Of a DNA stretch of 64,000 nt, positions 1-64,000 are shown piece by piece. Every line of letters starts with the position of its first letter. The first letter of the stretch is position 1. Source of the DNA: Nitrospirota bacterium (GTDB lineage Bacteria > Nitrospirota > UBA9217); contig CAWCKW010000013.1 of assembly GCA_963796285.1 (NCBI GenBank), forward strand, positions 64,001-128,000, read 5' to 3'. Both the position numbers and the translations under genes were made by a program. The notes below the pieces were generated by a model. That model saw only the letters and a program-made list of their open reading frames with translations, did not search any database and was not told the origin of the DNA.

Positions 1-366
1 GGCGAAGGAAACAAACTTCGTCTTGAGTTCGGCGCCCATATCCGCGGCCTCGGTAATCATCTGGTCCTCTTTGAGGCCGAGCCGCTCCATGTCTTCCTTA
101 CATACCCAGACCGGCAAATCGATCATCAGGCAGCTCTTGATGTGGTTTTCAGTGCTGGTGACGCCATAGATCTTCATGGCCTGCTGGTTCTTCACCGCAT
201 TCAGAACTCCATCACCAACAAATACGATCGTCGGAACAACGGAATCGCCGTCATCCATATAGATCTCAGCGGTCTGGCTCGCAATGGCATGGGTGAGCGC
301 CAGACGGGGGTTCTCGCTCTTGTACGGCGGCCTCTGTACAACGAATAATAATTTTACGGCGCCCAT
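1..366 (-). CDS. dsrF: DsrF/TusC-like (DsrE-family) sulfur relay protein, 3' end runs off window
   Basis: Manual translation from ATG at 366: MGAVKLLFVVQRPPYKSENPRLALTHAIASQ...IVFVGDGVLNAVKNQ...VWVCKEDMERLGL, open to position 1. Has DsrE/F-fold motifs (PPY, FxGDGV, C..D...G) and abuts the dsrE stop. Not in the ORF track. Confidence 0.65.
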   Translation of the reverse strand, partial: MGAVKLLFVVQRPPYKSENPRLALTHAIASQTAEIYMDDGDSVVPTIVFVGDGVLNAVKNQQAMKIYGVTSTENHIKSCLMIDLPVWVCKEDMERLGLKEDQMITEAADMGAELKTKFVSFA

Positions 367-726
367 TTACTCACCTCCAATGTGAAGCAGCTTGTCGGTT
401 TTGACCGTCTTGGCCAAGTACCAGTCCATGCTGGCACGTTTCATTCCCGCCGGGGCATCTTCCTTGTGATAACCACGAGCCTCTGCGCAGGCTTCGCACA
501 CGGTTATCTCCATTCCTTTTCCGATCAGTTCCATCATCTTTTTCTCGAGGTGCGAGTAATCTTTGAATGATTTCTGCCCCTTCTTGGCCATCATCACGGC
601 ATTGCCCGAAAGCCACATGTTCACTTTGTGCCCTTTGGCCATCCCTGCATCGGCAATCTTGAATGCGAAATCAAGCGACATCGAGCCGACCAGAGAGGGG
701 AAAACTCCTAATGTTAATTCTCCCAT
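367..726 (-). CDS. dsrE: DsrE/TusD-like sulfurtransferase subunit
   Basis: 119 aa, GHKVNMWLSGNAV and VCEACAEARG (conserved active Cys region); AGGAGG RBS. Confidence 0.75.
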   Translation of the reverse strand: MGELTLGVFPSLVGSMSLDFAFKIADAGMAKGHKVNMWLSGNAVMMAKKGQKSFKDYSHLEKKMMELIGKGMEITVCEACAEARGYHKEDAPAGMKRASMDWYLAKTVKTDKLLHIGGE

Positions 727-791
727 TGTAACCTCCTTTTAAATTTTCGATGGACGATCGATGATTCTTCGTTCCTCGGGCTGATCAAATC

Positions 792-1091
792 TTACAGCCA
801 TGCCGTCTTCTCGTAATCGTTCATGATGAGATCGACGATGTCACCGTAGCTGATGACCTTTACCTTGGAATTGACCTGCGCCGCTGTGTATCCCCGCGTC
901 TCGAGGTCATCCGACAGAACATAGAAGCTTGCGCCGGCCTGTGAGAGTACTGGTGAATCCTTGCCATTCTCCTTCGTCACCGCATGGTAGATCCCGTTTG
1001 CCACCAGGATGACCCCCAGCTTATCGGCTTTCAGTCTCTCGAGGGTGTTTTCGGTCCTTCTCCAGTCGCTTAAAAATACCGCTAACTTCAT
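792..1091 (-). CDS. dsrH: DsrH/TusB-like sulfur relay protein
   Basis: 99 aa, LVANGIYHAV...YVLSDDLETRG...ISYGDIVDLI, typical DsrH/TusB; GGAGGTG RBS. Confidence 0.8.
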   Translation of the reverse strand: MKLAVFLSDWRRTENTLERLKADKLGVILVANGIYHAVTKENGKDSPVLSQAGASFYVLSDDLETRGYTAAQVNSKVKVISYGDIVDLIMNDYEKTAWL

Positions 1092-1120
1092 ATTCTCACC
1101 TCCCCAAAGCGTTTTTTGAT

Positions 1121-1155
1121 AAAAAAACAGGGGATAATTTATTCAACTATCCCCT
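1121..1155 (-). terminator. Intrinsic terminator between ferredoxin and dsrH
   Basis: Minus strand AGGGGATAGTTG-AA-TAAATTATCCCCT followed by GTTTTTTT. Confidence 0.7.
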
Positions 1156-1178
1156 TCGTATGAGTCTATGTTGCGTGA

Positions 1179-1364
1179 CTATATTTCAGCTACCGTAATC
1201 GCCTGCTGCGGGCAGTTCTCAACGCAGGTCAGACAATTTATGCACTCGGACATGTTCGCAGGATCGGCTTTACCGCCATCCAGCTTGAACACCGACTGCG
1301 GGCAGACGTTCACACAGGTGCCGTCGCCGTCACACTTGTTTGTATCGATCGATACCATATACAT
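1179..1364 (-). CDS. Small dicluster-type ferredoxin
   Basis: 61 aa, CDGDGTCVNVCP (second Cys replaced by Asp) and CINCLTCVENCP; GGAGGAGG RBS. Confidence 0.9.
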   Translation of the reverse strand: MYMVSIDTNKCDGDGTCVNVCPQSVFKLDGGKADPANMSECINCLTCVENCPQQAITVAEI

Positions 1365-1534
1365 AATTACTCGTTCCTCCTCCCGTCAGTTATCGTACTA
1401 CACTATTCGGCATCACCTGTCCTTCGCCAGAGAGAAGCACCCGGCAACCATAAATGGTCATGGCACCCGACGCGTGGACACAATGCGACCGTTATAGCAC
1501 CTTCCGGTACCCGAAACAGTGGTCCTGAATCGGT

Positions 1535-1870
1535 CTAGACGCAGCCTGTCGGTTTGGGAAGACCGGCGATTTTGCATGCCTGCTTTGCAGGGCCGCCCGG
1601 ATAGAGCTCATAGAGATACTTGGTATTGCCCTTTTCTGCGCCCAGCTTCTTGCCGATCTCTTTCACGAGGATCTTGATCATCGGCGCGATCTGGTACTGC
1701 TTGTAATAATCGCGCAGGAAGTTCACGACCTCCCAGTGCTGCTCGGTCATATCAATACCCTCGACCTGTGCGAAGTAATTCGCCACATCCATGCTCCAGT
1801 CATCCAGATTCGCCAGGAATCCATCTTCATCCACTTCGATCGTTTTGCCTTTTACGTCTACTGTTGCCAT
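1535..1870 (-). CDS. dsrC: DsrC sulfur-carrier protein
   Basis: DEDGFL, HWEVVNFLR, C-terminal ACKIAGLPKPTGCV with both conserved Cys. Confidence 0.97.
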   Translation of the reverse strand: MATVDVKGKTIEVDEDGFLANLDDWSMDVANYFAQVEGIDMTEQHWEVVNFLRDYYKQYQIAPMIKILVKEIGKKLGAEKGNTKYLYELYPGGPAKQACKIAGLPKPTGCV

Positions 1871-1970
1871 TGTTTGTTTCCCCTTTCGTTAAAATAAAAT
1901 ATAAATTGGACGCGGTTTCAGCGCCCGTCTCTTTGCTGTTTTTTTAACGGTACAGTCATACCGGTCAGCC

Positions 1971-2336
1971 TCATTTTGTCATCACCTTGATCATATAGAG
2001 CCGGGCGTTCCCATCCATGAATCCCTGCGGTTCACCGGAAGAACGGTGCAGCTTCAGATCGTAGCTGAGGATCGCATCCTCGTAATCTTCTCCTGCTGCC
2101 ATGTCGGAAATGTCCTTTGACAATTTGTCAGCGGCAAAACCAAGCCCCTGCATCATTACTTCACCCACATTTTTGCTCGTAGGATCGACAATATACAGTG
2201 CGCCGCATGAACCGCAAGTGCCTCCAAGAACACTCTCAGTGTTACTGATGTCCATCTTCGACGGCCGTGCGAGCGTTGCCTTGCAGAATGGACAGTGCGG
2301 CTCTCTGCCTTCCCGTGTTCTTTCCTTCAAATCCAA
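1971..2336 (-). CDS. Hypothetical protein with two CxxC motifs (putative Zn/Fe-binding)
   Basis: 121 aa, CPFC...CGSC; packed 9 bp after dsrN inside the dsr operon; TTG start. Confidence 0.75.
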   Translation of the reverse strand: MDLKERTREGREPHCPFCKATLARPSKMDISNTESVLGGTCGSCGALYIVDPTSKNVGEVMMQGLGFAADKLSKDISDMAAGEDYEDAILSYDLKLHRSSGEPQGFMDGNARLYMIKVMTK

Positions 2337-2345
2337 TCCTGCCTT

Positions 2346-3743
2346 CTACGCTTCCTGTTCAGAGCACCGGTACTCACGTGCCTTCCTGACCATTGCCTCG
2401 GCCCACTCAGGCGTCCCCAGCGCATGGAGGTGAGTATAGCAGGCAAGAACATTTTTATACACCAGTCCATCGGCTGTGCCGTTGATCCCTCCACCGCGTT
2501 TCATATGATACCCCATCGGTGGCATGTTATCAAGTGTCTTTACCCGGGAATAGTGAAACTCATGCCCCCGGATAATGACCCCCTTGTCAAGGAACGGACT
2601 TGCACATTCAACATGCAGCACGGTATATCCATGCGCCTGCGGCCGTTGTTCAAGAACAAAATCGACCGGAAATACCGATGCCATGGGATAGACCGTCTCT
2701 TTGACCTTCAAACTTCTGCCGAGGTAAATCAAACCACCACATTCAGCATAAATGGGAAGCCCCTGTTCAGCGGCCTGCCTGACCGATCGGCAGAAACTTT
2801 CGTTCCCCGCCAATTCAGCGGCCTGTGTTTCCGGAAAGCCTCCGCCTATATACAGGGCATCGATATCGGGCAACGCAATGTCTTTCAGAGCATTTATGAT
2901 CTTAAGTCGGGCGCCCTGCCCTTCGAGTGCTTCTAAATTATCAGGATAATAAAACTGAAATGCAGTATCTCTAATAACCCCAATGACTGGATACTTGTCG
3001 TCTTCCGCCTGCCGGGTCGTTGATATAACCGGTTTCAGCGCATCAAGATCCGGTGTATCGCAGGCGATGTTCCACAGGGAATCGAGATCAAGGTACTGTT
3101 CGGCTAGCACTGCCGCGGCGGCTATTGCCTGCTCCACCTCGGGATGTTCGTGAAAGGGCGTAAGCCCCATATGCCGCTCGGGGAACCCGCCTTTTCTCTG
3201 GCGCGGTATTGAGCCGACAACGCGCAGGCCGGTGCGCTGCTCAACGGCCTGCCTGATTACGGTTTCATGCCGTCCCGGAGATACGTTGTTGAGAATGATC
3301 CCCCTGAGAGCTACCCCGGGGTCATACTGCTGGCATCCCAGAACAACTGCTCCGACCGTGCTCGATGCCTTAGTTCCATCAACAATGAGCACCACCGGCG
3401 TTTTCAGAAGCTGCGCCAATCGTGCAGTACTGTAGGTCCCCGACCCATCTACACCATCGTAGAGGCCCCGGTTGCCTTCAATCACCGCTACATCCGCACC
3501 AACGGTGTGCTTTCCAAATGACCGCAGGATGCTTTCCTGCTCCATCATGAAAAGATCGAGATTATAACAGGGCCGGCCGGCTGCTGCGCCGAGCCAACCT
3601 GCATCGATAAAATCAGGGCCTTTTTTAAATACTGCTACCCGCCTGCCCTGCTTGCGCCATGCAGCGGTAATACCAATCGCAAGGGTTGTCTTTCCCAACC
3701 CGCCGCGGGTGGCTGAAATCGCCAGCCTCGGTAGCGTCGGCAT
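2346..3743 (-). CDS. dsrN: Cobyrinate a,c-diamide synthase-like siroheme amidase DsrN
   Basis: GKTT, FKKGPDFID, EGNRGLYDG, glutamine amidotransferase AECGG and GHEFHYS; located in dsr operon. Confidence 0.9.
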   Translation of the reverse strand: MPTLPRLAISATRGGLGKTTLAIGITAAWRKQGRRVAVFKKGPDFIDAGWLGAAAGRPCYNLDLFMMEQESILRSFGKHTVGADVAVIEGNRGLYDGVDGSGTYSTARLAQLLKTPVVLIVDGTKASSTVGAVVLGCQQYDPGVALRGIILNNVSPGRHETVIRQAVEQRTGLRVVGSIPRQRKGGFPERHMGLTPFHEHPEVEQAIAAAAVLAEQYLDLDSLWNIACDTPDLDALKPVISTTRQAEDDKYPVIGVIRDTAFQFYYPDNLEALEGQGARLKIINALKDIALPDIDALYIGGGFPETQAAELAGNESFCRSVRQAAEQGLPIYAECGGLIYLGRSLKVKETVYPMASVFPVDFVLEQRPQAHGYTVLHVECASPFLDKGVIIRGHEFHYSRVKTLDNMPPMGYHMKRGGGINGTADGLVYKNVLACYTHLHALGTPEWAEAMVRKAREYRCSEQEA

Positions 3744-3979
3744 TATGCCTGCGGATTGGCCGAGCCTTCCGTATGCGGAATCTCTACGGCAGTTCCGCCG
3801 AAATACGAATACACCAGCTTGCCGCCGTCGATCAGCACGCGAAGCGCGGCCTTCGTTTCAGCCTGGGTCGCCCCTTCCGCCTCCATGGCATTGCTGATGT
3901 CCTTGGGCTTCAGCTTCTTTTTGCCCTGGCTCTTTTCAACAAGCGCGTAAACTTTTTTTTGCAGTTCTTCAGCATCCAT
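3743..3979 (-). CDS. dsrD: DsrD (DsrAB activator, winged helix)
   Basis: 78 aa Lys-rich small protein directly after dsrB; KKKLKPKD...LIDGGKLVYSYFGGT. Confidence 0.85.
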   Translation of the reverse strand: MDAEELQKKVYALVEKSQGKKKLKPKDISNAMEAEGATQAETKAALRVLIDGGKLVYSYFGGTAVEIPHTEGSANPQA

Positions 3980-4014
3980 ATTCTCACCCCTCTGCTTAGG
4001 TTATTCACATCACC

Positions 4015-4047
4015 AAAAAACCGGCCCCGGTCTCTTACCGGGGCCGG
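4015..4047 (-). terminator. Intrinsic terminator-like hairpin between dsrB and dsrD
   Basis: Minus strand CCGGCCCCGGT-AAGAG-ACCGGGGCCGG-TTTTTT (11-bp perfect stem plus U-tract). Confidence 0.8.
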
Positions 4048-4062
4048 CATGACGTTATACCA

Positions 4063-5137
4063 CTATTCCCACTTGAAGGTCGGGGTCATTCTGAACGTAT
4101 CGCGTGCAAAGGTGAAATCATCGATATGCATCTGAGTGAACGCAATCCCGGTCATCTTGAAGAACCGCTCCCAGCCTATGCGCTCGATCCACTCGCCCAC
4201 ACGTTCATGCTTGCTGTGCATCCTTGGCATAGACCTCTACCAGGTGCTTAACAGCCTTCACAACCTCGGGCCAGCGCGGAGGATTATTGGGAAGGAACGG
4301 GATGGCAAGCTTGGACATGCGCGCCGGTCCACGTGCGTTCGACACCTTGCCGCCGACCCAGATGGAGATACCATCGCCGGTCGCATCCGCGAGCGGGAGC
4401 GAGGGGCACATGGTGTAGCAGTTACCGCAATACATGCAGCGCTCTTCTTTGATCTTCACGGACTTCGCAGCCGGGTTCGGGGCGATGGCACCCGTAGGAC
4501 ATGACGCGATAGTCGTCGGGATCTCGCACTGGTTCGCGATGGTCGCCTCATTCACCTTCGGCGGCTTGCGGTGAATGCCGAGGATGGCAATGTCGGAGCA
4601 ATGCACAGCGCCGCACATGTTGAGACAGCAAGCGAGCGCGATCCTGACGCGTGCCGGAAGTGTCTTCGTAGTAAAGTACTCATGCAGTTCATCCATCACG
4701 GCTTTCACAACACCGGAAGCGTCAGTTGCCGGGGTGTGGCAGTGGACCCAGCCCTGCGTGTGTACAACGTTGCTGATTCCGTAGCCGATGCCGCCGGTCA
4801 GGTGGCCGCGCTTCTTGAGTTCGGCCTGGAGCGGCTCCACCTGCGTTTTGGCGGGAAAGAACTCGACGTTGTTACGCGTCGTGAACCGCAGATGCCCGCC
4901 GGAGAATTTATCGGCGATCTCGCATAGCTCACGGATAAAATCGCTGCTCACGAGACGGGGTGATGCCATGCGCACGGTATAGAGTTCGTCTCCGGTCTCG
5001 GAAACATGCTTCATCGCTCCTTTGTTGATGATTTCATGGTACTTCCATTTCCCGTAGTTCTTTGCGATCACGGGAGGCAAAAATTTGCTAAAGTGAGGAG
5101 CTCCAATATCGGTTATTCTCTTCGGTTTGTCAGCCAT
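4063..5137 (-). CDS. dsrB: Dissimilatory sulfite reductase beta subunit (apparent +1 frameshift near 4213)
   Basis: [37 protein letters not shown]. The conserved C-terminus [18 protein letters not shown]...FKWE* continues in another frame to TAG at 4063-4065; span is 3n+1. Confidence 0.95.
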
Positions 5138-5157
5138 TATAAGTTATCCTCCTTAAG

Positions 5158-6337
5158 TTATTTCACGTCTTCCGGTGACCAGAATACGTACGGGTTCGAC
5201 CTGGGGGCTTTCACCATCTGCGGTACTGCCTTGAGACCGGTTGAATCAAGCATGGACTTCATGCCCATACGGTCGACGAGTTCGCCGATACGCTCGCGGT
5301 TCTTGCCGTGGTCATCCCACCATTCCCACAACTTGCGGATAAGCTCTTCCAGGTTATCGTACGGCTTCTCAAGCTTCATGAAAGGAACGATGACCCAGCT
5401 CATGAGAGCGCCGGTCACGATCGGGGCTTTGCCGCCGAGCATAATGGTCGCGCCTTGCTCTTTTCCTGGGCGCAACGCCTTCGGCATCAGGTTGATGCAG
5501 TGCATGCAACGAACGCAATCCTCGTCGTTGATCTTGAGCGCGCTGCCGTCGAAGCTCATGCATTTCGTCGGACACATGCCGACGATCTCCTCGGCGATAT
5601 TCATGCTCTTGGAATAATTCTTCACCTCGGCCTGGTCGATCCGGATGGAGTCTCTCCACGTGCCGATGATGGACATGTCGGCGCGGGCAATGGCAGGCGA
5701 CGCAGTCGTTGGCGCAGCCCGAGACCTTGATCTTGAACTTGTAGGGGAACGCGGGACGATGGAGCTCATCCTGGAACTTGTGGGTGAGCGTATCGCAGAT
5801 TTCCATGGTGTCGATGTTCGCGAACTCGCAACGGGATTTACCGGCACAGCAGCTCGGGGTACGGAGGCAGGAGCCGGAGCCGCCGAGGTCCCAGCCCTTT
5901 GCCGTTGTTTCCGCAAAGATGGCTTCAAGCTTGTCGGTCTGCGTACCGAGGAGCACCAGGTCGCCTGTTGATCCGTGCATGTTCGTCAGGCCGCTGCCGT
6001 ATTTGTCCCAGATATCCATAAGCTCACGGAGCGCGCTCGACGTGTAATAGAAACCTGCGGGCTGGTTGATACGAACGGTGTGGAAATGAGCGACGCCCGG
6101 GTATTCTTCCGGGAGGTCACAGTAACGGCCGATAACGCCGCCGCCGTAACCAAGCACGCCCACAATCCCGCCGTGCTTCCAGTGGGTTACCTTATCCCTA
6201 TATGATCTTTCAAGGATATTGAGCAGATCCTTCGCCGTATTACTCTTTTCTGCGGCCTTCTTGATCTCTTTTACGAAACTTGGCCATGCGCCTTTTTCTA
6301 GTTCGTCAAGCATCGGTGTCTTACCATCTTTGCTCAT
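5158..6337 (-). CDS. dsrA: Dissimilatory sulfite reductase alpha subunit (apparent +1 frameshift near 5696)
   Basis: [53 protein letters not shown], then in a shifted frame [14 protein letters not shown]...CVRCMHCIN...PRSNPY; span is 3n+1. Confidence 0.95.
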
Positions 6338-6606
6338 GTTAGAAAATCCTCCTTATAGAATTATCTGACTATACTTTTAGTAAGATTCTGAAATTCGTAA
6401 GACCGGTATCAGGATTCCTTGAAACAAAATACGCTCAATGCATATTCATATTCATCATACAACCTGAGTAATTCGGTTTATTTTATTAGGTGTAATGTCC
6501 CCCTTTCAAAAAAAACATAATAAACAATACAGCATACCGAAGGCGGGTTAGTATGGCGATCTCTTCGGTCATGATTTCATATACCAAGATGATGGCAGGA
6601 GTTGAG

Positions 6607-6635
6607 ATTGTATGTTTAGTTGCTCTTTTAGTCAA
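6607..6635 (-). promoter_or_regulatory. Putative sigma70 promoter of the dsr operon
   Basis: TTGACT-17 nt-TACAAT on minus strand in an AT-rich intergenic region, ~265 nt upstream of dsrA. Confidence 0.55.
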
Positions 6636-6992
6636 ATAAATAAAACTAATTGTGCCATAATCATTCGTAATCAACTTTGACGGGGATCTCTCGATTACTT
6701 CATAATAATTACAAATAGTTATGGTTTAACGGGGATACTTTAAAAAACTGTCTCGTTACGAATATCCCTTGGCTATCACTTGTTTATTGACAAAATAATA
6801 ATTAAACCATTTAATAATCATAACGTTAGATTTCTTAGCAATTAGTGTCTATCGTGGGATGTTATGAAACATGGACCCAAAGGACCAATAATAACACTTC
6901 AGAACTTCGCATTCTAATGCTATGACAGGATAACGAATATGCTATCTTTCTTGTTCTTTGAAAAAGAATCATTACCGCACGGCACCCATGCG

Positions 6993-7021
6993 TTGACTCT
7001 GCTGCCGAGTTCTGATACCAT
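6993..7021 (+). promoter_or_regulatory. Putative sigma70 promoter for osmC-like gene
   Basis: TTGACT-17 nt-TACCAT. Confidence 0.5.
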
Positions 7022-7059
7022 GCTGTTGCTTATTCTTTCATGTGCTAACGGAGGAAAAT

Positions 7060-7479
7060 ATGGTCGAAGCAAAAGTAACGTTGCTGAACAATATGCAGTT
7101 TACAGGAAAAGCATCGTCAGGTCATACCCTGATCATGGACGCTGAAGAAGACTCCGGCGGTCGCAACACAGGCTTCCGCCCAATGGAACTTCTTCTCGTG
7201 GGCTTCGGCGGCTGCTCGGGTATGGACGTGATATCCATCCTGCGCAAGAAGAAACAGCAGGTCTCAGGCCTCGAGATCAACGTAAAAGGAGAAAAGTCGG
7301 ACACGGCTCCGAAGATCTACAATGAAGTCCACATTGAATATGTGGTAACTGGCAAAGGCGTAGTAAAGGGGGCCGTGGAGCGCGCCATTTCCCTGTCCCT
7401 GGAGAAATACTGTTCCGTGGGTGCAACACTCGCTAAGGCCGGAACGATCACGCACAGTTACAGGATCGTGGAGGAATAA
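7060..7479 (+). CDS. OsmC/YhfA-family protein
   Basis: GFRPMELLLVGFGGCSGMDV and EKYCSV motifs; ATG at 7060 after GGAGG. Confidence 0.9.
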   Translation: MVEAKVTLLNNMQFTGKASSGHTLIMDAEEDSGGRNTGFRPMELLLVGFGGCSGMDVISILRKKKQQVSGLEINVKGEKSDTAPKIYNEVHIEYVVTGKGVVKGAVERAISLSLEKYCSVGATLAKAGTITHSYRIVEE

Positions 7480-7552
7480 AGAGTCGGGAAGTAAGAAAGG
7501 TAAGAACACGGGAAACCGCGGGCGGGTTATACTTTCTCAAATTCATCTCATC

Positions 7553-8212
7553 CTATTTTCCTCTGTTCTTGAGACTCTCCAATTCCTTTTTCAGCATATC
7601 CATCTGGACCTGCAGTTCGATAAGCCGGTCCGCGATGGGATCGGGAATATGGATGTGGTCCATCAGCGCCTCGTCAGCGACGCGCTCATCCTTGATCCTG
7701 ACGATTCTCCCCGGTATCCCGACCACCGTTGAATGGTCCGGCACATCCTGGAGCACGACCGAGTTCGCACCGATCTTGACGAAATCGCCGATCGTGATAG
7801 GACCGAGCACTTTCGCCCCAGCTCCAACGACCACGTGGCTCCCTATGGTCGGATGGCGCTTTCCCCGCTGTTTGCCCGTGCCGCCGAGGGTCACCCCCTG
7901 GAACAGCGTTACATTGTCGCCGATCTCAGTGGTTTCGCCGATCACCACTCCCATGCCGTGGTCGATGAACAGGCCCGACCCGATCATCGCGCCGGGGTGT
8001 ATCTCGATGCCGGTGATGAACCGCGCAAATTGCGACAACGCCCGCGGGACAAAGGGAACATGCCTTCTGCTCAACCAGTGCGAGAACCGGTAGAACAGGA
8101 GCGCATGGAACCCGGCGTAGGTAAGGACAACCTCGATCCTGCTCGTGGCTGCCGGGTCCATCGACAGCGCCGCGTTAAAGTCTCTCTGTATTTTTCGAAA
8201 GGTCTCGCACAT
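7553..8212 (-). CDS. cysE: Serine O-acetyltransferase
   Basis: [38 protein letters not shown]. Confidence 0.95.
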
Positions 8213-8404
8213 ATAGTAAAGGTATTAAAGATTCAGAGTAATCTCAACTTGGGTTGAAAAAAGTCAACTTCTTTGGCACTGCTTTTCGGAGCTTGGGTTA
8301 CGAAGGCTCATGATGCATCATGGGTTTCCTTCACCTGTATCCGTGTCAAAGCATTTTCCTCGCATTTCTTGCTTCCGCATGCCACCTTCGGAATTTTTTC
8401 CCGT

Positions 8405-8980
8405 CTACTCCCTCAACCATCCCGGCGGTATGCCTTTCTTGCGCGCTTCCTCCGGGATAACGGCGTCGATATTATTTCGGGCCTCGTCTATCTGTATCTG
8501 CACATCCTTCATCTCCTGCTCGATTTTCTCGACCTCAGTGCTATCAACGAGCCGGCCGGACGCAGGACCACCCCAGCTCCGGAGCAGTTCGTTTCTTCGT
8601 TGATCGAGTTCGTGATAGCGTTTTTCAGCGGAGTCAAGCCGCTGTTTCGCCTCTCGCATGCGTTGCTGCCATTCACGCTTTCCCAACGCGTCGGCGGAGT
8701 CGGATTCAGCTCCCGATGGAGAGGTTGACTCCTGCTGCACCTGCTGCCCCTGATCAGTGTCTTCCTTTTTCGGCTGCTTTAATTTTATCGCCTTATCGCG
8801 GTACTGTTTCGGTACCGTTCCCAGACTGTCGGTGATATGGACAATGCCCTTATCATCGGTCCATTGATAGAGATAGCCCTGTTGTTCCTTGTCCTCAGTC
8901 TGCGCCTGCGGGTCAGCTTGTGCAAAGACCGTCATTGCAAAACCAGTGAGCACCAGTATGAGAAGTAGCATTCTACTCAT
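8405..8980 (-). CDS. DUF4124-like secreted coiled-coil protein
   Basis: Signal peptide; YQWTDDKGIVHITD...VP..YR; C-terminal ARKKGIPPGWLR. Confidence 0.75.
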   Translation of the reverse strand: MSRMLLLILVLTGFAMTVFAQADPQAQTEDKEQQGYLYQWTDDKGIVHITDSLGTVPKQYRDKAIKLKQPKKEDTDQGQQVQQESTSPSGAESDSADALGKREWQQRMREAKQRLDSAEKRYHELDQRRNELLRSWGGPASGRLVDSTEVEKIEQEMKDVQIQIDEARNNIDAVIPEEARKKGIPPGWLRE

Positions 8981-8983
8981 GGA

Positions 8984-9463
8984 TCACCCCACTTTCCTGA
9001 TCAAGGCCACAGCGTACGCCGCCATCCCCTCGCCCCTGCCCGCGAAACCGAGTCCCTCGGTCGTCGTGGCCTTCACATTGATCGCGGACCGGTCGACATT
9101 GACTGCTGAGGCTATGTTCGCGACCATGGCGGGGATATGGGAAGCCATCTTCGGCTTTTCAGCGACAATGGTCGCATCAATGTTGTTCACGCGGAATCCG
9201 GCCCCGGCAAGAAGCCGCCGCACCTCTTCGAGAAGCATGAGGCTCGGGATGCCCCTGTATTTCGGCGCTGTGTCGGGGAAGTGCCTGCCGATGTCCCCGA
9301 GACCGGCCGCGCCGAGCAGCGCATCACAGATCGCGTGGAGCAGCACATCCGCGTCCGAGTGCCCAAGCAGCCCCTTTTCGAAGGGGATGTCCACACCGCC
9401 GATCATCAGCTTCCTGCCGGCCGCAAGACGGTGAACATCATAGCCTGTGCCGATCCTCACCAT
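8984..9463 (-). CDS. ispF: 2-C-methyl-D-erythritol 2,4-cyclodiphosphate synthase
   Basis: [30 protein letters not shown]. Confidence 0.97.
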
Positions 9464-9468
9464 TACCG

Positions 9469-10158
9469 TTACCTTCTCTTCAGGATCTCCTCCGCGACGA
9501 TCAGATCCTCGGGTGTCGTAATTTTGATGTTCTCGTAGCTCCCCATGATCACCCGCACCGTGCCGCCTGTCCGCTCCACAAGCGTGGCGTCGTCTGTCCC
9601 GTACATTTTCTGTTTGGAAGACTCCTCATAGGCGCGCCTGAGTATCTTTACCGGAAAGACCTGGGGCGTCTGGATCATCCAGAGTTTCCCCCGCTCCAGC
9701 GTTCGGCGCACGATCTTGTTTTCATCCACTTCCTTGATCGTATCCTTGATCGGCACACCCACGGCGATGCACTCGCCCTTCTTCGCGAAGCCGACGGCTT
9801 CACTGATCATATCAAGCGTCACGAAGGGCCGCACGCCGTCATGAACGAGCACAACCGTCGTGTCCTTGCCGATCTTCTGCAGACCGTGCAACACGGAATC
9901 CTGACGTTCCTTGCCTCCCACGACCAGGGTCTTCACCTTGGTGATTTGGTAACGTTCGATCACATCATGGAGACAGCTCTCCATGTCCTCCTTGGAGAGG
10001 ACCGGGATGATCTCGTCGATCTCCGGGGCGCGTTGGAACACGAGAAGGGTATGCGCCAGCATGGGTTTATCGGCGATCGTCAGAAATTGCTTCGACACGG
10101 CTTTGCCCATCCGCTTGCCCATACCCGCAGCGGGTATGATTGCCGTCACCTTCGACAT
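9469..10158 (-). CDS. ispD: 2-C-methyl-D-erythritol 4-phosphate cytidylyltransferase
   Basis: [37 protein letters not shown]. Confidence 0.97.
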
Positions 10159-10333
10159 AGGAACCTCGAATATTCTAACTCGGGAAAACCGGAATCAAAA
10201 GCTGGTTGAAGCAAAAACGCGACGTTCACAACGAACAGCAAGGCTTTTTCTGGTTTTAAAACAAGAAATCAGGGATCTCTTTTCGCGCTTAGCGAGCTTT
10301 GCGGAAAACATTCTTTTTTGCAGTGTTCGAGAA

Positions 10334-11257
10334 TCACTTTTTGAAGTTCTTCACAGTGATCTTGAACCGTTTCGCCATCGGTGCTTCCATGTCGATTGAG
10401 ATGCGGAGCTGAAACTGGTCCTCACGGCCTTTGCTCGCCACATCGAAGGGCAGGACGATCTGGTCGCTTTCCATATAAGGCTTTCCCAAATCCACTTTTA
10501 TCCCAGCCTCCACGGCCTTTTCAAGCGCCGCCATCTCAGGCTTGGCCTCTGCCATAGGTGCGCCGGGCATGGATGGTTCCAACTGCGTCCTCTCCGCCAC
10601 GATGTCCTTCGGGGCGGGCGGCTCTTTCTCACCCTTGCCGAGGATGTCCCCCAGCGTGAAGTTGTGGCGCTCGGGATGTTTCTGCATGTCCTGAAGCACC
10701 AGTTTGGAAACGGCAGTGAAGGTCTTCAGTACTCCGTCGCCCGTCGTCGCAACCGCCTCGTAGAAGGCGACGAACCGGGGGTTCATGGCCGCATTCAGAT
10801 CTTCGACCGAGAGGATATCGGGAAGGTCCCGCTTATTATACTGGATCACCATGGGAAAATCGGACAGCTCGATCCCCTGCTCATTAAAATTATCACGGAG
10901 GTTCGTAATGCTCTCAAGGTTCGCATCGAGCATGGCGCGTTGCGAGTCAGCAACGAAGATCACGCCGTCCGCGCCCTTCAGCACGAGCTTGCGCGTTGCG
11001 TTGTAGAACACCTGACCCGGCACGGTATAGAGATGGAACCGCACCTTGTAGTTCTTGATAGTGCCGAGTTCTACGGGAAGAAAGTCGAAGAACAGCGTCC
11101 GGTCCGTTTCAGTCGCGAGCGAGATCAGTTTGCCGCGCTGTCCCGGAGCGATGCGGTGGTAGATCATATGGATGTTCGTCGTCTTGCCGCACAGCCCCGG
11201 TCCATAGTAAACGATCTTCGCGTTGATTTCCCGTGTTTGATGATTGACGAGGGCCAT
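10334..11257 (-). CDS. mglA: MglA-family small GTPase with ~110-aa C-terminal extension
   Basis: KIVYYGPGLCGKTTN, TETDRTLFFDFLP, TVPGQVFY, NKRD. Confidence 0.85.
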   Translation of the reverse strand: MALVNHQTREINAKIVYYGPGLCGKTTNIHMIYHRIAPGQRGKLISLATETDRTLFFDFLPVELGTIKNYKVRFHLYTVPGQVFYNATRKLVLKGADGVIFVADSQRAMLDANLESITNLRDNFNEQGIELSDFPMVIQYNKRDLPDILSVEDLNAAMNPRFVAFYEAVATTGDGVLKTFTAVSKLVLQDMQKHPERHNFTLGDILGKGEKEPPAPKDIVAERTQLEPSMPGAPMAEAKPEMAALEKAVEAGIKVDLGKPYMESDQIVLPFDVASKGREDQFQLRISIDMEAPMAKRFKITVKNFKK

Positions 11258-11333
11258 AGGCTTTTATAATTGCACAAATAGCAAAGTATGTCAATACCGG
11301 GCTATCATTGCGACAAGAGGATGGGCGGGTCCC

Positions 11334-11362
11334 TTGACAATACGCAGCACTGCGCATACACT
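11334..11362 (+). promoter_or_regulatory. Putative sigma70 promoter preceding a structured leader and lonC
   Basis: TTGACA-17 nt-TACACT. Confidence 0.6.
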
Positions 11363-11713
11363 TTAACAAGGAGTAACGTACTTCTCAAAATACGCGGCAG
11401 ATTTTACCAGGACGCCGAGCTTATACTCGGCTTGCAATCGTACAAGCTTACCTGTTGACAATCCAAAATGAAGCGTCTTGGTAGATTTTTTTAGCTCCGG
11501 CTTACCGGGATAGGTCACTCACCAATCAAATGCCGGCTCGAACCGGGGATAAGATTAAGCCAAAGAAGCCACAGAGAAAAACCCGCAGCTATTCCCTAAC
11601 AACAAGATCCTGTGTTCTATTATATCTCTGCGATCTCTCTGTTCTGTGGCAAATAAGGTTTTTATTTTCGGCTCGTCCAATTTAGATAGCGCCTACAAGA
11701 GAAGGAGTCTCCC

Positions 11714-14180
11714 ATGGACCTCAAAGACCGGGAAGTCCCGCTTGCTGATCTTCGCCGCACCTGCGATCCCGCGGAATTTCCCTTTAAAACAACTGCCGAG
11801 CTCTCGCTCAGGGACGAGGTCATCGGCCAGACGCGGGCCGTCAAAGCGATCGAGTTCGGCATCTCCATTCGCAATCACGGATACAATATTTTTGTGTCCG
11901 GTGTCCCGGGCACGGGCAGGAACTCCATTGCCAAATCCATCGTCAAGCGGATCTCCCTTGACCGGCCGGTCCCTGATGACTGGTGTTATGTCAATAACTT
12001 CAAGGACCCCGACCGTCCGCGGGCGATCAACCTGCCTGCGGGGAAGGGCCGCGAGTTCAGGCGCGACGTCGAGAAGTTCATTGAGTTCATGCAGAGCGAG
12101 ATCCCCAAGGTATTCGAGTCCAAGGAATACGAAGAACAAAAGACGCGCATCATGGACGAATCGGAGAAGGCGAAGGAGGTCCTCTTTGCCGATGCCGGCA
12201 AGCGCGCGCTCGAGCTCGGGTTTCAACTGACGATCACCCGCACCGGCATCGTAAAGGTCCCGCTGTGGAAGGGCAAGCAGCTCACACCCGAGGAACTGGA
12301 GTCCCTCTCGCCCGAGCAGCGGCACGAACTTGAGGGACACGAGAAACTTGTGGACACGGAGATCCGCGATTTTCTGTCCAAGGCGCGCCTGCTCAGTAAA
12401 GAGGCGCACGAAAAAGTACATGATCTGAACCGCCGCGTCGCGCACTTCGCCATGGGCCACCAGCTCGACGACCTGAAGGAGAAGTACCGCGTCAACCCCC
12501 GCATTCCAGAGTATCTTGAAGAGGTCGAGGAAGACATCCTGAATAACCTTCGTGAATTCCTGGGCCAGACGCAGGAACTTCCTTACCAGATCGAGGGCAT
12601 GGACAAGGGGAGCTTCCTTGAACGCTACAAGGTGAACGTGCTCGTGGACAATGCCGAGACCAAAGGCGGGCCGGTCATTGAAGAATCCAACCCTACGTAC
12701 AACAACCTGGTCGGCCGCATCGAGCGCAAGGCGCGCTTTGGCGCGTCTCTATACGAATTTCACCATGGTCCGCTCGGGTTCGCTGCTCCAGGCGAACGGC
12801 GGCTACCTGGTCCTGAACGCGCTCGACGTGCTCCGCAGCCCCTTTTCCTGGGACGCGCTCAAACGGGTCATCAAGAAGAACGAGGTAAAGGTCGAAGACA
12901 TGGCCGAGCTCTACGGAATTACCACGGGCGGGCTCAAGGCCGAGCCCATCCCGGTCTCGCTCAAGATCATCATGCTCGGGAGCCCCTGGCTCTATTACCT
13001 CCTCTATTATTACGACGAGGATTTCCGCGACATCTTCAAGGTCAAGTCCGATTTCGACACGCAAACCGCAAGTTCGATCGATGAAAAAATGCGCTACGCG
13101 AACTTCATCGGCGTCATGGTGAAGAATGACGGCCTGCTCCCCTTTGACCGGAGCGCCGTCGCCGGAGTCGTGGACCACGCCGTGCGCATTACCGAAAAAA
13201 AGAGCAAACTCTCGCTCCGCTTCAGCGAACTTTCGGACCTGGTGCGCGAGTCGTCGTACTGGGCGGAAAAATCCGGGAGCAGTGTTGTGGCGGCATTGCA
13301 TGTGGACAAGGCCCTGGATGAAAAGATCTACCGGGCGAACCTGCTCGATGAGCGCATCCAGGAGCTGTTCACCGAGGGCACCCTGATGGTCGATGTTTCC
13401 GGCTCCGTGGTCGCGCAGGTGAATGGGCTGTCGGTGTACGACATCGGCGATTTTTCGTTCGGCAAACCGTCGCGCATCACCAGCCGGGTGTACCTCGGCA
13501 AGTCGGGCGTCATCGACATCGAGCGCGAGGCCAAGCTCTCGGGCCGCATCTACAACAAGGGTGTGCTGATCCTCTCGGGTTATCTCGGCGGCACCTATGC
13601 CCAGGACAAGACGCTTTCGGTCTCCGCGACCCTTGCCTTTGAGCAGAGCTACGGCGAGGTGGAGGGTGACAGCGCCTCGGCGGCGGAGGTTGTCGCGCTC
13701 ATCTCAGGCATCGCCGAGGCGCCGGTGAAGCAGAACATTGCCATCACCGGCTCGATCAACCAGAAGGGCGAGATCCAGCCCATCGGCGGGGTGAACGAGA
13801 AGATCGAGGGGTTCTTTGCCGTGTGCAAGAACCGCGGCCTGACGGGCGACCAGGGTGTCATCATTCCGGAGCTCAATGTCAAGAACCTGATGCTCAAGAA
13901 GGAAGTGGTGGACGCCGTGAAAGAGGGCAAGTTCCGCATCTATGCGGTCAAGACCGTGAATGAGGCGCTGGAGATCCTGACAGGACTTCCGGCCGGTGAG
14001 CGCCAGGTAGACTGGACCTGGCCGCAGGGCTCGATCAACTTCCTTGTGGACAAACGGCTCAAGGAGATGTCAAAAAAACTAAAAGCGGACGACAAGGGCG
14101 AAGAGAAAAAAGAGAAGAAGGAAGAGAACAACGAGGCGGCGCCGAAGAAGAGCCCGCCGCCCGGGCGTAGTGCAGATTGA
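11714..14180 (+). CDS. LonC/Lon-like S16 protease (apparent +1 frameshift near 12746)
   Basis: IGQTRA, degenerate Walker A GVPGTGRNS, DWCYVNNF, NPTYNNLVGRIE, then GSLLQANGGYL...GDSAS...IGGVNEKIEGF (Ser-Lys dyad); span is 3n+1. Confidence 0.9.
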
Positions 14181-14231
14181 TGAATTTGAAGTAACTGCTA
14201 AGTACTCGGCAGATCCATTACAGAACACTAT

Positions 14232-14281
14232 GGGGACATTGTTTCCATCACTCAGAAAGCAGTGTTAGAAACAATGTCCCC
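14232..14281. repeat. 14-bp perfect inverted repeat (REP-like or bidirectional terminator)
   Basis: GGGGACATTGTTTC-22 nt-GAAACAATGTCCCC between convergent genes. Confidence 0.6.
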
Positions 14282-14341
14282 TTTGACACATACAGGATTA
14301 GAGGTGTTATTCAGGCAGCCGGGCAGCCGGTGATCGCATGC

Positions 14342-16476
14342 TTAATTGCAGCAGCATATTTTATACGGCCCGCCAGCCGTCACGTTGTCCACGCCACACT
14401 GACTGGTAACGTTCGTCTGGGCAGCTGCAGGATGTGGGCACGATTCCACCCGCATAATTGCCCTGGTTACAACTGTTGAACTGGGCATACCAGGAGCTAC
14501 AGTCGCTCCCTCCGCCGCCAGTACTGCTGGCACTAAAAGCAGCAGTTGCCATCTTATTCGCATCCATCAGAACCGCGCAAGAGCCTGTTCCTGAACATGC
14601 GTTTGACCACCCGGCAAAAGTAGAACCGGAGGCGGGCGTTGCCGTGAGGGTTACGGTTGCGCCGTTTGTTACCGTTGCCATGCACGTTGAGCCGCAATCA
14701 ATGCCTGAAGGCGATGAGGTTATTGTCCCGCTCCCGGTGCTTGAACTTGATTTGCCGACCATCAATGTATATGTCCCAGCCGGAGTAATTGTCTCTGGAT
14801 TTGATGGGGAACTTTCTCCGTAAGGATTTACCGCTGTTACAATGCAGGATAATGGATTGCCGTTGGTTAGTCCCGAATAGACATAGGGGCTTGCGATTGA
14901 GGCGATTCCCGTACCGGTGGTTGTTGTTACGCTGGTACCGTTGTCACAATAGAGATTATAGCAATCCGCGCCTGGAATAGAGTCCCAGCTTATCGTTGCC
15001 TGTCCATTACCCGCAGTGACAAGTACCCCCGCGGGAGCAGATGGGGCTGTAGGTAGCGGGCTGATCTTGCGGATGGTGTGATTACGGCTAGTTACATAAA
15101 GATCTGTGCCGTCTGTGGTGACGTCATTTGGTTCTAAGCTCCCTGCCAGGGTCGTTACTGCGCCTGTGGAGATTACTATCTTGCGGATGGTGGAGTTGGA
15201 CGAGTCAGCAATATAAAGATTTGTGCCATCCGTGGTGATGCCTTGTGGATTATTAAAAAGCGGGGTCGAGCTAAATATGTCACCCGCAGCGGTCGTTACC
15301 GCGCCTGTGGAGATTACTATCTTTTGGATTCTGTTCCAACCGCTATCAGATACATAAAGGTTTGTGCCGTCCGTGGTGATGCCATGTGGTGAGGCAAACC
15401 CACAGCCATATCCGCAGCTGACCCCCGCACCCCCACCCGAGGCCGGTGGAGTCCCTGCTAGGGTCGTTACTGCGCCTGTGGAGATGACTATCTTACGGAT
15501 GGTGTTATTGCCGGTATCAGCTACATATAGGTTTGTGCCGTCCGTGGTGATGCCCATTGGGCCGGCAAATTGCGCCGCAGATCCTGTGCCATCGGTCGAA
15601 CCCGAGCTTCCTGCGCTACCTGTAAGGGTCGTTACTATACCGGTGGAGATTACGATCTTGCGGATGGTATGATTGCCGGTATCAGTTACATACAGGTTTG
15701 TGCCATCCGTGGTGATGCCCATATGGGGCATTAAATTGCGCGGCTGTTCCGGTACCGTCGGCCGAACCCGAGCTTCCTGCGCTCCCTGTAAGGGTCGTTA
15801 CTTCGCCGGTGGAGATTACGATCTTGCGGATGGTGTGATTTTGCGAGTCAGCTACATAAGCGTTTGTGCCGTCCGTGGTGATGCCATATGGGGTATTAAA
15901 TTTCGCGGCTGTTCCGATTCCATCAGTCGAGCCTGCGCTCCCGGCGCTCCCTGCAAACGTAGTATCAATATTTGCGTTCAGGCTTAATGGATATCCCTGT
16001 ACGGCCCCGCCCATGAGGATGGAACTGGCGGCAGGAGCATCTTCCGTCGTAAAACTCCATGTGTAATTGTTAGCCATTGCAGTTCCTGCTGAATTCTTCA
16101 CACCAGTAGTAATCGTTGCCGTATATGAGGAACTGGAGGCCAGGGCGCTGGAAGGTGTAAAGGTGGCTGTCCTGGTAGAGGAGTTGTAGGCTACGGCGCC
16201 GCTAACCCCGCTGATGGTGAACGTAGTGTTAGTGACAGACGTCGCGATAATATCTTCGCTGAAGGTCACGGAAATGGCAGCGCCGGTATCAACGCCGCAG
16301 GAGGAGCCATCGGTGCTTTTAATTACTACGATGGGGGCGCTTGCAGTGTTAATCGTTGCTACGATACTGCCTGTTGTGCTGTCTGTGCTGCCGCCCCCCC
16401 CCCCGGCGCTGCAACCGGCCATGATTATCCCGGACAGAAGCAATACCAATATCAATGTCTTGAAATAACTTTTCAT
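14342..16476 (-). CDS. Surface lipoprotein: Ig-like (Big_5), NHL/beta-propeller repeats, FN3, InlB-B-like repeat and Cys-rich tail (apparent +1 frameshifts near 15720 and 14418)
   Basis: AGGAGGT RBS; MKSYFKTLILVLLLSGIIMAG-C lipobox; TATFTPSSAL..YTATITTGVK; repeated GITTDGTNLYV.D..N.TIRKIVISTG.VTTL.G; span is 3n+2. Confidence 0.8.
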
Positions 16477-16544
16477 TCGCGTTACCTCCTTTTTTCTCTG
16501 TATGATAAGATGACCAAAGGAAATTGTTGTCACTTACTGTTTAT

Positions 16545-17100
16545 AAAAGCGTCCTGAAATACCCAGCAGCTCTGCTGCTGGGATGAAAAGGACATCCTGA
16601 CAAAGTCAGGATAAGATTGTGTTACAATACGGGCCATGAGCCCATTGAGAAGAAGCAAGCATAGTGTCTATGATCTGAAGTATCATTTTGTATGGATACC
16701 AAAATATCGAAAGAAGCTGTTCAATGATCGAATGACGACGAGACTGAAAGAGATCTTTCGTGAGATTGCAGAGCGATATGAATTTGAAATAGATACGATG
16801 GAAGCAATGGATGATCATGTGCATTTGTTTTTGGTTGTGCCACCGAAGTATGCTCCAGCGAGGGTGGTGCAGATAATCAAAAGCATATCGGCAAAGATGA
16901 TGTTCCGAGAATTCCCCGAGATAAAGAAAAAACTTTGGGGAGGAGAACTTTGGAATGACGGTTACTTTGTCCGTTCGGTTGGCGACAATGTAACGGCAGA
17001 AGTTATCAGAAAATATATTCGGTATCAACATGATGAGCAAATTGGTTTTAGGTTCTAGCGCATTTAGGATGCCTCGCAGCTCTGCTGCGGGGTAATTCAC
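16545..17100 (+). mobile_element. IS200/IS605-family insertion sequence (tnpA only)
   Basis: Subterminal hairpins CCCAGCAGC-TCT-GCTGCTGGG (16562-16582) and CCTCGCAGC-TCT-GCTGCGGGG (17072-17092); inserted after TTAT and ending in TCAC; low GC. Confidence 0.85.
16636..17058 (+). CDS. tnpA: IS200-family Y1 (HUH) transposase
   Basis: YHFVWIPKYR, DHVH (HUH), LWNDGYFVRSVG, catalytic Tyr in KYIRYQ. Confidence 0.95.
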   Translation: MSPLRRSKHSVYDLKYHFVWIPKYRKKLFNDRMTTRLKEIFREIAERYEFEIDTMEAMDDHVHLFLVVPPKYAPARVVQIIKSISAKMMFREFPEIKKKLWGGELWNDGYFVRSVGDNVTAEVIRKYIRYQHDEQIGFRF

Positions 17101-17192
17101 TCCGCTCATGTCTCCCAGCTAGCCCGGGCATGTCGCCCGCTTACGGAACGTAGAGTTTTTCTATTAATATTTTTTTTGGTGTTGCTATTTTT

Positions 17193-17220
17193 ATTATACG
17201 AATTAGTCGTCTGAAGTCAA
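17193..17220 (-). promoter_or_regulatory. Putative sigma70 promoter for NHL lipoprotein gene (now separated from it by the IS)
   Basis: TTGACT-16 nt-TATAAT on minus strand. Confidence 0.5.
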
Positions 17221-17296
17221 TAAAATAATGGATATTTTAGGGGTATTTCAATAGATACAGGATGCAACTTAAACAACTTCATGAAATATGTCATAC

Positions 17297-17435
17297 GACC
17301 AATCGAGGCGGCGTATCGTTTTCTGGGCAAGACTGATTGAACACATCAAAACTATACTTGAAGGGGGTTGATCAGCGTAAGGTGCCGAAGCGCGGAGGAC
17401 GTGGGGTGACCGGGTACATGGCAACGAAGAAGAAA
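17297..17435 (-). pseudogene. Degenerate duplicate of the 3' part of the ABC permease gene (18696-18832)
   Basis: AAGGGGGTTGATCAGCGTAAGGTG identical to ~18757-18780, and GGTGACCGGGTACATGGC shared; flanks align with substitutions and indels. Confidence 0.75.
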
Positions 17436-17658
17436 AAAGACACCTGGAGCGTAATTTTGATTGATGAATATGCAGGTGTGTATGGTTATTTCATTCAGCC
17501 GTTCTGCAGCTGTACTAAATGACGGGCAAAGACTTGTCCGGCAGATTGTCTACGATATTTAAAAGGGTAATATCCGGGCAGGCGGGAGCAATTTCCGAAT
17601 GATAAATTCAGATTCTATCGTATGTTCGTTGAAAATGCGTCTCTCAACTTTGTCGCTC

Positions 17659-18387
17659 TCACGATCCTAATATCTGTTTTACCTGATCCGCAAGTTTGTT
17701 TGGGGTTGTGATCATCTTGGAAAGAATGCCCGACACACCCATTGCCGAGATCCTGTCAGTCTCCTGGGGGGTTATCCTTCCGGACAGCATAAGAACTTTT
17801 ACATTTTTCCATGTATCGTTCGAGCGCACAAACTGGAGAAACTTTGTCCCGTCCATGCCCTCCATTTGCATATCCAGCACGATAAGATCAGGGATGTCTT
17901 CGGTAATTGACTTTATGGCCTCCATCCCGCTTGACGCCTCTCTTACATTGTAGTTGGAAAGGACCAGTTTGTTTTTATACGTTGCTCTCGCGGTAACTGA
18001 ATCATCGACAAGCAAAACCTTCTTCCTTGTATCACCGGCAGGGCACTCCTGTTTCACTGACTGGGCAGGCATATTTTCCGCTATAAATCTTTTCAACCAC
18101 TCCTTGTCAGCCTGATTGATACCCGTAAATGACACACCGACCCCCACCCCTTCCCGCACCGTCTGAACACGCGCCCGTAACTTTATCGGCGGCAGGCCAT
18201 CGACAAGGGAAAAGCTCAGCTCTATGATCCTGCCCATGGTAAAGGGAACAGGTGAATATAAGAGCATGTCTCCCTCGCTTATCTCCACGGTATATCCTTT
18301 TACGGAATTATTTATCAGCACCTCTTTTTTAATCATGAGTCTGGCTTGTTTAGCATCGTTTGCGTCAGTTTCCATCGTATCACCCAC
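17659..18387 (-). CDS. PilZ-like plus response-regulator receiver domain protein
   Basis: N-terminal PilZ fold (EISEG..., GVGVSF); REC domain VLLVDDS, LIVLDMQM, MLSG, K. Confidence 0.85.
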   Translation of the reverse strand: MGDTMETDANDAKQARLMIKKEVLINNSVKGYTVEISEGDMLLYSPVPFTMGRIIELSFSLVDGLPPIKLRARVQTVREGVGVGVSFTGINQADKEWLKRFIAENMPAQSVKQECPAGDTRKKVLLVDDSVTARATYKNKLVLSNYNVREASSGMEAIKSITEDIPDLIVLDMQMEGMDGTKFLQFVRSNDTWKNVKVLMLSGRITPQETDRISAMGVSGILSKMITTPNKLADQVKQILGS

Positions 18388-18600
18388 CCCTTAATAGAGC
18401 ATTGAACAATCGATTGCCTGACAAAACCCTGCTCACTCTGCAAGTGCCGTCGTTACAAGTCTTTTTTACGCTTTCGTACTTTACCACAAAATCATATGTT
18501 CATATAGTAATTTGTGGGCAGTGCGGCCGTTTCATGACAACCGCGACCATCCATCAGACAGATCGGCATGCAACTCGATACAAATTGGCTAAGCCGTTTA

Positions 18601-19368
18601 TTACTCTTTTCTTCTGAACGATAACGCCGCAAGAGTAAGCATGACGATTGATATTGCTGTTACGACTAAAAGGTCAAGAGAGAGCGAAAATTCCGGACCA
18701 AGAGGCGGAGTGCCGTTTCTGAGCAGGACATGTTTGAACGCGTCGATACCATAGGTAAGGGGGTTGATCAGCGTAAGGTGGCGGAGCGCGGAGGGCATGG
18801 CGGTGACCGGGTACATGGCGCCGGAGAGGAACAGCATGGGCATGACGAGGAAGTTCATGATGATGTTGAACCCGTCAAATGACGTGAGCCGTACTGCTAT
18901 CAGGATCCCCAGTGAGGTGATGCAGAACGAGACGAGCAGGGCCACGGCAACGACCTCGATGAACTGCATGAAGGTGATATGGATGCCGAGGAAAGGAATG
19001 AGGACCAGGATGATGACGGCCTGGGCGACGGAGATGAGCGTTCCCGAGATGGCCTTGCCGATGACGATCGAGAGCCGCGAAATGGGCGCGACGAGCATCT
19101 CCTTCATGAACCCGAACTCCCGGTCCCATACGATCGAGATGGACGAGAAGATCGATGAGAACAGGATGGTCATGCCGATCATCCCGGGGAAGATGAACTG
19201 GAGATAGGAAAAGCCGGCCTGCGGTTTAATGAGCGAACCCATCCCATTCCCGACCACGAAGAGCCAGAGCACGGGCCGCGCAAGGGTGCCGAGGAGGCGG
19301 CTCTTTTCGCGAAAGAACTTTTTGAACTCGCGCAAGCAGATGACGTATACGGGCCGCCACTGGATCAT
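18601..19368 (-). CDS. ABC-2 type exporter permease (DrrB/NodJ-like)
   Basis: DREFGFMKEMLVAP, FLSGAMYP, NPLTYGID; 6 TM. Confidence 0.92.
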   Translation of the reverse strand: MIQWRPVYVICLREFKKFFREKSRLLGTLARPVLWLFVVGNGMGSLIKPQAGFSYLQFIFPGMIGMTILFSSIFSSISIVWDREFGFMKEMLVAPISRLSIVIGKAISGTLISVAQAVIILVLIPFLGIHITFMQFIEVVAVALLVSFCITSLGILIAVRLTSFDGFNIIMNFLVMPMLFLSGAMYPVTAMPSALRHLTLINPLTYGIDAFKHVLLRNGTPPLGPEFSLSLDLLVVTAISIVMLTLAALSFRRKE

Positions 19369-20348
19369 CGCTGTGCCCTCCGGTGGCTGCGCACGAACTC
19401 GCGCGTAACCTCCTTGTCATCCGCGAGAACCTCATCCCTGATCGTCCTTCCGGTAAGTTTCAGGAACACGTCATTCAGCGTCGGCTTCTTGAGACTGACG
19501 GACACGGTCTGCATGGGGAGGGAACGAAGCAGCTTCGGTATGAACTCGTCCCCTTTCTCTGTTTCGAGGACCAATCCACCGTTCTCCTCCCGTGCCGTGA
19601 TAGTAAAGACCTTCCGGATCTCTTCGATGGCCCGCCTGTTGTCAGCAGTCACGAGATGGATCACGTCGCCGTGGACCATCGCTTTGAGCCGGGCCGGGGT
19701 GTCGAGGGCAATGATCTTGCCATGGTCGATGATGGCAATGCGGTCGCAGTTCTCCGCCTCTTCCATGTAGTGCGTGGTCATGAACACGGTGATCTTTTCT
19801 TTTTTCCTGAGCATGTTGATGAAGTCCCAGATCGTGTTCCTGGTCTGCGGGTCGAGACCCAGGGTCGGCTCGTCCAGAAACAGCACACGGGGATAGTGGA
19901 GGAGACCACGGGCTATCTCGAGCCTGCGCTTCATGCCGCCGGAGAAGTTTTTGATCAAATCATGCTTCCTGCTCTGGAGTTCTACAACGCTGAGCATTTC
20001 GTCGATGCGTTTCTCGGTCAGTTTACGGTCAAGATTGTAGAGGTACGCATGGAACTTCAGGTTCTCGTAGGCGGTCAAGCCTGCGTCCAGCGTCGTATCC
20101 TGAAAGATAAGGCCGATGGACGTCCGGACTTCATCGGAGTTTTTTGCGCAGTCAAAACCCGCGATCTCGGCCGTTCCCGATGATGGAGTAAGCAGCGTGC
20201 AGAGGATGTTGATCGTAGTGGTCTTGCCCGCGCCGTTCGGGCCGAGAAAACCGAAGACCTCGCCTTCGTTCACCGAGAACGAGATACCGTCGACGGCAAT
20301 GAGGGACTTGAATTGTTTTGAGAGATTTTGGACGTTGATGATCGTCAT
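19365..20348 (-). CDS. ABC exporter ATP-binding protein (DrrA-like)
   Basis: GPNGAGKTT, FSGGMKRR, LFLDEPT, TTHYMEEA. Confidence 0.95.
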   Translation of the reverse strand: MTIINVQNLSKQFKSLIAVDGISFSVNEGEVFGFLGPNGAGKTTTINILCTLLTPSSGTAEIAGFDCAKNSDEVRTSIGLIFQDTTLDAGLTAYENLKFHAYLYNLDRKLTEKRIDEMLSVVELQSRKHDLIKNFSGGMKRRLEIARGLLHYPRVLFLDEPTLGLDPQTRNTIWDFINMLRKKEKITVFMTTHYMEEAENCDRIAIIDHGKIIALDTPARLKAMVHGDVIHLVTADNRRAIEEIRKVFTITAREENGGLVLETEKGDEFIPKLLRSLPMQTVSVSLKKPTLNDVFLKLTGRTIRDEVLADDKEVTREFVRSHRRAQR

Positions 20349-20437
20349 AGTGAAAGGTTCAAGGTTGAAAATTCATATGCACATGATTTCGAACTCTGAA
20401 CATTCCGCACTCCGAACTCCGCACTCTGCTGTATAAG

Positions 20438-22039
20438 CTACCACTCCATCCTATTCTTCGGCACATACCATTCTCTGAAGTTGTAGAAGATGCCGAGCGG
20501 CGCGACCTCGATACCCTTGAACCGTTTGTGCACGATCGGTGTCGCATCGGGGACATAGAGGAATGCGTAGGGCTGCTCTTCCGCCAGGATCTCGTGGATA
20601 CGGTAATAGATCTTCTTGCGTTTTTCAATATCAAAGGTACGGCGGCCTTCCACCAACAAGCGGTCCACCTCGGCATTCTTATAACTGATGAAGTTGTATT
20701 CGCCCTTTTTGGTCTTGCTCGAATGCCAGATGTCGTAGAGGTCCGGGTCGCGGCTCATGCTCCATCCGAGGATCATGGCGTCGAAGGACCGCTTATCGAT
20801 CTGCTCAAGGAACGCCTGCCACTCCATGACCCGGATGTTGACGTCTATGCCCACTGCTTTCAGGTTTTGCTGGATGATCTCCGCAGTGCGGATGCGCTCG
20901 CTATTCCCCTGATTGGTCATGATCGTGAAGCGGAAGTGTCTGCCATCTTTCTCGAGAATGCCGTCGTTGTTCGTATCCTTCCATCCTGCTTCAGCGAGCA
21001 TGCGGCGCGCGCGTTCGGGATCGTAATCATAGCTCCTTGCATTCGGATTATAGGCCCAGGAAACGTCAGAGTAGGGTCCGGTGCACGGTCTGCCAATGCC
21101 GAGGAGCACGCCGTCAATGATATTTCCCCTATTGATCGCATAAGAGAGCGCCTGCCTTACTTTAATGTCGGTGAACAGGGGGTTGGTCAGGTTGTAGCCC
21201 ATGTAGGTGAAGGCATTGGCAGGATAACGGAACTTGCGGTAGTTCTCCTTGATCCTGCGCGTCTCGCTCTTCCGCAGATACTGCAGCGGGTTCAGGCCCA
21301 TCATGTCTACTCCGCCGGAGAGCAGTTCCTGAAACATGGTTGAGCTGTCGGGGATGATCCGGAAGATGAACTGGTCGATCTTCGGTCTGCCCTCGAAGTA
21401 ATCGTCATTCGCCGCGAGCACGATCTTCTGCCCGGCGATCCATTCCTTAAACCGGTAGGGTCCGGTGCCGATGGGATTCCGGTTGAAGGCATCCGTGTTG
21501 ATGTCCTTGCCTTCCAGAAGATGCTTCGGGAGCATGCCCATGTTCCAGCTCTCGAGCGCGGGGGAAAACGGCTCTTTATAGGTCACCCGGAAGATATCCT
21601 TGCTCACGACCTCGGCCTTCAAAACATCCATGTAAGAGCTGCTGTAAGGCGTGGCCACCTTCGGGTCGATGAGCCTTTGATAGGTGAACAAACAGTCTTC
21701 AGCCGTGAATTCCACTCCGTCGTGCCACTTGACGCCTTTTCTCAGGTAAAACGTGATGGTCTTGCCGCTGTTCGTTACCTCCCACCGTTCCGCGAGGTCG
21801 CCGATGAGCTTGATGTCCTTGTCATACTTCACAAGGCCGTTGAAGATCTGATCATCGATCGTGCCGGACGCCGCATCGTTAGCGATGACCGGGTTCAGCC
21901 TCCGCGCATCGCCGATGGAGCTTTCGACAAAGGTATTCGGGCTCCGCTCGGCCTTTTGAACGCAGGCGGGAAGGAGAAGAAGAATCGGGAGTAGGTAGAG
22001 GAAATGATTTCTCATTCTAAAGTATCGAAATACCATCAA
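20438..22039 (-). CDS. Peptide ABC transporter substrate-binding lipoprotein (family 5, AppA/OppA-like)
   Basis: Lipobox LPAC, GDLAERW, LRKGVKWHDG, PIGTGPY; start may be 22015. Confidence 0.92.
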   Translation of the reverse strand: MMVFRYFRMRNHFLYLLPILLLLPACVQKAERSPNTFVESSIGDARRLNPVIANDAASGTIDDQIFNGLVKYDKDIKLIGDLAERWEVTNSGKTITFYLRKGVKWHDGVEFTAEDCLFTYQRLIDPKVATPYSSSYMDVLKAEVVSKDIFRVTYKEPFSPALESWNMGMLPKHLLEGKDINTDAFNRNPIGTGPYRFKEWIAGQKIVLAANDDYFEGRPKIDQFIFRIIPDSSTMFQELLSGGVDMMGLNPLQYLRKSETRRIKENYRKFRYPANAFTYMGYNLTNPLFTDIKVRQALSYAINRGNIIDGVLLGIGRPCTGPYSDVSWAYNPNARSYDYDPERARRMLAEAGWKDTNNDGILEKDGRHFRFTIMTNQGNSERIRTAEIIQQNLKAVGIDVNIRVMEWQAFLEQIDKRSFDAMILGWSMSRDPDLYDIWHSSKTKKGEYNFISYKNAEVDRLLVEGRRTFDIEKRKKIYYRIHEILAEEQPYAFLYVPDATPIVHKRFKGIEVAPLGIFYNFREWYVPKNRMEW

Positions 22040-22043
22040 CGGG

Positions 22044-22146
22044 GTCGTTGCGAGAAGGAAGATTCCTCATGTTGTTGGGAACAGGTGTCGCGATCTCTTC
22101 TTTGAGAGGCGAGATTGCCGCTATGCCGCTGTTCGTTCGCAATGAC
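22044..22146. repeat. Degenerate GTCATTGCGAG...GCAATCTC...GAGATTGC...CTCGCAATGAC REP-like palindromic element
   Basis: GTCGTTGCGAG...GCGATCTC...GAGATTGC...TTCGCAATGAC nested inverted repeats. Confidence 0.6.
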
Positions 22147-22179
22147 GGTTATCTGTATCTTTCCGAAATAGGCTCATCC

Positions 22180-22210
22180 AAAAACAAAAAGGGTAGGCAA
22201 GGCCTACCCC
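22180..22210 (-). terminator. Terminator of the gap-pgk-tpiA-secG operon
   Basis: Minus strand GGGTAGGC-CTT-GCCTACCC-TTTTTGTTTTT. Confidence 0.75.
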
Positions 22211-22244
22211 GTGATTTGTGCATCAATTAGAACTGCATGTGATG

Positions 22245-22580
22245 CTATTTTGCCGGTGCCGGTGCAACGGGCATCTGGGTGGGCGGCGCGAGCGGCACTG
22301 GCGGCGCAGTCTGCGTCTTCTCCTGCTTCACACCTTCCATGATCGAACTCCTCTTCGCCGTGGTAAACGCAAGCGTGAGCGAGGTGATCATGAAGATGAC
22401 CGCTGCGCCTGTCGTGAGCTTGGACAGGAAGCTCTGCGCGCCCCGGGGACCGAACACGGTCTGGGAAGCGCCGCCGAAGGCCGCACCGATATCAGCACCC
22501 TTGCCTTTCTGCAAGAGAACCATGGATATCAAAATGGCCGATACGGTGACGTGGAGAGTGATCAAAAAAATGCGTAACAT
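22245..22580 (-). CDS. secG: Preprotein translocase subunit SecG
   Basis: [23 protein letters not shown]...FLSKLT; follows tpiA. Confidence 0.95.
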
Positions 22581-22762
22581 TACTACCTCCCGATGAATAA
22601 ATTCTAAAAGCTAAAATCTAAGTTCTAAACACTATCTATTTCCAAATGCTCAAACTTTTTTTCAATATTGGAACTTGTCTGGTATCCAGATCTTCGGGTT
22701 AATGCTTTTCCTTCGCGTCCCTTCGACTATACTCAGGGCTGGCATCTGCGTTTAAAACACTT

Positions 22763-23524
22763 CTATTTGAACGTGACGAGTGCCGCGAACGACTCCGGTT
22801 TCAGGCTCGCGCCGCCGACGAGGGCGCCATCGATGTCCGGCATGGCCATAAGTGTAGAAACGTTTTCCGGTGTCACACTTCCACCATACTGGATGCGGAG
22901 GGAATCCGCGACCACCCTGCCGTACGTGACTTCAACCTTCTTCCGGATAAAATTGTGAATCTCGTTCGCCTGCTCCGGTGTCGCGGTTTTGCCGGTGCCG
23001 ATGGCCCAGATGGGCTCGTACGCGATCACGATCTTCTGCATCTCGGCAGCGTTCACGCCCTTGAGCGCGCCCGTGACCTGGCGGTCGATCACTTCGTTCG
23101 CCTTGCCTGCCTCACGTTCCTTCAAGAGTTCGCCCACGCAGACGATCGGGAGCAGCCCCTTATTCAGGGCCTGCCGGACTTTCTTGTTCACCGTCTCGTC
23201 GGTCTCGCCGAAGAACTGCCGGCGCTCACTGTGGCCTATAATAACATATTTACAGCCTAAATCCAACAGCATTTCAGCTGAAACCTCGCCGGTAAAGGCT
23301 CCCTTGTCCTCCCAGAACAGGTTCTGGGCCGCAAGCGCCATGTTCGTGCCCTTGACGGCAATGGCCACGGTTGAAAGCGCCGTAAAGGGAGGTGCAAGCA
23401 CGATGTCTCTGTCCGTGACGCCCGACACAAGCGACGCGAGCCTGGTGGCCAGGTCGCGGGCCTCGGTTGTGGTTTTGTTCATCTTCCAGTTGCCTGCAAT
23501 GATGGGACGTCGTTTTGGATTCAT
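22763..23524 (-). CDS. tpiA: Triosephosphate isomerase
   Basis: AGNWKMN, IGHSERR, AYEPIWAIGTG, YGGSV. Confidence 0.98.
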   Translation of the reverse strand: MNPKRRPIIAGNWKMNKTTTEARDLATRLASLVSGVTDRDIVLAPPFTALSTVAIAVKGTNMALAAQNLFWEDKGAFTGEVSAEMLLDLGCKYVIIGHSERRQFFGETDETVNKKVRQALNKGLLPIVCVGELLKEREAGKANEVIDRQVTGALKGVNAAEMQKIVIAYEPIWAIGTGKTATPEQANEIHNFIRKKVEVTYGRVVADSLRIQYGGSVTPENVSTLMAMPDIDGALVGGASLKPESFAALVTFK

Positions 23525-23632
23525 AGAAACCCCTTGTCTGTCGCAGAGTCGCAGAGGGCGCTGAGAAAAGATTCAAGACGTAAACCTCAAGGCTTAACTC
23601 TCTGCGATCTCTGCATCTCCGCGAGAATTTTT

Positions 23633-24826
23633 TTACTCTTTATCGTCCGTCAACGCCGCGAGCCCCGGCAGTTCCTTGCCTTCCAGCAGCTCGAGCGATG
23701 CGCCGCCGCCGGTGGAGATGAACGTGATGCTGTCTGACACGCCTGCCTTATGCACTGCCACGTCCGTGTCGCCTCCGCCCACAATGGTTGTCGCGTATGC
23801 ATCCGCAACCGATCGCGCGATCGCGAAGGTTCCGCGTGAGTAGGCGTCCTTCTCGAACATGCCCATGGGGCCGTTCCAAATGATGGTCTTGGCGTCCTGG
23901 ATGGCCTCCGCGAAAAGGCGGGTCGTTGCCGGGCCAATGTCAAGACCCACCCATCCCTTGGGGATCTCCTGGGACGTCACGATCTTCGTCGCCGCCCCTT
24001 CCTCCATGCTCTCCGCGACAACAAAGTCCACGGGCAGGAAAAATTTGACGCCCTTGTCACGGACGCCCTTTCTGAGACGCTGCGCCATTTCAAGCATGTC
24101 CTCTTCCACGAGGGAGTTGCCTACTTCCTGGCCACGGGCCTTGATAAAAGTAAAGGCCATGGCGCCGCCGACGATGATCTTGTCCGCCTTGTTCTGGAGG
24201 TTTTCGATCACGCCGATCTTGCCCGAGACCTTTGCCCCGCCAAGGATGACCACGAAGGGCCGCACGGGATTGGCAACGGTCTTCTGGAGATAATCGATCT
24301 CCTTCTTCATAAGGAAACCCGCCACTGACTGCTTTATAAACTTCGTGATGCCGTACGTGGAGGCATGGGCCCGGTGGGCTGTACCGAAGGCATCGTTCAC
24401 GTAGATATCGGTGAACGCAGCGAGGGCCTTGGAAAATCCCTCATCGTTCTTCTCTTCCTCGGGATGGAACCGGAGGTTCTCAAGCAGCAGTACGTCGCCG
24501 GGCCGCATGCCCTGGACTAGATGCTCTACATCAGGGCCAATACAGTCCTTGGCGAATTTCACCTCTTTATTCAGAAGACGGTTCAGCCGCAGGGCGACCG
24601 GAGCCAGGCTGTATTTGGCGTTAGGCTTGCCCTTGGGCCGCCCCAGGTGCGATGCGAGGATCACCTTGGCGCCCGCATCAAGGGCATAGTTGATCGTCGG
24701 GAGTGTTGAGCGGATCCTGGTGTCGTCGGTGATGTTGCCGTTCTCGTCGAGCGGCACATTGAAGTCCGCGCGGATGAAGACCCGCTTGCCCTTGAGGTCG
24801 ACTTTTTCTATGGTCTTTTTGTCCAT
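23633..24826 (-). CDS. pgk: Phosphoglycerate kinase
   Basis: [41 protein letters not shown]. Confidence 0.98.
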
Positions 24827-24844
24827 TAATTATTCCAAAAAATA

Positions 24845-24899
24845 ACCACAGAGTACACCGAGAACCAAGCCGAGCTTTATTCTCTGTGATCTCTGTGGT
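24845..24899. repeat. Inverted nonamer element (ACCACAGAG / CTCTGTGGT)
   Basis: ACCACAGAG-TACACCGAG...CTCTGTGAT-CTCTGTGGT between gap and pgk; related elements at 11568-11650 and 23541-23624. Confidence 0.75.
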
Positions 24900-24914
24900 A
24901 AAGCTTTTTCAATA

Positions 24915-26000
<1,086 letters not shown>

Positions 26001-26023
26001 CTACGTGACCCTTGACCCTTTGT

Positions 26024-27349
26024 TTATTCTATCCTATGCATCACGAGCCCCGTCAGGAGCTTGGGAAAGAAGTACGTTGCTTTCTGCGGCATGCGTTCTC
26101 CTGCGTCTGCGACTTCCTTCACCTCACGCACCTTCGTGGGGTTCATGAAGAATACGACCTCGGCAGCATTGTCGTGCATCCGTTTGTCTGCCTCTTCAGC
26201 ATCCTTGATATATTCTATATTGAGACCCATCTTGTGGGTCTCCATCTTGATCCCCAGTAATTTGTCAATGATCAGGTGGTGCAGGATCGAGACATCAAGC
26301 CTCCGGTACGCCTGAGATTTGTCAGTCAGCAATGCGTCCATGTCCGTCTCATTCCGCAGGGTCAGCAAATAGTAACTCTGCTCGCCCTTGACCCGCATGC
26401 CGAACACGTGGGCATGGTCCGCGCGATGCGCCATGGTGTCCAGGATCGTCAGAAGGTCCTTGGACTCGGATCTCTTGTCGAAATCGATGCGCTCGATGTC
26501 GAAATACCGGTTCAGGTCATCCTCAAAGCGCCGGGCGTCGAAGTCCCTGAGATTAAAGAGAGCGCGGTGCGCCGGGAGTATGGTGAGCCCGGGGTCTTCA
26601 AGCCTCGCCAGGAACATCGCGACATAGTTAAATCCTTCATCGCCCGTGAACCTGTCAAATGCCTTGCGTTGTTCATTTCGATACTTCAGCGCCGTATCAT
26701 AGCGGTGATGGCCGTCCGCAATGAAAACAGGCTTGTCCGCGAGTTCATGGGTAATGGCTTCGATACTGTTCTTGTCGCTTAAAGACCACATGCGATGTAC
26801 AACGCCGTCGCTGTGCCTCACTTCCATCTCAGATTTTCTGGTAACCTTCGCAAGGACATTTGCAACCGTGCCCTGGGGGTCCGAGAAGAGCGAGAATATC
26901 TGGCTGAAGCTCGCCTTGCATTGGCGCAGCAGGTTTAAACGGTCGGTCTTGGGGCCTGAGAGCGTTGTCTCGTGCGGCTTCACGATTCCTGAATCGTAAT
27001 CCTCGATCCTGACCAGGCAAATGATGCCCCGCAGGTACTTGGCGGCTTTTCCGGCCTTGTACTCCATCTCGTATACATAGAAAGCCGGGTCCTTACGCTG
27101 TTGCAGTATCGTGGTTCGCGACCAGTCTTCCAGAACAGCGGCTGCCCGGGTGTACCGGTTGTCCTCGTCGCCATCCGCAGGACTTGTCAGGCCATATTCA
27201 AGCCGGATCACATTATAGGGGCTTTTCCGGTAAAGTTCCTGCTGTTCAGCCGGGGAAATGATATCATATGGTGGACAGACTAGTGTTTCTATCGCGCCAG
27301 CCTTGCTTTCATTGTATACGATTCCCCGGAAGGGGGCTATTTTCGCCAT
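26024..27349 (-). CDS. DUF1015 family protein
   Basis: PPYDII, PHETT, IADGHHRY, MPQKATYFFPKLLTGL. Confidence 0.9.
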   Translation of the reverse strand: MAKIAPFRGIVYNESKAGAIETLVCPPYDIISPAEQQELYRKSPYNVIRLEYGLTSPADGDEDNRYTRAAAVLEDWSRTTILQQRKDPAFYVYEMEYKAGKAAKYLRGIICLVRIEDYDSGIVKPHETTLSGPKTDRLNLLRQCKASFSQIFSLFSDPQGTVANVLAKVTRKSEMEVRHSDGVVHRMWSLSDKNSIEAITHELADKPVFIADGHHRYDTALKYRNEQRKAFDRFTGDEGFNYVAMFLARLEDPGLTILPAHRALFNLRDFDARRFEDDLNRYFDIERIDFDKRSESKDLLTILDTMAHRADHAHVFGMRVKGEQSYYLLTLRNETDMDALLTDKSQAYRRLDVSILHHLIIDKLLGIKMETHKMGLNIEYIKDAEEADKRMHDNAAEVVFFMNPTKVREVKEVADAGERMPQKATYFFPKLLTGLVMHRIE

Positions 27350-27535
27350 TTATCGATTCCTTGCCGGAAAAACCCGCAGTATTGAAGCCTCAAAAGACTT
27401 CTTTTATATCACAGCGCCTGTTTTAATGTCAATACATTTTGCAGGGCAATTGACCGAACGATGAGGAATTTCAGAATGGAGTCAATTATTTCCGCAACTT
27501 TCTGCCTGTCGCGGCACCATTGTTAGTAGCATGTA

Positions 27536-28567
27536 TTAGAAATCATTGATCGCATCGATCAGGCTCCGGAGCCGTCCGAAGTTCTGGCGGTTGAAATCCA
27601 CCACGAGCCTGGGTAGATGGGATATTTCCGTCTCATCCTTTTCCTCGGGCAGAGGGCCCGAAAGAATGATGTTTCCCTGGGGCACCAGAATATCCTGAAA
27701 CCGTTCCTTGAGCTTCTGAATATGGTGTTGCGCAAGAACCGAAGTCAGACGGAATACGAGATGGCCATTCACAAACCTCATGCTGTGGTAGCGGCTGTAA
27801 AATCGGTTGATCTGGTTGACCGCGGCTTCCACGGAGTTGACCCGCTCGAAGAGCGAAAAATCCGTATCGCTAATGTATCCATGGGCATGAAGCTCGTTCT
27901 TGATGAACTTGATCCAATTTGTCCAGTAGGTGCCTCCAGGCTCGTCCACGAGCACGAGCGGCAGGGGATTGCGTTTACCCGTCTGGACCAGCGTGAGCGT
28001 CTCCATGGCCTCGTCGAGAGTGCCGAATCCGCCGGGGAAGAGCGCCACCGCGTCCGCTTCCTTAAGGAAAGCCACCTTGCGGTTGAAAAAGTACTTGTAC
28101 GTGATGAGCCGCGGGTTACCCTCGAGCACGGGGTTCGGTTTCTGTTCAAAGGGGAGGCGGATGTTCACGCCGAAGGAGTGCTCTGGCCCTGCGCCTTCGT
28201 TCACCGCCTGCATGATGCCTGCCCCGCCGCCGGTGATGACCATGTAACCTGACTCGGCGAGCATCCTGCCGAAATCGCGCGCCATAGCATAGACGGGGTC
28301 ATCGGAATGCGTCCGCGCTGATCCGAAGACCGTTACTTTGCGCACGTTCCGATAGGGTCCGAAAATCTTGGAGGTGAACCGCATCTCCTTCAGCGTCGTG
28401 TTCATGAGCTTGAGGTCCGCGCTTTCGTCATCTTCCTGGCCGGCCTTGAGCGCGGCCAGGATCATTTCACGCACATACTCCGGCCGTTTGATGCCTTCGG
28501 CGGTCTCTATTAATCTGTCAATGGTCTCGTCAACGAGGCCGTTGGTCTTGGTAAAATGAAGTTTCAT
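27536..28567 (-). CDS. LOG family protein (nucleotide monophosphate nucleosidase-like)
   Basis: VFGSAR, TGGGAGIM, KYFFNRK, PGGFGTLDE. Confidence 0.9.
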   Translation of the reverse strand: MKLHFTKTNGLVDETIDRLIETAEGIKRPEYVREMILAALKAGQEDDESADLKLMNTTLKEMRFTSKIFGPYRNVRKVTVFGSARTHSDDPVYAMARDFGRMLAESGYMVITGGGAGIMQAVNEGAGPEHSFGVNIRLPFEQKPNPVLEGNPRLITYKYFFNRKVAFLKEADAVALFPGGFGTLDEAMETLTLVQTGKRNPLPLVLVDEPGGTYWTNWIKFIKNELHAHGYISDTDFSLFERVNSVEAAVNQINRFYSRYHSMRFVNGHLVFRLTSVLAQHHIQKLKERFQDILVPQGNIILSGPLPEEKDETEISHLPRLVVDFNRQNFGRLRSLIDAINDF

Positions 28568-28917
28568 CGATCGTATTCACTCCTTGCTTTGATGAGTCAG
28601 GGAAGCATCATAAACTTTTTTGAGTTTTTTGTCGAGAGCGAATACTAATTCCAAAGAGAAACGCATCGGCTCTCATAGAGGTATTGACGGATCAAAGAGA
28701 ACATGAATTCCGCTGATTTCCAAGCGTCTTCCGCGTCCGTTGCGATAAAATATTTTGATGATACTTGTTTTGACCGGCGGAGGGCCGGTCTGGCACGCAG
28801 GATTTAATTTTCACTATTCATCGTCTATGCAAAGCCCGAGGACATAAAACAATGACCATACATTTCACAAACTCTCTCTGAGGTTGCGGGACACATATAA
28901 CTGTATCCCGCCGACGC

Positions 28918-28951
28918 AAAAAAAAGCCCATCATCGATTGATGATGGGCTT
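28918..28951 (-). terminator. rRNA operon terminator
   Basis: Minus strand AAGCCCATCATC-AATC-GATGATGGGCTT followed by a T-run. Confidence 0.85.
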
Positions 28952-28960
28952 GAAAAATAT

Positions 28961-29078
<118 letters not shown>

Positions 29079-29154
29079 AACCTTATGGTAATGTTTGACA
29101 CTGAATATGCAAGGATTACTTCGAAAAGCCGAATCTGTCAGAAGCAAAAAATTA

Positions 29155-32157
<3,003 letters not shown>

Positions 32158-32264
32158 CCAAAATCTGCTTCTGGCAGATTCGGCGTTTCTTGATTTTTCG
32201 CCTCAGCTTTTCTTGTATTCTTGCATATTCAGTTGTCAAAGAACAATCCCGAGCTACGCTCGGG

Positions 32265-32324
32265 AATTCAAAATTCAAGATTCAATACTCAAATACTTGA
32301 ATGTTGAATTTTTAATTTTGAATT
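32265..32324. repeat. Inverted heptamer tandem-repeat element (AATTCAA) in rRNA ITS
   Basis: AATTCAA-AATTCAA-GATTCAA-TACTCAA / TTGAATG-TTGAATT-TTTAATT-TTGAATT. Confidence 0.8.
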
Positions 32325-32327
32325 ATT

Positions 32328-32403
32328 TGGTGGAGCTGAGCGGGATCGAACCGCTGACCCCCTGCTTGCAAAGCAGGTGCTCTCCCAGCTGAGCTACAGC
32401 CCC
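32328..32403 (-). tRNA. tRNA-Ala(TGC)
   Basis: GGGGCTGTAGCTCAGCTGGGAGAGCACCTGCTTTGCAAGCAGG...CTCCACCA, 76 nt. Confidence 0.98.
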
Positions 32404-32462
32404 TTGATAACGTCAAACTCCAAAATTCAAGTGAGATACTCGAACTCAGATTTTGTTGTAAG

Positions 32463-32539
<77 letters not shown>

Positions 32540-32683
32540 GTTTCGTTCAGGCTCAGGACTTTTCCCGGGGGTAAAGCTCCGAGCCCATGCCTATAGCCCT
32601 GAGCAACGCTCATGGTCCTTCAAAACTAAATAGGTGATGGCGGAACGACCTGGATGAGAGGTTACCAAGGTAACCCCTGATTC

Positions 32684-34254
<1,571 letters not shown>

Positions 34255-34405
34255 AATCTGATCCTATGCAATGTTACTCAAGGTAACTTGACTAATTTGT
34301 ATCTCTACAACCCGCCAACTTAAAACAGACTATTTGAAAATCTGTTAAAATTTTTCACCTATTTAGTTTTCAAAGACCATGCTCTGCACACATCGCAGAA
34401 TAATA

Positions 34406-34541
34406 AATATAATTTATTAGACTTGTTTTGTCAAGGACTTTATTCTATTATTTGATGTTTTTTATCTTCCGAGCCCGCTGTTTTCTTTCGCGGTCCCATC
34501 GAACGAAGGCGCAATTTATCAGAAACCGCACTCCGTGTCAA
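34406..34541 (-). promoter_or_regulatory. Tandem rRNA promoters P1/P2
   Basis: TTGACA-17-TAAATT (34541-34513) and TTGACA-17-TATATT (34434-34406); boxA-like GGTCTTTGAAAAC at ~34366-34378. Confidence 0.7.
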
Positions 34542-34568
34542 GCCTTTTTTCTTTTCTTGTTCATTATT

Positions 34569-35786
34569 TTACTTTTTCGGTGCTACTCGCACAAAACGCT
34601 TCTTTCCTACCTTCAAAGTATACTCACCGGAAACTTGTAACTCAGCATCAATGTCTATTATCGGTGTTCCATCCACTTCGACAGCCCCCTGCTGTATCAA
34701 TCTCCGCGCCTCGGAATTGCTCTTGGCCACCCCAGCTTGCGCGATGACCTTTGCGAGCTTCATCTTCTCGCCTTCCCAGGAGACCTCGACGACCGGGATA
34801 TCGTCCGGCATGTTCTTCTTGCTGAACACCCTCTCGAACTCGGCGCGCGCTGTGGCGCCTTCCCCGGTGCCGCAGAACCGGTCAACCAGCTCCACAGCCA
34901 GCCGCTTCTTGGCCTCCATAGGATGAAGCGCGCCTGATTCGATATCGTCCTTGATCTGCTGTAACTCATCGAGCTTCACTGCACTTACCAGCTCATAATA
35001 TCTATACATAAGGACATCGCTCACGGACATCACTTTGCCAAAGATTTCTTTCGCTGGCTCGCTGATACCGATATAGTTCCCCAGGCTCTTGCTCATCTTG
35101 TTCACACCGTCGAGACCTTCGAGGAGCGGCATCATCACGATTGACTGCGGCTCCTGCCCGCATTCCTTCTGAAGCTCACGGCCAACGAGTAGGTTGAACT
35201 TCTGATCCGTACCGCCCAATTCTACATCCGCCTTAAGCATCACTGAATCGTACCCCTGGATCAGTGGATAAAGAAATTCGTGAATACTAATTGGTAGCTC
35301 TGATTGATATCGTTTTTTAAAGTCCTCACGCTCAAGCATGCGTGCCACCGTATGCTTGGCAGCAAGCTGGATTATCTCCTCGGCCGTCATCTTCGACATC
35401 CACTCGCTGTTAAAGGCAATCTTGGTCTTGGCTGGATCGAGTATCTTATACATCTGAGACTGGTAGGTCTTTGCGTTCTCGAGAACTTCCATTTTCGTAA
35501 GATGTTTCCTTGTCTCTGACTTGCCCGTGGGATCGCCGATCATTCCGGTGAAGTCGCCTATCAGGAAAATAACTTCATGGCCCATTTCCTGAAACTGCCG
35601 CATCTTGTTGAGAAGCACCGCATGGCCAAGGTGGATATCCGGCGCAGTCGGGTCAAATCCCGCCTTCACGCGAAGCGGCTTGCCGCTGGCGATAGAACGC
35701 TCCAGTCTTTTCAGGAGTTCATCCTCTACAAGGATTTCGACGGTGCCCCGCTTGATAATGGAAAGTTGTTCTTGTGCTGAACGCAT
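34569..35786 (-). CDS. tyrS: Tyrosine--tRNA ligase
   Basis: [27 protein letters not shown]-terminal S4 domain. Confidence 0.98.
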
Positions 35787-35853
35787 ACGCCTCTTCTTTA
35801 GACAAACCGGAGGAGCACATTGCCGCTCTGCACTCCGTGCCGAACAGCAATAA

Positions 35854-36219
35854 TCACTTCGCTTTGCCCACCAGATCCATCACGATCTGCGTCATCAACG
35901 GATGAGTGCCGACATAATCGGTCACCCTTATCTCGAAAGTCGGATGCTGTTTTCTCGCCATCTCTAGAAAGACGGGGATATCCTGCGTAACATGCACACC
36001 CGACTGCATAAAGAAGGGAACAATAACGATTTTTTTCGCCCCTTGCCGGATACAACGATCCACAGCTTCATCTGGAGTCGGTTGAACATATTGCAAAAAA
36101 GCGTATTCTACGATCTCGTGGCTATGGCTCATCTTAATCGCTTCCACAACTCGCTTGATTGCAGCATCATTCCCGTTGCCTCTGCTGCCATGCCCCAGAA
36201 TTATGACTGCCGTCTTCAT
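35854..36219 (-). CDS. cbiX: Short CbiX/SirB-type sirohydrochlorin chelatase
   Basis: [29 protein letters not shown]. Confidence 0.85.
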
Positions 36220-36438
36220 GCAATCTCCTTCAGACGTGTAAGAAGAAAATTTTTATCATAGACCATCGAAAAAGTCAATTTAATAGTGACCGGCATGCAT
36301 TGGGAAGAGAACAACAGCTCTAATAAAAATGCGGGGTCAAATGAGTTCAGGATAATCCGGCTTCACCTTTATGGAATGACCGGAGACAAGGAGATCTGAT
36401 CGTATACAATCGCCGTAGCTGCGCAATGGACACGAAAT

Positions 36439-36468
36439 AAAAGTGGCGGGTAATGTTCTCACCCGCCT
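36439..36468 (-). terminator. Terminator after the 21-aa peptide ORF
   Basis: Minus strand GGCGGGT-GAGAACATT-ACCCGCC-ACTTTTATTT. Confidence 0.7.
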
Positions 36469-36483
36469 TGGACACTGTTCACT

Positions 36484-36549
36484 CTATTTCTTTTTTGTGG
36501 CTTTCTTTGTGACTGCTTTCTTTGTCCCGCACTTTGTTCCACATGCCAT
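36484..36549 (-). CDS. Putative 21-aa Cys/Lys-rich micropeptide MACGTKCGTKKAVTKKATKKK
   Basis: ATG at 36549, TAG at 36484-36486, AAGGGGGTG SD-like motif upstream, terminator downstream, internal repeats. Confidence 0.6.
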   Translation of the reverse strand: MACGTKCGTKKAVTKKATKKK

Positions 36550-36688
36550 CAATCATCACCCCCTTAGGAATATCAGTAGACTCAGAGTCAATCAAGTTTT
36601 ATCCCGTTGTAAACAATATAGCCCGTACCCCTTATATCACAACGGGTCCGAAACTACACGAACGACCGAGAAAACAATATTCGACCTA

Positions 36689-37615
36689 TCAGAGATTTTG
36701 TAGGGCCACGTGTGCATCCTGCACATCCTTCCGGATCTGCTGAACAAGTGCACCTGCATTGGAAAACTTCTCTTCTCCACGCAAACGTTTTACAAATTGG
36801 ACCTCTATTTCCTTGCCGTAGAGCCCCTCGTGGAAATCAAAAAGGTATACCTCTATTGAAACGGGTCCGGCATCAAAGGTGGGCCTGACCCCTATTGATG
36901 CCACCCCCTTGAGCGTTTGATGTTCAACCTGTGCGAGCACTGCGTAAACACCGTGAGCGGGTATAAGCTCATTGGCTATTTTAAGGTTGGCTGTAGGAAA
37001 ACCCAGCGTTTGTCCACGGTGCGATCCATGCACGACCTCACCCTCAACGGCATACCTCCTGCCGAGAAGACCGGCGGCCTCCTCAACGCTGCCTGCTGAT
37101 ATAAGATCACGGATGACTGAGCTGCTGACCACGATATCGTTCACCTGAACTGCTTCAACCACGCCCACTTCGAACCCGAAGGTCCGCCCCATTTCTTTCA
37201 ATGATTCAATACTACCTTCACGACCCTTACCAAAAGCATAGTCATAGCCGACATAAACCTCACGGACACCTATCTGTTTGAACAGAACATCGCGGGCGAA
37301 ATCCTCGGGATGCTGCTCAGCAAAAGTCCGCGTGAAGTTGGCACAGATCACGATCTCGATACCTGCCGCGGCAAGGAGCTTCATCTTGCCGTGAAAGGTG
37401 TTCAGCATCCTGGGCGAGCGCTCCGGGGCAAGGACCTTAAGCGGATGGGGCTCAAAGGTAAAAACAATGCTGGTCCCGTTGATCTCCCGGGCCCGTTCGA
37501 TCACTTTCTTGAATATCGCCTGATGCCCCAGATGCACCCCGTCGAAGTTCCCCAGCGTAAGCACCGGGCTCGGAAGCCGCTCGCTAAAGTTTTTAAGGCC
37601 ACGTACAATTCTCAT
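36689..37615 (-). CDS. ribF: Bifunctional riboflavin kinase/FAD synthetase
   Basis: GNFDGVHLGH, TFEPHP, SSSVIR, LGFPTAN, GVRPTF. Confidence 0.96.
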   Translation of the reverse strand: MRIVRGLKNFSERLPSPVLTLGNFDGVHLGHQAIFKKVIERAREINGTSIVFTFEPHPLKVLAPERSPRMLNTFHGKMKLLAAAGIEIVICANFTRTFAEQHPEDFARDVLFKQIGVREVYVGYDYAFGKGREGSIESLKEMGRTFGFEVGVVEAVQVNDIVVSSSVIRDLISAGSVEEAAGLLGRRYAVEGEVVHGSHRGQTLGFPTANLKIANELIPAHGVYAVLAQVEHQTLKGVASIGVRPTFDAGPVSIEVYLFDFHEGLYGKEIEVQFVKRLRGEEKFSNAGALVQQIRKDVQDAHVALQNL

Positions 37616-37756
37616 CGCGCACAGATAATCGCACAACAGGACAAAATTGTCAATCTCCCCTTTGCTCCGGCACTCGCCTTAGTAAGACCGCTTCGAGAAA
37701 TCCCAGACACGTTAATATATATTATTGTAAATCGCCCCCGCTCAAGCTGTTTTCTC

Positions 37757-37785
37757 TTGACTTTTCGGGCAAATAAGACTAATTT
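37757..37785 (+). promoter_or_regulatory. Putative sigma70 promoter of the scpA operon
   Basis: TTGACT-17 nt-TAATTT. Confidence 0.45.
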
Positions 37786-37847
37786 TCATTAGATTTCACG
37801 GGCGGACCGGAACCTTACAGGCCATGCACGGAGGGGCTTAACCATCC

Positions 37848-38606
37848 ATGTCGTACCAGATAAAGCTGGAGATCTTTGAAGGCCCAATGGACCTTCTCCT
37901 GCACCTGATCAAAAAGCACGAACTCGATATCTACTCCATCCCCATCGCACTCATCACCCAGCAGTACCTCGAATATATCGACCTCATGAAGAGCCTCGAC
38001 ATGGAGATCGCGGGCGAGTTTCTGGTGATGGCATCCACGCTCACTCACATCAAATCCAAGATGATGCTGCCGCCGTCCGAGAACCCCGACAGCGATGACG
38101 ACGGTCTGGATCCCCAGGCCGAGCTCATTCGACGGCTCCTCGAATACAAGAGCTACAAGGAAGCGGCACTATCGCTCGAGGACAAGGAAGAAACCTGGTC
38201 ACAGGTGTACACACGGCCTGCCGATGCCTCACTTGACCTCCCGGCCGACGATGAACCCCTGCTCTTCGACTTTCACCTTTTCGATCTGCTCGCGGCGCTC
38301 AAAGACGTCATGGCGCGGGTGCCTGATGCCAATTTCGAGATCACGGCCGATACCGTATCGATCACCGAGAAGATCTCCCAGATCCTGTCGCGACTTGAGT
38401 CCGTGGACAGCATGCTCTTCGCGGACCTCTTCGAGGGGAGCACGTCCAAAGCCCAGGTGATCGGCACGTTCCTGGCGCTCCTCGAGCTGGTCAAGACCCG
38501 GGTGGTCAAGGCGTTCCAGGTCGAGCAATTCGGTGCGATCCGGATCATGAAAGCCGTAAACGATCGGCAGAACCGGGACACTGCAACGGGAAATCTGTTC
38601 GGATAG
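37848..38606 (+). CDS. scpA: Segregation and condensation protein A (SMC kleisin)
   Basis: FEGPMDLLLHLI, EFLVMASTL..IKSKMMLP, FLALLEL, Q.EQFG.I. Confidence 0.95.
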   Translation: MSYQIKLEIFEGPMDLLLHLIKKHELDIYSIPIALITQQYLEYIDLMKSLDMEIAGEFLVMASTLTHIKSKMMLPPSENPDSDDDGLDPQAELIRRLLEYKSYKEAALSLEDKEETWSQVYTRPADASLDLPADDEPLLFDFHLFDLLAALKDVMARVPDANFEITADTVSITEKISQILSRLESVDSMLFADLFEGSTSKAQVIGTFLALLELVKTRVVKAFQVEQFGAIRIMKAVNDRQNRDTATGNLFG

Positions 38607-38650
38607 CAGCGACAGCTGTCAAGCCTCCAAGCTGGCAAGCTGATTCAATT

Positions 38651-39502
38651 ATGAAACCCGACATCAAAGCACTTGCGCAAGCAAAAAAATTCGGCGACAT
38701 CGAAACCGCGATCTATGCAGACCGAACGCTCATCGGCGATCTCGTTGTACTCCTCGCTGAAAAGGATGGCGACGTCCGGTCCGGTGTGCTGAACCTGCTG
38801 TCGCGCGTCGGGTTCGACTTCCCGAACGACACCCGGCAGCACCTGCCGACCTTGATCGCGCTGCTCGACGACCCTGATATGTTCATCAAGATCGACGCGG
38901 CGAACGCGGTCGGTAACCTGGGTTTCAGCTTCAAGGATGCGGCTGCCAAAGCTGCCCCAAAGTTGAAGCTGCTCCTGAATCATGAGCAGAGTCTCGTGCG
39001 TCAGGAAGCGGCCTACGCCCTCGGAAACATCGGTTTCGCCCATACGGACCTTGTGAAGGATGCGGTCCCCCGGTTGATCCAGATGCTCGAAGGGGGCGAT
39101 GACGATGAACGCGAGTCAGCCGCTCATGCCCTGGGCAAGGTAGGCATCAACGCGCCGGAGCTGATCAGGGGGATCCTTCCTAAACTCGTGGAGGTGCTCG
39201 AGTTCTCGAAAGAGGCGACCTGTGGAGGCGTGCTCTTTGCCCTGGGCGCCATCGGCCTGCATTATCCCCGGGAAGTGGCGAGCCTGGTGCCGCGGCTGAT
39301 CCAGTATCTGGACAGCGGCAACCCGAACGCGGTCAAGAACGCGGTGGCCGCACTCGGGAACATCGGCAGCTCCCGCCCGGAGCTCGTCAAGGACGCGATC
39401 CCAAAAATCAGAAAGATCATGGAGACCACGACGGACATTGACGTAAAGATGAACACCAAGGTGGCGCTTGGAAGACTGGGCGACCCCTCGGCGATGGAAT
39501 GA
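38651..39502 (+). CDS. HEAT-repeat protein (7 repeats, 37-aa period)
   Basis: Repeats begin at L31, L68, L105, L142, L179, L216, I253 (P.L..LL.......R..A..ALG.IG). Confidence 0.9.
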   Translation: MKPDIKALAQAKKFGDIETAIYADRTLIGDLVVLLAEKDGDVRSGVLNLLSRVGFDFPNDTRQHLPTLIALLDDPDMFIKIDAANAVGNLGFSFKDAAAKAAPKLKLLLNHEQSLVRQEAAYALGNIGFAHTDLVKDAVPRLIQMLEGGDDDERESAAHALGKVGINAPELIRGILPKLVEVLEFSKEATCGGVLFALGAIGLHYPREVASLVPRLIQYLDSGNPNAVKNAVAALGNIGSSRPELVKDAIPKIRKIMETTTDIDVKMNTKVALGRLGDPSAME

Positions 39503-39598
39503 AACCGTTTTGAGTTATTAGTCCATCGATTCGATCGTCGTTTCACAACTCAAAGCTGAACACTCTAAACTCATAACTTTTTTTGAGGTTTTTTAAAA

Positions 39599-40282
39599 TT
39601 GGAAGATCATCAACTGAAATCAGCGATCGAGGCGCTCGTTTTCTCCTCGGGCAATCCCCTGTCCCTGGACCGGCTCAAAGCTATCTTTGAAGAGGCAACA
39701 GCCGAGCAGATCATGGAACAAGTCCGGCTGCTTCAGCAGGAATACATCGACCGAGGATCGGGTCTTATGCTGGCCGAAGTCGCCGGCGGATACCAGCTCG
39801 CAACGCGGCCGGAGCACTTCGAATGGATACGGAAATTCAAGACCGTAAAAACAACAACCAGACTCTCGAAGCCCGCGCTCGAGACCCTCGCCATTGTGGC
39901 GTATAAGCAGCCCATCACCCGCTCGGAAGTGGAAGCGATCCGCGGCGTGAACATCGGCGGCATCATGAGAAACCTCATGGAGCGACGCCTTGTGAAGATC
40001 GTGGGCAAGAAGGACGTGCCGGGCAAACCCATGATGTACGGAACCACGCTGGATTTCCTCCAGTACTTCGGTTTGAACGATCTCTCAGCCCTCCCGACGC
40101 TCAAGGAGTTCCAGGAGCTTGAGGCAGGAGAGGAAGTCATGGAAGAGGTACCCCTTGTTGAGGAAGAGAACTCAGATGCATCCTCATCCGAGGATACGGC
40201 CTTAGAAGAGGCGTTGTCCCCAGAGGCGGCTGAACCTGAAACACTGACAGCAGCCTCAACCGAGGAGAACGTGTCAGGATGA
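39599..40282 (+). CDS. scpB: Segregation and condensation protein B
   Basis: IEALVF, VAGGYQLAT, LSKPALETLAIVAYKQPITRSEVEAIRGV, YGTT..FL.YFGL..L..LP; acidic tail; TTG start. Confidence 0.95.
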   Translation: MEDHQLKSAIEALVFSSGNPLSLDRLKAIFEEATAEQIMEQVRLLQQEYIDRGSGLMLAEVAGGYQLATRPEHFEWIRKFKTVKTTTRLSKPALETLAIVAYKQPITRSEVEAIRGVNIGGIMRNLMERRLVKIVGKKDVPGKPMMYGTTLDFLQYFGLNDLSALPTLKEFQELEAGEEVMEEVPLVEEENSDASSSEDTALEEALSPEAAEPETLTAASTEENVSG

Positions 40283-41223
40283 TCGAGCTCAAGGATGCTT
40301 TGCGCAAAAAAGAAATTTGGGCCATCGGCGGCGGCAAGGGTGGGATCGGCAAAAGCCTGATCACGGGGAACATCGGCATCACCCTCGCGCGCCTTAAGAA
40401 AAAGGTCCTGCTGGTGGACGCGGACCTGGGAGGAGCGAACCTTCACACCACGCTCGGTATCGGCGTCCCGCAGATGACGCTCTCCGATTTTCTTGACCAT
40501 CGTGTCAAGACCATCCAGGAAGTTATTATCAAGACAGGCATCCCGAACCTGAGCCTCGTCAGCGGCGCCCAGGACTTCCTCGACGCGGCCAACCCGAATT
40601 TTGCTCAGAAAACGCGCCTGCTGAGACACCTCGAGACGCTGGATGCGGATTACATTCTCCTCGACCTCGGTGCGGGCACCTCGTTCAACATCCTCGATTT
40701 TTTCCTATTCTCGGACCACGGCATCCTCGTGGTGCTGCCCGAGCCTACGGCCATTGAGAACGCCTACCGATTCATCAAGAGCGCCTTCTACCGCAGGTTC
40801 AAAAGGGTGGTGGTGAATCAGAATATCAAGGACCTTATCGATGCGGCCATGGACCAGAAGAACACCATGGGCATCCGCACCCCCTACGACCTGATCGAAC
40901 GCGTGAAGCTGATGGAGCGGGAGGTGGGCGAGATCCTCGAACTCGAAGTCATGAAATTCCGTCCCAAGCTGATCGTGAACCAGGTGAGGACCAAGAACGA
41001 CATCCAGATCGGGTTCTCGATGAAAAGCGCCTGCCAGAAATACTTCGGTATCAATGTTGATTATCTTGGCTATGTGGAATACGATGATTGTGTATGGCAG
41101 TCCATCAGGAGCAAACGGCCGCTCATGATCGAGTACCCCTTCTCACGGCCATCACGCTGCATTGAGCGGATCGTCCACAACCTGCTCAGGAAAGAGCAGC
41201 TGACGCTCAGCATGCTCTATTAG
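40279..41223 (+). CDS. MinD/FlhG(FleN)-like P-loop ATPase
   Basis: Deviant Walker A GGKGGIGKS, DADLGGANL, DLGAG, PEPTAIENAY; ATGA overlap with scpB. Confidence 0.9.
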   Translation: MIELKDALRKKEIWAIGGGKGGIGKSLITGNIGITLARLKKKVLLVDADLGGANLHTTLGIGVPQMTLSDFLDHRVKTIQEVIIKTGIPNLSLVSGAQDFLDAANPNFAQKTRLLRHLETLDADYILLDLGAGTSFNILDFFLFSDHGILVVLPEPTAIENAYRFIKSAFYRRFKRVVVNQNIKDLIDAAMDQKNTMGIRTPYDLIERVKLMEREVGEILELEVMKFRPKLIVNQVRTKNDIQIGFSMKSACQKYFGINVDYLGYVEYDDCVWQSIRSKRPLMIEYPFSRPSRCIERIVHNLLRKEQLTLSMLY

Positions 41224-41234
41224 GGGAGGTTCGT

Positions 41235-41945
41235 ATGATCAAAAAGATAGAAGACCTGAACTACTACGAACTGCTGGAGGTCAGTCCCCGGGCAACCTCC
41301 CAGGAAATCCACAAGGCCTACGAACGGGTCCGGCGAGTGTACGAACCGAATTCCATGGCGCTCTATTCGCTCTTCAGTCCCGAAGAGTCCGCGATCATTA
41401 CCCAGCGGATAGAAGAAGCTTACCGGACCCTTGTGTATGATGACAACCGAAAACGGTACGATGCCCTCTTGCGAGGACAGGACGAACTGCCTGAGTTGCC
41501 GCTACTCCCGTCTGAGCCGGAATACGAGCCTCGTCCTGTTGAGCCGACACATCATCCTCGCCATGCTCAGTCGACCCTCACGCTGCCGTCGGAGAACCGC
41601 TACATTACCGCTCCGGAATTGCCTTTCCAGCAACCAATCCCTCAAAATAATGTGCGCGAGCCAATTTCGCCGGTCTCCCAGTTCATTGCGGATTTTACCG
41701 GACCCGCCATCAAGATGCTGAGAGAGCAACACAGCCTGACGCTGCGGAATATCGCTGATATGACAAAGATCGGAACGCGATACCTCGAATGCATCGAAGA
41801 TGAAATATATGATAAACTGCCTGCCCGTGCCTATATCCGGGGGTTCCTCATGCTCTATGCTAAGGCCCTCGGCTGCGAACCCGAGCGGATGGCAAGCGAC
41901 TATCTCAAGCGCTATGATGCAGCGAAGAATCCACCGAAAAAGTAA
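41235..41945 (+). CDS. J-domain-like plus RodZ/Xre-type HTH protein
   Basis: NYYELLEVSP.A...EI..AY...I.EAY.TL.....R..YD (no HPD); C-terminal LRE...L....IA..TKI...YL..IE......LP...Y.RGFL..YAK.LG. Confidence 0.85.
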   Translation: MIKKIEDLNYYELLEVSPRATSQEIHKAYERVRRVYEPNSMALYSLFSPEESAIITQRIEEAYRTLVYDDNRKRYDALLRGQDELPELPLLPSEPEYEPRPVEPTHHPRHAQSTLTLPSENRYITAPELPFQQPIPQNNVREPISPVSQFIADFTGPAIKMLREQHSLTLRNIADMTKIGTRYLECIEDEIYDKLPARAYIRGFLMLYAKALGCEPERMASDYLKRYDAAKNPPKK

Positions 41946-42017
41946 AGGAACTCGGGTTCAAGGTTCGATGTTCAAAGTTAGCTTCTCAACGCTGAACCCT
42001 ACAACCCCCAACCCTGC

Positions 42018-45000
42018 CTACCGACTGCTGTCTACCGACTTTCTCAATTCCCTTTCCTTCCAGATCACATAGATCGCCGGATAGATAATGAGCTCCAGGA
42101 TCGTCGAGGTGATTACGCCGCCGACCATGGGCGCGGCAATGCGCTTCATCACGTCCGCACCCGTCCCGTTCGAGAACATGATCGGCACCAGGCCCGCCAG
42201 GATCACCGACACGGTCATGATCTTGGGCCGGATCCTCTTTACCGCACCTTCCATCACCGAGTCCTCGATATCGCGGAGCGAATGAATGTTACCCTCTGCC
42301 TTCCACTTGTTGTACGCGAGATCCAGATAAAGCAGCATCACGATCCCGGTCTCAGCATCGAGCCCGGCCAGGGCGATCACGCCGACCCAGACCGCGGTGC
42401 TCAGGTGGTACCCAAGAAAGTAGAGAAGCCAGACCGTGCCCACGAGCGAGAACGGCACCGCGAGCAGCACGATCGCGGTCTTGGTCCAGGACCCGGTGTT
42501 CAGGTAGAGGAGCACGATGATGATCAACAGCGTGAGCGGGATAACGTAGAAAAGTTTGGCTTTCACGTTCTCCATGTACTCGTACTGGCCGCTCCACTGG
42601 AGCCTGTACCCCGTCGGTACCTTGACATGCCCGGCAATGGCCTTCTTTGCCTGTTCAACGTATCCGCCGAAGTCGCTTCCGGATATGCTGAGAGTGACCG
42701 CCGCGGTCAGCATCCCTCCCTCGCTCTGTATCATGCCCGGTCCCCGTTTCACCTGAATGTCCGCAAGCTGTCCCAAAGGCACCTGGGCCCCGCCCATTAC
42801 CGGGACGAGGACCCGCTGCAGCTTTCCGATGTCGTCCCGCAGCTCGCGGCCATAGCGGATGTTCACGGGATAGCGTTCCCTGCCCTCGACCGTGGTCGTC
42901 AGGTTCATTCCGCCGATGGCCGACTGGATGACTTCCTGCACATCCTCGATGGTAAGCCCGTATCGGGCGATGGCGTCCCGGTTGATCGTGAAATCCAGGA
43001 AATATCCCGTGTTCGCCCGCTCGGCATAAGCGCTTCTCGTGCCCGGAACATCCTTGAGCGTCCGTTCCACATCGAGCCCGATACGCTCGATCTCGTCCAG
43101 ACGGGGCCCAAAGACCTTAATGCCGAGGGGAGTACGTATGCCTGTGGAGAGCATATCGATCCTGCCGATGATCGGCATGGTCCAGGTATTGGCTACACCG
43201 GGGACCGACAGGGCGCTGTCCAGCTCATCGCGTAGGTCCTCCCACTTCCTGAACTGGGGCCGCCACTCCTTTTCCGGCTTCAAATTCACGATGGTCTCGA
43301 ACATCTCCAGGGGTGCCGGGTCCGTGGGCGTCTCGGCCCGTCCTGCCTTGCCGAAGACCGACTCCACTTCGGGGAACTGCATCAGGATCCGGTCCTGGGC
43401 CTGGACCAGCTGCCCCACGGTGGTAATGGACGCGCCGGGCAAACTTGAGGGCATATAGAACAGCGTCCCTTCATACAGGGGCGGCATGAACTCAGACCCG
43501 AGTTTCATAAAGGGGATGATCGTAACGATCACAACAACGATGGCAGCAAGGATAACCGCTTTCCGCCAATGGAGGGAACATCCGGCCACGGGGTGGTAGA
43601 GCCTAATCAGAAAACGGCTGACCGGGTTATCATCCTCATGCCTGATCTTCCCCTTGATGAAAAGCGTCATCAGCACCGGTGTGAGCGTGATGGCCAGAAA
43701 GCTCGCAAAGAGCATCGAAAAGGTCTTGGTGTATGCCAGGGGTTTGAACAGCCTGCCCGCCTGGTCCTCGAGCGTGAATACCGGAAGGAACCCGACGGTG
43801 ATCACGAGGAGCGAGAAGAAGAGCGACGGCCCCACCTCTTTTGCCGCGTCAATGATCACGTCAACCCGCGATCCCGGCCTGCCCGCCGCTTCCCAGTCCT
43901 CGAGCTTCTTGTGGGCGTTTTCGACCATGATGATCGAGGCATCGACCATGGCGCCGATGGCGATGGCAATGCCGGACAGACTCATAATGTTCGAGCTGAT
44001 CTTTAGATAGTACATGCAGATGAACGAGATAAGGATCGCGATCGGCAGCGTCAGGATAACCACCAGGGCGCTAGGAAGATGAAACAGGAATATGATGCAA
44101 ACCACGCTCACGGCGATTCCGAGCTTGATCACCTCATCGCGGAGCGTATCAACGGACCGATGGATCAGCTCCGACCGGTCATAGGTGGTAATGATCTTCA
44201 CTCCTTCGGGCAGGGACGGCCTGATCTGCTTGATCTTCTCCTTCACCCGCTCGACAACAGCAAGTACGTTCTCGCCGAACCGGACCACCACGATGCCGCC
44301 CACGGCCTCGCCCTTGCCGTCGAAGTCAGCCAGACCGCGCCGGATTTCGGGGCCAAGCTGGACCGTGCCGACATCCCGGAGCAGGATTGGCGTTCCCTTT
44401 CCGTCGCCACCGACGGCGATCTTCTCAATGTCTGTTTTGTCCTTGATATATCCACGGCCGCGGACCATGTATTCGCGGCCCGACCACTCCACCACCCGTC
44501 CTTCGACATCACGGTTGCTTCTCCTGACCGCCTCCATCACCTTCATGAGCGGTAAATTGTAGGCGATCAGCCGGTTCGGGTCAACCGTGATCTGGTACTG
44601 CTTCACGAACCCGCCCACACTCGCGACCTCGGAAACGCCGGGCACGGATTCGAAAGCGTACTTGAGCGTCCAGTCCTGGAGCGACCGGAGCTGCGCGAGG
44701 TCTTGCTTGCCCGACTCATCCACCAAGGCGTACTGAAATCCCCAGCCAACGCCTGTGGCATCCGGCCCGAGAAGCGGAGCCACTCCGGCGGGAAGTTTGC
44801 CCTGCACACCCTGGAGGTACTCGAGCACCCGGCTCCGCGCCCAGTAGATGTCCGTACCGTCCTCGAAGATGGCATAGACGAAGGACAGGCCGAGGAAGGA
44901 CTTGCCTCGCACGGCCCGAACCTTCGGCGCGGCAAGAAGGGTGGAGACGATGGGATAGGTGATCTGGTCCTCGACCAGGTCCGGACTCCTTCCGGGCCAG

Positions 45001-45155
45001 TCGGTGAACACGATCACCTGGACATCGGAAAGATCGGGGATCGCGTCGAGTGGCGTATGGAACACCGCCCAGATGCCCCAGATCGTGAGGAAACCCACGA
45101 GGAGGAATACCAGGAACTTATTTCGCGCTGAGAGCTCTATGATTTTGGCAAGCAT
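42018..45155 (-). CDS. cusA: CusA/CzcA-family heavy-metal RND efflux transporter
   Basis: PLDAIPDLSDVQVIV, GPDATGVGW, GAMVDASII, RIRPKIMT; 1045 aa. Confidence 0.93.
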   Translation of the reverse strand: MLAKIIELSARNKFLVFLLVGFLTIWGIWAVFHTPLDAIPDLSDVQVIVFTDWPGRSPDLVEDQITYPIVSTLLAAPKVRAVRGKSFLGLSFVYAIFEDGTDIYWARSRVLEYLQGVQGKLPAGVAPLLGPDATGVGWGFQYALVDESGKQDLAQLRSLQDWTLKYAFESVPGVSEVASVGGFVKQYQITVDPNRLIAYNLPLMKVMEAVRRSNRDVEGRVVEWSGREYMVRGRGYIKDKTDIEKIAVGGDGKGTPILLRDVGTVQLGPEIRRGLADFDGKGEAVGGIVVVRFGENVLAVVERVKEKIKQIRPSLPEGVKIITTYDRSELIHRSVDTLRDEVIKLGIAVSVVCIIFLFHLPSALVVILTLPIAILISFICMYYLKISSNIMSLSGIAIAIGAMVDASIIMVENAHKKLEDWEAAGRPGSRVDVIIDAAKEVGPSLFFSLLVITVGFLPVFTLEDQAGRLFKPLAYTKTFSMLFASFLAITLTPVLMTLFIKGKIRHEDDNPVSRFLIRLYHPVAGCSLHWRKAVILAAIVVVIVTIIPFMKLGSEFMPPLYEGTLFYMPSSLPGASITTVGQLVQAQDRILMQFPEVESVFGKAGRAETPTDPAPLEMFETIVNLKPEKEWRPQFRKWEDLRDELDSALSVPGVANTWTMPIIGRIDMLSTGIRTPLGIKVFGPRLDEIERIGLDVERTLKDVPGTRSAYAERANTGYFLDFTINRDAIARYGLTIEDVQEVIQSAIGGMNLTTTVEGRERYPVNIRYGRELRDDIGKLQRVLVPVMGGAQVPLGQLADIQVKRGPGMIQSEGGMLTAAVTLSISGSDFGGYVEQAKKAIAGHVKVPTGYRLQWSGQYEYMENVKAKLFYVIPLTLLIIIVLLYLNTGSWTKTAIVLLAVPFSLVGTVWLLYFLGYHLSTAVWVGVIALAGLDAETGIVMLLYLDLAYNKWKAEGNIHSLRDIEDSVMEGAVKRIRPKIMTVSVILAGLVPIMFSNGTGADVMKRIAAPMVGGVITSTILELIIYPAIYVIWKERELRKSVDSSR

Positions 45156-45165
45156 GAAGTACCTC

Positions 45166-45282
45166 AGTTCGGAGTGCGGAGTTCGGAGTGCGGAGTGATA
45201 GCAGGCTGCGTAGAGAGCCTCCGTTGATTCAACTTCCGTTTCATTCGTTCATTCCGCACTCGCCACTCCGCATTCCGCATTT
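45166..45282. repeat. Inverted heptamer tandem-repeat element (AGTGCGG / TCCGCA(C/T))
   Basis: Left arm AGTTCGG-AGTGCGG-AGTTCGG-AGTGCGG; right arm ATTCCGC-ACTCGCC-ACTCCGC-ATTCCGC; same unit at ~20400-20428 and ~60980-61003. Confidence 0.8.
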
Positions 45283-45285
45283 GTC

Positions 45286-46482
45286 CTACTGTCCGGACTG
45301 CAGCTGGCTCTCCGAGTCGATCAGGAAGTTGCCCGAGGTGACCACGCGCTCGCCCTTCTTGATCCCCGTAAGCACCTCAACCTCGTTCTCACCGCGCACG
45401 CCGAGCGTCACCTTGCGCATCTCGAAGACACCTGGTTCTTTTTCCACATACACGATCTGGCGCGTACCGGAATCCAGCACCGAGCTTCGGGGGATGACAA
45501 GCCTGGCGTGGGAAGAGGTCATGATTTCGACATTCACATACATGTCCGGTTTGAGAACAAGTCCCGGATTTTGCACAGCGATCCGTACCTTGACCGTTCG
45601 AGTCATGGGGTCAAGCACCGGGTTGATGAAGCTCACCGTTGCGTGCAGCACCTCGCCCGAAGAGTACGGCACGGTCACCCGCGCCTTCTGGCCGACCTTC
45701 ACGAGAGGGACCTCATATTCATAAACGTCCGCGATGATCCAGACCGTGGAAAGGTCCGCGATCTTGAACAGGTTCATTCCCGGCGTGATATAGGTGCCGT
45801 CGAGCACCATCTTTTCAAGCACAATGCCGTTCAGCGGGGCATGGATGGTCATTTCCGTACTTGTTTTTCCCGTCTTCTCGATCCCCGCGATCTGCTCCTC
45901 CGTGATGTCCCACAGAATCAACCTGCGCTTCGCGGAATCGATCAACGATTGCTGGGATGCCTGGACCTCCGCAATGCCTCCTGAAATCGCGGTCCGTGCC
46001 CGCAGGGCCAGCAAGTACTCCTCCTGGGCAGAGACCAGGTCGGGGCTGTAGATCGAAAGGAGCGGCTGCCCCTTGACGACCCGATCTCCGGTAAAGTTCA
46101 CGAATAATTTTTTGACCCATCCGGCTATCTTCGTGTTCACGAACGCGAGCCGGGTCTCGTTGACCTCTACCTTCCCCACGGTCCGGATCTGCTTGTCCAG
46201 CGTGCGAAACCCGGCTGCTGCGGTCCGCACCCCGATCAGCTGGCGCTTATCCTCTGAGATAGTTATGGTCGGCGCTGCTTCCGCCTGCACGGATGCCGGG
46301 GGAGTCTGCGCCTGTGTTGCCGTTGCCGCGCTTTGTGTTTTGGTCCCGTGGGCCGAATGGTCCTGGTTCTGGGCCAGTGCCGTCGTCCCCGGTACGATCA
46401 GGAGGACCAGGACGAGTGCATATGGCAACGGGTAAATTGAAACGTGCATATTTTTCAGTGTCCGCGATTTTGCATTTTTCAT
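45286..46482 (-). CDS. cusB: CusB-like periplasmic adaptor
   Basis: IYSPDLVSAQEEYL, IADLSTVW, TRTVKVR, SGNFLIDSES. Confidence 0.9.
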   Translation of the reverse strand: MKNAKSRTLKNMHVSIYPLPYALVLVLLIVPGTTALAQNQDHSAHGTKTQSAATATQAQTPPASVQAEAAPTITISEDKRQLIGVRTAAAGFRTLDKQIRTVGKVEVNETRLAFVNTKIAGWVKKLFVNFTGDRVVKGQPLLSIYSPDLVSAQEEYLLALRARTAISGGIAEVQASQQSLIDSAKRRLILWDITEEQIAGIEKTGKTSTEMTIHAPLNGIVLEKMVLDGTYITPGMNLFKIADLSTVWIIADVYEYEVPLVKVGQKARVTVPYSSGEVLHATVSFINPVLDPMTRTVKVRIAVQNPGLVLKPDMYVNVEIMTSSHARLVIPRSSVLDSGTRQIVYVEKEPGVFEMRKVTLGVRGENEVEVLTGIKKGERVVTSGNFLIDSESQLQSGQ

Positions 46483-47729
46483 TTTACGTCTTCTCCTGTC
46501 AGTTCTCCGATCATGGAAAGGGTCTTGTGCAGAGACGTCAGCTCTTCCTGTTCCATCAACTGATACTTGAGCAAAAGGCTGTTGCTGTCCAGGAGGTTAA
46601 AAACATCTGTCTTCCCCACCCGGTAGTTCGCGGTGGTGGACTGGAGCGCCAGGGTCGCCTGCGGTATGATGCCCGTTTCGTAAAGATGAAGATGGTGCTC
46701 CGAGGTCTTTGCCGTGACATAAAGCTCCCGCACCCGCGCCAGAACGGAGAGCTGAGCGTTGTTGTAATCGTATCGGGACGACTGCAGGTCCGCATTCGCT
46801 GCCTTCACGCCGGTGGACTTGTTCCAGAAATAGAGCGGGACCTTGAACATAACGCTCGCCTGCCACACATCCGACTTGTCGCCCCGCGTGAACCATCCGC
46901 CGGACAGGACGAGATCGGGCAGAAACTCCTTCTTCCGGGAAGAGACCTCGAACTCGCCCTGCTCAACCATCCGCTGTTTTCCCTGGAGCAGCGGCGAATG
47001 GGCCTGCGCCATGGCAGCAAGGTCCTCGATGCTTTTCTCCAGAGAAATCCGGGGGAGCTCGGCGGGTTTGCCCAAGGGCGCCAGGGGATCTCGGCCAACG
47101 AGTCGGTTTATCATGGACGCCTGCGTCTCCGTCTTGCGTTCTTCCTCCGCTATCTTGTCCAAAAGCATCAGGACCTCGAGCTGCGCGCGGAGGACGTCCT
47201 GCTGCATTCCCTGGCCGGTCCCATACCGGGTCTCGGCGATCTGCTGAACGTTCTGCATCAGGTCCTTGGTCCGGGTGAAGATCTCAGTAGAGCGGTAGGC
47301 CAGGTAGTATTCATAGTAGGCGTTCCGGAGTTCTGCTAGAACCCGAAGCTGCATCTCCCGCGCGTTCTCATGTTCACGCTCGGCCATTTTTCCCGCAGCA
47401 TGGCCCATGGTCGTGAGCTTGCCCGGGAACGGGACCTCCTGCGAGAAGACAATGCCCTGCATGCTCATATCTTCCTTGCCCACGCTCCAGGCGACCGGCG
47501 ACCCGACGTTCTGGACCATATAACCGATCATCGGGTCGGGCATGGCCGCGGCAAGGGACCTTTTCTCGTCTGCGGATTCTGCTTTCTTATCCACCATGCG
47601 GATCTCGGGGTTGTTCTGCAAGGCCTCCTGCTCGAGGTCTTTCAGCGTTACCACGCCGTCATCTGCCCGTGCATGCGCGGGAAACAGAATGCCCACAACG
47701 ATCAGCAGGCTCGTCAGTGTTCTCTGCAT
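46479..47729 (-). CDS. TolC/CusC-family outer-membrane efflux protein
   Basis: Signal peptide, AL.NNP.I, Q..PFPGK, two OEP repeats; in operon with cusBA. Confidence 0.88.
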   Translation of the reverse strand: MQRTLTSLLIVVGILFPAHARADDGVVTLKDLEQEALQNNPEIRMVDKKAESADEKRSLAAAMPDPMIGYMVQNVGSPVAWSVGKEDMSMQGIVFSQEVPFPGKLTTMGHAAGKMAEREHENAREMQLRVLAELRNAYYEYYLAYRSTEIFTRTKDLMQNVQQIAETRYGTGQGMQQDVLRAQLEVLMLLDKIAEEERKTETQASMINRLVGRDPLAPLGKPAELPRISLEKSIEDLAAMAQAHSPLLQGKQRMVEQGEFEVSSRKKEFLPDLVLSGGWFTRGDKSDVWQASVMFKVPLYFWNKSTGVKAANADLQSSRYDYNNAQLSVLARVRELYVTAKTSEHHLHLYETGIIPQATLALQSTTANYRVGKTDVFNLLDSNSLLLKYQLMEQEELTSLHKTLSMIGELTGEDVK

Positions 47730-47880
47730 CTATCCCTCCTGGATAAAAAAAGTGCACTGTGCGTGCTAACGTATATACTTCGCGAAATAATAAACATGAA
47801 CAAATGATCAACATACCGAAAAAGAGTGTTCTGCATTGCGTGATGAACAATCTGAAGGACCCTACGCTCAACTATATCAG

Positions 47881-47915
47881 AAAAAAAGGGCGCTCGTGCT
47901 TTTGCACGGCGCCCT
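47881..47915 (-). terminator. Terminator after the YtkA/FixH-like gene
   Basis: Minus strand AGGGCGCCGTGC-AAAA-GCACGAGCGCCCT-TTTTTT. Confidence 0.75.
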
Positions 47916-47955
47916 ATCCAACAAGATCCATTACAGCGTGCACGGTATGTTTCAT

Positions 47956-48354
47956 CTATCGTGCGTCAAGGTTAAAGGTGGCCGTGGCCGGGGACTTTCC
48001 AGGTCGTACCACGGTGACCTCGGTCTTCCACGTGCCCTCCATGCTCACTCCTGCTTTATACTTGTAGACATCACCGGTGAGCACCGGTTCGGGCTTAGAA
48101 GACATGGGCGCCATCCCCGGCATGGCCGGCATGAAAAAACGCGCCGTGACCTTGGCATCCGTCACTGCCTTGCCCGCCTCGTCGGTGATTTTCACGCTCA
48201 GATCATTATCACCCTTCACCAGTGGGTAACTGCCGGTAGAAAGCGTTATAGTCAAACCACCCGTTGTCTTCTGGGCTTCATAACCCCAGGATATCCCGAT
48301 GCCCAGTACAAGCATCACAATCACTGCCACTGTTGCGAGAGAGAACCTTTTCAT
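47956..48354 (-). CDS. Periplasmic YtkA/FixH-like Met-rich protein (putative Cu/Ag binding)
   Basis: Signal peptide MKRFSLATVAV..., G.N...V...D..GK.V.DA.V...MPAMPGMAPM...G.Y......M.G.W. Confidence 0.8.
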   Translation of the reverse strand: MKRFSLATVAVIVMLVLGIGISWGYEAQKTTGGLTITLSTGSYPLVKGDNDLSVKITDEAGKAVTDAKVTARFFMPAMPGMAPMSSKPEPVLTGDVYKYKAGVSMEGTWKTEVTVVRPGKSPATATFNLDAR

Positions 48355-48483
48355 AGAATTTGCACCCCTTTCAGCCGAAATATCGACTTGATACATAATG
48401 ATCCTTCTGTTAATATTTGCAGCATCCACTGTTCAGTATGAAAGAACATCATCTATCGTTTGTCGAATTCTATTGAGGAATAT

Positions 48484-48499
48484 TGCAAGACAAGGGCCA
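48484..48499 (-). promoter_or_regulatory. Putative sigma54 (-24/-12) promoter
   Basis: TGGCCC-TTGTC-TTGCA (GG-N10-GC) on minus strand ~130 nt upstream of the Met-rich gene. Confidence 0.5.
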
Positions 48500-48657
48500 G
48501 AATGTCGAAATACTATTTCCCCTTACAATTCGACCTGTTAAATAGATAATGCTGATTGATAAATTAACCAAACTGGAGCATTTGCTTCATGCTGTGTATT
48601 CTTTCATATATTGGGGATTCGGAAAGCAGTTTTTAGTTTTTAGTTCATGGTTCTTAT

Positions 48658-48879
48658 TTAGTGAATAAACTCATAACTGAACAACGGAGAACTCAAAACT
48701 AAGAATTGCTTTACTAAGAACCTTTTATCCCGCTTTTTCAGAAAAAACGCAAGAAATACACCCATCATCAAACTTATCAAGCCAGCAGTTGTCATGTTTT
48801 TTTGGCTGATTTTAGGCGAGGACTTTTCCCCCGCGGAAACGGCGCGATCAAATGACGCGAGTTCAATCTCGAAGTGCAA
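48658..48879 (-). pseudogene. Remnant resembling the C-terminal Pro-rich/TM segment of Wzz/Wzc chain-length regulators
   Basis: DRAVSAGEKSSPK...AGLISLMMGVFLAFF resembles D.A..P..K.KPK...G...G.FLAFF; no N-terminal part present. Confidence 0.45.
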
Positions 48880-48975
48880 CGCTTGAGACCGCGGCCTCCA
48901 ATGGCGTTTTATAACCGAGGCGCGGAACCCCTATCACTGCCGCAGAGCGGGGGATGGAGGGGATGCTGCAGGCGA

Positions 48976-49884
48976 CTAGGGGGAGGTGAAGATGGAGGCG
49001 CCGGGAGTCTTCGCAGTAGACAGGGCACCTTCTACGTCACCGGGAGACGCTCCTGCATCAGCGGCCCCCACATAAATGGATTTTTTATCCGCTCCCGCTT
49101 TGGTGGCCGCATTCACCACAACTTTCAACGGAGCGCCCGCCTTCAGGGCTGCCTTGACAACAATCTGAACCGGGTACCCCTGCTTAATAGCGGAATACAC
49201 TACCAGAGACGGATCTTTTCCGATCTTTATAGCCACGGAAACGACTTCCCCGCAATATGTTGATTTGTCATTCGGTCCCGCATGAGTGGCTGATTTGATC
49301 ACAGCATCCAGGGGAGCGCCCGCCTTTAGGGCTGCATTGACAATGGTTTGGGCCGAATACCCTTCGATAATGCCGATATACACCACCAGAGACGGGTTTT
49401 CCCCGGTCTTAATGGCAGCTTCCACGATATCACCGATGTATGTCGATTTTTCATCCACTCCCGTGTGGGTGGCTGAGTTCAACACGACATTCAGGGGAAC
49501 GCCCGCTTTTCGAGCAACCTTGACAATGGTCTTAGCAGCGTATCCTGCGGAAATGCCGGTATACACTACGAGGGATGGATCAACACCAACCTTAATACAG
49601 GCGGCGACGATTTCAGGGATCTTTTCTCCCGATCTCATGGCATCATTGATGATATTTCGCAGCGGTACCCCCTCAGACAATTGCCGAGCTATCTCCGCTT
49701 CAGTTACCGTCCACTCTAGTCTCTTCTCTGTTGCGGTTTTAGCAGCATCCGCCCACAGGGGAGCCATCATGATCGTGTACCCAAGAACCAGCGCAAACAG
49801 TGCTAAGAGGCTGGTTATTCTCCTCTTGGCTTTATTTTTTCGCACCGGAGGCCCTCCCGGCATTTGTTCCGTTTTTATGATCAT
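48976..49884 (-). CDS. Secreted or membrane-anchored protein with three 61-aa Ala/Val-rich helical repeats
   Basis: Hydrophobic N-terminal segment; repeats IV.A.IK.G..PSLVVY..I..GY....IV..A.KAG.PL..V...AT..G...KS.Y; ATG at 49884 after GAGGTG. Confidence 0.75.
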   Translation of the reverse strand: MIIKTEQMPGGPPVRKNKAKRRITSLLALFALVLGYTIMMAPLWADAAKTATEKRLEWTVTEAEIARQLSEGVPLRNIINDAMRSGEKIPEIVAACIKVGVDPSLVVYTGISAGYAAKTIVKVARKAGVPLNVVLNSATHTGVDEKSTYIGDIVEAAIKTGENPSLVVYIGIIEGYSAQTIVNAALKAGAPLDAVIKSATHAGPNDKSTYCGEVVSVAIKIGKDPSLVVYSAIKQGYPVQIVVKAALKAGAPLKVVVNAATKAGADKKSIYVGAADAGASPGDVEGALSTAKTPGASIFTSP

Positions 49885-50127
49885 GTTATAAGACACCTCG
49901 TCAATAAAAAACGTTGCATGGATTGGCCCCCAACTGAGGGTTTCGATTCGTATCCGAAAGTCTTGAACGTTTTTAATGATGCATTTTTATAGCACACAGA
50001 CTATCGACGAGACAATAGAATAGAAACCCATTATATTTCCGGGGAGGCAAAGAGTTTACGGGATGGCCGATCGCGGAGGTATTTCGCCGATGACCGGTAA
50101 TAAATTCAAGAACGACCATTGAAAGAG

Positions 50128-50976
50128 TTATTCGTGGATTTTATTGATCCGATCCTTTGCAATCGCCGCCTCGGTAGTACCGGGATGGTCCTTGATGACC
50201 ATATTGAGGAATTCCTTGGCCTTGGCAGTGTTCTTCTCGTTCAGATAGGACAGGCCGATCTTGAGCTTGGCCCCGGGCGCCTTGTCGCTCCTGGGATAGG
50301 ACGTGATGACCTTTCGAAAGGACTCGATGGCCTTGGTGAATTCCTTCTTGGAGGAGTAGCACTCGCCAATCCAGTACTGGGCGGCGGCAGCCAGGCTGGT
50401 GTCCGGAAAGAGGGCGATATAATTTTTAAATCCGTCGAGCGCAAGGTCAAAATTCCCCTTGTCGAAATCGTTCTTTGCCTGATTATAGGCCTCGGATGGC
50501 TCTCTACCCTTCAGGGCGGCCTTCTTGTCCCTGTCAGTCGCGGTCCCGATCGGCGCCGTTGAAAGGCCTCCCGTCCCGGAGCCCGACTTATTCACCTTTG
50601 CTTCGAGCTCCTCGATCCGCGCAGTGAGTTCCGCAATTTTGACGCTCTTATCATCAAGCTTCTGCGCAAGCTCGGTAATATGGAAGTTGTTCTCCTCGAG
50701 CTTGCCCTGGACAAGCTGGATGTCCGTGGCGAGCTGGTCCGACTTGGCGCCTGAATCCGCCATCACCTTCTGCACGTCAACCGTTCCCCGGATGTTCGCA
50801 TCGAGAACATCGATACGCTTCTGCAGTTCCTTGATCTGCGTCTTCGTTGCTGCCTTTTCCCCACGCAGTTCGGACATGTCGGTATTGATCTTCACGAGTT
50901 CAGACTGGGGAGCGCAGGCGGCCATCAGGAACAGGCAACCGGCAACGGCAATAGCAAGATAGGGTTGGGTCGTCAT
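50128..50976 (-). CDS. cpoB: Tol-Pal associated protein CpoB/YbgF
   Basis: Lipobox MAAC, coiled coil, TPR with AQYWIGECY and A.LKIG; downstream of pal. Confidence 0.9.
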   Translation of the reverse strand: MTTQPYLAIAVAGCLFLMAACAPQSELVKINTDMSELRGEKAATKTQIKELQKRIDVLDANIRGTVDVQKVMADSGAKSDQLATDIQLVQGKLEENNFHITELAQKLDDKSVKIAELTARIEELEAKVNKSGSGTGGLSTAPIGTATDRDKKAALKGREPSEAYNQAKNDFDKGNFDLALDGFKNYIALFPDTSLAAAAQYWIGECYSSKKEFTKAIESFRKVITSYPRSDKAPGAKLKIGLSYLNEKNTAKAKEFLNMVIKDHPGTTEAAIAKDRINKIHE

Positions 50977-51106
50977 GGTATTTTTTCCGTGTACAAAGAG
51001 AAACTAATGAACGGGAGCCGATGGCGTAGAACAAGGAAAGCGGAGAAGGGTAATCCGACGATGTCCCGCCGAAGATCCCCCTCACCGTTTCATGATGATA
51101 CCGATC

Positions 51107-51652
51107 CTACTCCGCAACTGCGATAAAATCGTCTCTCCGGTTTTTCTGCCAGCAGCCTTCAGTGGAATCATTGCAAACAGGCTTTTCCTTGCCATAGCTG
51201 ATGAGCAAGATCCGTTTCCCAGAAATACCCATATCGGTGAGATATTTCTTTGCGCTTGTGGCGCGGCGCTGGCCGAGGGCCTGGTTGTATTCCTTGGTGC
51301 CGCGTTCATCGCAACTCCCCTCGATCCTGACCTTCACCTTGGGATTGGCCTTGAGCCACTCCGCATTCGCCTTCATCACGGCCCTGGCGTCGTCACGAAC
51401 AAAGGACCTGTCAAAATCGAAGTAGATGGACTGCAGACCCGCTGCAGCGGCGCGCTCCATGGACTCATCTTTTGCCGCAGGCTTCGCTTCTTCCTTCATC
51501 GGTTCAGCCGTTTGTTCGGCTGCCGGTTCAGCTTTTGTGGCAGGGGCCGCTTCCGGTGTCGTGGTCACCTGCGCCTTCTTGGGGCAGCCCCAGAGGGCAA
51601 ACAAGCTGAGCAGTACAATAACACCAAGCATGAAAATTCGTCTGTTCTTCAT
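51107..51652 (-). CDS. pal: Peptidoglycan-associated lipoprotein
   Basis: LWGC lipobox, IYFDFD, IEGSCDERGTKEYNQALGQRRA, SYGKEKP, NRR. Confidence 0.95.
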   Translation of the reverse strand: MKNRRIFMLGVIVLLSLFALWGCPKKAQVTTTPEAAPATKAEPAAEQTAEPMKEEAKPAAKDESMERAAAAGLQSIYFDFDRSFVRDDARAVMKANAEWLKANPKVKVRIEGSCDERGTKEYNQALGQRRATSAKKYLTDMGISGKRILLISYGKEKPVCNDSTEGCWQKNRRDDFIAVAE

Positions 51653-51761
51653 CGCAATCCTCCTAATAAATAGTATACGAGCAAAGGTCCGTAATAGGCG
51701 TTGAAAATCGCAAGAGGTGACGCGGGGTTGAGATGTACCGCATTACCGTCTAACTTCCGTT

Positions 51762-51790
51762 AAGATAGCATACAACATGGTTGATGTCAA
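51762..51790 (-). promoter_or_regulatory. Putative sigma70 promoter of pal
   Basis: TTGACA-17 nt-TATCTT with TG extension. Confidence 0.55.
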
Positions 51791-52021
51791 CGGGAAAGGA
51801 TTTTTAACAACCGCATGGAGACGCGCCGAGCTGAGACAAAATGCCGCCTGATAAATATCTACTTTTTTTGGCTTCCGGCAGACCGGAAAGCAATCCGTAC
51901 TCATCTCCTCTCTCTGCGTTCGGCTGAGCGTTCATCTGAACTCGCGCGGAAGACTTACCCGGACGAGCTATACCGAAGTCGTTTCAAAACATACCCGTGG
52001 TGTGAGTGCTGCGGACCCACC

Positions 52022-52540
52022 TTACCAGCGGTTCTCGTGGACCCGCGAGCCGTCAAAACGGTCACCCGCTTTCTTTTCCTCGGCAGGGAAGCCTATGGGG
52101 ATGAGCGAAAAAGGAACAATGTGCTCCGGCACCTTCAGGAGCTTCCTGAGATTCAGGATCCGGTCCTCGGTGGGATAGACGCCGCACCACACCGCGCCCA
52201 GTCCCTTGGCATGAACGGCGAGCAGCATGTTCTCCGTGGCCGCGGCACAGTCAAGCACCCAGCACCCTTTGTGTTTCTCGAGCGCTGTGTCTCCGCACAC
52301 GAGGACGGCCACCCCGGCCTGTTTCAACATCGCGGAATAGGGATGGAACTTCGGGATCTCATCGAGCAGTGCCCGGTCGGTCAGAACAAGAAAATGCCAG
52401 GGCCGCTCGTTCCCTGCCGACGGAGCGCTCATCGCTGCATGCAGGATCTCGTTGATCACCTCCCGGGGCACCGGTTTTGGCGCGTATTGGCGCACGCTTT
52501 TCCGTGAAAGGATCTTTTCCATCATGTCCATATTGTCCAC
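52022..52540 (-). CDS. Nitroreductase family protein
   Basis: RKSVRQY, APSAGNERPW, DCAAATENMLLA...GLGAVW; start may be ~52531. Confidence 0.92.
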   Translation of the reverse strand: MDNMDMMEKILSRKSVRQYAPKPVPREVINEILHAAMSAPSAGNERPWHFLVLTDRALLDEIPKFHPYSAMLKQAGVAVLVCGDTALEKHKGCWVLDCAAATENMLLAVHAKGLGAVWCGVYPTEDRILNLRKLLKVPEHIVPFSLIPIGFPAEEKKAGDRFDGSRVHENRW

Positions 52541-53114
52541 CAGCCTTTCTGATCAGCTTCGCTTCTTCCCGTATTCCCGGACAAGCCGGAACCAAAAGGA
52601 AAAAACTAAAAGTCATCTCTCGCAAAGCCGTACCCTGCTGTTGCCAAGGCGCGGGCACAGACAAAGGATGCTAAGAAAACCTTTAACCCTTTTTTTAAAA
52701 AACAAATAATTTGGCCTTTCTTTGCGAGCTTAGAGCCTCAGTGCTGCCCTCTTCTTCGCCATTGAACGAAAATATTCTTGTCGTTTTGACTAGAATTTGA
52801 TTCCTGAGTTACTATAATAACCTCTTTCTGTTCGAGATACGTACAAGCATATCATAAATTTATAATTAACGCGGGCGGGACGCCGTGCCCGCTATCCGGA
52901 ATCTGTACGTACAAGATGAACCCAGGATAACGATGAAGCATACGGGAACAGGTGAAAAGTAAGACAGACCAGGTCGAATGGCCTTCCCCTCTTTCATGAG
53001 TTGCCAAGAATAACTTGTCCTGAAAAAATCGAGTGGCAAGCCGCAATCGTCTGCGAACGCTCCCCCTGTATCCTCGCTCAAGTAAGTCAAGTCATTTCTA
53101 AGAGGAGGTTTCCC

Positions 53115-53633
53115 ATGGCTTCGAACAAAACGATCATCGCTGAAAACGTGCAGGAACATCTTGAAAGGTCAGACTGGAAGGCAGCCATCGCGGAGATGGA
53201 AAAACTGTATGCCATCGACCGGGACCCTCTCATCAGGGTGCGGATCGGCGACGCACGGCTGAAACTCAACCGGAAATGCTCGGCAATAAGGGAATACCTC
53301 CGCGCCGCCGGGCTGTTCGCGGAAAAAGGATTCGTGGTCAAGGCGCTGGCACAGTATAGTCTCGTCTTACGGCTTGATTCCTCGAACGCGTACGCCCGAA
53401 AAAGGATGGAGGTGATGGAGATGCTTCGCCCGGGCAAGACGGCGACGCAGCAGCACCGCGCACCAATGGAATATCTCGCGCCCCAGCCGTTCGAGAGCAC
53501 TATCCCGCCTTATGCGTCCCGAACATTATTAGTAGCAGCTGATGAACAAGCCAAGGAACGTCAGGCTCTTTGCCACTTCGATCCAGCCGGTGGTCTGGAG
53601 CTTCACGCGATAAAGGACAGCCGCAACGACTAA
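53115..53633 (+). CDS. Hypothetical TPR-like protein
   Basis: GGAGG RBS before ATG at 53115; W.AAI.E..KL...DP..R.RIGD......AI.EY..A...F...GF..KALA.Y; 3' end overlaps ywiC-like gene. Confidence 0.6.
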   Translation: MASNKTIIAENVQEHLERSDWKAAIAEMEKLYAIDRDPLIRVRIGDARLKLNRKCSAIREYLRAAGLFAEKGFVVKALAQYSLVLRLDSSNAYARKRMEVMEMLRPGKTATQQHRAPMEYLAPQPFESTIPPYASRTLLVAADEQAKERQALCHFDPAGGLELHAIKDSRND

Positions 53634-54231
53634 ATTGTCTACGAGAGGCAGAAGAATGATGATCGGGATGTGCATGAGATGATACACAACGACTGCAACA
53701 ACCACGGCGATGGCCGTCAAAACACGGTCCCTCGTTTTCTTCAGCAGTACCGCTTTGATCTTGAATACACCGGCTGAGAAATACAGTGCCACGCCCAGGA
53801 AAAGCCGTACGTCCAGACCGTCCGTCAGCAGGAATTTTGCTAGACACGGCCGCAAGACTGAGAAGCGTAAAACCCAGGACCTCGGTCAGAACAAAGTGCT
53901 CTCCTTTAAGCTTGTTCATGAAAAGATAGAGTGCCGGGAAGATAAGAAGCGGAAGGAGCCTGGGGATATCACCCCGAAAAACACCCACAAGGATCGCCAC
54001 TGCCACAGCGATCTGCCCGAGAAAGACCGTGAGAGATATCCTGTCCCCTGTCCGGCGCACCCATTTCATGAAAGCCTGCTTGGAATTGATCAGCAGCCCA
54101 AGGGCGACAAAAAGGGGTATTGCTGCCCAGGAACAGTCGTGGCTCACGCCCAAGCCGATCAGATACGCAATGATGAGAACGCTCCAGGAGCCGTACTCTT
54201 TCAGGAAATATCCTCGCGCCTCATTTCTCAT
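53529..54231 (-). CDS. YwiC-like membrane protein (apparent +1 frameshift near 53844)
   Basis: KEYGSW N-terminal motif, multiple TMs, C-terminal K....GW.E; span is 3n+1. Confidence 0.75.
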
Positions 54232-54382
54232 GGATGAAATATATCATGGTTTACAGAAGGAAGGTATGAGGGAAATCATATGATGCGAGCAGCAAGGATC
54301 AAAAAAGACAGATCCAGGATGAGATTGTCCAGGTTCTTTTTTCCCCGGATCCCGGCCCCTGAACCTTTGACCCTTTGAAGAT

Positions 54383-55837
54383 TTACATGATCCCGATGAT
54401 GGATGCCCGCGCGTAGTTCAGGAGGTCGGTCGGATACACACCGATCCAGATCACTGCCGTGGCCGAGATCGCAAGCGCAAGCGCGAGAGACGGCGCGGAA
54501 GAGAGTTCGATACTGCCCTTCGGCTCGCTCATGTACATGACCATGATGACCCGGAGGTAGAAGTAGGCGCTGATGGACGAGAACAGCACGCCCGCGACGG
54601 CAAGCCAGACAAGGCCGGCCTGGACCGCGGATTTAAAGATATAGAACTTGCCCACGAACCCGGCCAGGGGCGGAATGCCCGTGAGCGAGAACATGAAGAT
54701 GAGCATGAGGAACGCCGCGGTCTTGTGGGTCTTGCCGAGACCGGCGAAGTCCGTTATCTCCTCACCCCGCTCGCCGGCCTTCCGGAGCATGATCACCACG
54801 CCGAAAGCGCCCATGTTCATGAGCGCGTAGATAAAGACATACAGCATGACGCTCGCTGCGCCTTCCGGCCCCCCAGCGGCCAGGCCGACGAGGGCGTACC
54901 CGGCGTGGGCGATGGACGAATAGGCCAGCATACGCTTGATGTTCGTCTGGGACAGGGCCATGATATTCCCGACCGCCATGGTCAGCACGGCAAGACCGGC
55001 GAGGACCGCGGTGGAATGCTCGTGCAGGGGCCCGAGCGTGTAGAGAAAGATCCGGAGCAGCACGGCGAAGCCGGCGACCTTGGGCCCCGCGGACATGAAC
55101 GCCGTGACCGGCGTCGGCGCCCCTTCGTACACGTCAGGCACCCACATGTGGAAGGGTACCGCGGCCACCTTGAATCCGAAGCTCACGATCAGCATGATCA
55201 TGGACAGGAAAATAACGGGGTTCGTGAGGTCGGCCGACTGCAGGAACAAGAGGATCCCCGCGAGGTTTGTGGTGCCCGAAAGCCCGTACAGGAGCGACAT
55301 GCCGTAAAGCATGATGCCTGACGAGAATGCGCCGAGCACCAGATACTTGATCGCGGCCTCGTTCGACCGGTTGTCCCTCCGCATGAAACCCGCAAGGATA
55401 TAGACAGAGAGCGCCATGAGTTCCAGACCGAGATACAGGGTGATCAGGTCGCCTGCCGACGCCATCATCATCATCCCGCTCGTGGCAAGGAGCATCAGGG
55501 CATAGTATTCGCCGCGATGGATGTCCTCGATCTTCAGATAGTTGATGGACACCAGGATACCTAGGCCGCAGGCACTATAGAAAACAAATTTGATGTACGT
55601 GGAAAAAGGATCGAGCAGGAACGTGCCGTTGAAGAATACCCCGTTCAGGTTCATCAACTTAGTGCTCGCATACGCCGCGATGATAATGCCGCCAAAGCTG
55701 TACCAGCCGAGAATGGCCTTGCGCTCCTTCTCCACAAAAAAATCGAGCACGAGCACCGAAAGCGCCACAACGATCACAACAAGCTCGGGCAGTATCGGGA
55801 GTATGGTTTGCTGAAATTGCTGATACATGCTGGACAT
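54383..55837 (-). CDS. nuoN: NADH-quinone oxidoreductase subunit N
   Basis: SNEAAIKYLVLGA, FKVAAVPFHMWVPDVYEGAP, KRMLAYSSIAH. Confidence 0.96.
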   Translation of the reverse strand: MSSMYQQFQQTILPILPELVVIVVALSVLVLDFFVEKERKAILGWYSFGGIIIAAYASTKLMNLNGVFFNGTFLLDPFSTYIKFVFYSACGLGILVSINYLKIEDIHRGEYYALMLLATSGMMMMASAGDLITLYLGLELMALSVYILAGFMRRDNRSNEAAIKYLVLGAFSSGIMLYGMSLLYGLSGTTNLAGILLFLQSADLTNPVIFLSMIMLIVSFGFKVAAVPFHMWVPDVYEGAPTPVTAFMSAGPKVAGFAVLLRIFLYTLGPLHEHSTAVLAGLAVLTMAVGNIMALSQTNIKRMLAYSSIAHAGYALVGLAAGGPEGAASVMLYVFIYALMNMGAFGVVIMLRKAGERGEEITDFAGLGKTHKTAAFLMLIFMFSLTGIPPLAGFVGKFYIFKSAVQAGLVWLAVAGVLFSSISAYFYLRVIMVMYMSEPKGSIELSSAPSLALALAISATAVIWIGVYPTDLLNYARASIIGIM

Positions 55838-55854
55838 CGGGTTCTCCTTGACCG

Positions 55855-57394
<1,540 letters not shown>

Positions 57395-57506
57395 GGATCA
57401 GGCTCCTTTAACGAACGAATAAATAGCACCGAACGGATCTATTTTGCAAATATCGTGTACGCCGATGAACGGTGTACGGTGAACCGTGAACGCTGAGCAT
57501 TGAACG

Positions 57507-59432
57507 TTATTTTAAAATATAATACAACCCGAGCAGCACCACGAGACCTAGACCCATCGTGAATGCGTACTGCTGGACGAACCCGGATTGAAGCTTCTTG
57601 CCGCGCTGGCTCGTACTGCCGATGGCGGTTGCCAACCCGTTGATAAGACCATCAATGATCTTGACATCTCCCACCGTATAGAGGAACCTTGCTGTTTTGT
57701 GGACCAGTCCGTCGACGAAGAGATAGTTATAGATCTCGTCAACGTAGTATTTATTGAGAAAAAGACTGTACCCATTTTTAAACTTTTTAGCGATCCTATC
57801 GGGCCAGGCGCTTTCTGTCTTATACATGCCCATCGCCAAACGCCAACCTGCCGCCGCAATGCCGACCGACAAGAGCATTGCGAAAAGCTCGGCTGAATGG
57901 CTGCCGGTTTCTGATGCGTGTTCGGCAGGGGGAAAGAGCGGCGCGAGAAATTCTCCAAAGAGATTTCCACCGTGGATGATAGGCATGCCGATGAATCCGA
58001 TGGTGGTTGAGAAAAAGGCGAGGATCATGAGCGGCACGGTCATCACCCGGGGAGATTCATGCACATGATGCGCGACCTCGTGGTCCACGTGTGACGTGTT
58101 GTAAAAAGTAAGGTAGATCAGCCGGAACGAGTAGAATGCCGTCATAAAAGCACCGACAAGTCCGAGAAACCAGAGCGCTGGTCCGATCGAAGAGGCGTTG
58201 TAAGCGCTCCAGAGGATCTCATCCTTGCTGAAGAAACCGGCAAATGGCGGGATGCCGGACAATGCCAGAGTTCCGATAAAAAATACCGCCCACGTGATTT
58301 TTATTTTTGGCTTGAGCGCACCCATCTTGCGCATGTCCTGCTCGCCGGACAGGGCGTGGATAACGCTACCCGAGGCCAAGAACAGGAGCCCTTTAAAGAA
58401 GGCGTGAGTCGTGAGGTGAAAGATGCCGGCCGAGAACGCACCGACCCCCAGCGCCAGGAACATGTAGCCAAGCTGGCTGATCGTGGAATAGGCGATCACG
58501 CGCTTGATGTCATTCTGCACCAGGCCGATCGTCGCGGCAAAGATCGCGGTAAGAGCGCCGACGATCGCCACCGTGTTCATCGCCGTCGCGGAGAGCGAGA
58601 AGATCGGCGCGCAGCGCGCGATCATGAACACGCCCGCGGTGACCATGGTCGCGGCGTGGATCAGGGCGCTTACCGGCGTCGGGCCTTCCATGGCATCCGG
58701 CAACCAGACGTAGAGCGGCAGCTGCGCGGACTTGCCCGTTGCTCCCAGGAACAGGAGGAGCGCGATGAGGGTTATGACGCTGATCTCGCCGCCGAACAGA
58801 TGGTACGGGGCATTCCCGACGGCCGAGTGCACCGAGGCAAAGACCTCGGAGAAATCCAGGGTGCCGAAGGTAAGAAAAATGAGCAGGACGGCGAGCACAA
58901 ATCCGAAGTCACCGACGCGGTTCACGACAAAGGCCTTGATACCGGCGTCTGAAGCGGATTTTTTTTCGTACCAGAAGCCGATCAGAAGGTAGGAGCAGAG
59001 ACCGACGCCCTCCCAGCCGACGAACATGACCAGAAAGTTATTGGCCATTACCAGCACGAGCATGAAGAAGGTAAAGAGCGCCAGATAGGCGAAGAACCGG
59101 GGATATCCCTTGTCGCCGTGCATGTAGCCCACGGAGTAAATATGGATAAGCGAACTGAGCGTGGTCACGACGAGCAGCATCACCGCGGTGAGCTGGTCGA
59201 TCTGGAACCCCACGTTCACCGAGAAGGTCCCGATGGAGATCCAGGAGTAAAAGTTCTCGTTCAGGTGGACACCCGCGACCACATCGAAAAATGCGCTGAC
59301 GGACAGGATGAACGCGCCGATAACGCCGGCGATGGGGAAATATGCGGACTTCTCCTTCAGGAATTTACCAAACAATCCCGCGATAAGGAATCCGGCGAAC
59401 GGCAGCAGCGGTATCAGTGCGTAGGTGAGCAT
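57507..59432 (-). CDS. nuoL: NADH-quinone oxidoreductase subunit L
   Basis: GWEGVGLCSYLLIGFW, KSAQLPLYVWLPDAMEGPTPVSALIHAATMV. Confidence 0.96.
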   Translation of the reverse strand: MLTYALIPLLPFAGFLIAGLFGKFLKEKSAYFPIAGVIGAFILSVSAFFDVVAGVHLNENFYSWISIGTFSVNVGFQIDQLTAVMLLVVTTLSSLIHIYSVGYMHGDKGYPRFFAYLALFTFFMLVLVMANNFLVMFVGWEGVGLCSYLLIGFWYEKKSASDAGIKAFVVNRVGDFGFVLAVLLIFLTFGTLDFSEVFASVHSAVGNAPYHLFGGEISVITLIALLLFLGATGKSAQLPLYVWLPDAMEGPTPVSALIHAATMVTAGVFMIARCAPIFSLSATAMNTVAIVGALTAIFAATIGLVQNDIKRVIAYSTISQLGYMFLALGVGAFSAGIFHLTTHAFFKGLLFLASGSVIHALSGEQDMRKMGALKPKIKITWAVFFIGTLALSGIPPFAGFFSKDEILWSAYNASSIGPALWFLGLVGAFMTAFYSFRLIYLTFYNTSHVDHEVAHHVHESPRVMTVPLMILAFFSTTIGFIGMPIIHGGNLFGEFLAPLFPPAEHASETGSHSAELFAMLLSVGIAAAGWRLAMGMYKTESAWPDRIAKKFKNGYSLFLNKYYVDEIYNYLFVDGLVHKTARFLYTVGDVKIIDGLINGLATAIGSTSQRGKKLQSGFVQQYAFTMGLGLVVLLGLYYILK

Positions 59433-59559
59433 AGGTACTCCCAATAAGGAATCTGTTGAGTCTGACAAGATTATGGGGTCTAAGGAGCGTCAGGAGCCCG
59501 CAACCCTGACCGCAACTATCGAGACGCTCCGGATCCGTTTGATTCTCGGGACCCGAAGA

Positions 59560-59862
59560 TCATCCCTTCAAGATATTAAACTCATCCGCGTATACGGTCC
59601 CACGGTTCCGCGAGATCAGGATGATGATCGCAAGCGCAACTGCCGCCTCGGCCGCCGCCACGGTAATGACGAAGATCACGAACACCTGCCCCGTGAGCGA
59701 CTGCAGATAGTGCGAGAATGCCACCAGGTTGATGTTCGCCGCGTTCAGCATGAGCTCAATAGACATGAGAATTATGAATATATTTCGCCGGGAGAGCACG
59801 CCCACCACGCCGATGGTGAACAGCAGCGCGCTCAGGATCACGTACCAGGACAGGGGGATCAT
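59560..59862 (-). CDS. nuoK: NADH-quinone oxidoreductase subunit K
   Basis: RRN...[20 protein letters not shown]; ATG at 59862 after GGAGG. Confidence 0.96.
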
Positions 59863-59997
59863 AAAACCTCCAGAATCACCGTAGTCAGTAGTCAGTAGCC
59901 AGAAGTCAGAAATCAGAAGAGAGAAGAAAAAACCGGCCATACGGCAGCTACCGATTTACTCCCAGCTCTGTATTCTTGCTCCCGTCTCCTTCTCGTT

Positions 59998-60504
59998 TTA
60001 CTCCTTCACATTCTTCTTCGCCAGCATGACAGCGCCCACCAGACCTACGAGGAGGATGACGGACGCGATCTCGAATGGCACCAGATACTTCTGGTACAAT
60101 GCCATCCCCAGTTCTTTGACACCTGTGCCCGCGAGCAGCATGGGTTGACCGGTGTCTGCGGGGAACGTGCCGCGCGAGATCAACAGTACGATCTCACCTG
60201 CGATCAGTATCCCGAACCCAACCATCCAGGGCCAGAACCGGTTCGCCCGGGCGGCGGAGCTTTCCCGGTCGACATTCAGAAGCATGACCACGAAAAGGTA
60301 GAGGATCAGGATGGCGCCGGCGTATACGATGATCTGCACTGCCGCCAGGAACTCGGCATTGAGCAGAACAAAGACCCCCGCTATATGGAAGAAGAGGAGC
60401 AGCATGAACAAGATACTGTGCACCGGATTCCGGCGCGTGATCGTGAGGATTGCCGATGCCAGGATCACTATGGCAAAGTAAAGGAAAACGAACTTGTTCA
60501 TCAT
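59998..60504 (-). CDS. nuoJ: NADH-quinone oxidoreductase subunit J
   Basis: NPVHS, AEFLAAVQIIVYAGAI, PFEIAS. Confidence 0.95.
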   Translation of the reverse strand: MMNKFVFLYFAIVILASAILTITRRNPVHSILFMLLLFFHIAGVFVLLNAEFLAAVQIIVYAGAILILYLFVVMLLNVDRESSAARANRFWPWMVGFGILIAGEIVLLISRGTFPADTGQPMLLAGTGVKELGMALYQKYLVPFEIASVILLVGLVGAVMLAKKNVKE

Positions 60505-60971
60505 TGTTTTTTTACCGCCTTTTTGCCCATATAGCGATCTCCACCCTCAACGAGCCGGTTCTTGGAATAGAACGCGTCGTTCCGGGAGTAGCAGGCAAGT
60601 TCGAACTCCGGCGTCATCAGGATCGCGGACACAGGACAGGCATCGATGCAGAAGCCGCAGAACACACACCGGAGCAGGTCGAGTTCATAGGCCATCACCA
60701 GCTTCTGGTGCTCAGGACCTTCGGTCGTCACCACGGTGATGGCCTTGGACGGACAGACCGCCTCGCACAGACCGCACCCGATGCATGCTTCCTTTCCCGT
60801 TTCATCGCGACGCATGGCGTGAAGTCCGCGCGACCCCGGGATCGGCTTCCGCTTGAACGTGGGATACTGCCGGGTGACCGCCGGGGCCAGCATGGTTTTG
60901 AGCGTCAAGGCCATTCCCTGGGCGATCTCGAACAGGAATATCTTTTTGAGCAGTTTTGTTATTTTGTTCAT
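60501..60971 (-). CDS. nuoI: NADH-quinone oxidoreductase subunit I
   Basis: T.QYP, RGLH, CIGCGLCEAVCP and CVFCGFCIDACP. Confidence 0.95.
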   Translation of the reverse strand: MNKITKLLKKIFLFEIAQGMALTLKTMLAPAVTRQYPTFKRKPIPGSRGLHAMRRDETGKEACIGCGLCEAVCPSKAITVVTTEGPEHQKLVMAYELDLLRCVFCGFCIDACPVSAILMTPEFELACYSRNDAFYSKNRLVEGGDRYMGKKAVKKQ

Positions 60972-61007
60972 CGCCGTCAACTCCTCACTCCGCACTCCGA
61001 ACTGCTT

Positions 61008-62102
61008 CTAAAGCCATCCCATCTGCTTCATTCCGGCCGCCACCAGCAAGGTACCGAGCGACAGAGGAAGCAGCACCTTCCAGGAGATCGTCATAAGCTG
61101 GTCATACCGGTACCGGGGAAGCGTGGCCCGGAGCCATATGTAGAAGAATATGAAAAAGTAGAGTTTGCCGAACAGCCAGAATATCGGGGGGATGGCGGCC
61201 AGCATCCGGTTGATCCAGGCTATATGGGCGAGGTGGCCGAGCGTCTGCGGCAGGATCTGCACCGGCAGCCAGCCTCCCAGGAACATGATACTCACGAGCA
61301 GCGATACGACCATCATGTTCACATACTCCGCCATGTAGAACAACCCGAAGCGGATACCGCTGTACTCGGTGAAGTACCCGGCAACGAGTTCGCTCTCTGC
61401 TTCAGGAAGGTCAAACGGCACACGGTTCGTTTCGGCGATGCCCGCCATCAGGTAAAGGGCAAAGGCCACGGGCCCGACCGGCAACGCGACGATGAACCAC
61501 CTCTTGGACTGGGCATTCACAATGTCGGTCAGGTTCAGAGACCCGGCCATGAGCACCACGGTGATGATGGCAAAGGCCATGGGGATCTCGTAGCTGATCA
61601 TCTGCGCCGCGGAGCGGAAGCCGCCCATGAGGGAATACTTGTTGTTCGAGGCCCAGCCGGCCATGATCACGCCATACGTACCGATGCTGGCAAATGCGAT
61701 GATATAGAGAACGCCGATGTTCAGGTTGGAGATATAGAGCGGGACCTTGTGGGACAGGAGCCCGTAGAAATTCGTCGGCGGACCGAACGGCAGCACTACG
61801 ATGGCCCCGAAGGCCATGACGAACAGGATCAGGGGCGCAATGCTGAACACCCACTTGTCGGCCTTGGCGGGGATGACGTCTTCTTTCAGCAGGAACTTGA
61901 CGGCATCGGCAATGGGCTGCAGGAGTCCGTGCCATCCGGCCCGCATGGGTCCGAGCCTCGACTGCATATGCGCAAGCACCTTACGCTCCATGTAGGGTAA
62001 ATACATGATATTGGCCAGGAGGAATGCCACCAGGACCAGGGCCGGTATAAGGAAGATCACCAGCATCAGGATGCTATTCAGAACGTGATGGATATCGGGC
62101 AT
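61008..62102 (-). CDS. nuoH: NADH-quinone oxidoreductase subunit H
   Basis: ERK..AHMQSRLGP, GLLQPIADAVK, ETNRVPFDLPEAESELVAG. Confidence 0.97.
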   Translation of the reverse strand: MPDIHHVLNSILMLVIFLIPALVLVAFLLANIMYLPYMERKVLAHMQSRLGPMRAGWHGLLQPIADAVKFLLKEDVIPAKADKWVFSIAPLILFVMAFGAIVVLPFGPPTNFYGLLSHKVPLYISNLNIGVLYIIAFASIGTYGVIMAGWASNNKYSLMGGFRSAAQMISYEIPMAFAIITVVLMAGSLNLTDIVNAQSKRWFIVALPVGPVAFALYLMAGIAETNRVPFDLPEAESELVAGYFTEYSGIRFGLFYMAEYVNMMVVSLLVSIMFLGGWLPVQILPQTLGHLAHIAWINRMLAAIPPIFWLFGKLYFFIFFYIWLRATLPRYRYDQLMTISWKVLLPLSLGTLLVAAGMKQMGWL

Positions 62103-62111
62103 GGTCTGCTC

Positions 62112-64000
62112 CTATACTTCAATCTTCAAATGCCGTATGGTACCGATTTCATGCGAACGCGTAATCGTCCCGCCTGAGGAGAAAAGCAGCCTCTCGGCCG
62201 TCAGCACTTCCTGCGTCATGATCGAGTCCGAATGAAGCGAGAGATCGATGTCCGTATTCATCAGCGGGGACTTCTCGCGCGGCCAGCATGCGCCGATCGC
62301 GAGGTCCGCGTACATCGGCACAACCGCCCTGATCTCGTTCATAATATCCCGGGCCGAGGCATAGTGCATCGGGTCGCCCATCCGCTTTGCTATATCCTGA
62401 ATGATTTCCCAATCCGGCCGTGACTCTCCGATCGGCTCTTCCGCCTTGTTCAGCTGCTGGAGCCTGCGTTCCAGGTTGGTGAACGTACCGGTCTTCTCCG
62501 CGCTCGCCGCCGCCGGGAGCACCACGTCGGCGATCATCGCCGTCTCGGTCATGAAGATGTCCTGCACGACCAGGAACTCGAGCTTGTCGAGCTGCTGCTG
62601 GAGGCGCCGGTCGCTCCCGACCGGATCATCGCCCATGATATAAAGCGCCGCGAGCTTGCCCGGCGCAATGGCCTCTATCATCTCGATGGCGTTCATGCCG
62701 GGCGTTTCAGATAGGACCGCGTTCCAAGCGCTCGCAAACACGGCGGTCTGGTCAATGTCCACCGAGCGATAGCCGGGGTAATAGGCCGGGTGCATCCCCA
62801 TATCGAGCGTCCCCTGGAAGTTGCTTCGCCGTACCAGAGGATAATGCGTGACGTTCTTGAGCTGCCCTGAGAGCTCCTTGATCTGCACGAACTCCTTGTC
62901 GGTCATCCGTGCTGGGACGATGATCGCAACACTCTTGGCCGCCTTCAGAAGCTCAACAGCCTTCAATACCTCGCTCCCGCCCTTTTCGGAGGAGAGAGCG
63001 GATACCAGTCCCTCGATCGCTTTTTCTGAGCTGTCAGGAATGACCACCGAGGCGATCTTGTTGAATTTATTTTGCTCGCTGTTAACGAGTATGACCTTCC
63101 GCTCCTTCCGTGTCACGGCACGGACGATCTCAATGCCGGTAAGCGGATTGATCTCTCCCACATTTTTATCGAGAACGAGGATAACGTCGTGCTCGCTCAT
63201 CTTGTTCAATTCTCCCGAGAAAAACGCCGTATTCAGTCCTTTTGGCACTTTCAGCCTCGCGAGCATGTCCACATTGTTCGTCCCGACCACGGCGCGCATG
63301 AACTTCTGAAAAAGATAGCTATCTTCATTCGTTGTCCGGACCGAACCGAGCGCGCCGATGCTCTGAGGCCCGCGCTTGCTCTTGATCACCTTGAGCGTGG
63401 TCGCGATGACCGACAGCGCCTCGTCCCAGTTGCAATCCACGAGTTCGCCGCCGATCCGCATCTTCGGGGTCGTGATCCTCTCGCTGCTGTGAACAGCATC
63501 CCAGCCGAAACGGCCCTTGGCGCAGAGATAGTTATCCTTGGCCGGACCCACGCGCATGATCTTCCCGTCGCGTGTTTCATACTGGATCCCGCAGCCGCAG
63601 CCGCAGTAGTTGCAGACCGACTTGGTCCCCTCGAGGTTCCAGCTCCGTGCCTTGTATTTGAACTGGCGCGTGGTAAGCGCGCCCACGGGACAGATCTCGG
63701 TGCACTCGCCGCAGAACTCACAGTCGAGCGGACGGTCGAAGTCAGTGCTGATACGCGCCCTCGTTCCCCTGCGGGTAAAGGCCCACTCTCCCACGCCGTT
63801 CTGTTCATCGCAGATCCTGACACATTTTCCACAGAGAATGCAGCGGCTGATGTTGCGTTCCACGATCGGGCTCTCCAGGTCCGGCGGGAGGTACCCTTTT
63901 TCAGCGTCGAACCGGCTCGGTGCGAGACCGTATTCGTGAACAAGGTCCTGAAGCTGGCACTCGCCGGCCTTGTCGCAGACCGGGCAGTCGAGCGGGTGCT
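62112..64000 (-). CDS. nuoG: NuoG-like Fe-S/molybdopterin-fold subunit (5' part beyond window)
   Basis: Frame open to window edge: HPLDCPVCDKAGECQLQD, CILCGKCVRIC, CEFCGECTEICP, CNYCGCGC...LCAKGRFG; directly upstream of nuoH. Confidence 0.88.
   Translation of the reverse strand, partial: HPLDCPVCDKAGECQLQDLVHEYGLAPSRFDAEKGYLPPDLESPIVERNISRCILCGKCVRICDEQNGVGEWAFTRRGTRARISTDFDRPLDCEFCGECTEICPVGALTTRQFKYKARSWNLEGTKSVCNYCGCGCGIQYETRDGKIMRVGPAKDNYLCAKGRFGWDAVHSSERITTPKMRIGGELVDCNWDEALSVIATTLKVIKSKRGPQSIGALGSVRTTNEDSYLFQKFMRAVVGTNNVDMLARLKVPKGLNTAFFSGELNKMSEHDVILVLDKNVGEINPLTGIEIVRAVTRKERKVILVNSEQNKFNKIASVVIPDSSEKAIEGLVSALSSEKGGSEVLKAVELLKAAKSVAIIVPARMTDKEFVQIKELSGQLKNVTHYPLVRRSNFQGTLDMGMHPAYYPGYRSVDIDQTAVFASAWNAVLSETPGMNAIEMIEAIAPGKLAALYIMGDDPVGSDRRLQQQLDKLEFLVVQDIFMTETAMIADVVLPAAASAEKTGTFTNLERRLQQLNKAEEPIGESRPDWEIIQDIAKRMGDPMHYASARDIMNEIRAVVPMYADLAIGACWPREKSPLMNTDIDLSLHSDSIMTQEVLTAERLLFSSGGTITRSHEIGTIRHLKIEV

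Follow-up and report, generated by a model that had tools for sequence, protein, structure and literature searches.

Whether bacteria can add helical-repeat accessories to an SMC complex built on a KITE is the question raised by a gene cluster in which a HEAT-repeat protein is encoded between the kleisin ScpA and the KITE subunit ScpB. According to PMC10512200 and PMC5228436, HEAT-based (HAWK) SMC complexes are known from eukaryotes only, where HAWKs replace KITEs, and prokaryotic SMC complexes use KITEs. Our literature search turned up no account of a HEAT protein encoded within a scpAB cluster of bacteria. A HEAT gene that is locked between kleisin and KITE genes, and is more constrained than either, offers a concrete test case.

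The cluster lies on the forward strand of a 64-kb window, the whole stretch of DNA that was analyzed. It begins with scpA (37848 to 38606), whose 252-aa product was assigned as the kleisin of Smc-ScpAB from its open reading frame and a Pfam SMC_ScpA match over residues 20 to 233 (7.1e-40; 137.9 bits against PF02616, cut-off 24.6). The same protein scored 168 to 226 bits against NCBIfam models of segregation and condensation protein A, under their strict equivalog cut-offs. A 44-bp spacer (38607 to 38650) leads to the HEAT-repeat gene (38651 to 39502; HEAT_2, 1.4e-30), and a 96-bp spacer (39503 to 39598) with a conserved GAGG ribosome-binding site leads to scpB, which opens with a TTG codon (39599 to 40282). 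The 227-aa ScpB (Pfam SMC_ScpB, 3.9e-55; 186.3 bits against PF04079, cut-off 27.4; TIGR00281, 140.6 bits, cut-off 89.2) consists of two winged-helix domains and an acidic tail; a conserved segment, LPTLKEFQELEAGEEVMEEVP, is followed by this variable tail with its ENVxG end. Next on the same strand is a gene for a 314-aa MinD/ParA-like P-loop ATPase (40279 to 41223) that matched Pfam ParA, AAA_31, and CbiA and scored under the cut-offs of MinD models. The last gene (41235 to 41945) encodes a 236-aa DnaJ-HTH protein with a J domain (Pfam DnaJ, 9.6e-10), a long, proline-rich, poorly conserved linker, and a C-terminal HTH_25 domain (1.8e-17) resembling the RodZ N terminus. No smc gene was found within the window.

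The HEAT-repeat protein proved to be what the original prediction had described, a chain of 283 residues whose seven repeats keep an exact 37-aa period, encoded 44 bp downstream of scpA and 96 bp upstream of scpB. Using BLOSUM62, the autocorrelation of the protein reached 0.79 at a lag of 37, 0.56 at 74, and 0.44 at 111, compared to a maximum of −0.13 in 300 shuffles, and the DNA of the gene matched itself at spacings of 111, 222, and 333 nt. The AlphaFold2 model (pLDDT 91.3, pTM 0.85) has an N-terminal cap and seven two-helix repeats, with B helices beginning at residues 40, 77, 114, 151, 188, 225, and 263, which together make up a short and rigid alpha-solenoid. Pfam matches included HEAT_2 (105.8 bits, cut-off 27.7), HEAT_PBS (43 bits, cut-off 20.9), and Arm (62 bits). 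The repeats share the signature D-x-x-V-R-x-x-A-A-x-A-L-G-x-I-G with prokaryotic HEAT_2/PBS-lyase-type proteins, from which alphaRep designs derive. The usual period of those proteins is about 31 to 33 aa, and the earlier remark that 37 is unusual was borne out among 73 other HEAT proteins of at least 220 aa taken from the homologue search: 72 had periods of 30 to 33 aa (33 aa in 48), one had 34 aa, and none had 37. The period exceeds the usual 30 to 34 aa because the loop from B helix to A helix is six residues longer. Membership in NCBIfam DVU0298 (NF045662) was considered and rejected (61.9 bits in three partial stretches, cut-off 75), as was a role in anti-phage defense. PADLOC gave weak partial matches for the HEAT protein (OloA, 27.1 bits; HEAT-ARM_XIII, 17.2 bits), and HTH_VI alone for the DnaJ-HTH protein (17.6 bits); ScpA, ScpB, and the MinD-like protein matched none of its models.

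A true HAWK-type subunit would bind the central part of ScpA beside ScpB, clamp DNA, and share ancestry with Scc3, Pds5, Ycs4, and Ycg1, a reading that we consider highly improbable. With the HAWKs (Scc3/SA, Pds5, Scc2/NIPBL, Ycs4/CAP-D2, and Ycg1/CAP-G) the protein shares the HEAT alpha-solenoid, indicated by HEAT_2 and the seven predicted helix pairs, and its gene is a neighbor of an SMC kleisin gene, being placed between those for the kleisin and the KITE. Marginal Pfam matches to PDS5 (27.5 bits, cut-off 27) and Cnd1 (25.9 bits, cut-off 26.4) also point this way, but they are nonspecific, because, of 25 unrelated HEAT proteins from prokaryotes used as controls, 23 matched Cnd1 at 45.8 to 118.9 bits, above the score of the HEAT protein itself. 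Among the best 60 of 129 PDB sequence matches were alphaRep (6e-26), designed armadillo proteins, and importin-alpha, with no cohesin or condensin chain. Foldseek, proposed earlier as a check on HAWK kinship, likewise placed designed armadillo proteins and importin-alpha at the top, with no cohesin or condensin among the 25 matches listed. HAWKs are large, about 1,000 aa. They are also hook-shaped, according to PMC10512200, whereas the protein encoded here is predicted to be a straight solenoid of 283 aa. The same source places HAWK sites on long, flexible kleisin linkers; ScpA lacks these, being 240 to 259 aa in the clade described below versus 242 to 253 aa in two outgroup loci that have no HEAT gene (L035 and L038). 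With its pI of 5.6 the HEAT protein is acidic, a point against its clamping DNA. It coexists with the KITE ScpB, whereas HAWKs replace KITEs, and it has no specific sequence or fold similarity to HAWKs. Homology to HAWKs is thus not supported. Of the proposal that this is a HAWK-like SMC subunit, the part that survives is a stable, selected member of the scpA-scpB cluster; specific HAWK likeness was not found, given the short protein, the ScpA without an extra linker, and the absence of the gene from two sister species.

Membership in the cluster was assessed in one group of uncultivated Nitrospirota, a clade represented by 33 loci, 30 of which show the region directly upstream of scpB. Linkage to scpAB in related genomes, on which the original prediction had staked itself, held: the HEAT gene is directly upstream of scpB in 28 of these 30 loci, and the order scpA-HEAT-scpB-minD-like-dnaJ/HTH is kept in 27 of the 28 loci that include scpA. 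In a further locus (L028), the HEAT C terminus is visible at the contig edge. All 25 intact copies in related loci encode 281 to 283 aa. A word-based homologue search undercounted orthologues through crowding by HEAT-repeat words, an artifact revealed by a genome scan. Across 22 taxa (231 pairs), mean identity was 86.0% for HEAT, 82.2% for ScpA, and 73.4% for ScpB, with HEAT more conserved than ScpA in 192 pairs and than ScpB in 230. Median dN/dS values followed the same order (0.070, 0.096, and 0.156, respectively, at a dS of about 1.1). The most conserved member of the cluster is the MinD-like protein (mean identity, 91.5%; dN/dS, 0.047). The HEAT tree recovers four of the five well-supported groups of the flank tree. 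The gene is therefore under strong purifying selection, in a conserved position and vertically inherited, and these data support its status as a lasting part of the scpA-scpB cluster, kept by strong selection throughout the lineage.

Conserved position can also reflect synteny inertia. The main rival to an SMC-related function is that an ordinary HEAT scaffold with an unrelated role landed once in the operon and stayed there as a passenger through the close synteny of these genomes, with selection acting on that unrelated role, which we regard as doubtful but deserving of serious weight. A downstream RND efflux operon, convergent and unrelated, is likewise retained in 26 of the 33 clade loci, so that being neighbors in these relatives says little about function. 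HEAT proteins are also very common in prokaryotes (16934 matches at E ≤ 1e-3), and the gene is absent from all five more distant outgroup loci. In four of those five, scpA abuts scpB, and a neutral insertion that split abutting subunit genes and persisted at saturated dS would be unusual. The upstream flank has been shuffled around a cluster that was never broken: ribF, cbiX, and tyrS are found upstream in only 1 of the 19 loci whose upstream sequence extends for 3 kb or more, the other 18 are rearranged, and no breakpoint falls inside the cluster. That the HEAT gene is more tightly constrained than those for ScpA and ScpB also counts against a passenger. Fusions, which would tie a HEAT domain directly to either subunit, were not seen in the 120 longer ScpA proteins listed out of 180 found, or in the 120 longer ScpB proteins listed out of 450, a result that favors the passenger, and none of 25 mid-length HEAT matches carried a ScpA or ScpB domain.

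The spacers bear on both readings. Each of the two that flank the HEAT gene exceeds the coupled junction downstream in both length and variability, which fits a passenger; at that junction the first 4 bp of the MinD-like gene coincide with the end of scpB, and a spacing of −4 bp was measured in 27 of 29 clade loci. The scpA-HEAT spacer ranges from 54 to 199 bp in related loci without sequence conservation, and a Shine-Dalgarno site ahead of the HEAT start is often absent; in the HEAT-scpB spacer, GAGG and a TTGGAA are kept and the remainder varies. No terminator-like site was found on the plus strand in either spacer, and RNA folding was no better than in shuffled sequences (z = −0.32 for scpA-HEAT and 0.09 for HEAT-scpB). 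One weak promoter-like site (39542 to 39571, 9 of 12 matches) lies in the HEAT-scpB spacer. Most likely, scpA, the HEAT gene, scpB, and the MinD-like and DnaJ-HTH genes are transcribed together. The passenger had originally been envisaged as flanked on both sides by degenerate short-repeat elements, and in that form the idea fails: Tandem Repeats Finder reported nothing in 38500 to 39700, no direct or inverted pair brackets the gene, and the spacers are unstructured. An origin in a mobile element was rejected on the same lack of repeats and spacer structure, together with the absence of phage matches and the finding of none but generic HEAT proteins on plasmids (identity of 34% or less), and the missing signatures count against a passenger as well.

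Two sister species provide a natural contrast. In L013 and L029 the HEAT gene is missing directly upstream of scpB, with no remnant, and the MinD-like and DnaJ-HTH genes are retained. Of the otherwise invariant columns, L029 has changed 3 of 93 in ScpA, 1 of 82 in ScpB, and 5 of 207 in the MinD-like protein, nothing special, and none of its ScpA, ScpB, MinD-like, and DnaJ-HTH proteins shows an excess of changes relative to other long-branch taxa. Absence of the gene with no evident trace in ScpA or ScpB is what a passenger would predict. The acidic tail of ScpB was tried as a HEAT-dependent motif and is uninformative, since L029 keeps it.

The same two species weigh on a different proposal, that the HEAT protein is the adaptor of a co-acquired module of MinD-like ATPase and DnaJ-HTH protein acting in positioning or as a chaperone system. 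The two genes are found together in the clade (DnaJ-HTH follows the MinD-like gene in 33 of 33 loci), and the outgroup loci have neither. Within the cluster, only the MinD-like protein is more conserved than HEAT, and the proline-rich linker of DnaJ-HTH could supply a peptide ligand. L029 and L013, however, keep both genes without HEAT, scpB separates HEAT from both, and the partial correlation of pairwise distances between HEAT and the MinD-like protein is negative (−0.24, a weak signal), making this module a distinctly unlikely home for the HEAT protein.

The pattern of conservation within the protein suggests where a partner might bind. The alignment shows an asymmetric surface: 85 of 112 residues (76%) are invariant in the B helices compared to 44 of 101 (44%) in the A helices. 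Conservation peaks at residues 149 to 222, with residues 183 to 205 invariant in 25 of 25 sequences, and repeat 5 (SKEATCGGVLFALGAIGLHYP) is invariant yet departs from the repeat signature. The conserved B-helix face is presumably the concave face. The Foldseek ranking is led by folds that bind peptides, namely designed armadillo proteins and importin-alpha (TM 0.47 to 0.64), for example 5mfm, 5aei, and 3tj3 (TM 0.52 to 0.64; E values of about 2e-9 to 6e-8; rmsd of 6 to 8 Å). Armadillo repeats have three helices and about 42 aa, whereas the repeats here have two helices and 37 aa. An ALGNIG-type Asn recurs on the B helices in armadillo-like fashion, which suggests binding of an extended peptide.

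The reading that we prefer, with a probability of roughly 0.42, is a lineage-specific accessory or adaptor that is coexpressed with ScpAB and the MinD-like/DnaJ-HTH pair and uses its conserved B-helix face to bind a partner segment. Its insertion between scpA and scpB would date to the clade ancestor or close to it, with vertical inheritance of the gene since then. The B-helix face, nearly invariant above all in repeats 3 to 6, would hold an extended segment of the partner, by analogy with the way armadillo and HEAT adaptors hold peptides. We infer Smc-ScpAB as the target, which the HEAT protein may recruit or regulate, for example in loading or in the ATPase cycle. It would then have joined a KITE-based complex by convergence and would not be a relative of eukaryotic HAWKs. 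The closest functional analogy, in architecture only, is Nse6 of the eukaryotic Nse5/6 pair, a helical-repeat accessory on the KITE-based Smc5/6 complex. The review PMC10512200 describes Nse6 as a HEAT-repeat protein without a hook shape that binds the head-proximal arm of Smc5/6, and Nse5-6 as an inhibitor of the Smc5/6 ATPase. The likeness has limits: there is no Nse6 chain among the PDB sequence and Foldseek matches listed, and no Nse5-like partner gene was seen.

A stronger version of the adaptor reading, and an unlikely one, is a four-subunit Smc-ScpAB holocomplex, an independent bacterial invention in which the small HEAT protein would be a stoichiometric or regulatory subunit beside ScpB, its B-helix groove docking on ScpB, ScpA, or the Smc arm. 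Modeling of ScpA, two ScpB, and HEAT from 25-row alignments scored 0.00 against a mark of 0.32, in a four-chain design unlike that used for calibration, and by the method's own rule this weighs in neither direction on binding. For the adaptor reading in general, the partial correlation of pairwise distances with HEAT was 0.56 for ScpB and 0.35 for ScpA; since the pairs lack independence, this mirror-tree signal is no more than a weak lead.

If the HEAT protein does bind Smc-ScpAB, the finding would bear on how replacement of Kites by Hawks could begin and on condensin regulation in this sulfur-cycling lineage. A four-subunit holocomplex, if real, would be a present-day counterpart of the intermediate with both Kite and HEAT that Nse6/HAWK scenarios imply. 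If there is no binding, the locus would be a clean example of conserved synteny misleading. Beyond the clade, the distant HEAT orthologues (P0088, P0091/P0236, and P0133) stand at 43 to 50% identity, are encoded on contigs of 35 kb for P0236 and 73.5 kb for P0133, and come from metagenomes only.

The scpA gene (37848 to 38606, + strand, 252 aa), which encodes the kleisin, is followed on the same strand by a 283-aa HEAT-repeat open reading frame (38651 to 39502; Pfam HEAT_2, 1.4e-30), the KITE gene scpB (39599 to 40282; TTG start, 227 aa), a gene for a MinD/ParA-like ATPase that overlaps the scpB stop by 4 bp (40279 to 41223), and a gene for a protein with a DnaJ domain and a RodZ-N-terminus-like HTH_25 domain (41235 to 41945). 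These coordinates bear out the spacers of 44 bp (scpA-HEAT) and 96 bp (HEAT-scpB) claimed earlier. The short-repeat elements that the original prediction placed around the HEAT gene were not recovered, as its flanks in the window contained neither tandem nor bracketing repeats and showed no significant RNA folding. Neither spacer is conserved in sequence across relatives, apart from GC-rich palindromic REP-like elements of the type GCCACAGAGGACAC ... GTGTC..CGTGG in the scpA-HEAT and HEAT-scpB spacers of several relatives (loci L002, L003, L015, L018, L021, L022, and L036), which the window spacers lack.

Seven HEAT repeats with a 37-aa period, as predicted, were evident both by autocorrelation (0.79 at lag 37, versus at most −0.13 across 300 shuffles) and in an AlphaFold2 model (pLDDT, 91.3) consisting of seven two-helix repeats and an N-terminal cap, and the period is unambiguous. 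The homologue search supplied 73 other HEAT proteins for comparison; their periods were 30 to 34 aa, in no case 37. Alignment with alphaRep placed the extra length in the loop after the second (B) helix, which is six residues longer. One homologue, P0001, is a 240-aa variant (80% identity in the multiple alignment, 66% in BLASTP across the full query) without one 37-aa repeat at about residues 96 to 132, which may be a genuine deletion or an assembly collapse.

A genome scan with ScpB as the query returned 40 loci. Of these, 33 belong to one tight clade of Nitrospirota MAG species and share the MinD-like and DnaJ-HTH genes (40279 to 41945 in the window; loci L001 to L031, L036, and L040) downstream. 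The predicted position of the HEAT gene between scpA and scpB, seen in the window, was confirmed in 27 of the 28 clade loci that include scpA; its frame is broken in two of the 27 (L011 and L031), and these breaks look like assembly errors. The HEAT C terminus is visible at the contig edge in L028, while L010, L026, and L040 start too near scpB to be informative. In L029, 363 bp separate scpA and scpB and a search for a HEAT remnant there found none; in L013, also HEAT-less, a 348-bp open low-complexity frame leads into scpB. These two loci are sisters (UFboot, 94), and a single loss in their lineage is favored but not proven, because L029 is nested within the clade in an outgroup-rooted tree but backbone support is weak (16 to 71).

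The HEAT, MinD-like, and DnaJ-HTH genes were all absent from five more distant loci, and the latter two are additions to the scpAB locus that are specific to the clade. Four of these loci (L034, L035, L038, and L039) have scpA directly adjoining scpB, and in the fifth (L032) scpB is preceded by a glycosyltransferase gene. L034 and L035 have the common gene order of synthetase-scpA-scpB, with a class I Trp/Tyr-type tRNA synthetase, followed 3' of scpB by a class IV aminotransferase gene in L034 and a pseudouridine synthase gene in L035. When 1.84 billion representatives were searched exhaustively without a profile, 16934 HEAT proteins were recovered, only three of which were orthologue-like with identical architecture: P0088 (279 aa, 46% identity), P0091 (282 aa, 43%), and the fragment P0133. 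All three retain the peculiar motifs of the family and are known only from metagenomes.

The HEAT gene is real, old within the clade, and tightly constrained. The 25 copies that are intact in related loci all encode 281 to 283 aa, and median dN/dS was 0.070 for HEAT, 0.096 for ScpA, and 0.156 for ScpB, with synonymous sites near saturation. Mean identities (22 taxa, 231 pairs) were 91.5% for the MinD-like protein, 86.0% for HEAT, 82.2% for ScpA, 73.4% for ScpB, and 60.2% for DnaJ-HTH; the MinD-like ATPase is the most conserved member of the cluster (dN/dS, 0.047). The HEAT tree recovered four of five well-supported flank-tree groups, which fits vertical descent. Invariant residues make up 85 of 112 positions in B helices versus 44 of 101 in A (first) helices, an asymmetry that is the pattern of a putative conserved binding face. 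Residues 149 to 222 (repeats 4 and 5) are 73 to 81% invariant, and an atypical segment within them, LEFSKEATCGGVLFALGAIGLHY (residues 183 to 205), is invariant in all 25 sequences.

Likeness to HAWKs, the kleisin-associated HEAT proteins of eukaryotic cohesin and condensin, was not borne out as homology, and true HAWK ancestry is unlikely. In the PDB, the family profile matched alphaRep, designed armadillo proteins, and importin-alpha, with no cohesin or condensin subunit in the best 60 matches, and Foldseek returned designed armadillo proteins and importin-alpha (TM, 0.47 to 0.64). Of 25 unrelated prokaryotic HEAT proteins, 23 had Cnd1 matches stronger than the marginal Pfam PDS5 and Cnd1 matches of this protein. 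HAWKs are about four times the size of this protein. No HEAT fusion occurred in the 120 listed longer ScpA proteins or the 120 listed longer ScpB proteins. ScpA has no added linker; according to the review PMC10512200, HAWK sites lie on long kleisin linkers, which KITE-type kleisins lack. For a putative role as an SMC accessory, a matter separate from ancestry, the nearest analogy is Nse6, described in the same review as a HEAT-repeat protein of the KITE-based Smc5/6 complex.

A useful control for what synteny by itself means here is a three-gene, convergently oriented RND efflux operon (AcrB/CusA-like, HlyD_D23, and OEP; 42018 to 47729, − strand) downstream of the cluster. Because it is likewise kept in 26 of 33 clade loci, the adjacency of HEAT and scpAB among relatives is partly inertia. 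However, of the 19 loci whose sequence reaches far enough, only 1 shares the upstream flank (ribF, cbiX, and tyrS), yet the sole interruption of the five-gene block in the clade is that the L013/L029 lineage cleanly lacks HEAT; this argues against pure inertia. The best-supported reading, with a probability of about 0.4, is a lineage-specific adaptor that would be co-expressed with ScpAB and would work on Smc-ScpAB or co-operonic partners by means of a conserved peptide-binding groove. A passenger of unrelated function, kept in place by synteny, is almost as probable. Literature searches, with PMC5228436, PMC10512200, and bioRxiv 10.1101/2024.01.07.573240 among the sources, found no description of a bacterial scpAB cluster that contains a HEAT protein, and a search on DVU0298 gave one unrelated paper. 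The finding is best regarded as a novel form of the scpAB operon whose candidate fourth component can be put to the test.

ScpA, ScpB, and the MinD-like protein can do without HEAT, since the HEAT-less L013/L029 lineage keeps all three well conserved. In both loci (L029, 7614 to 7976; L013, 1 to 348), the frame 5' of the usual scpB start stays open for about 100 or more low-complexity, acidic, Gln/Pro-rich residues, giving a 318-aa ORF in L029, and no GAGG site precedes the usual start. ScpB may carry an N-terminal extension precisely where HEAT is absent.

The sequence in the window is chromosomal and belongs to a Nitrospirota bacterium; besides the scpAB cluster it contains a complete rRNA operon (16S, tRNA-Ile(GAT), tRNA-Ala(TGC), 23S, and 5S; 28961 to 34254, − strand), glycolysis and complex I genes, and a dissimilatory sulfite reductase-type cluster (370 to 6337, − strand) with two NIR_SIR (dsrAB-like) genes, DsrC, DsrE-like and DsrH-like genes, and a CobB/CobQ-type amidase, which fits a sulfur-cycling Nitrospirota lineage.
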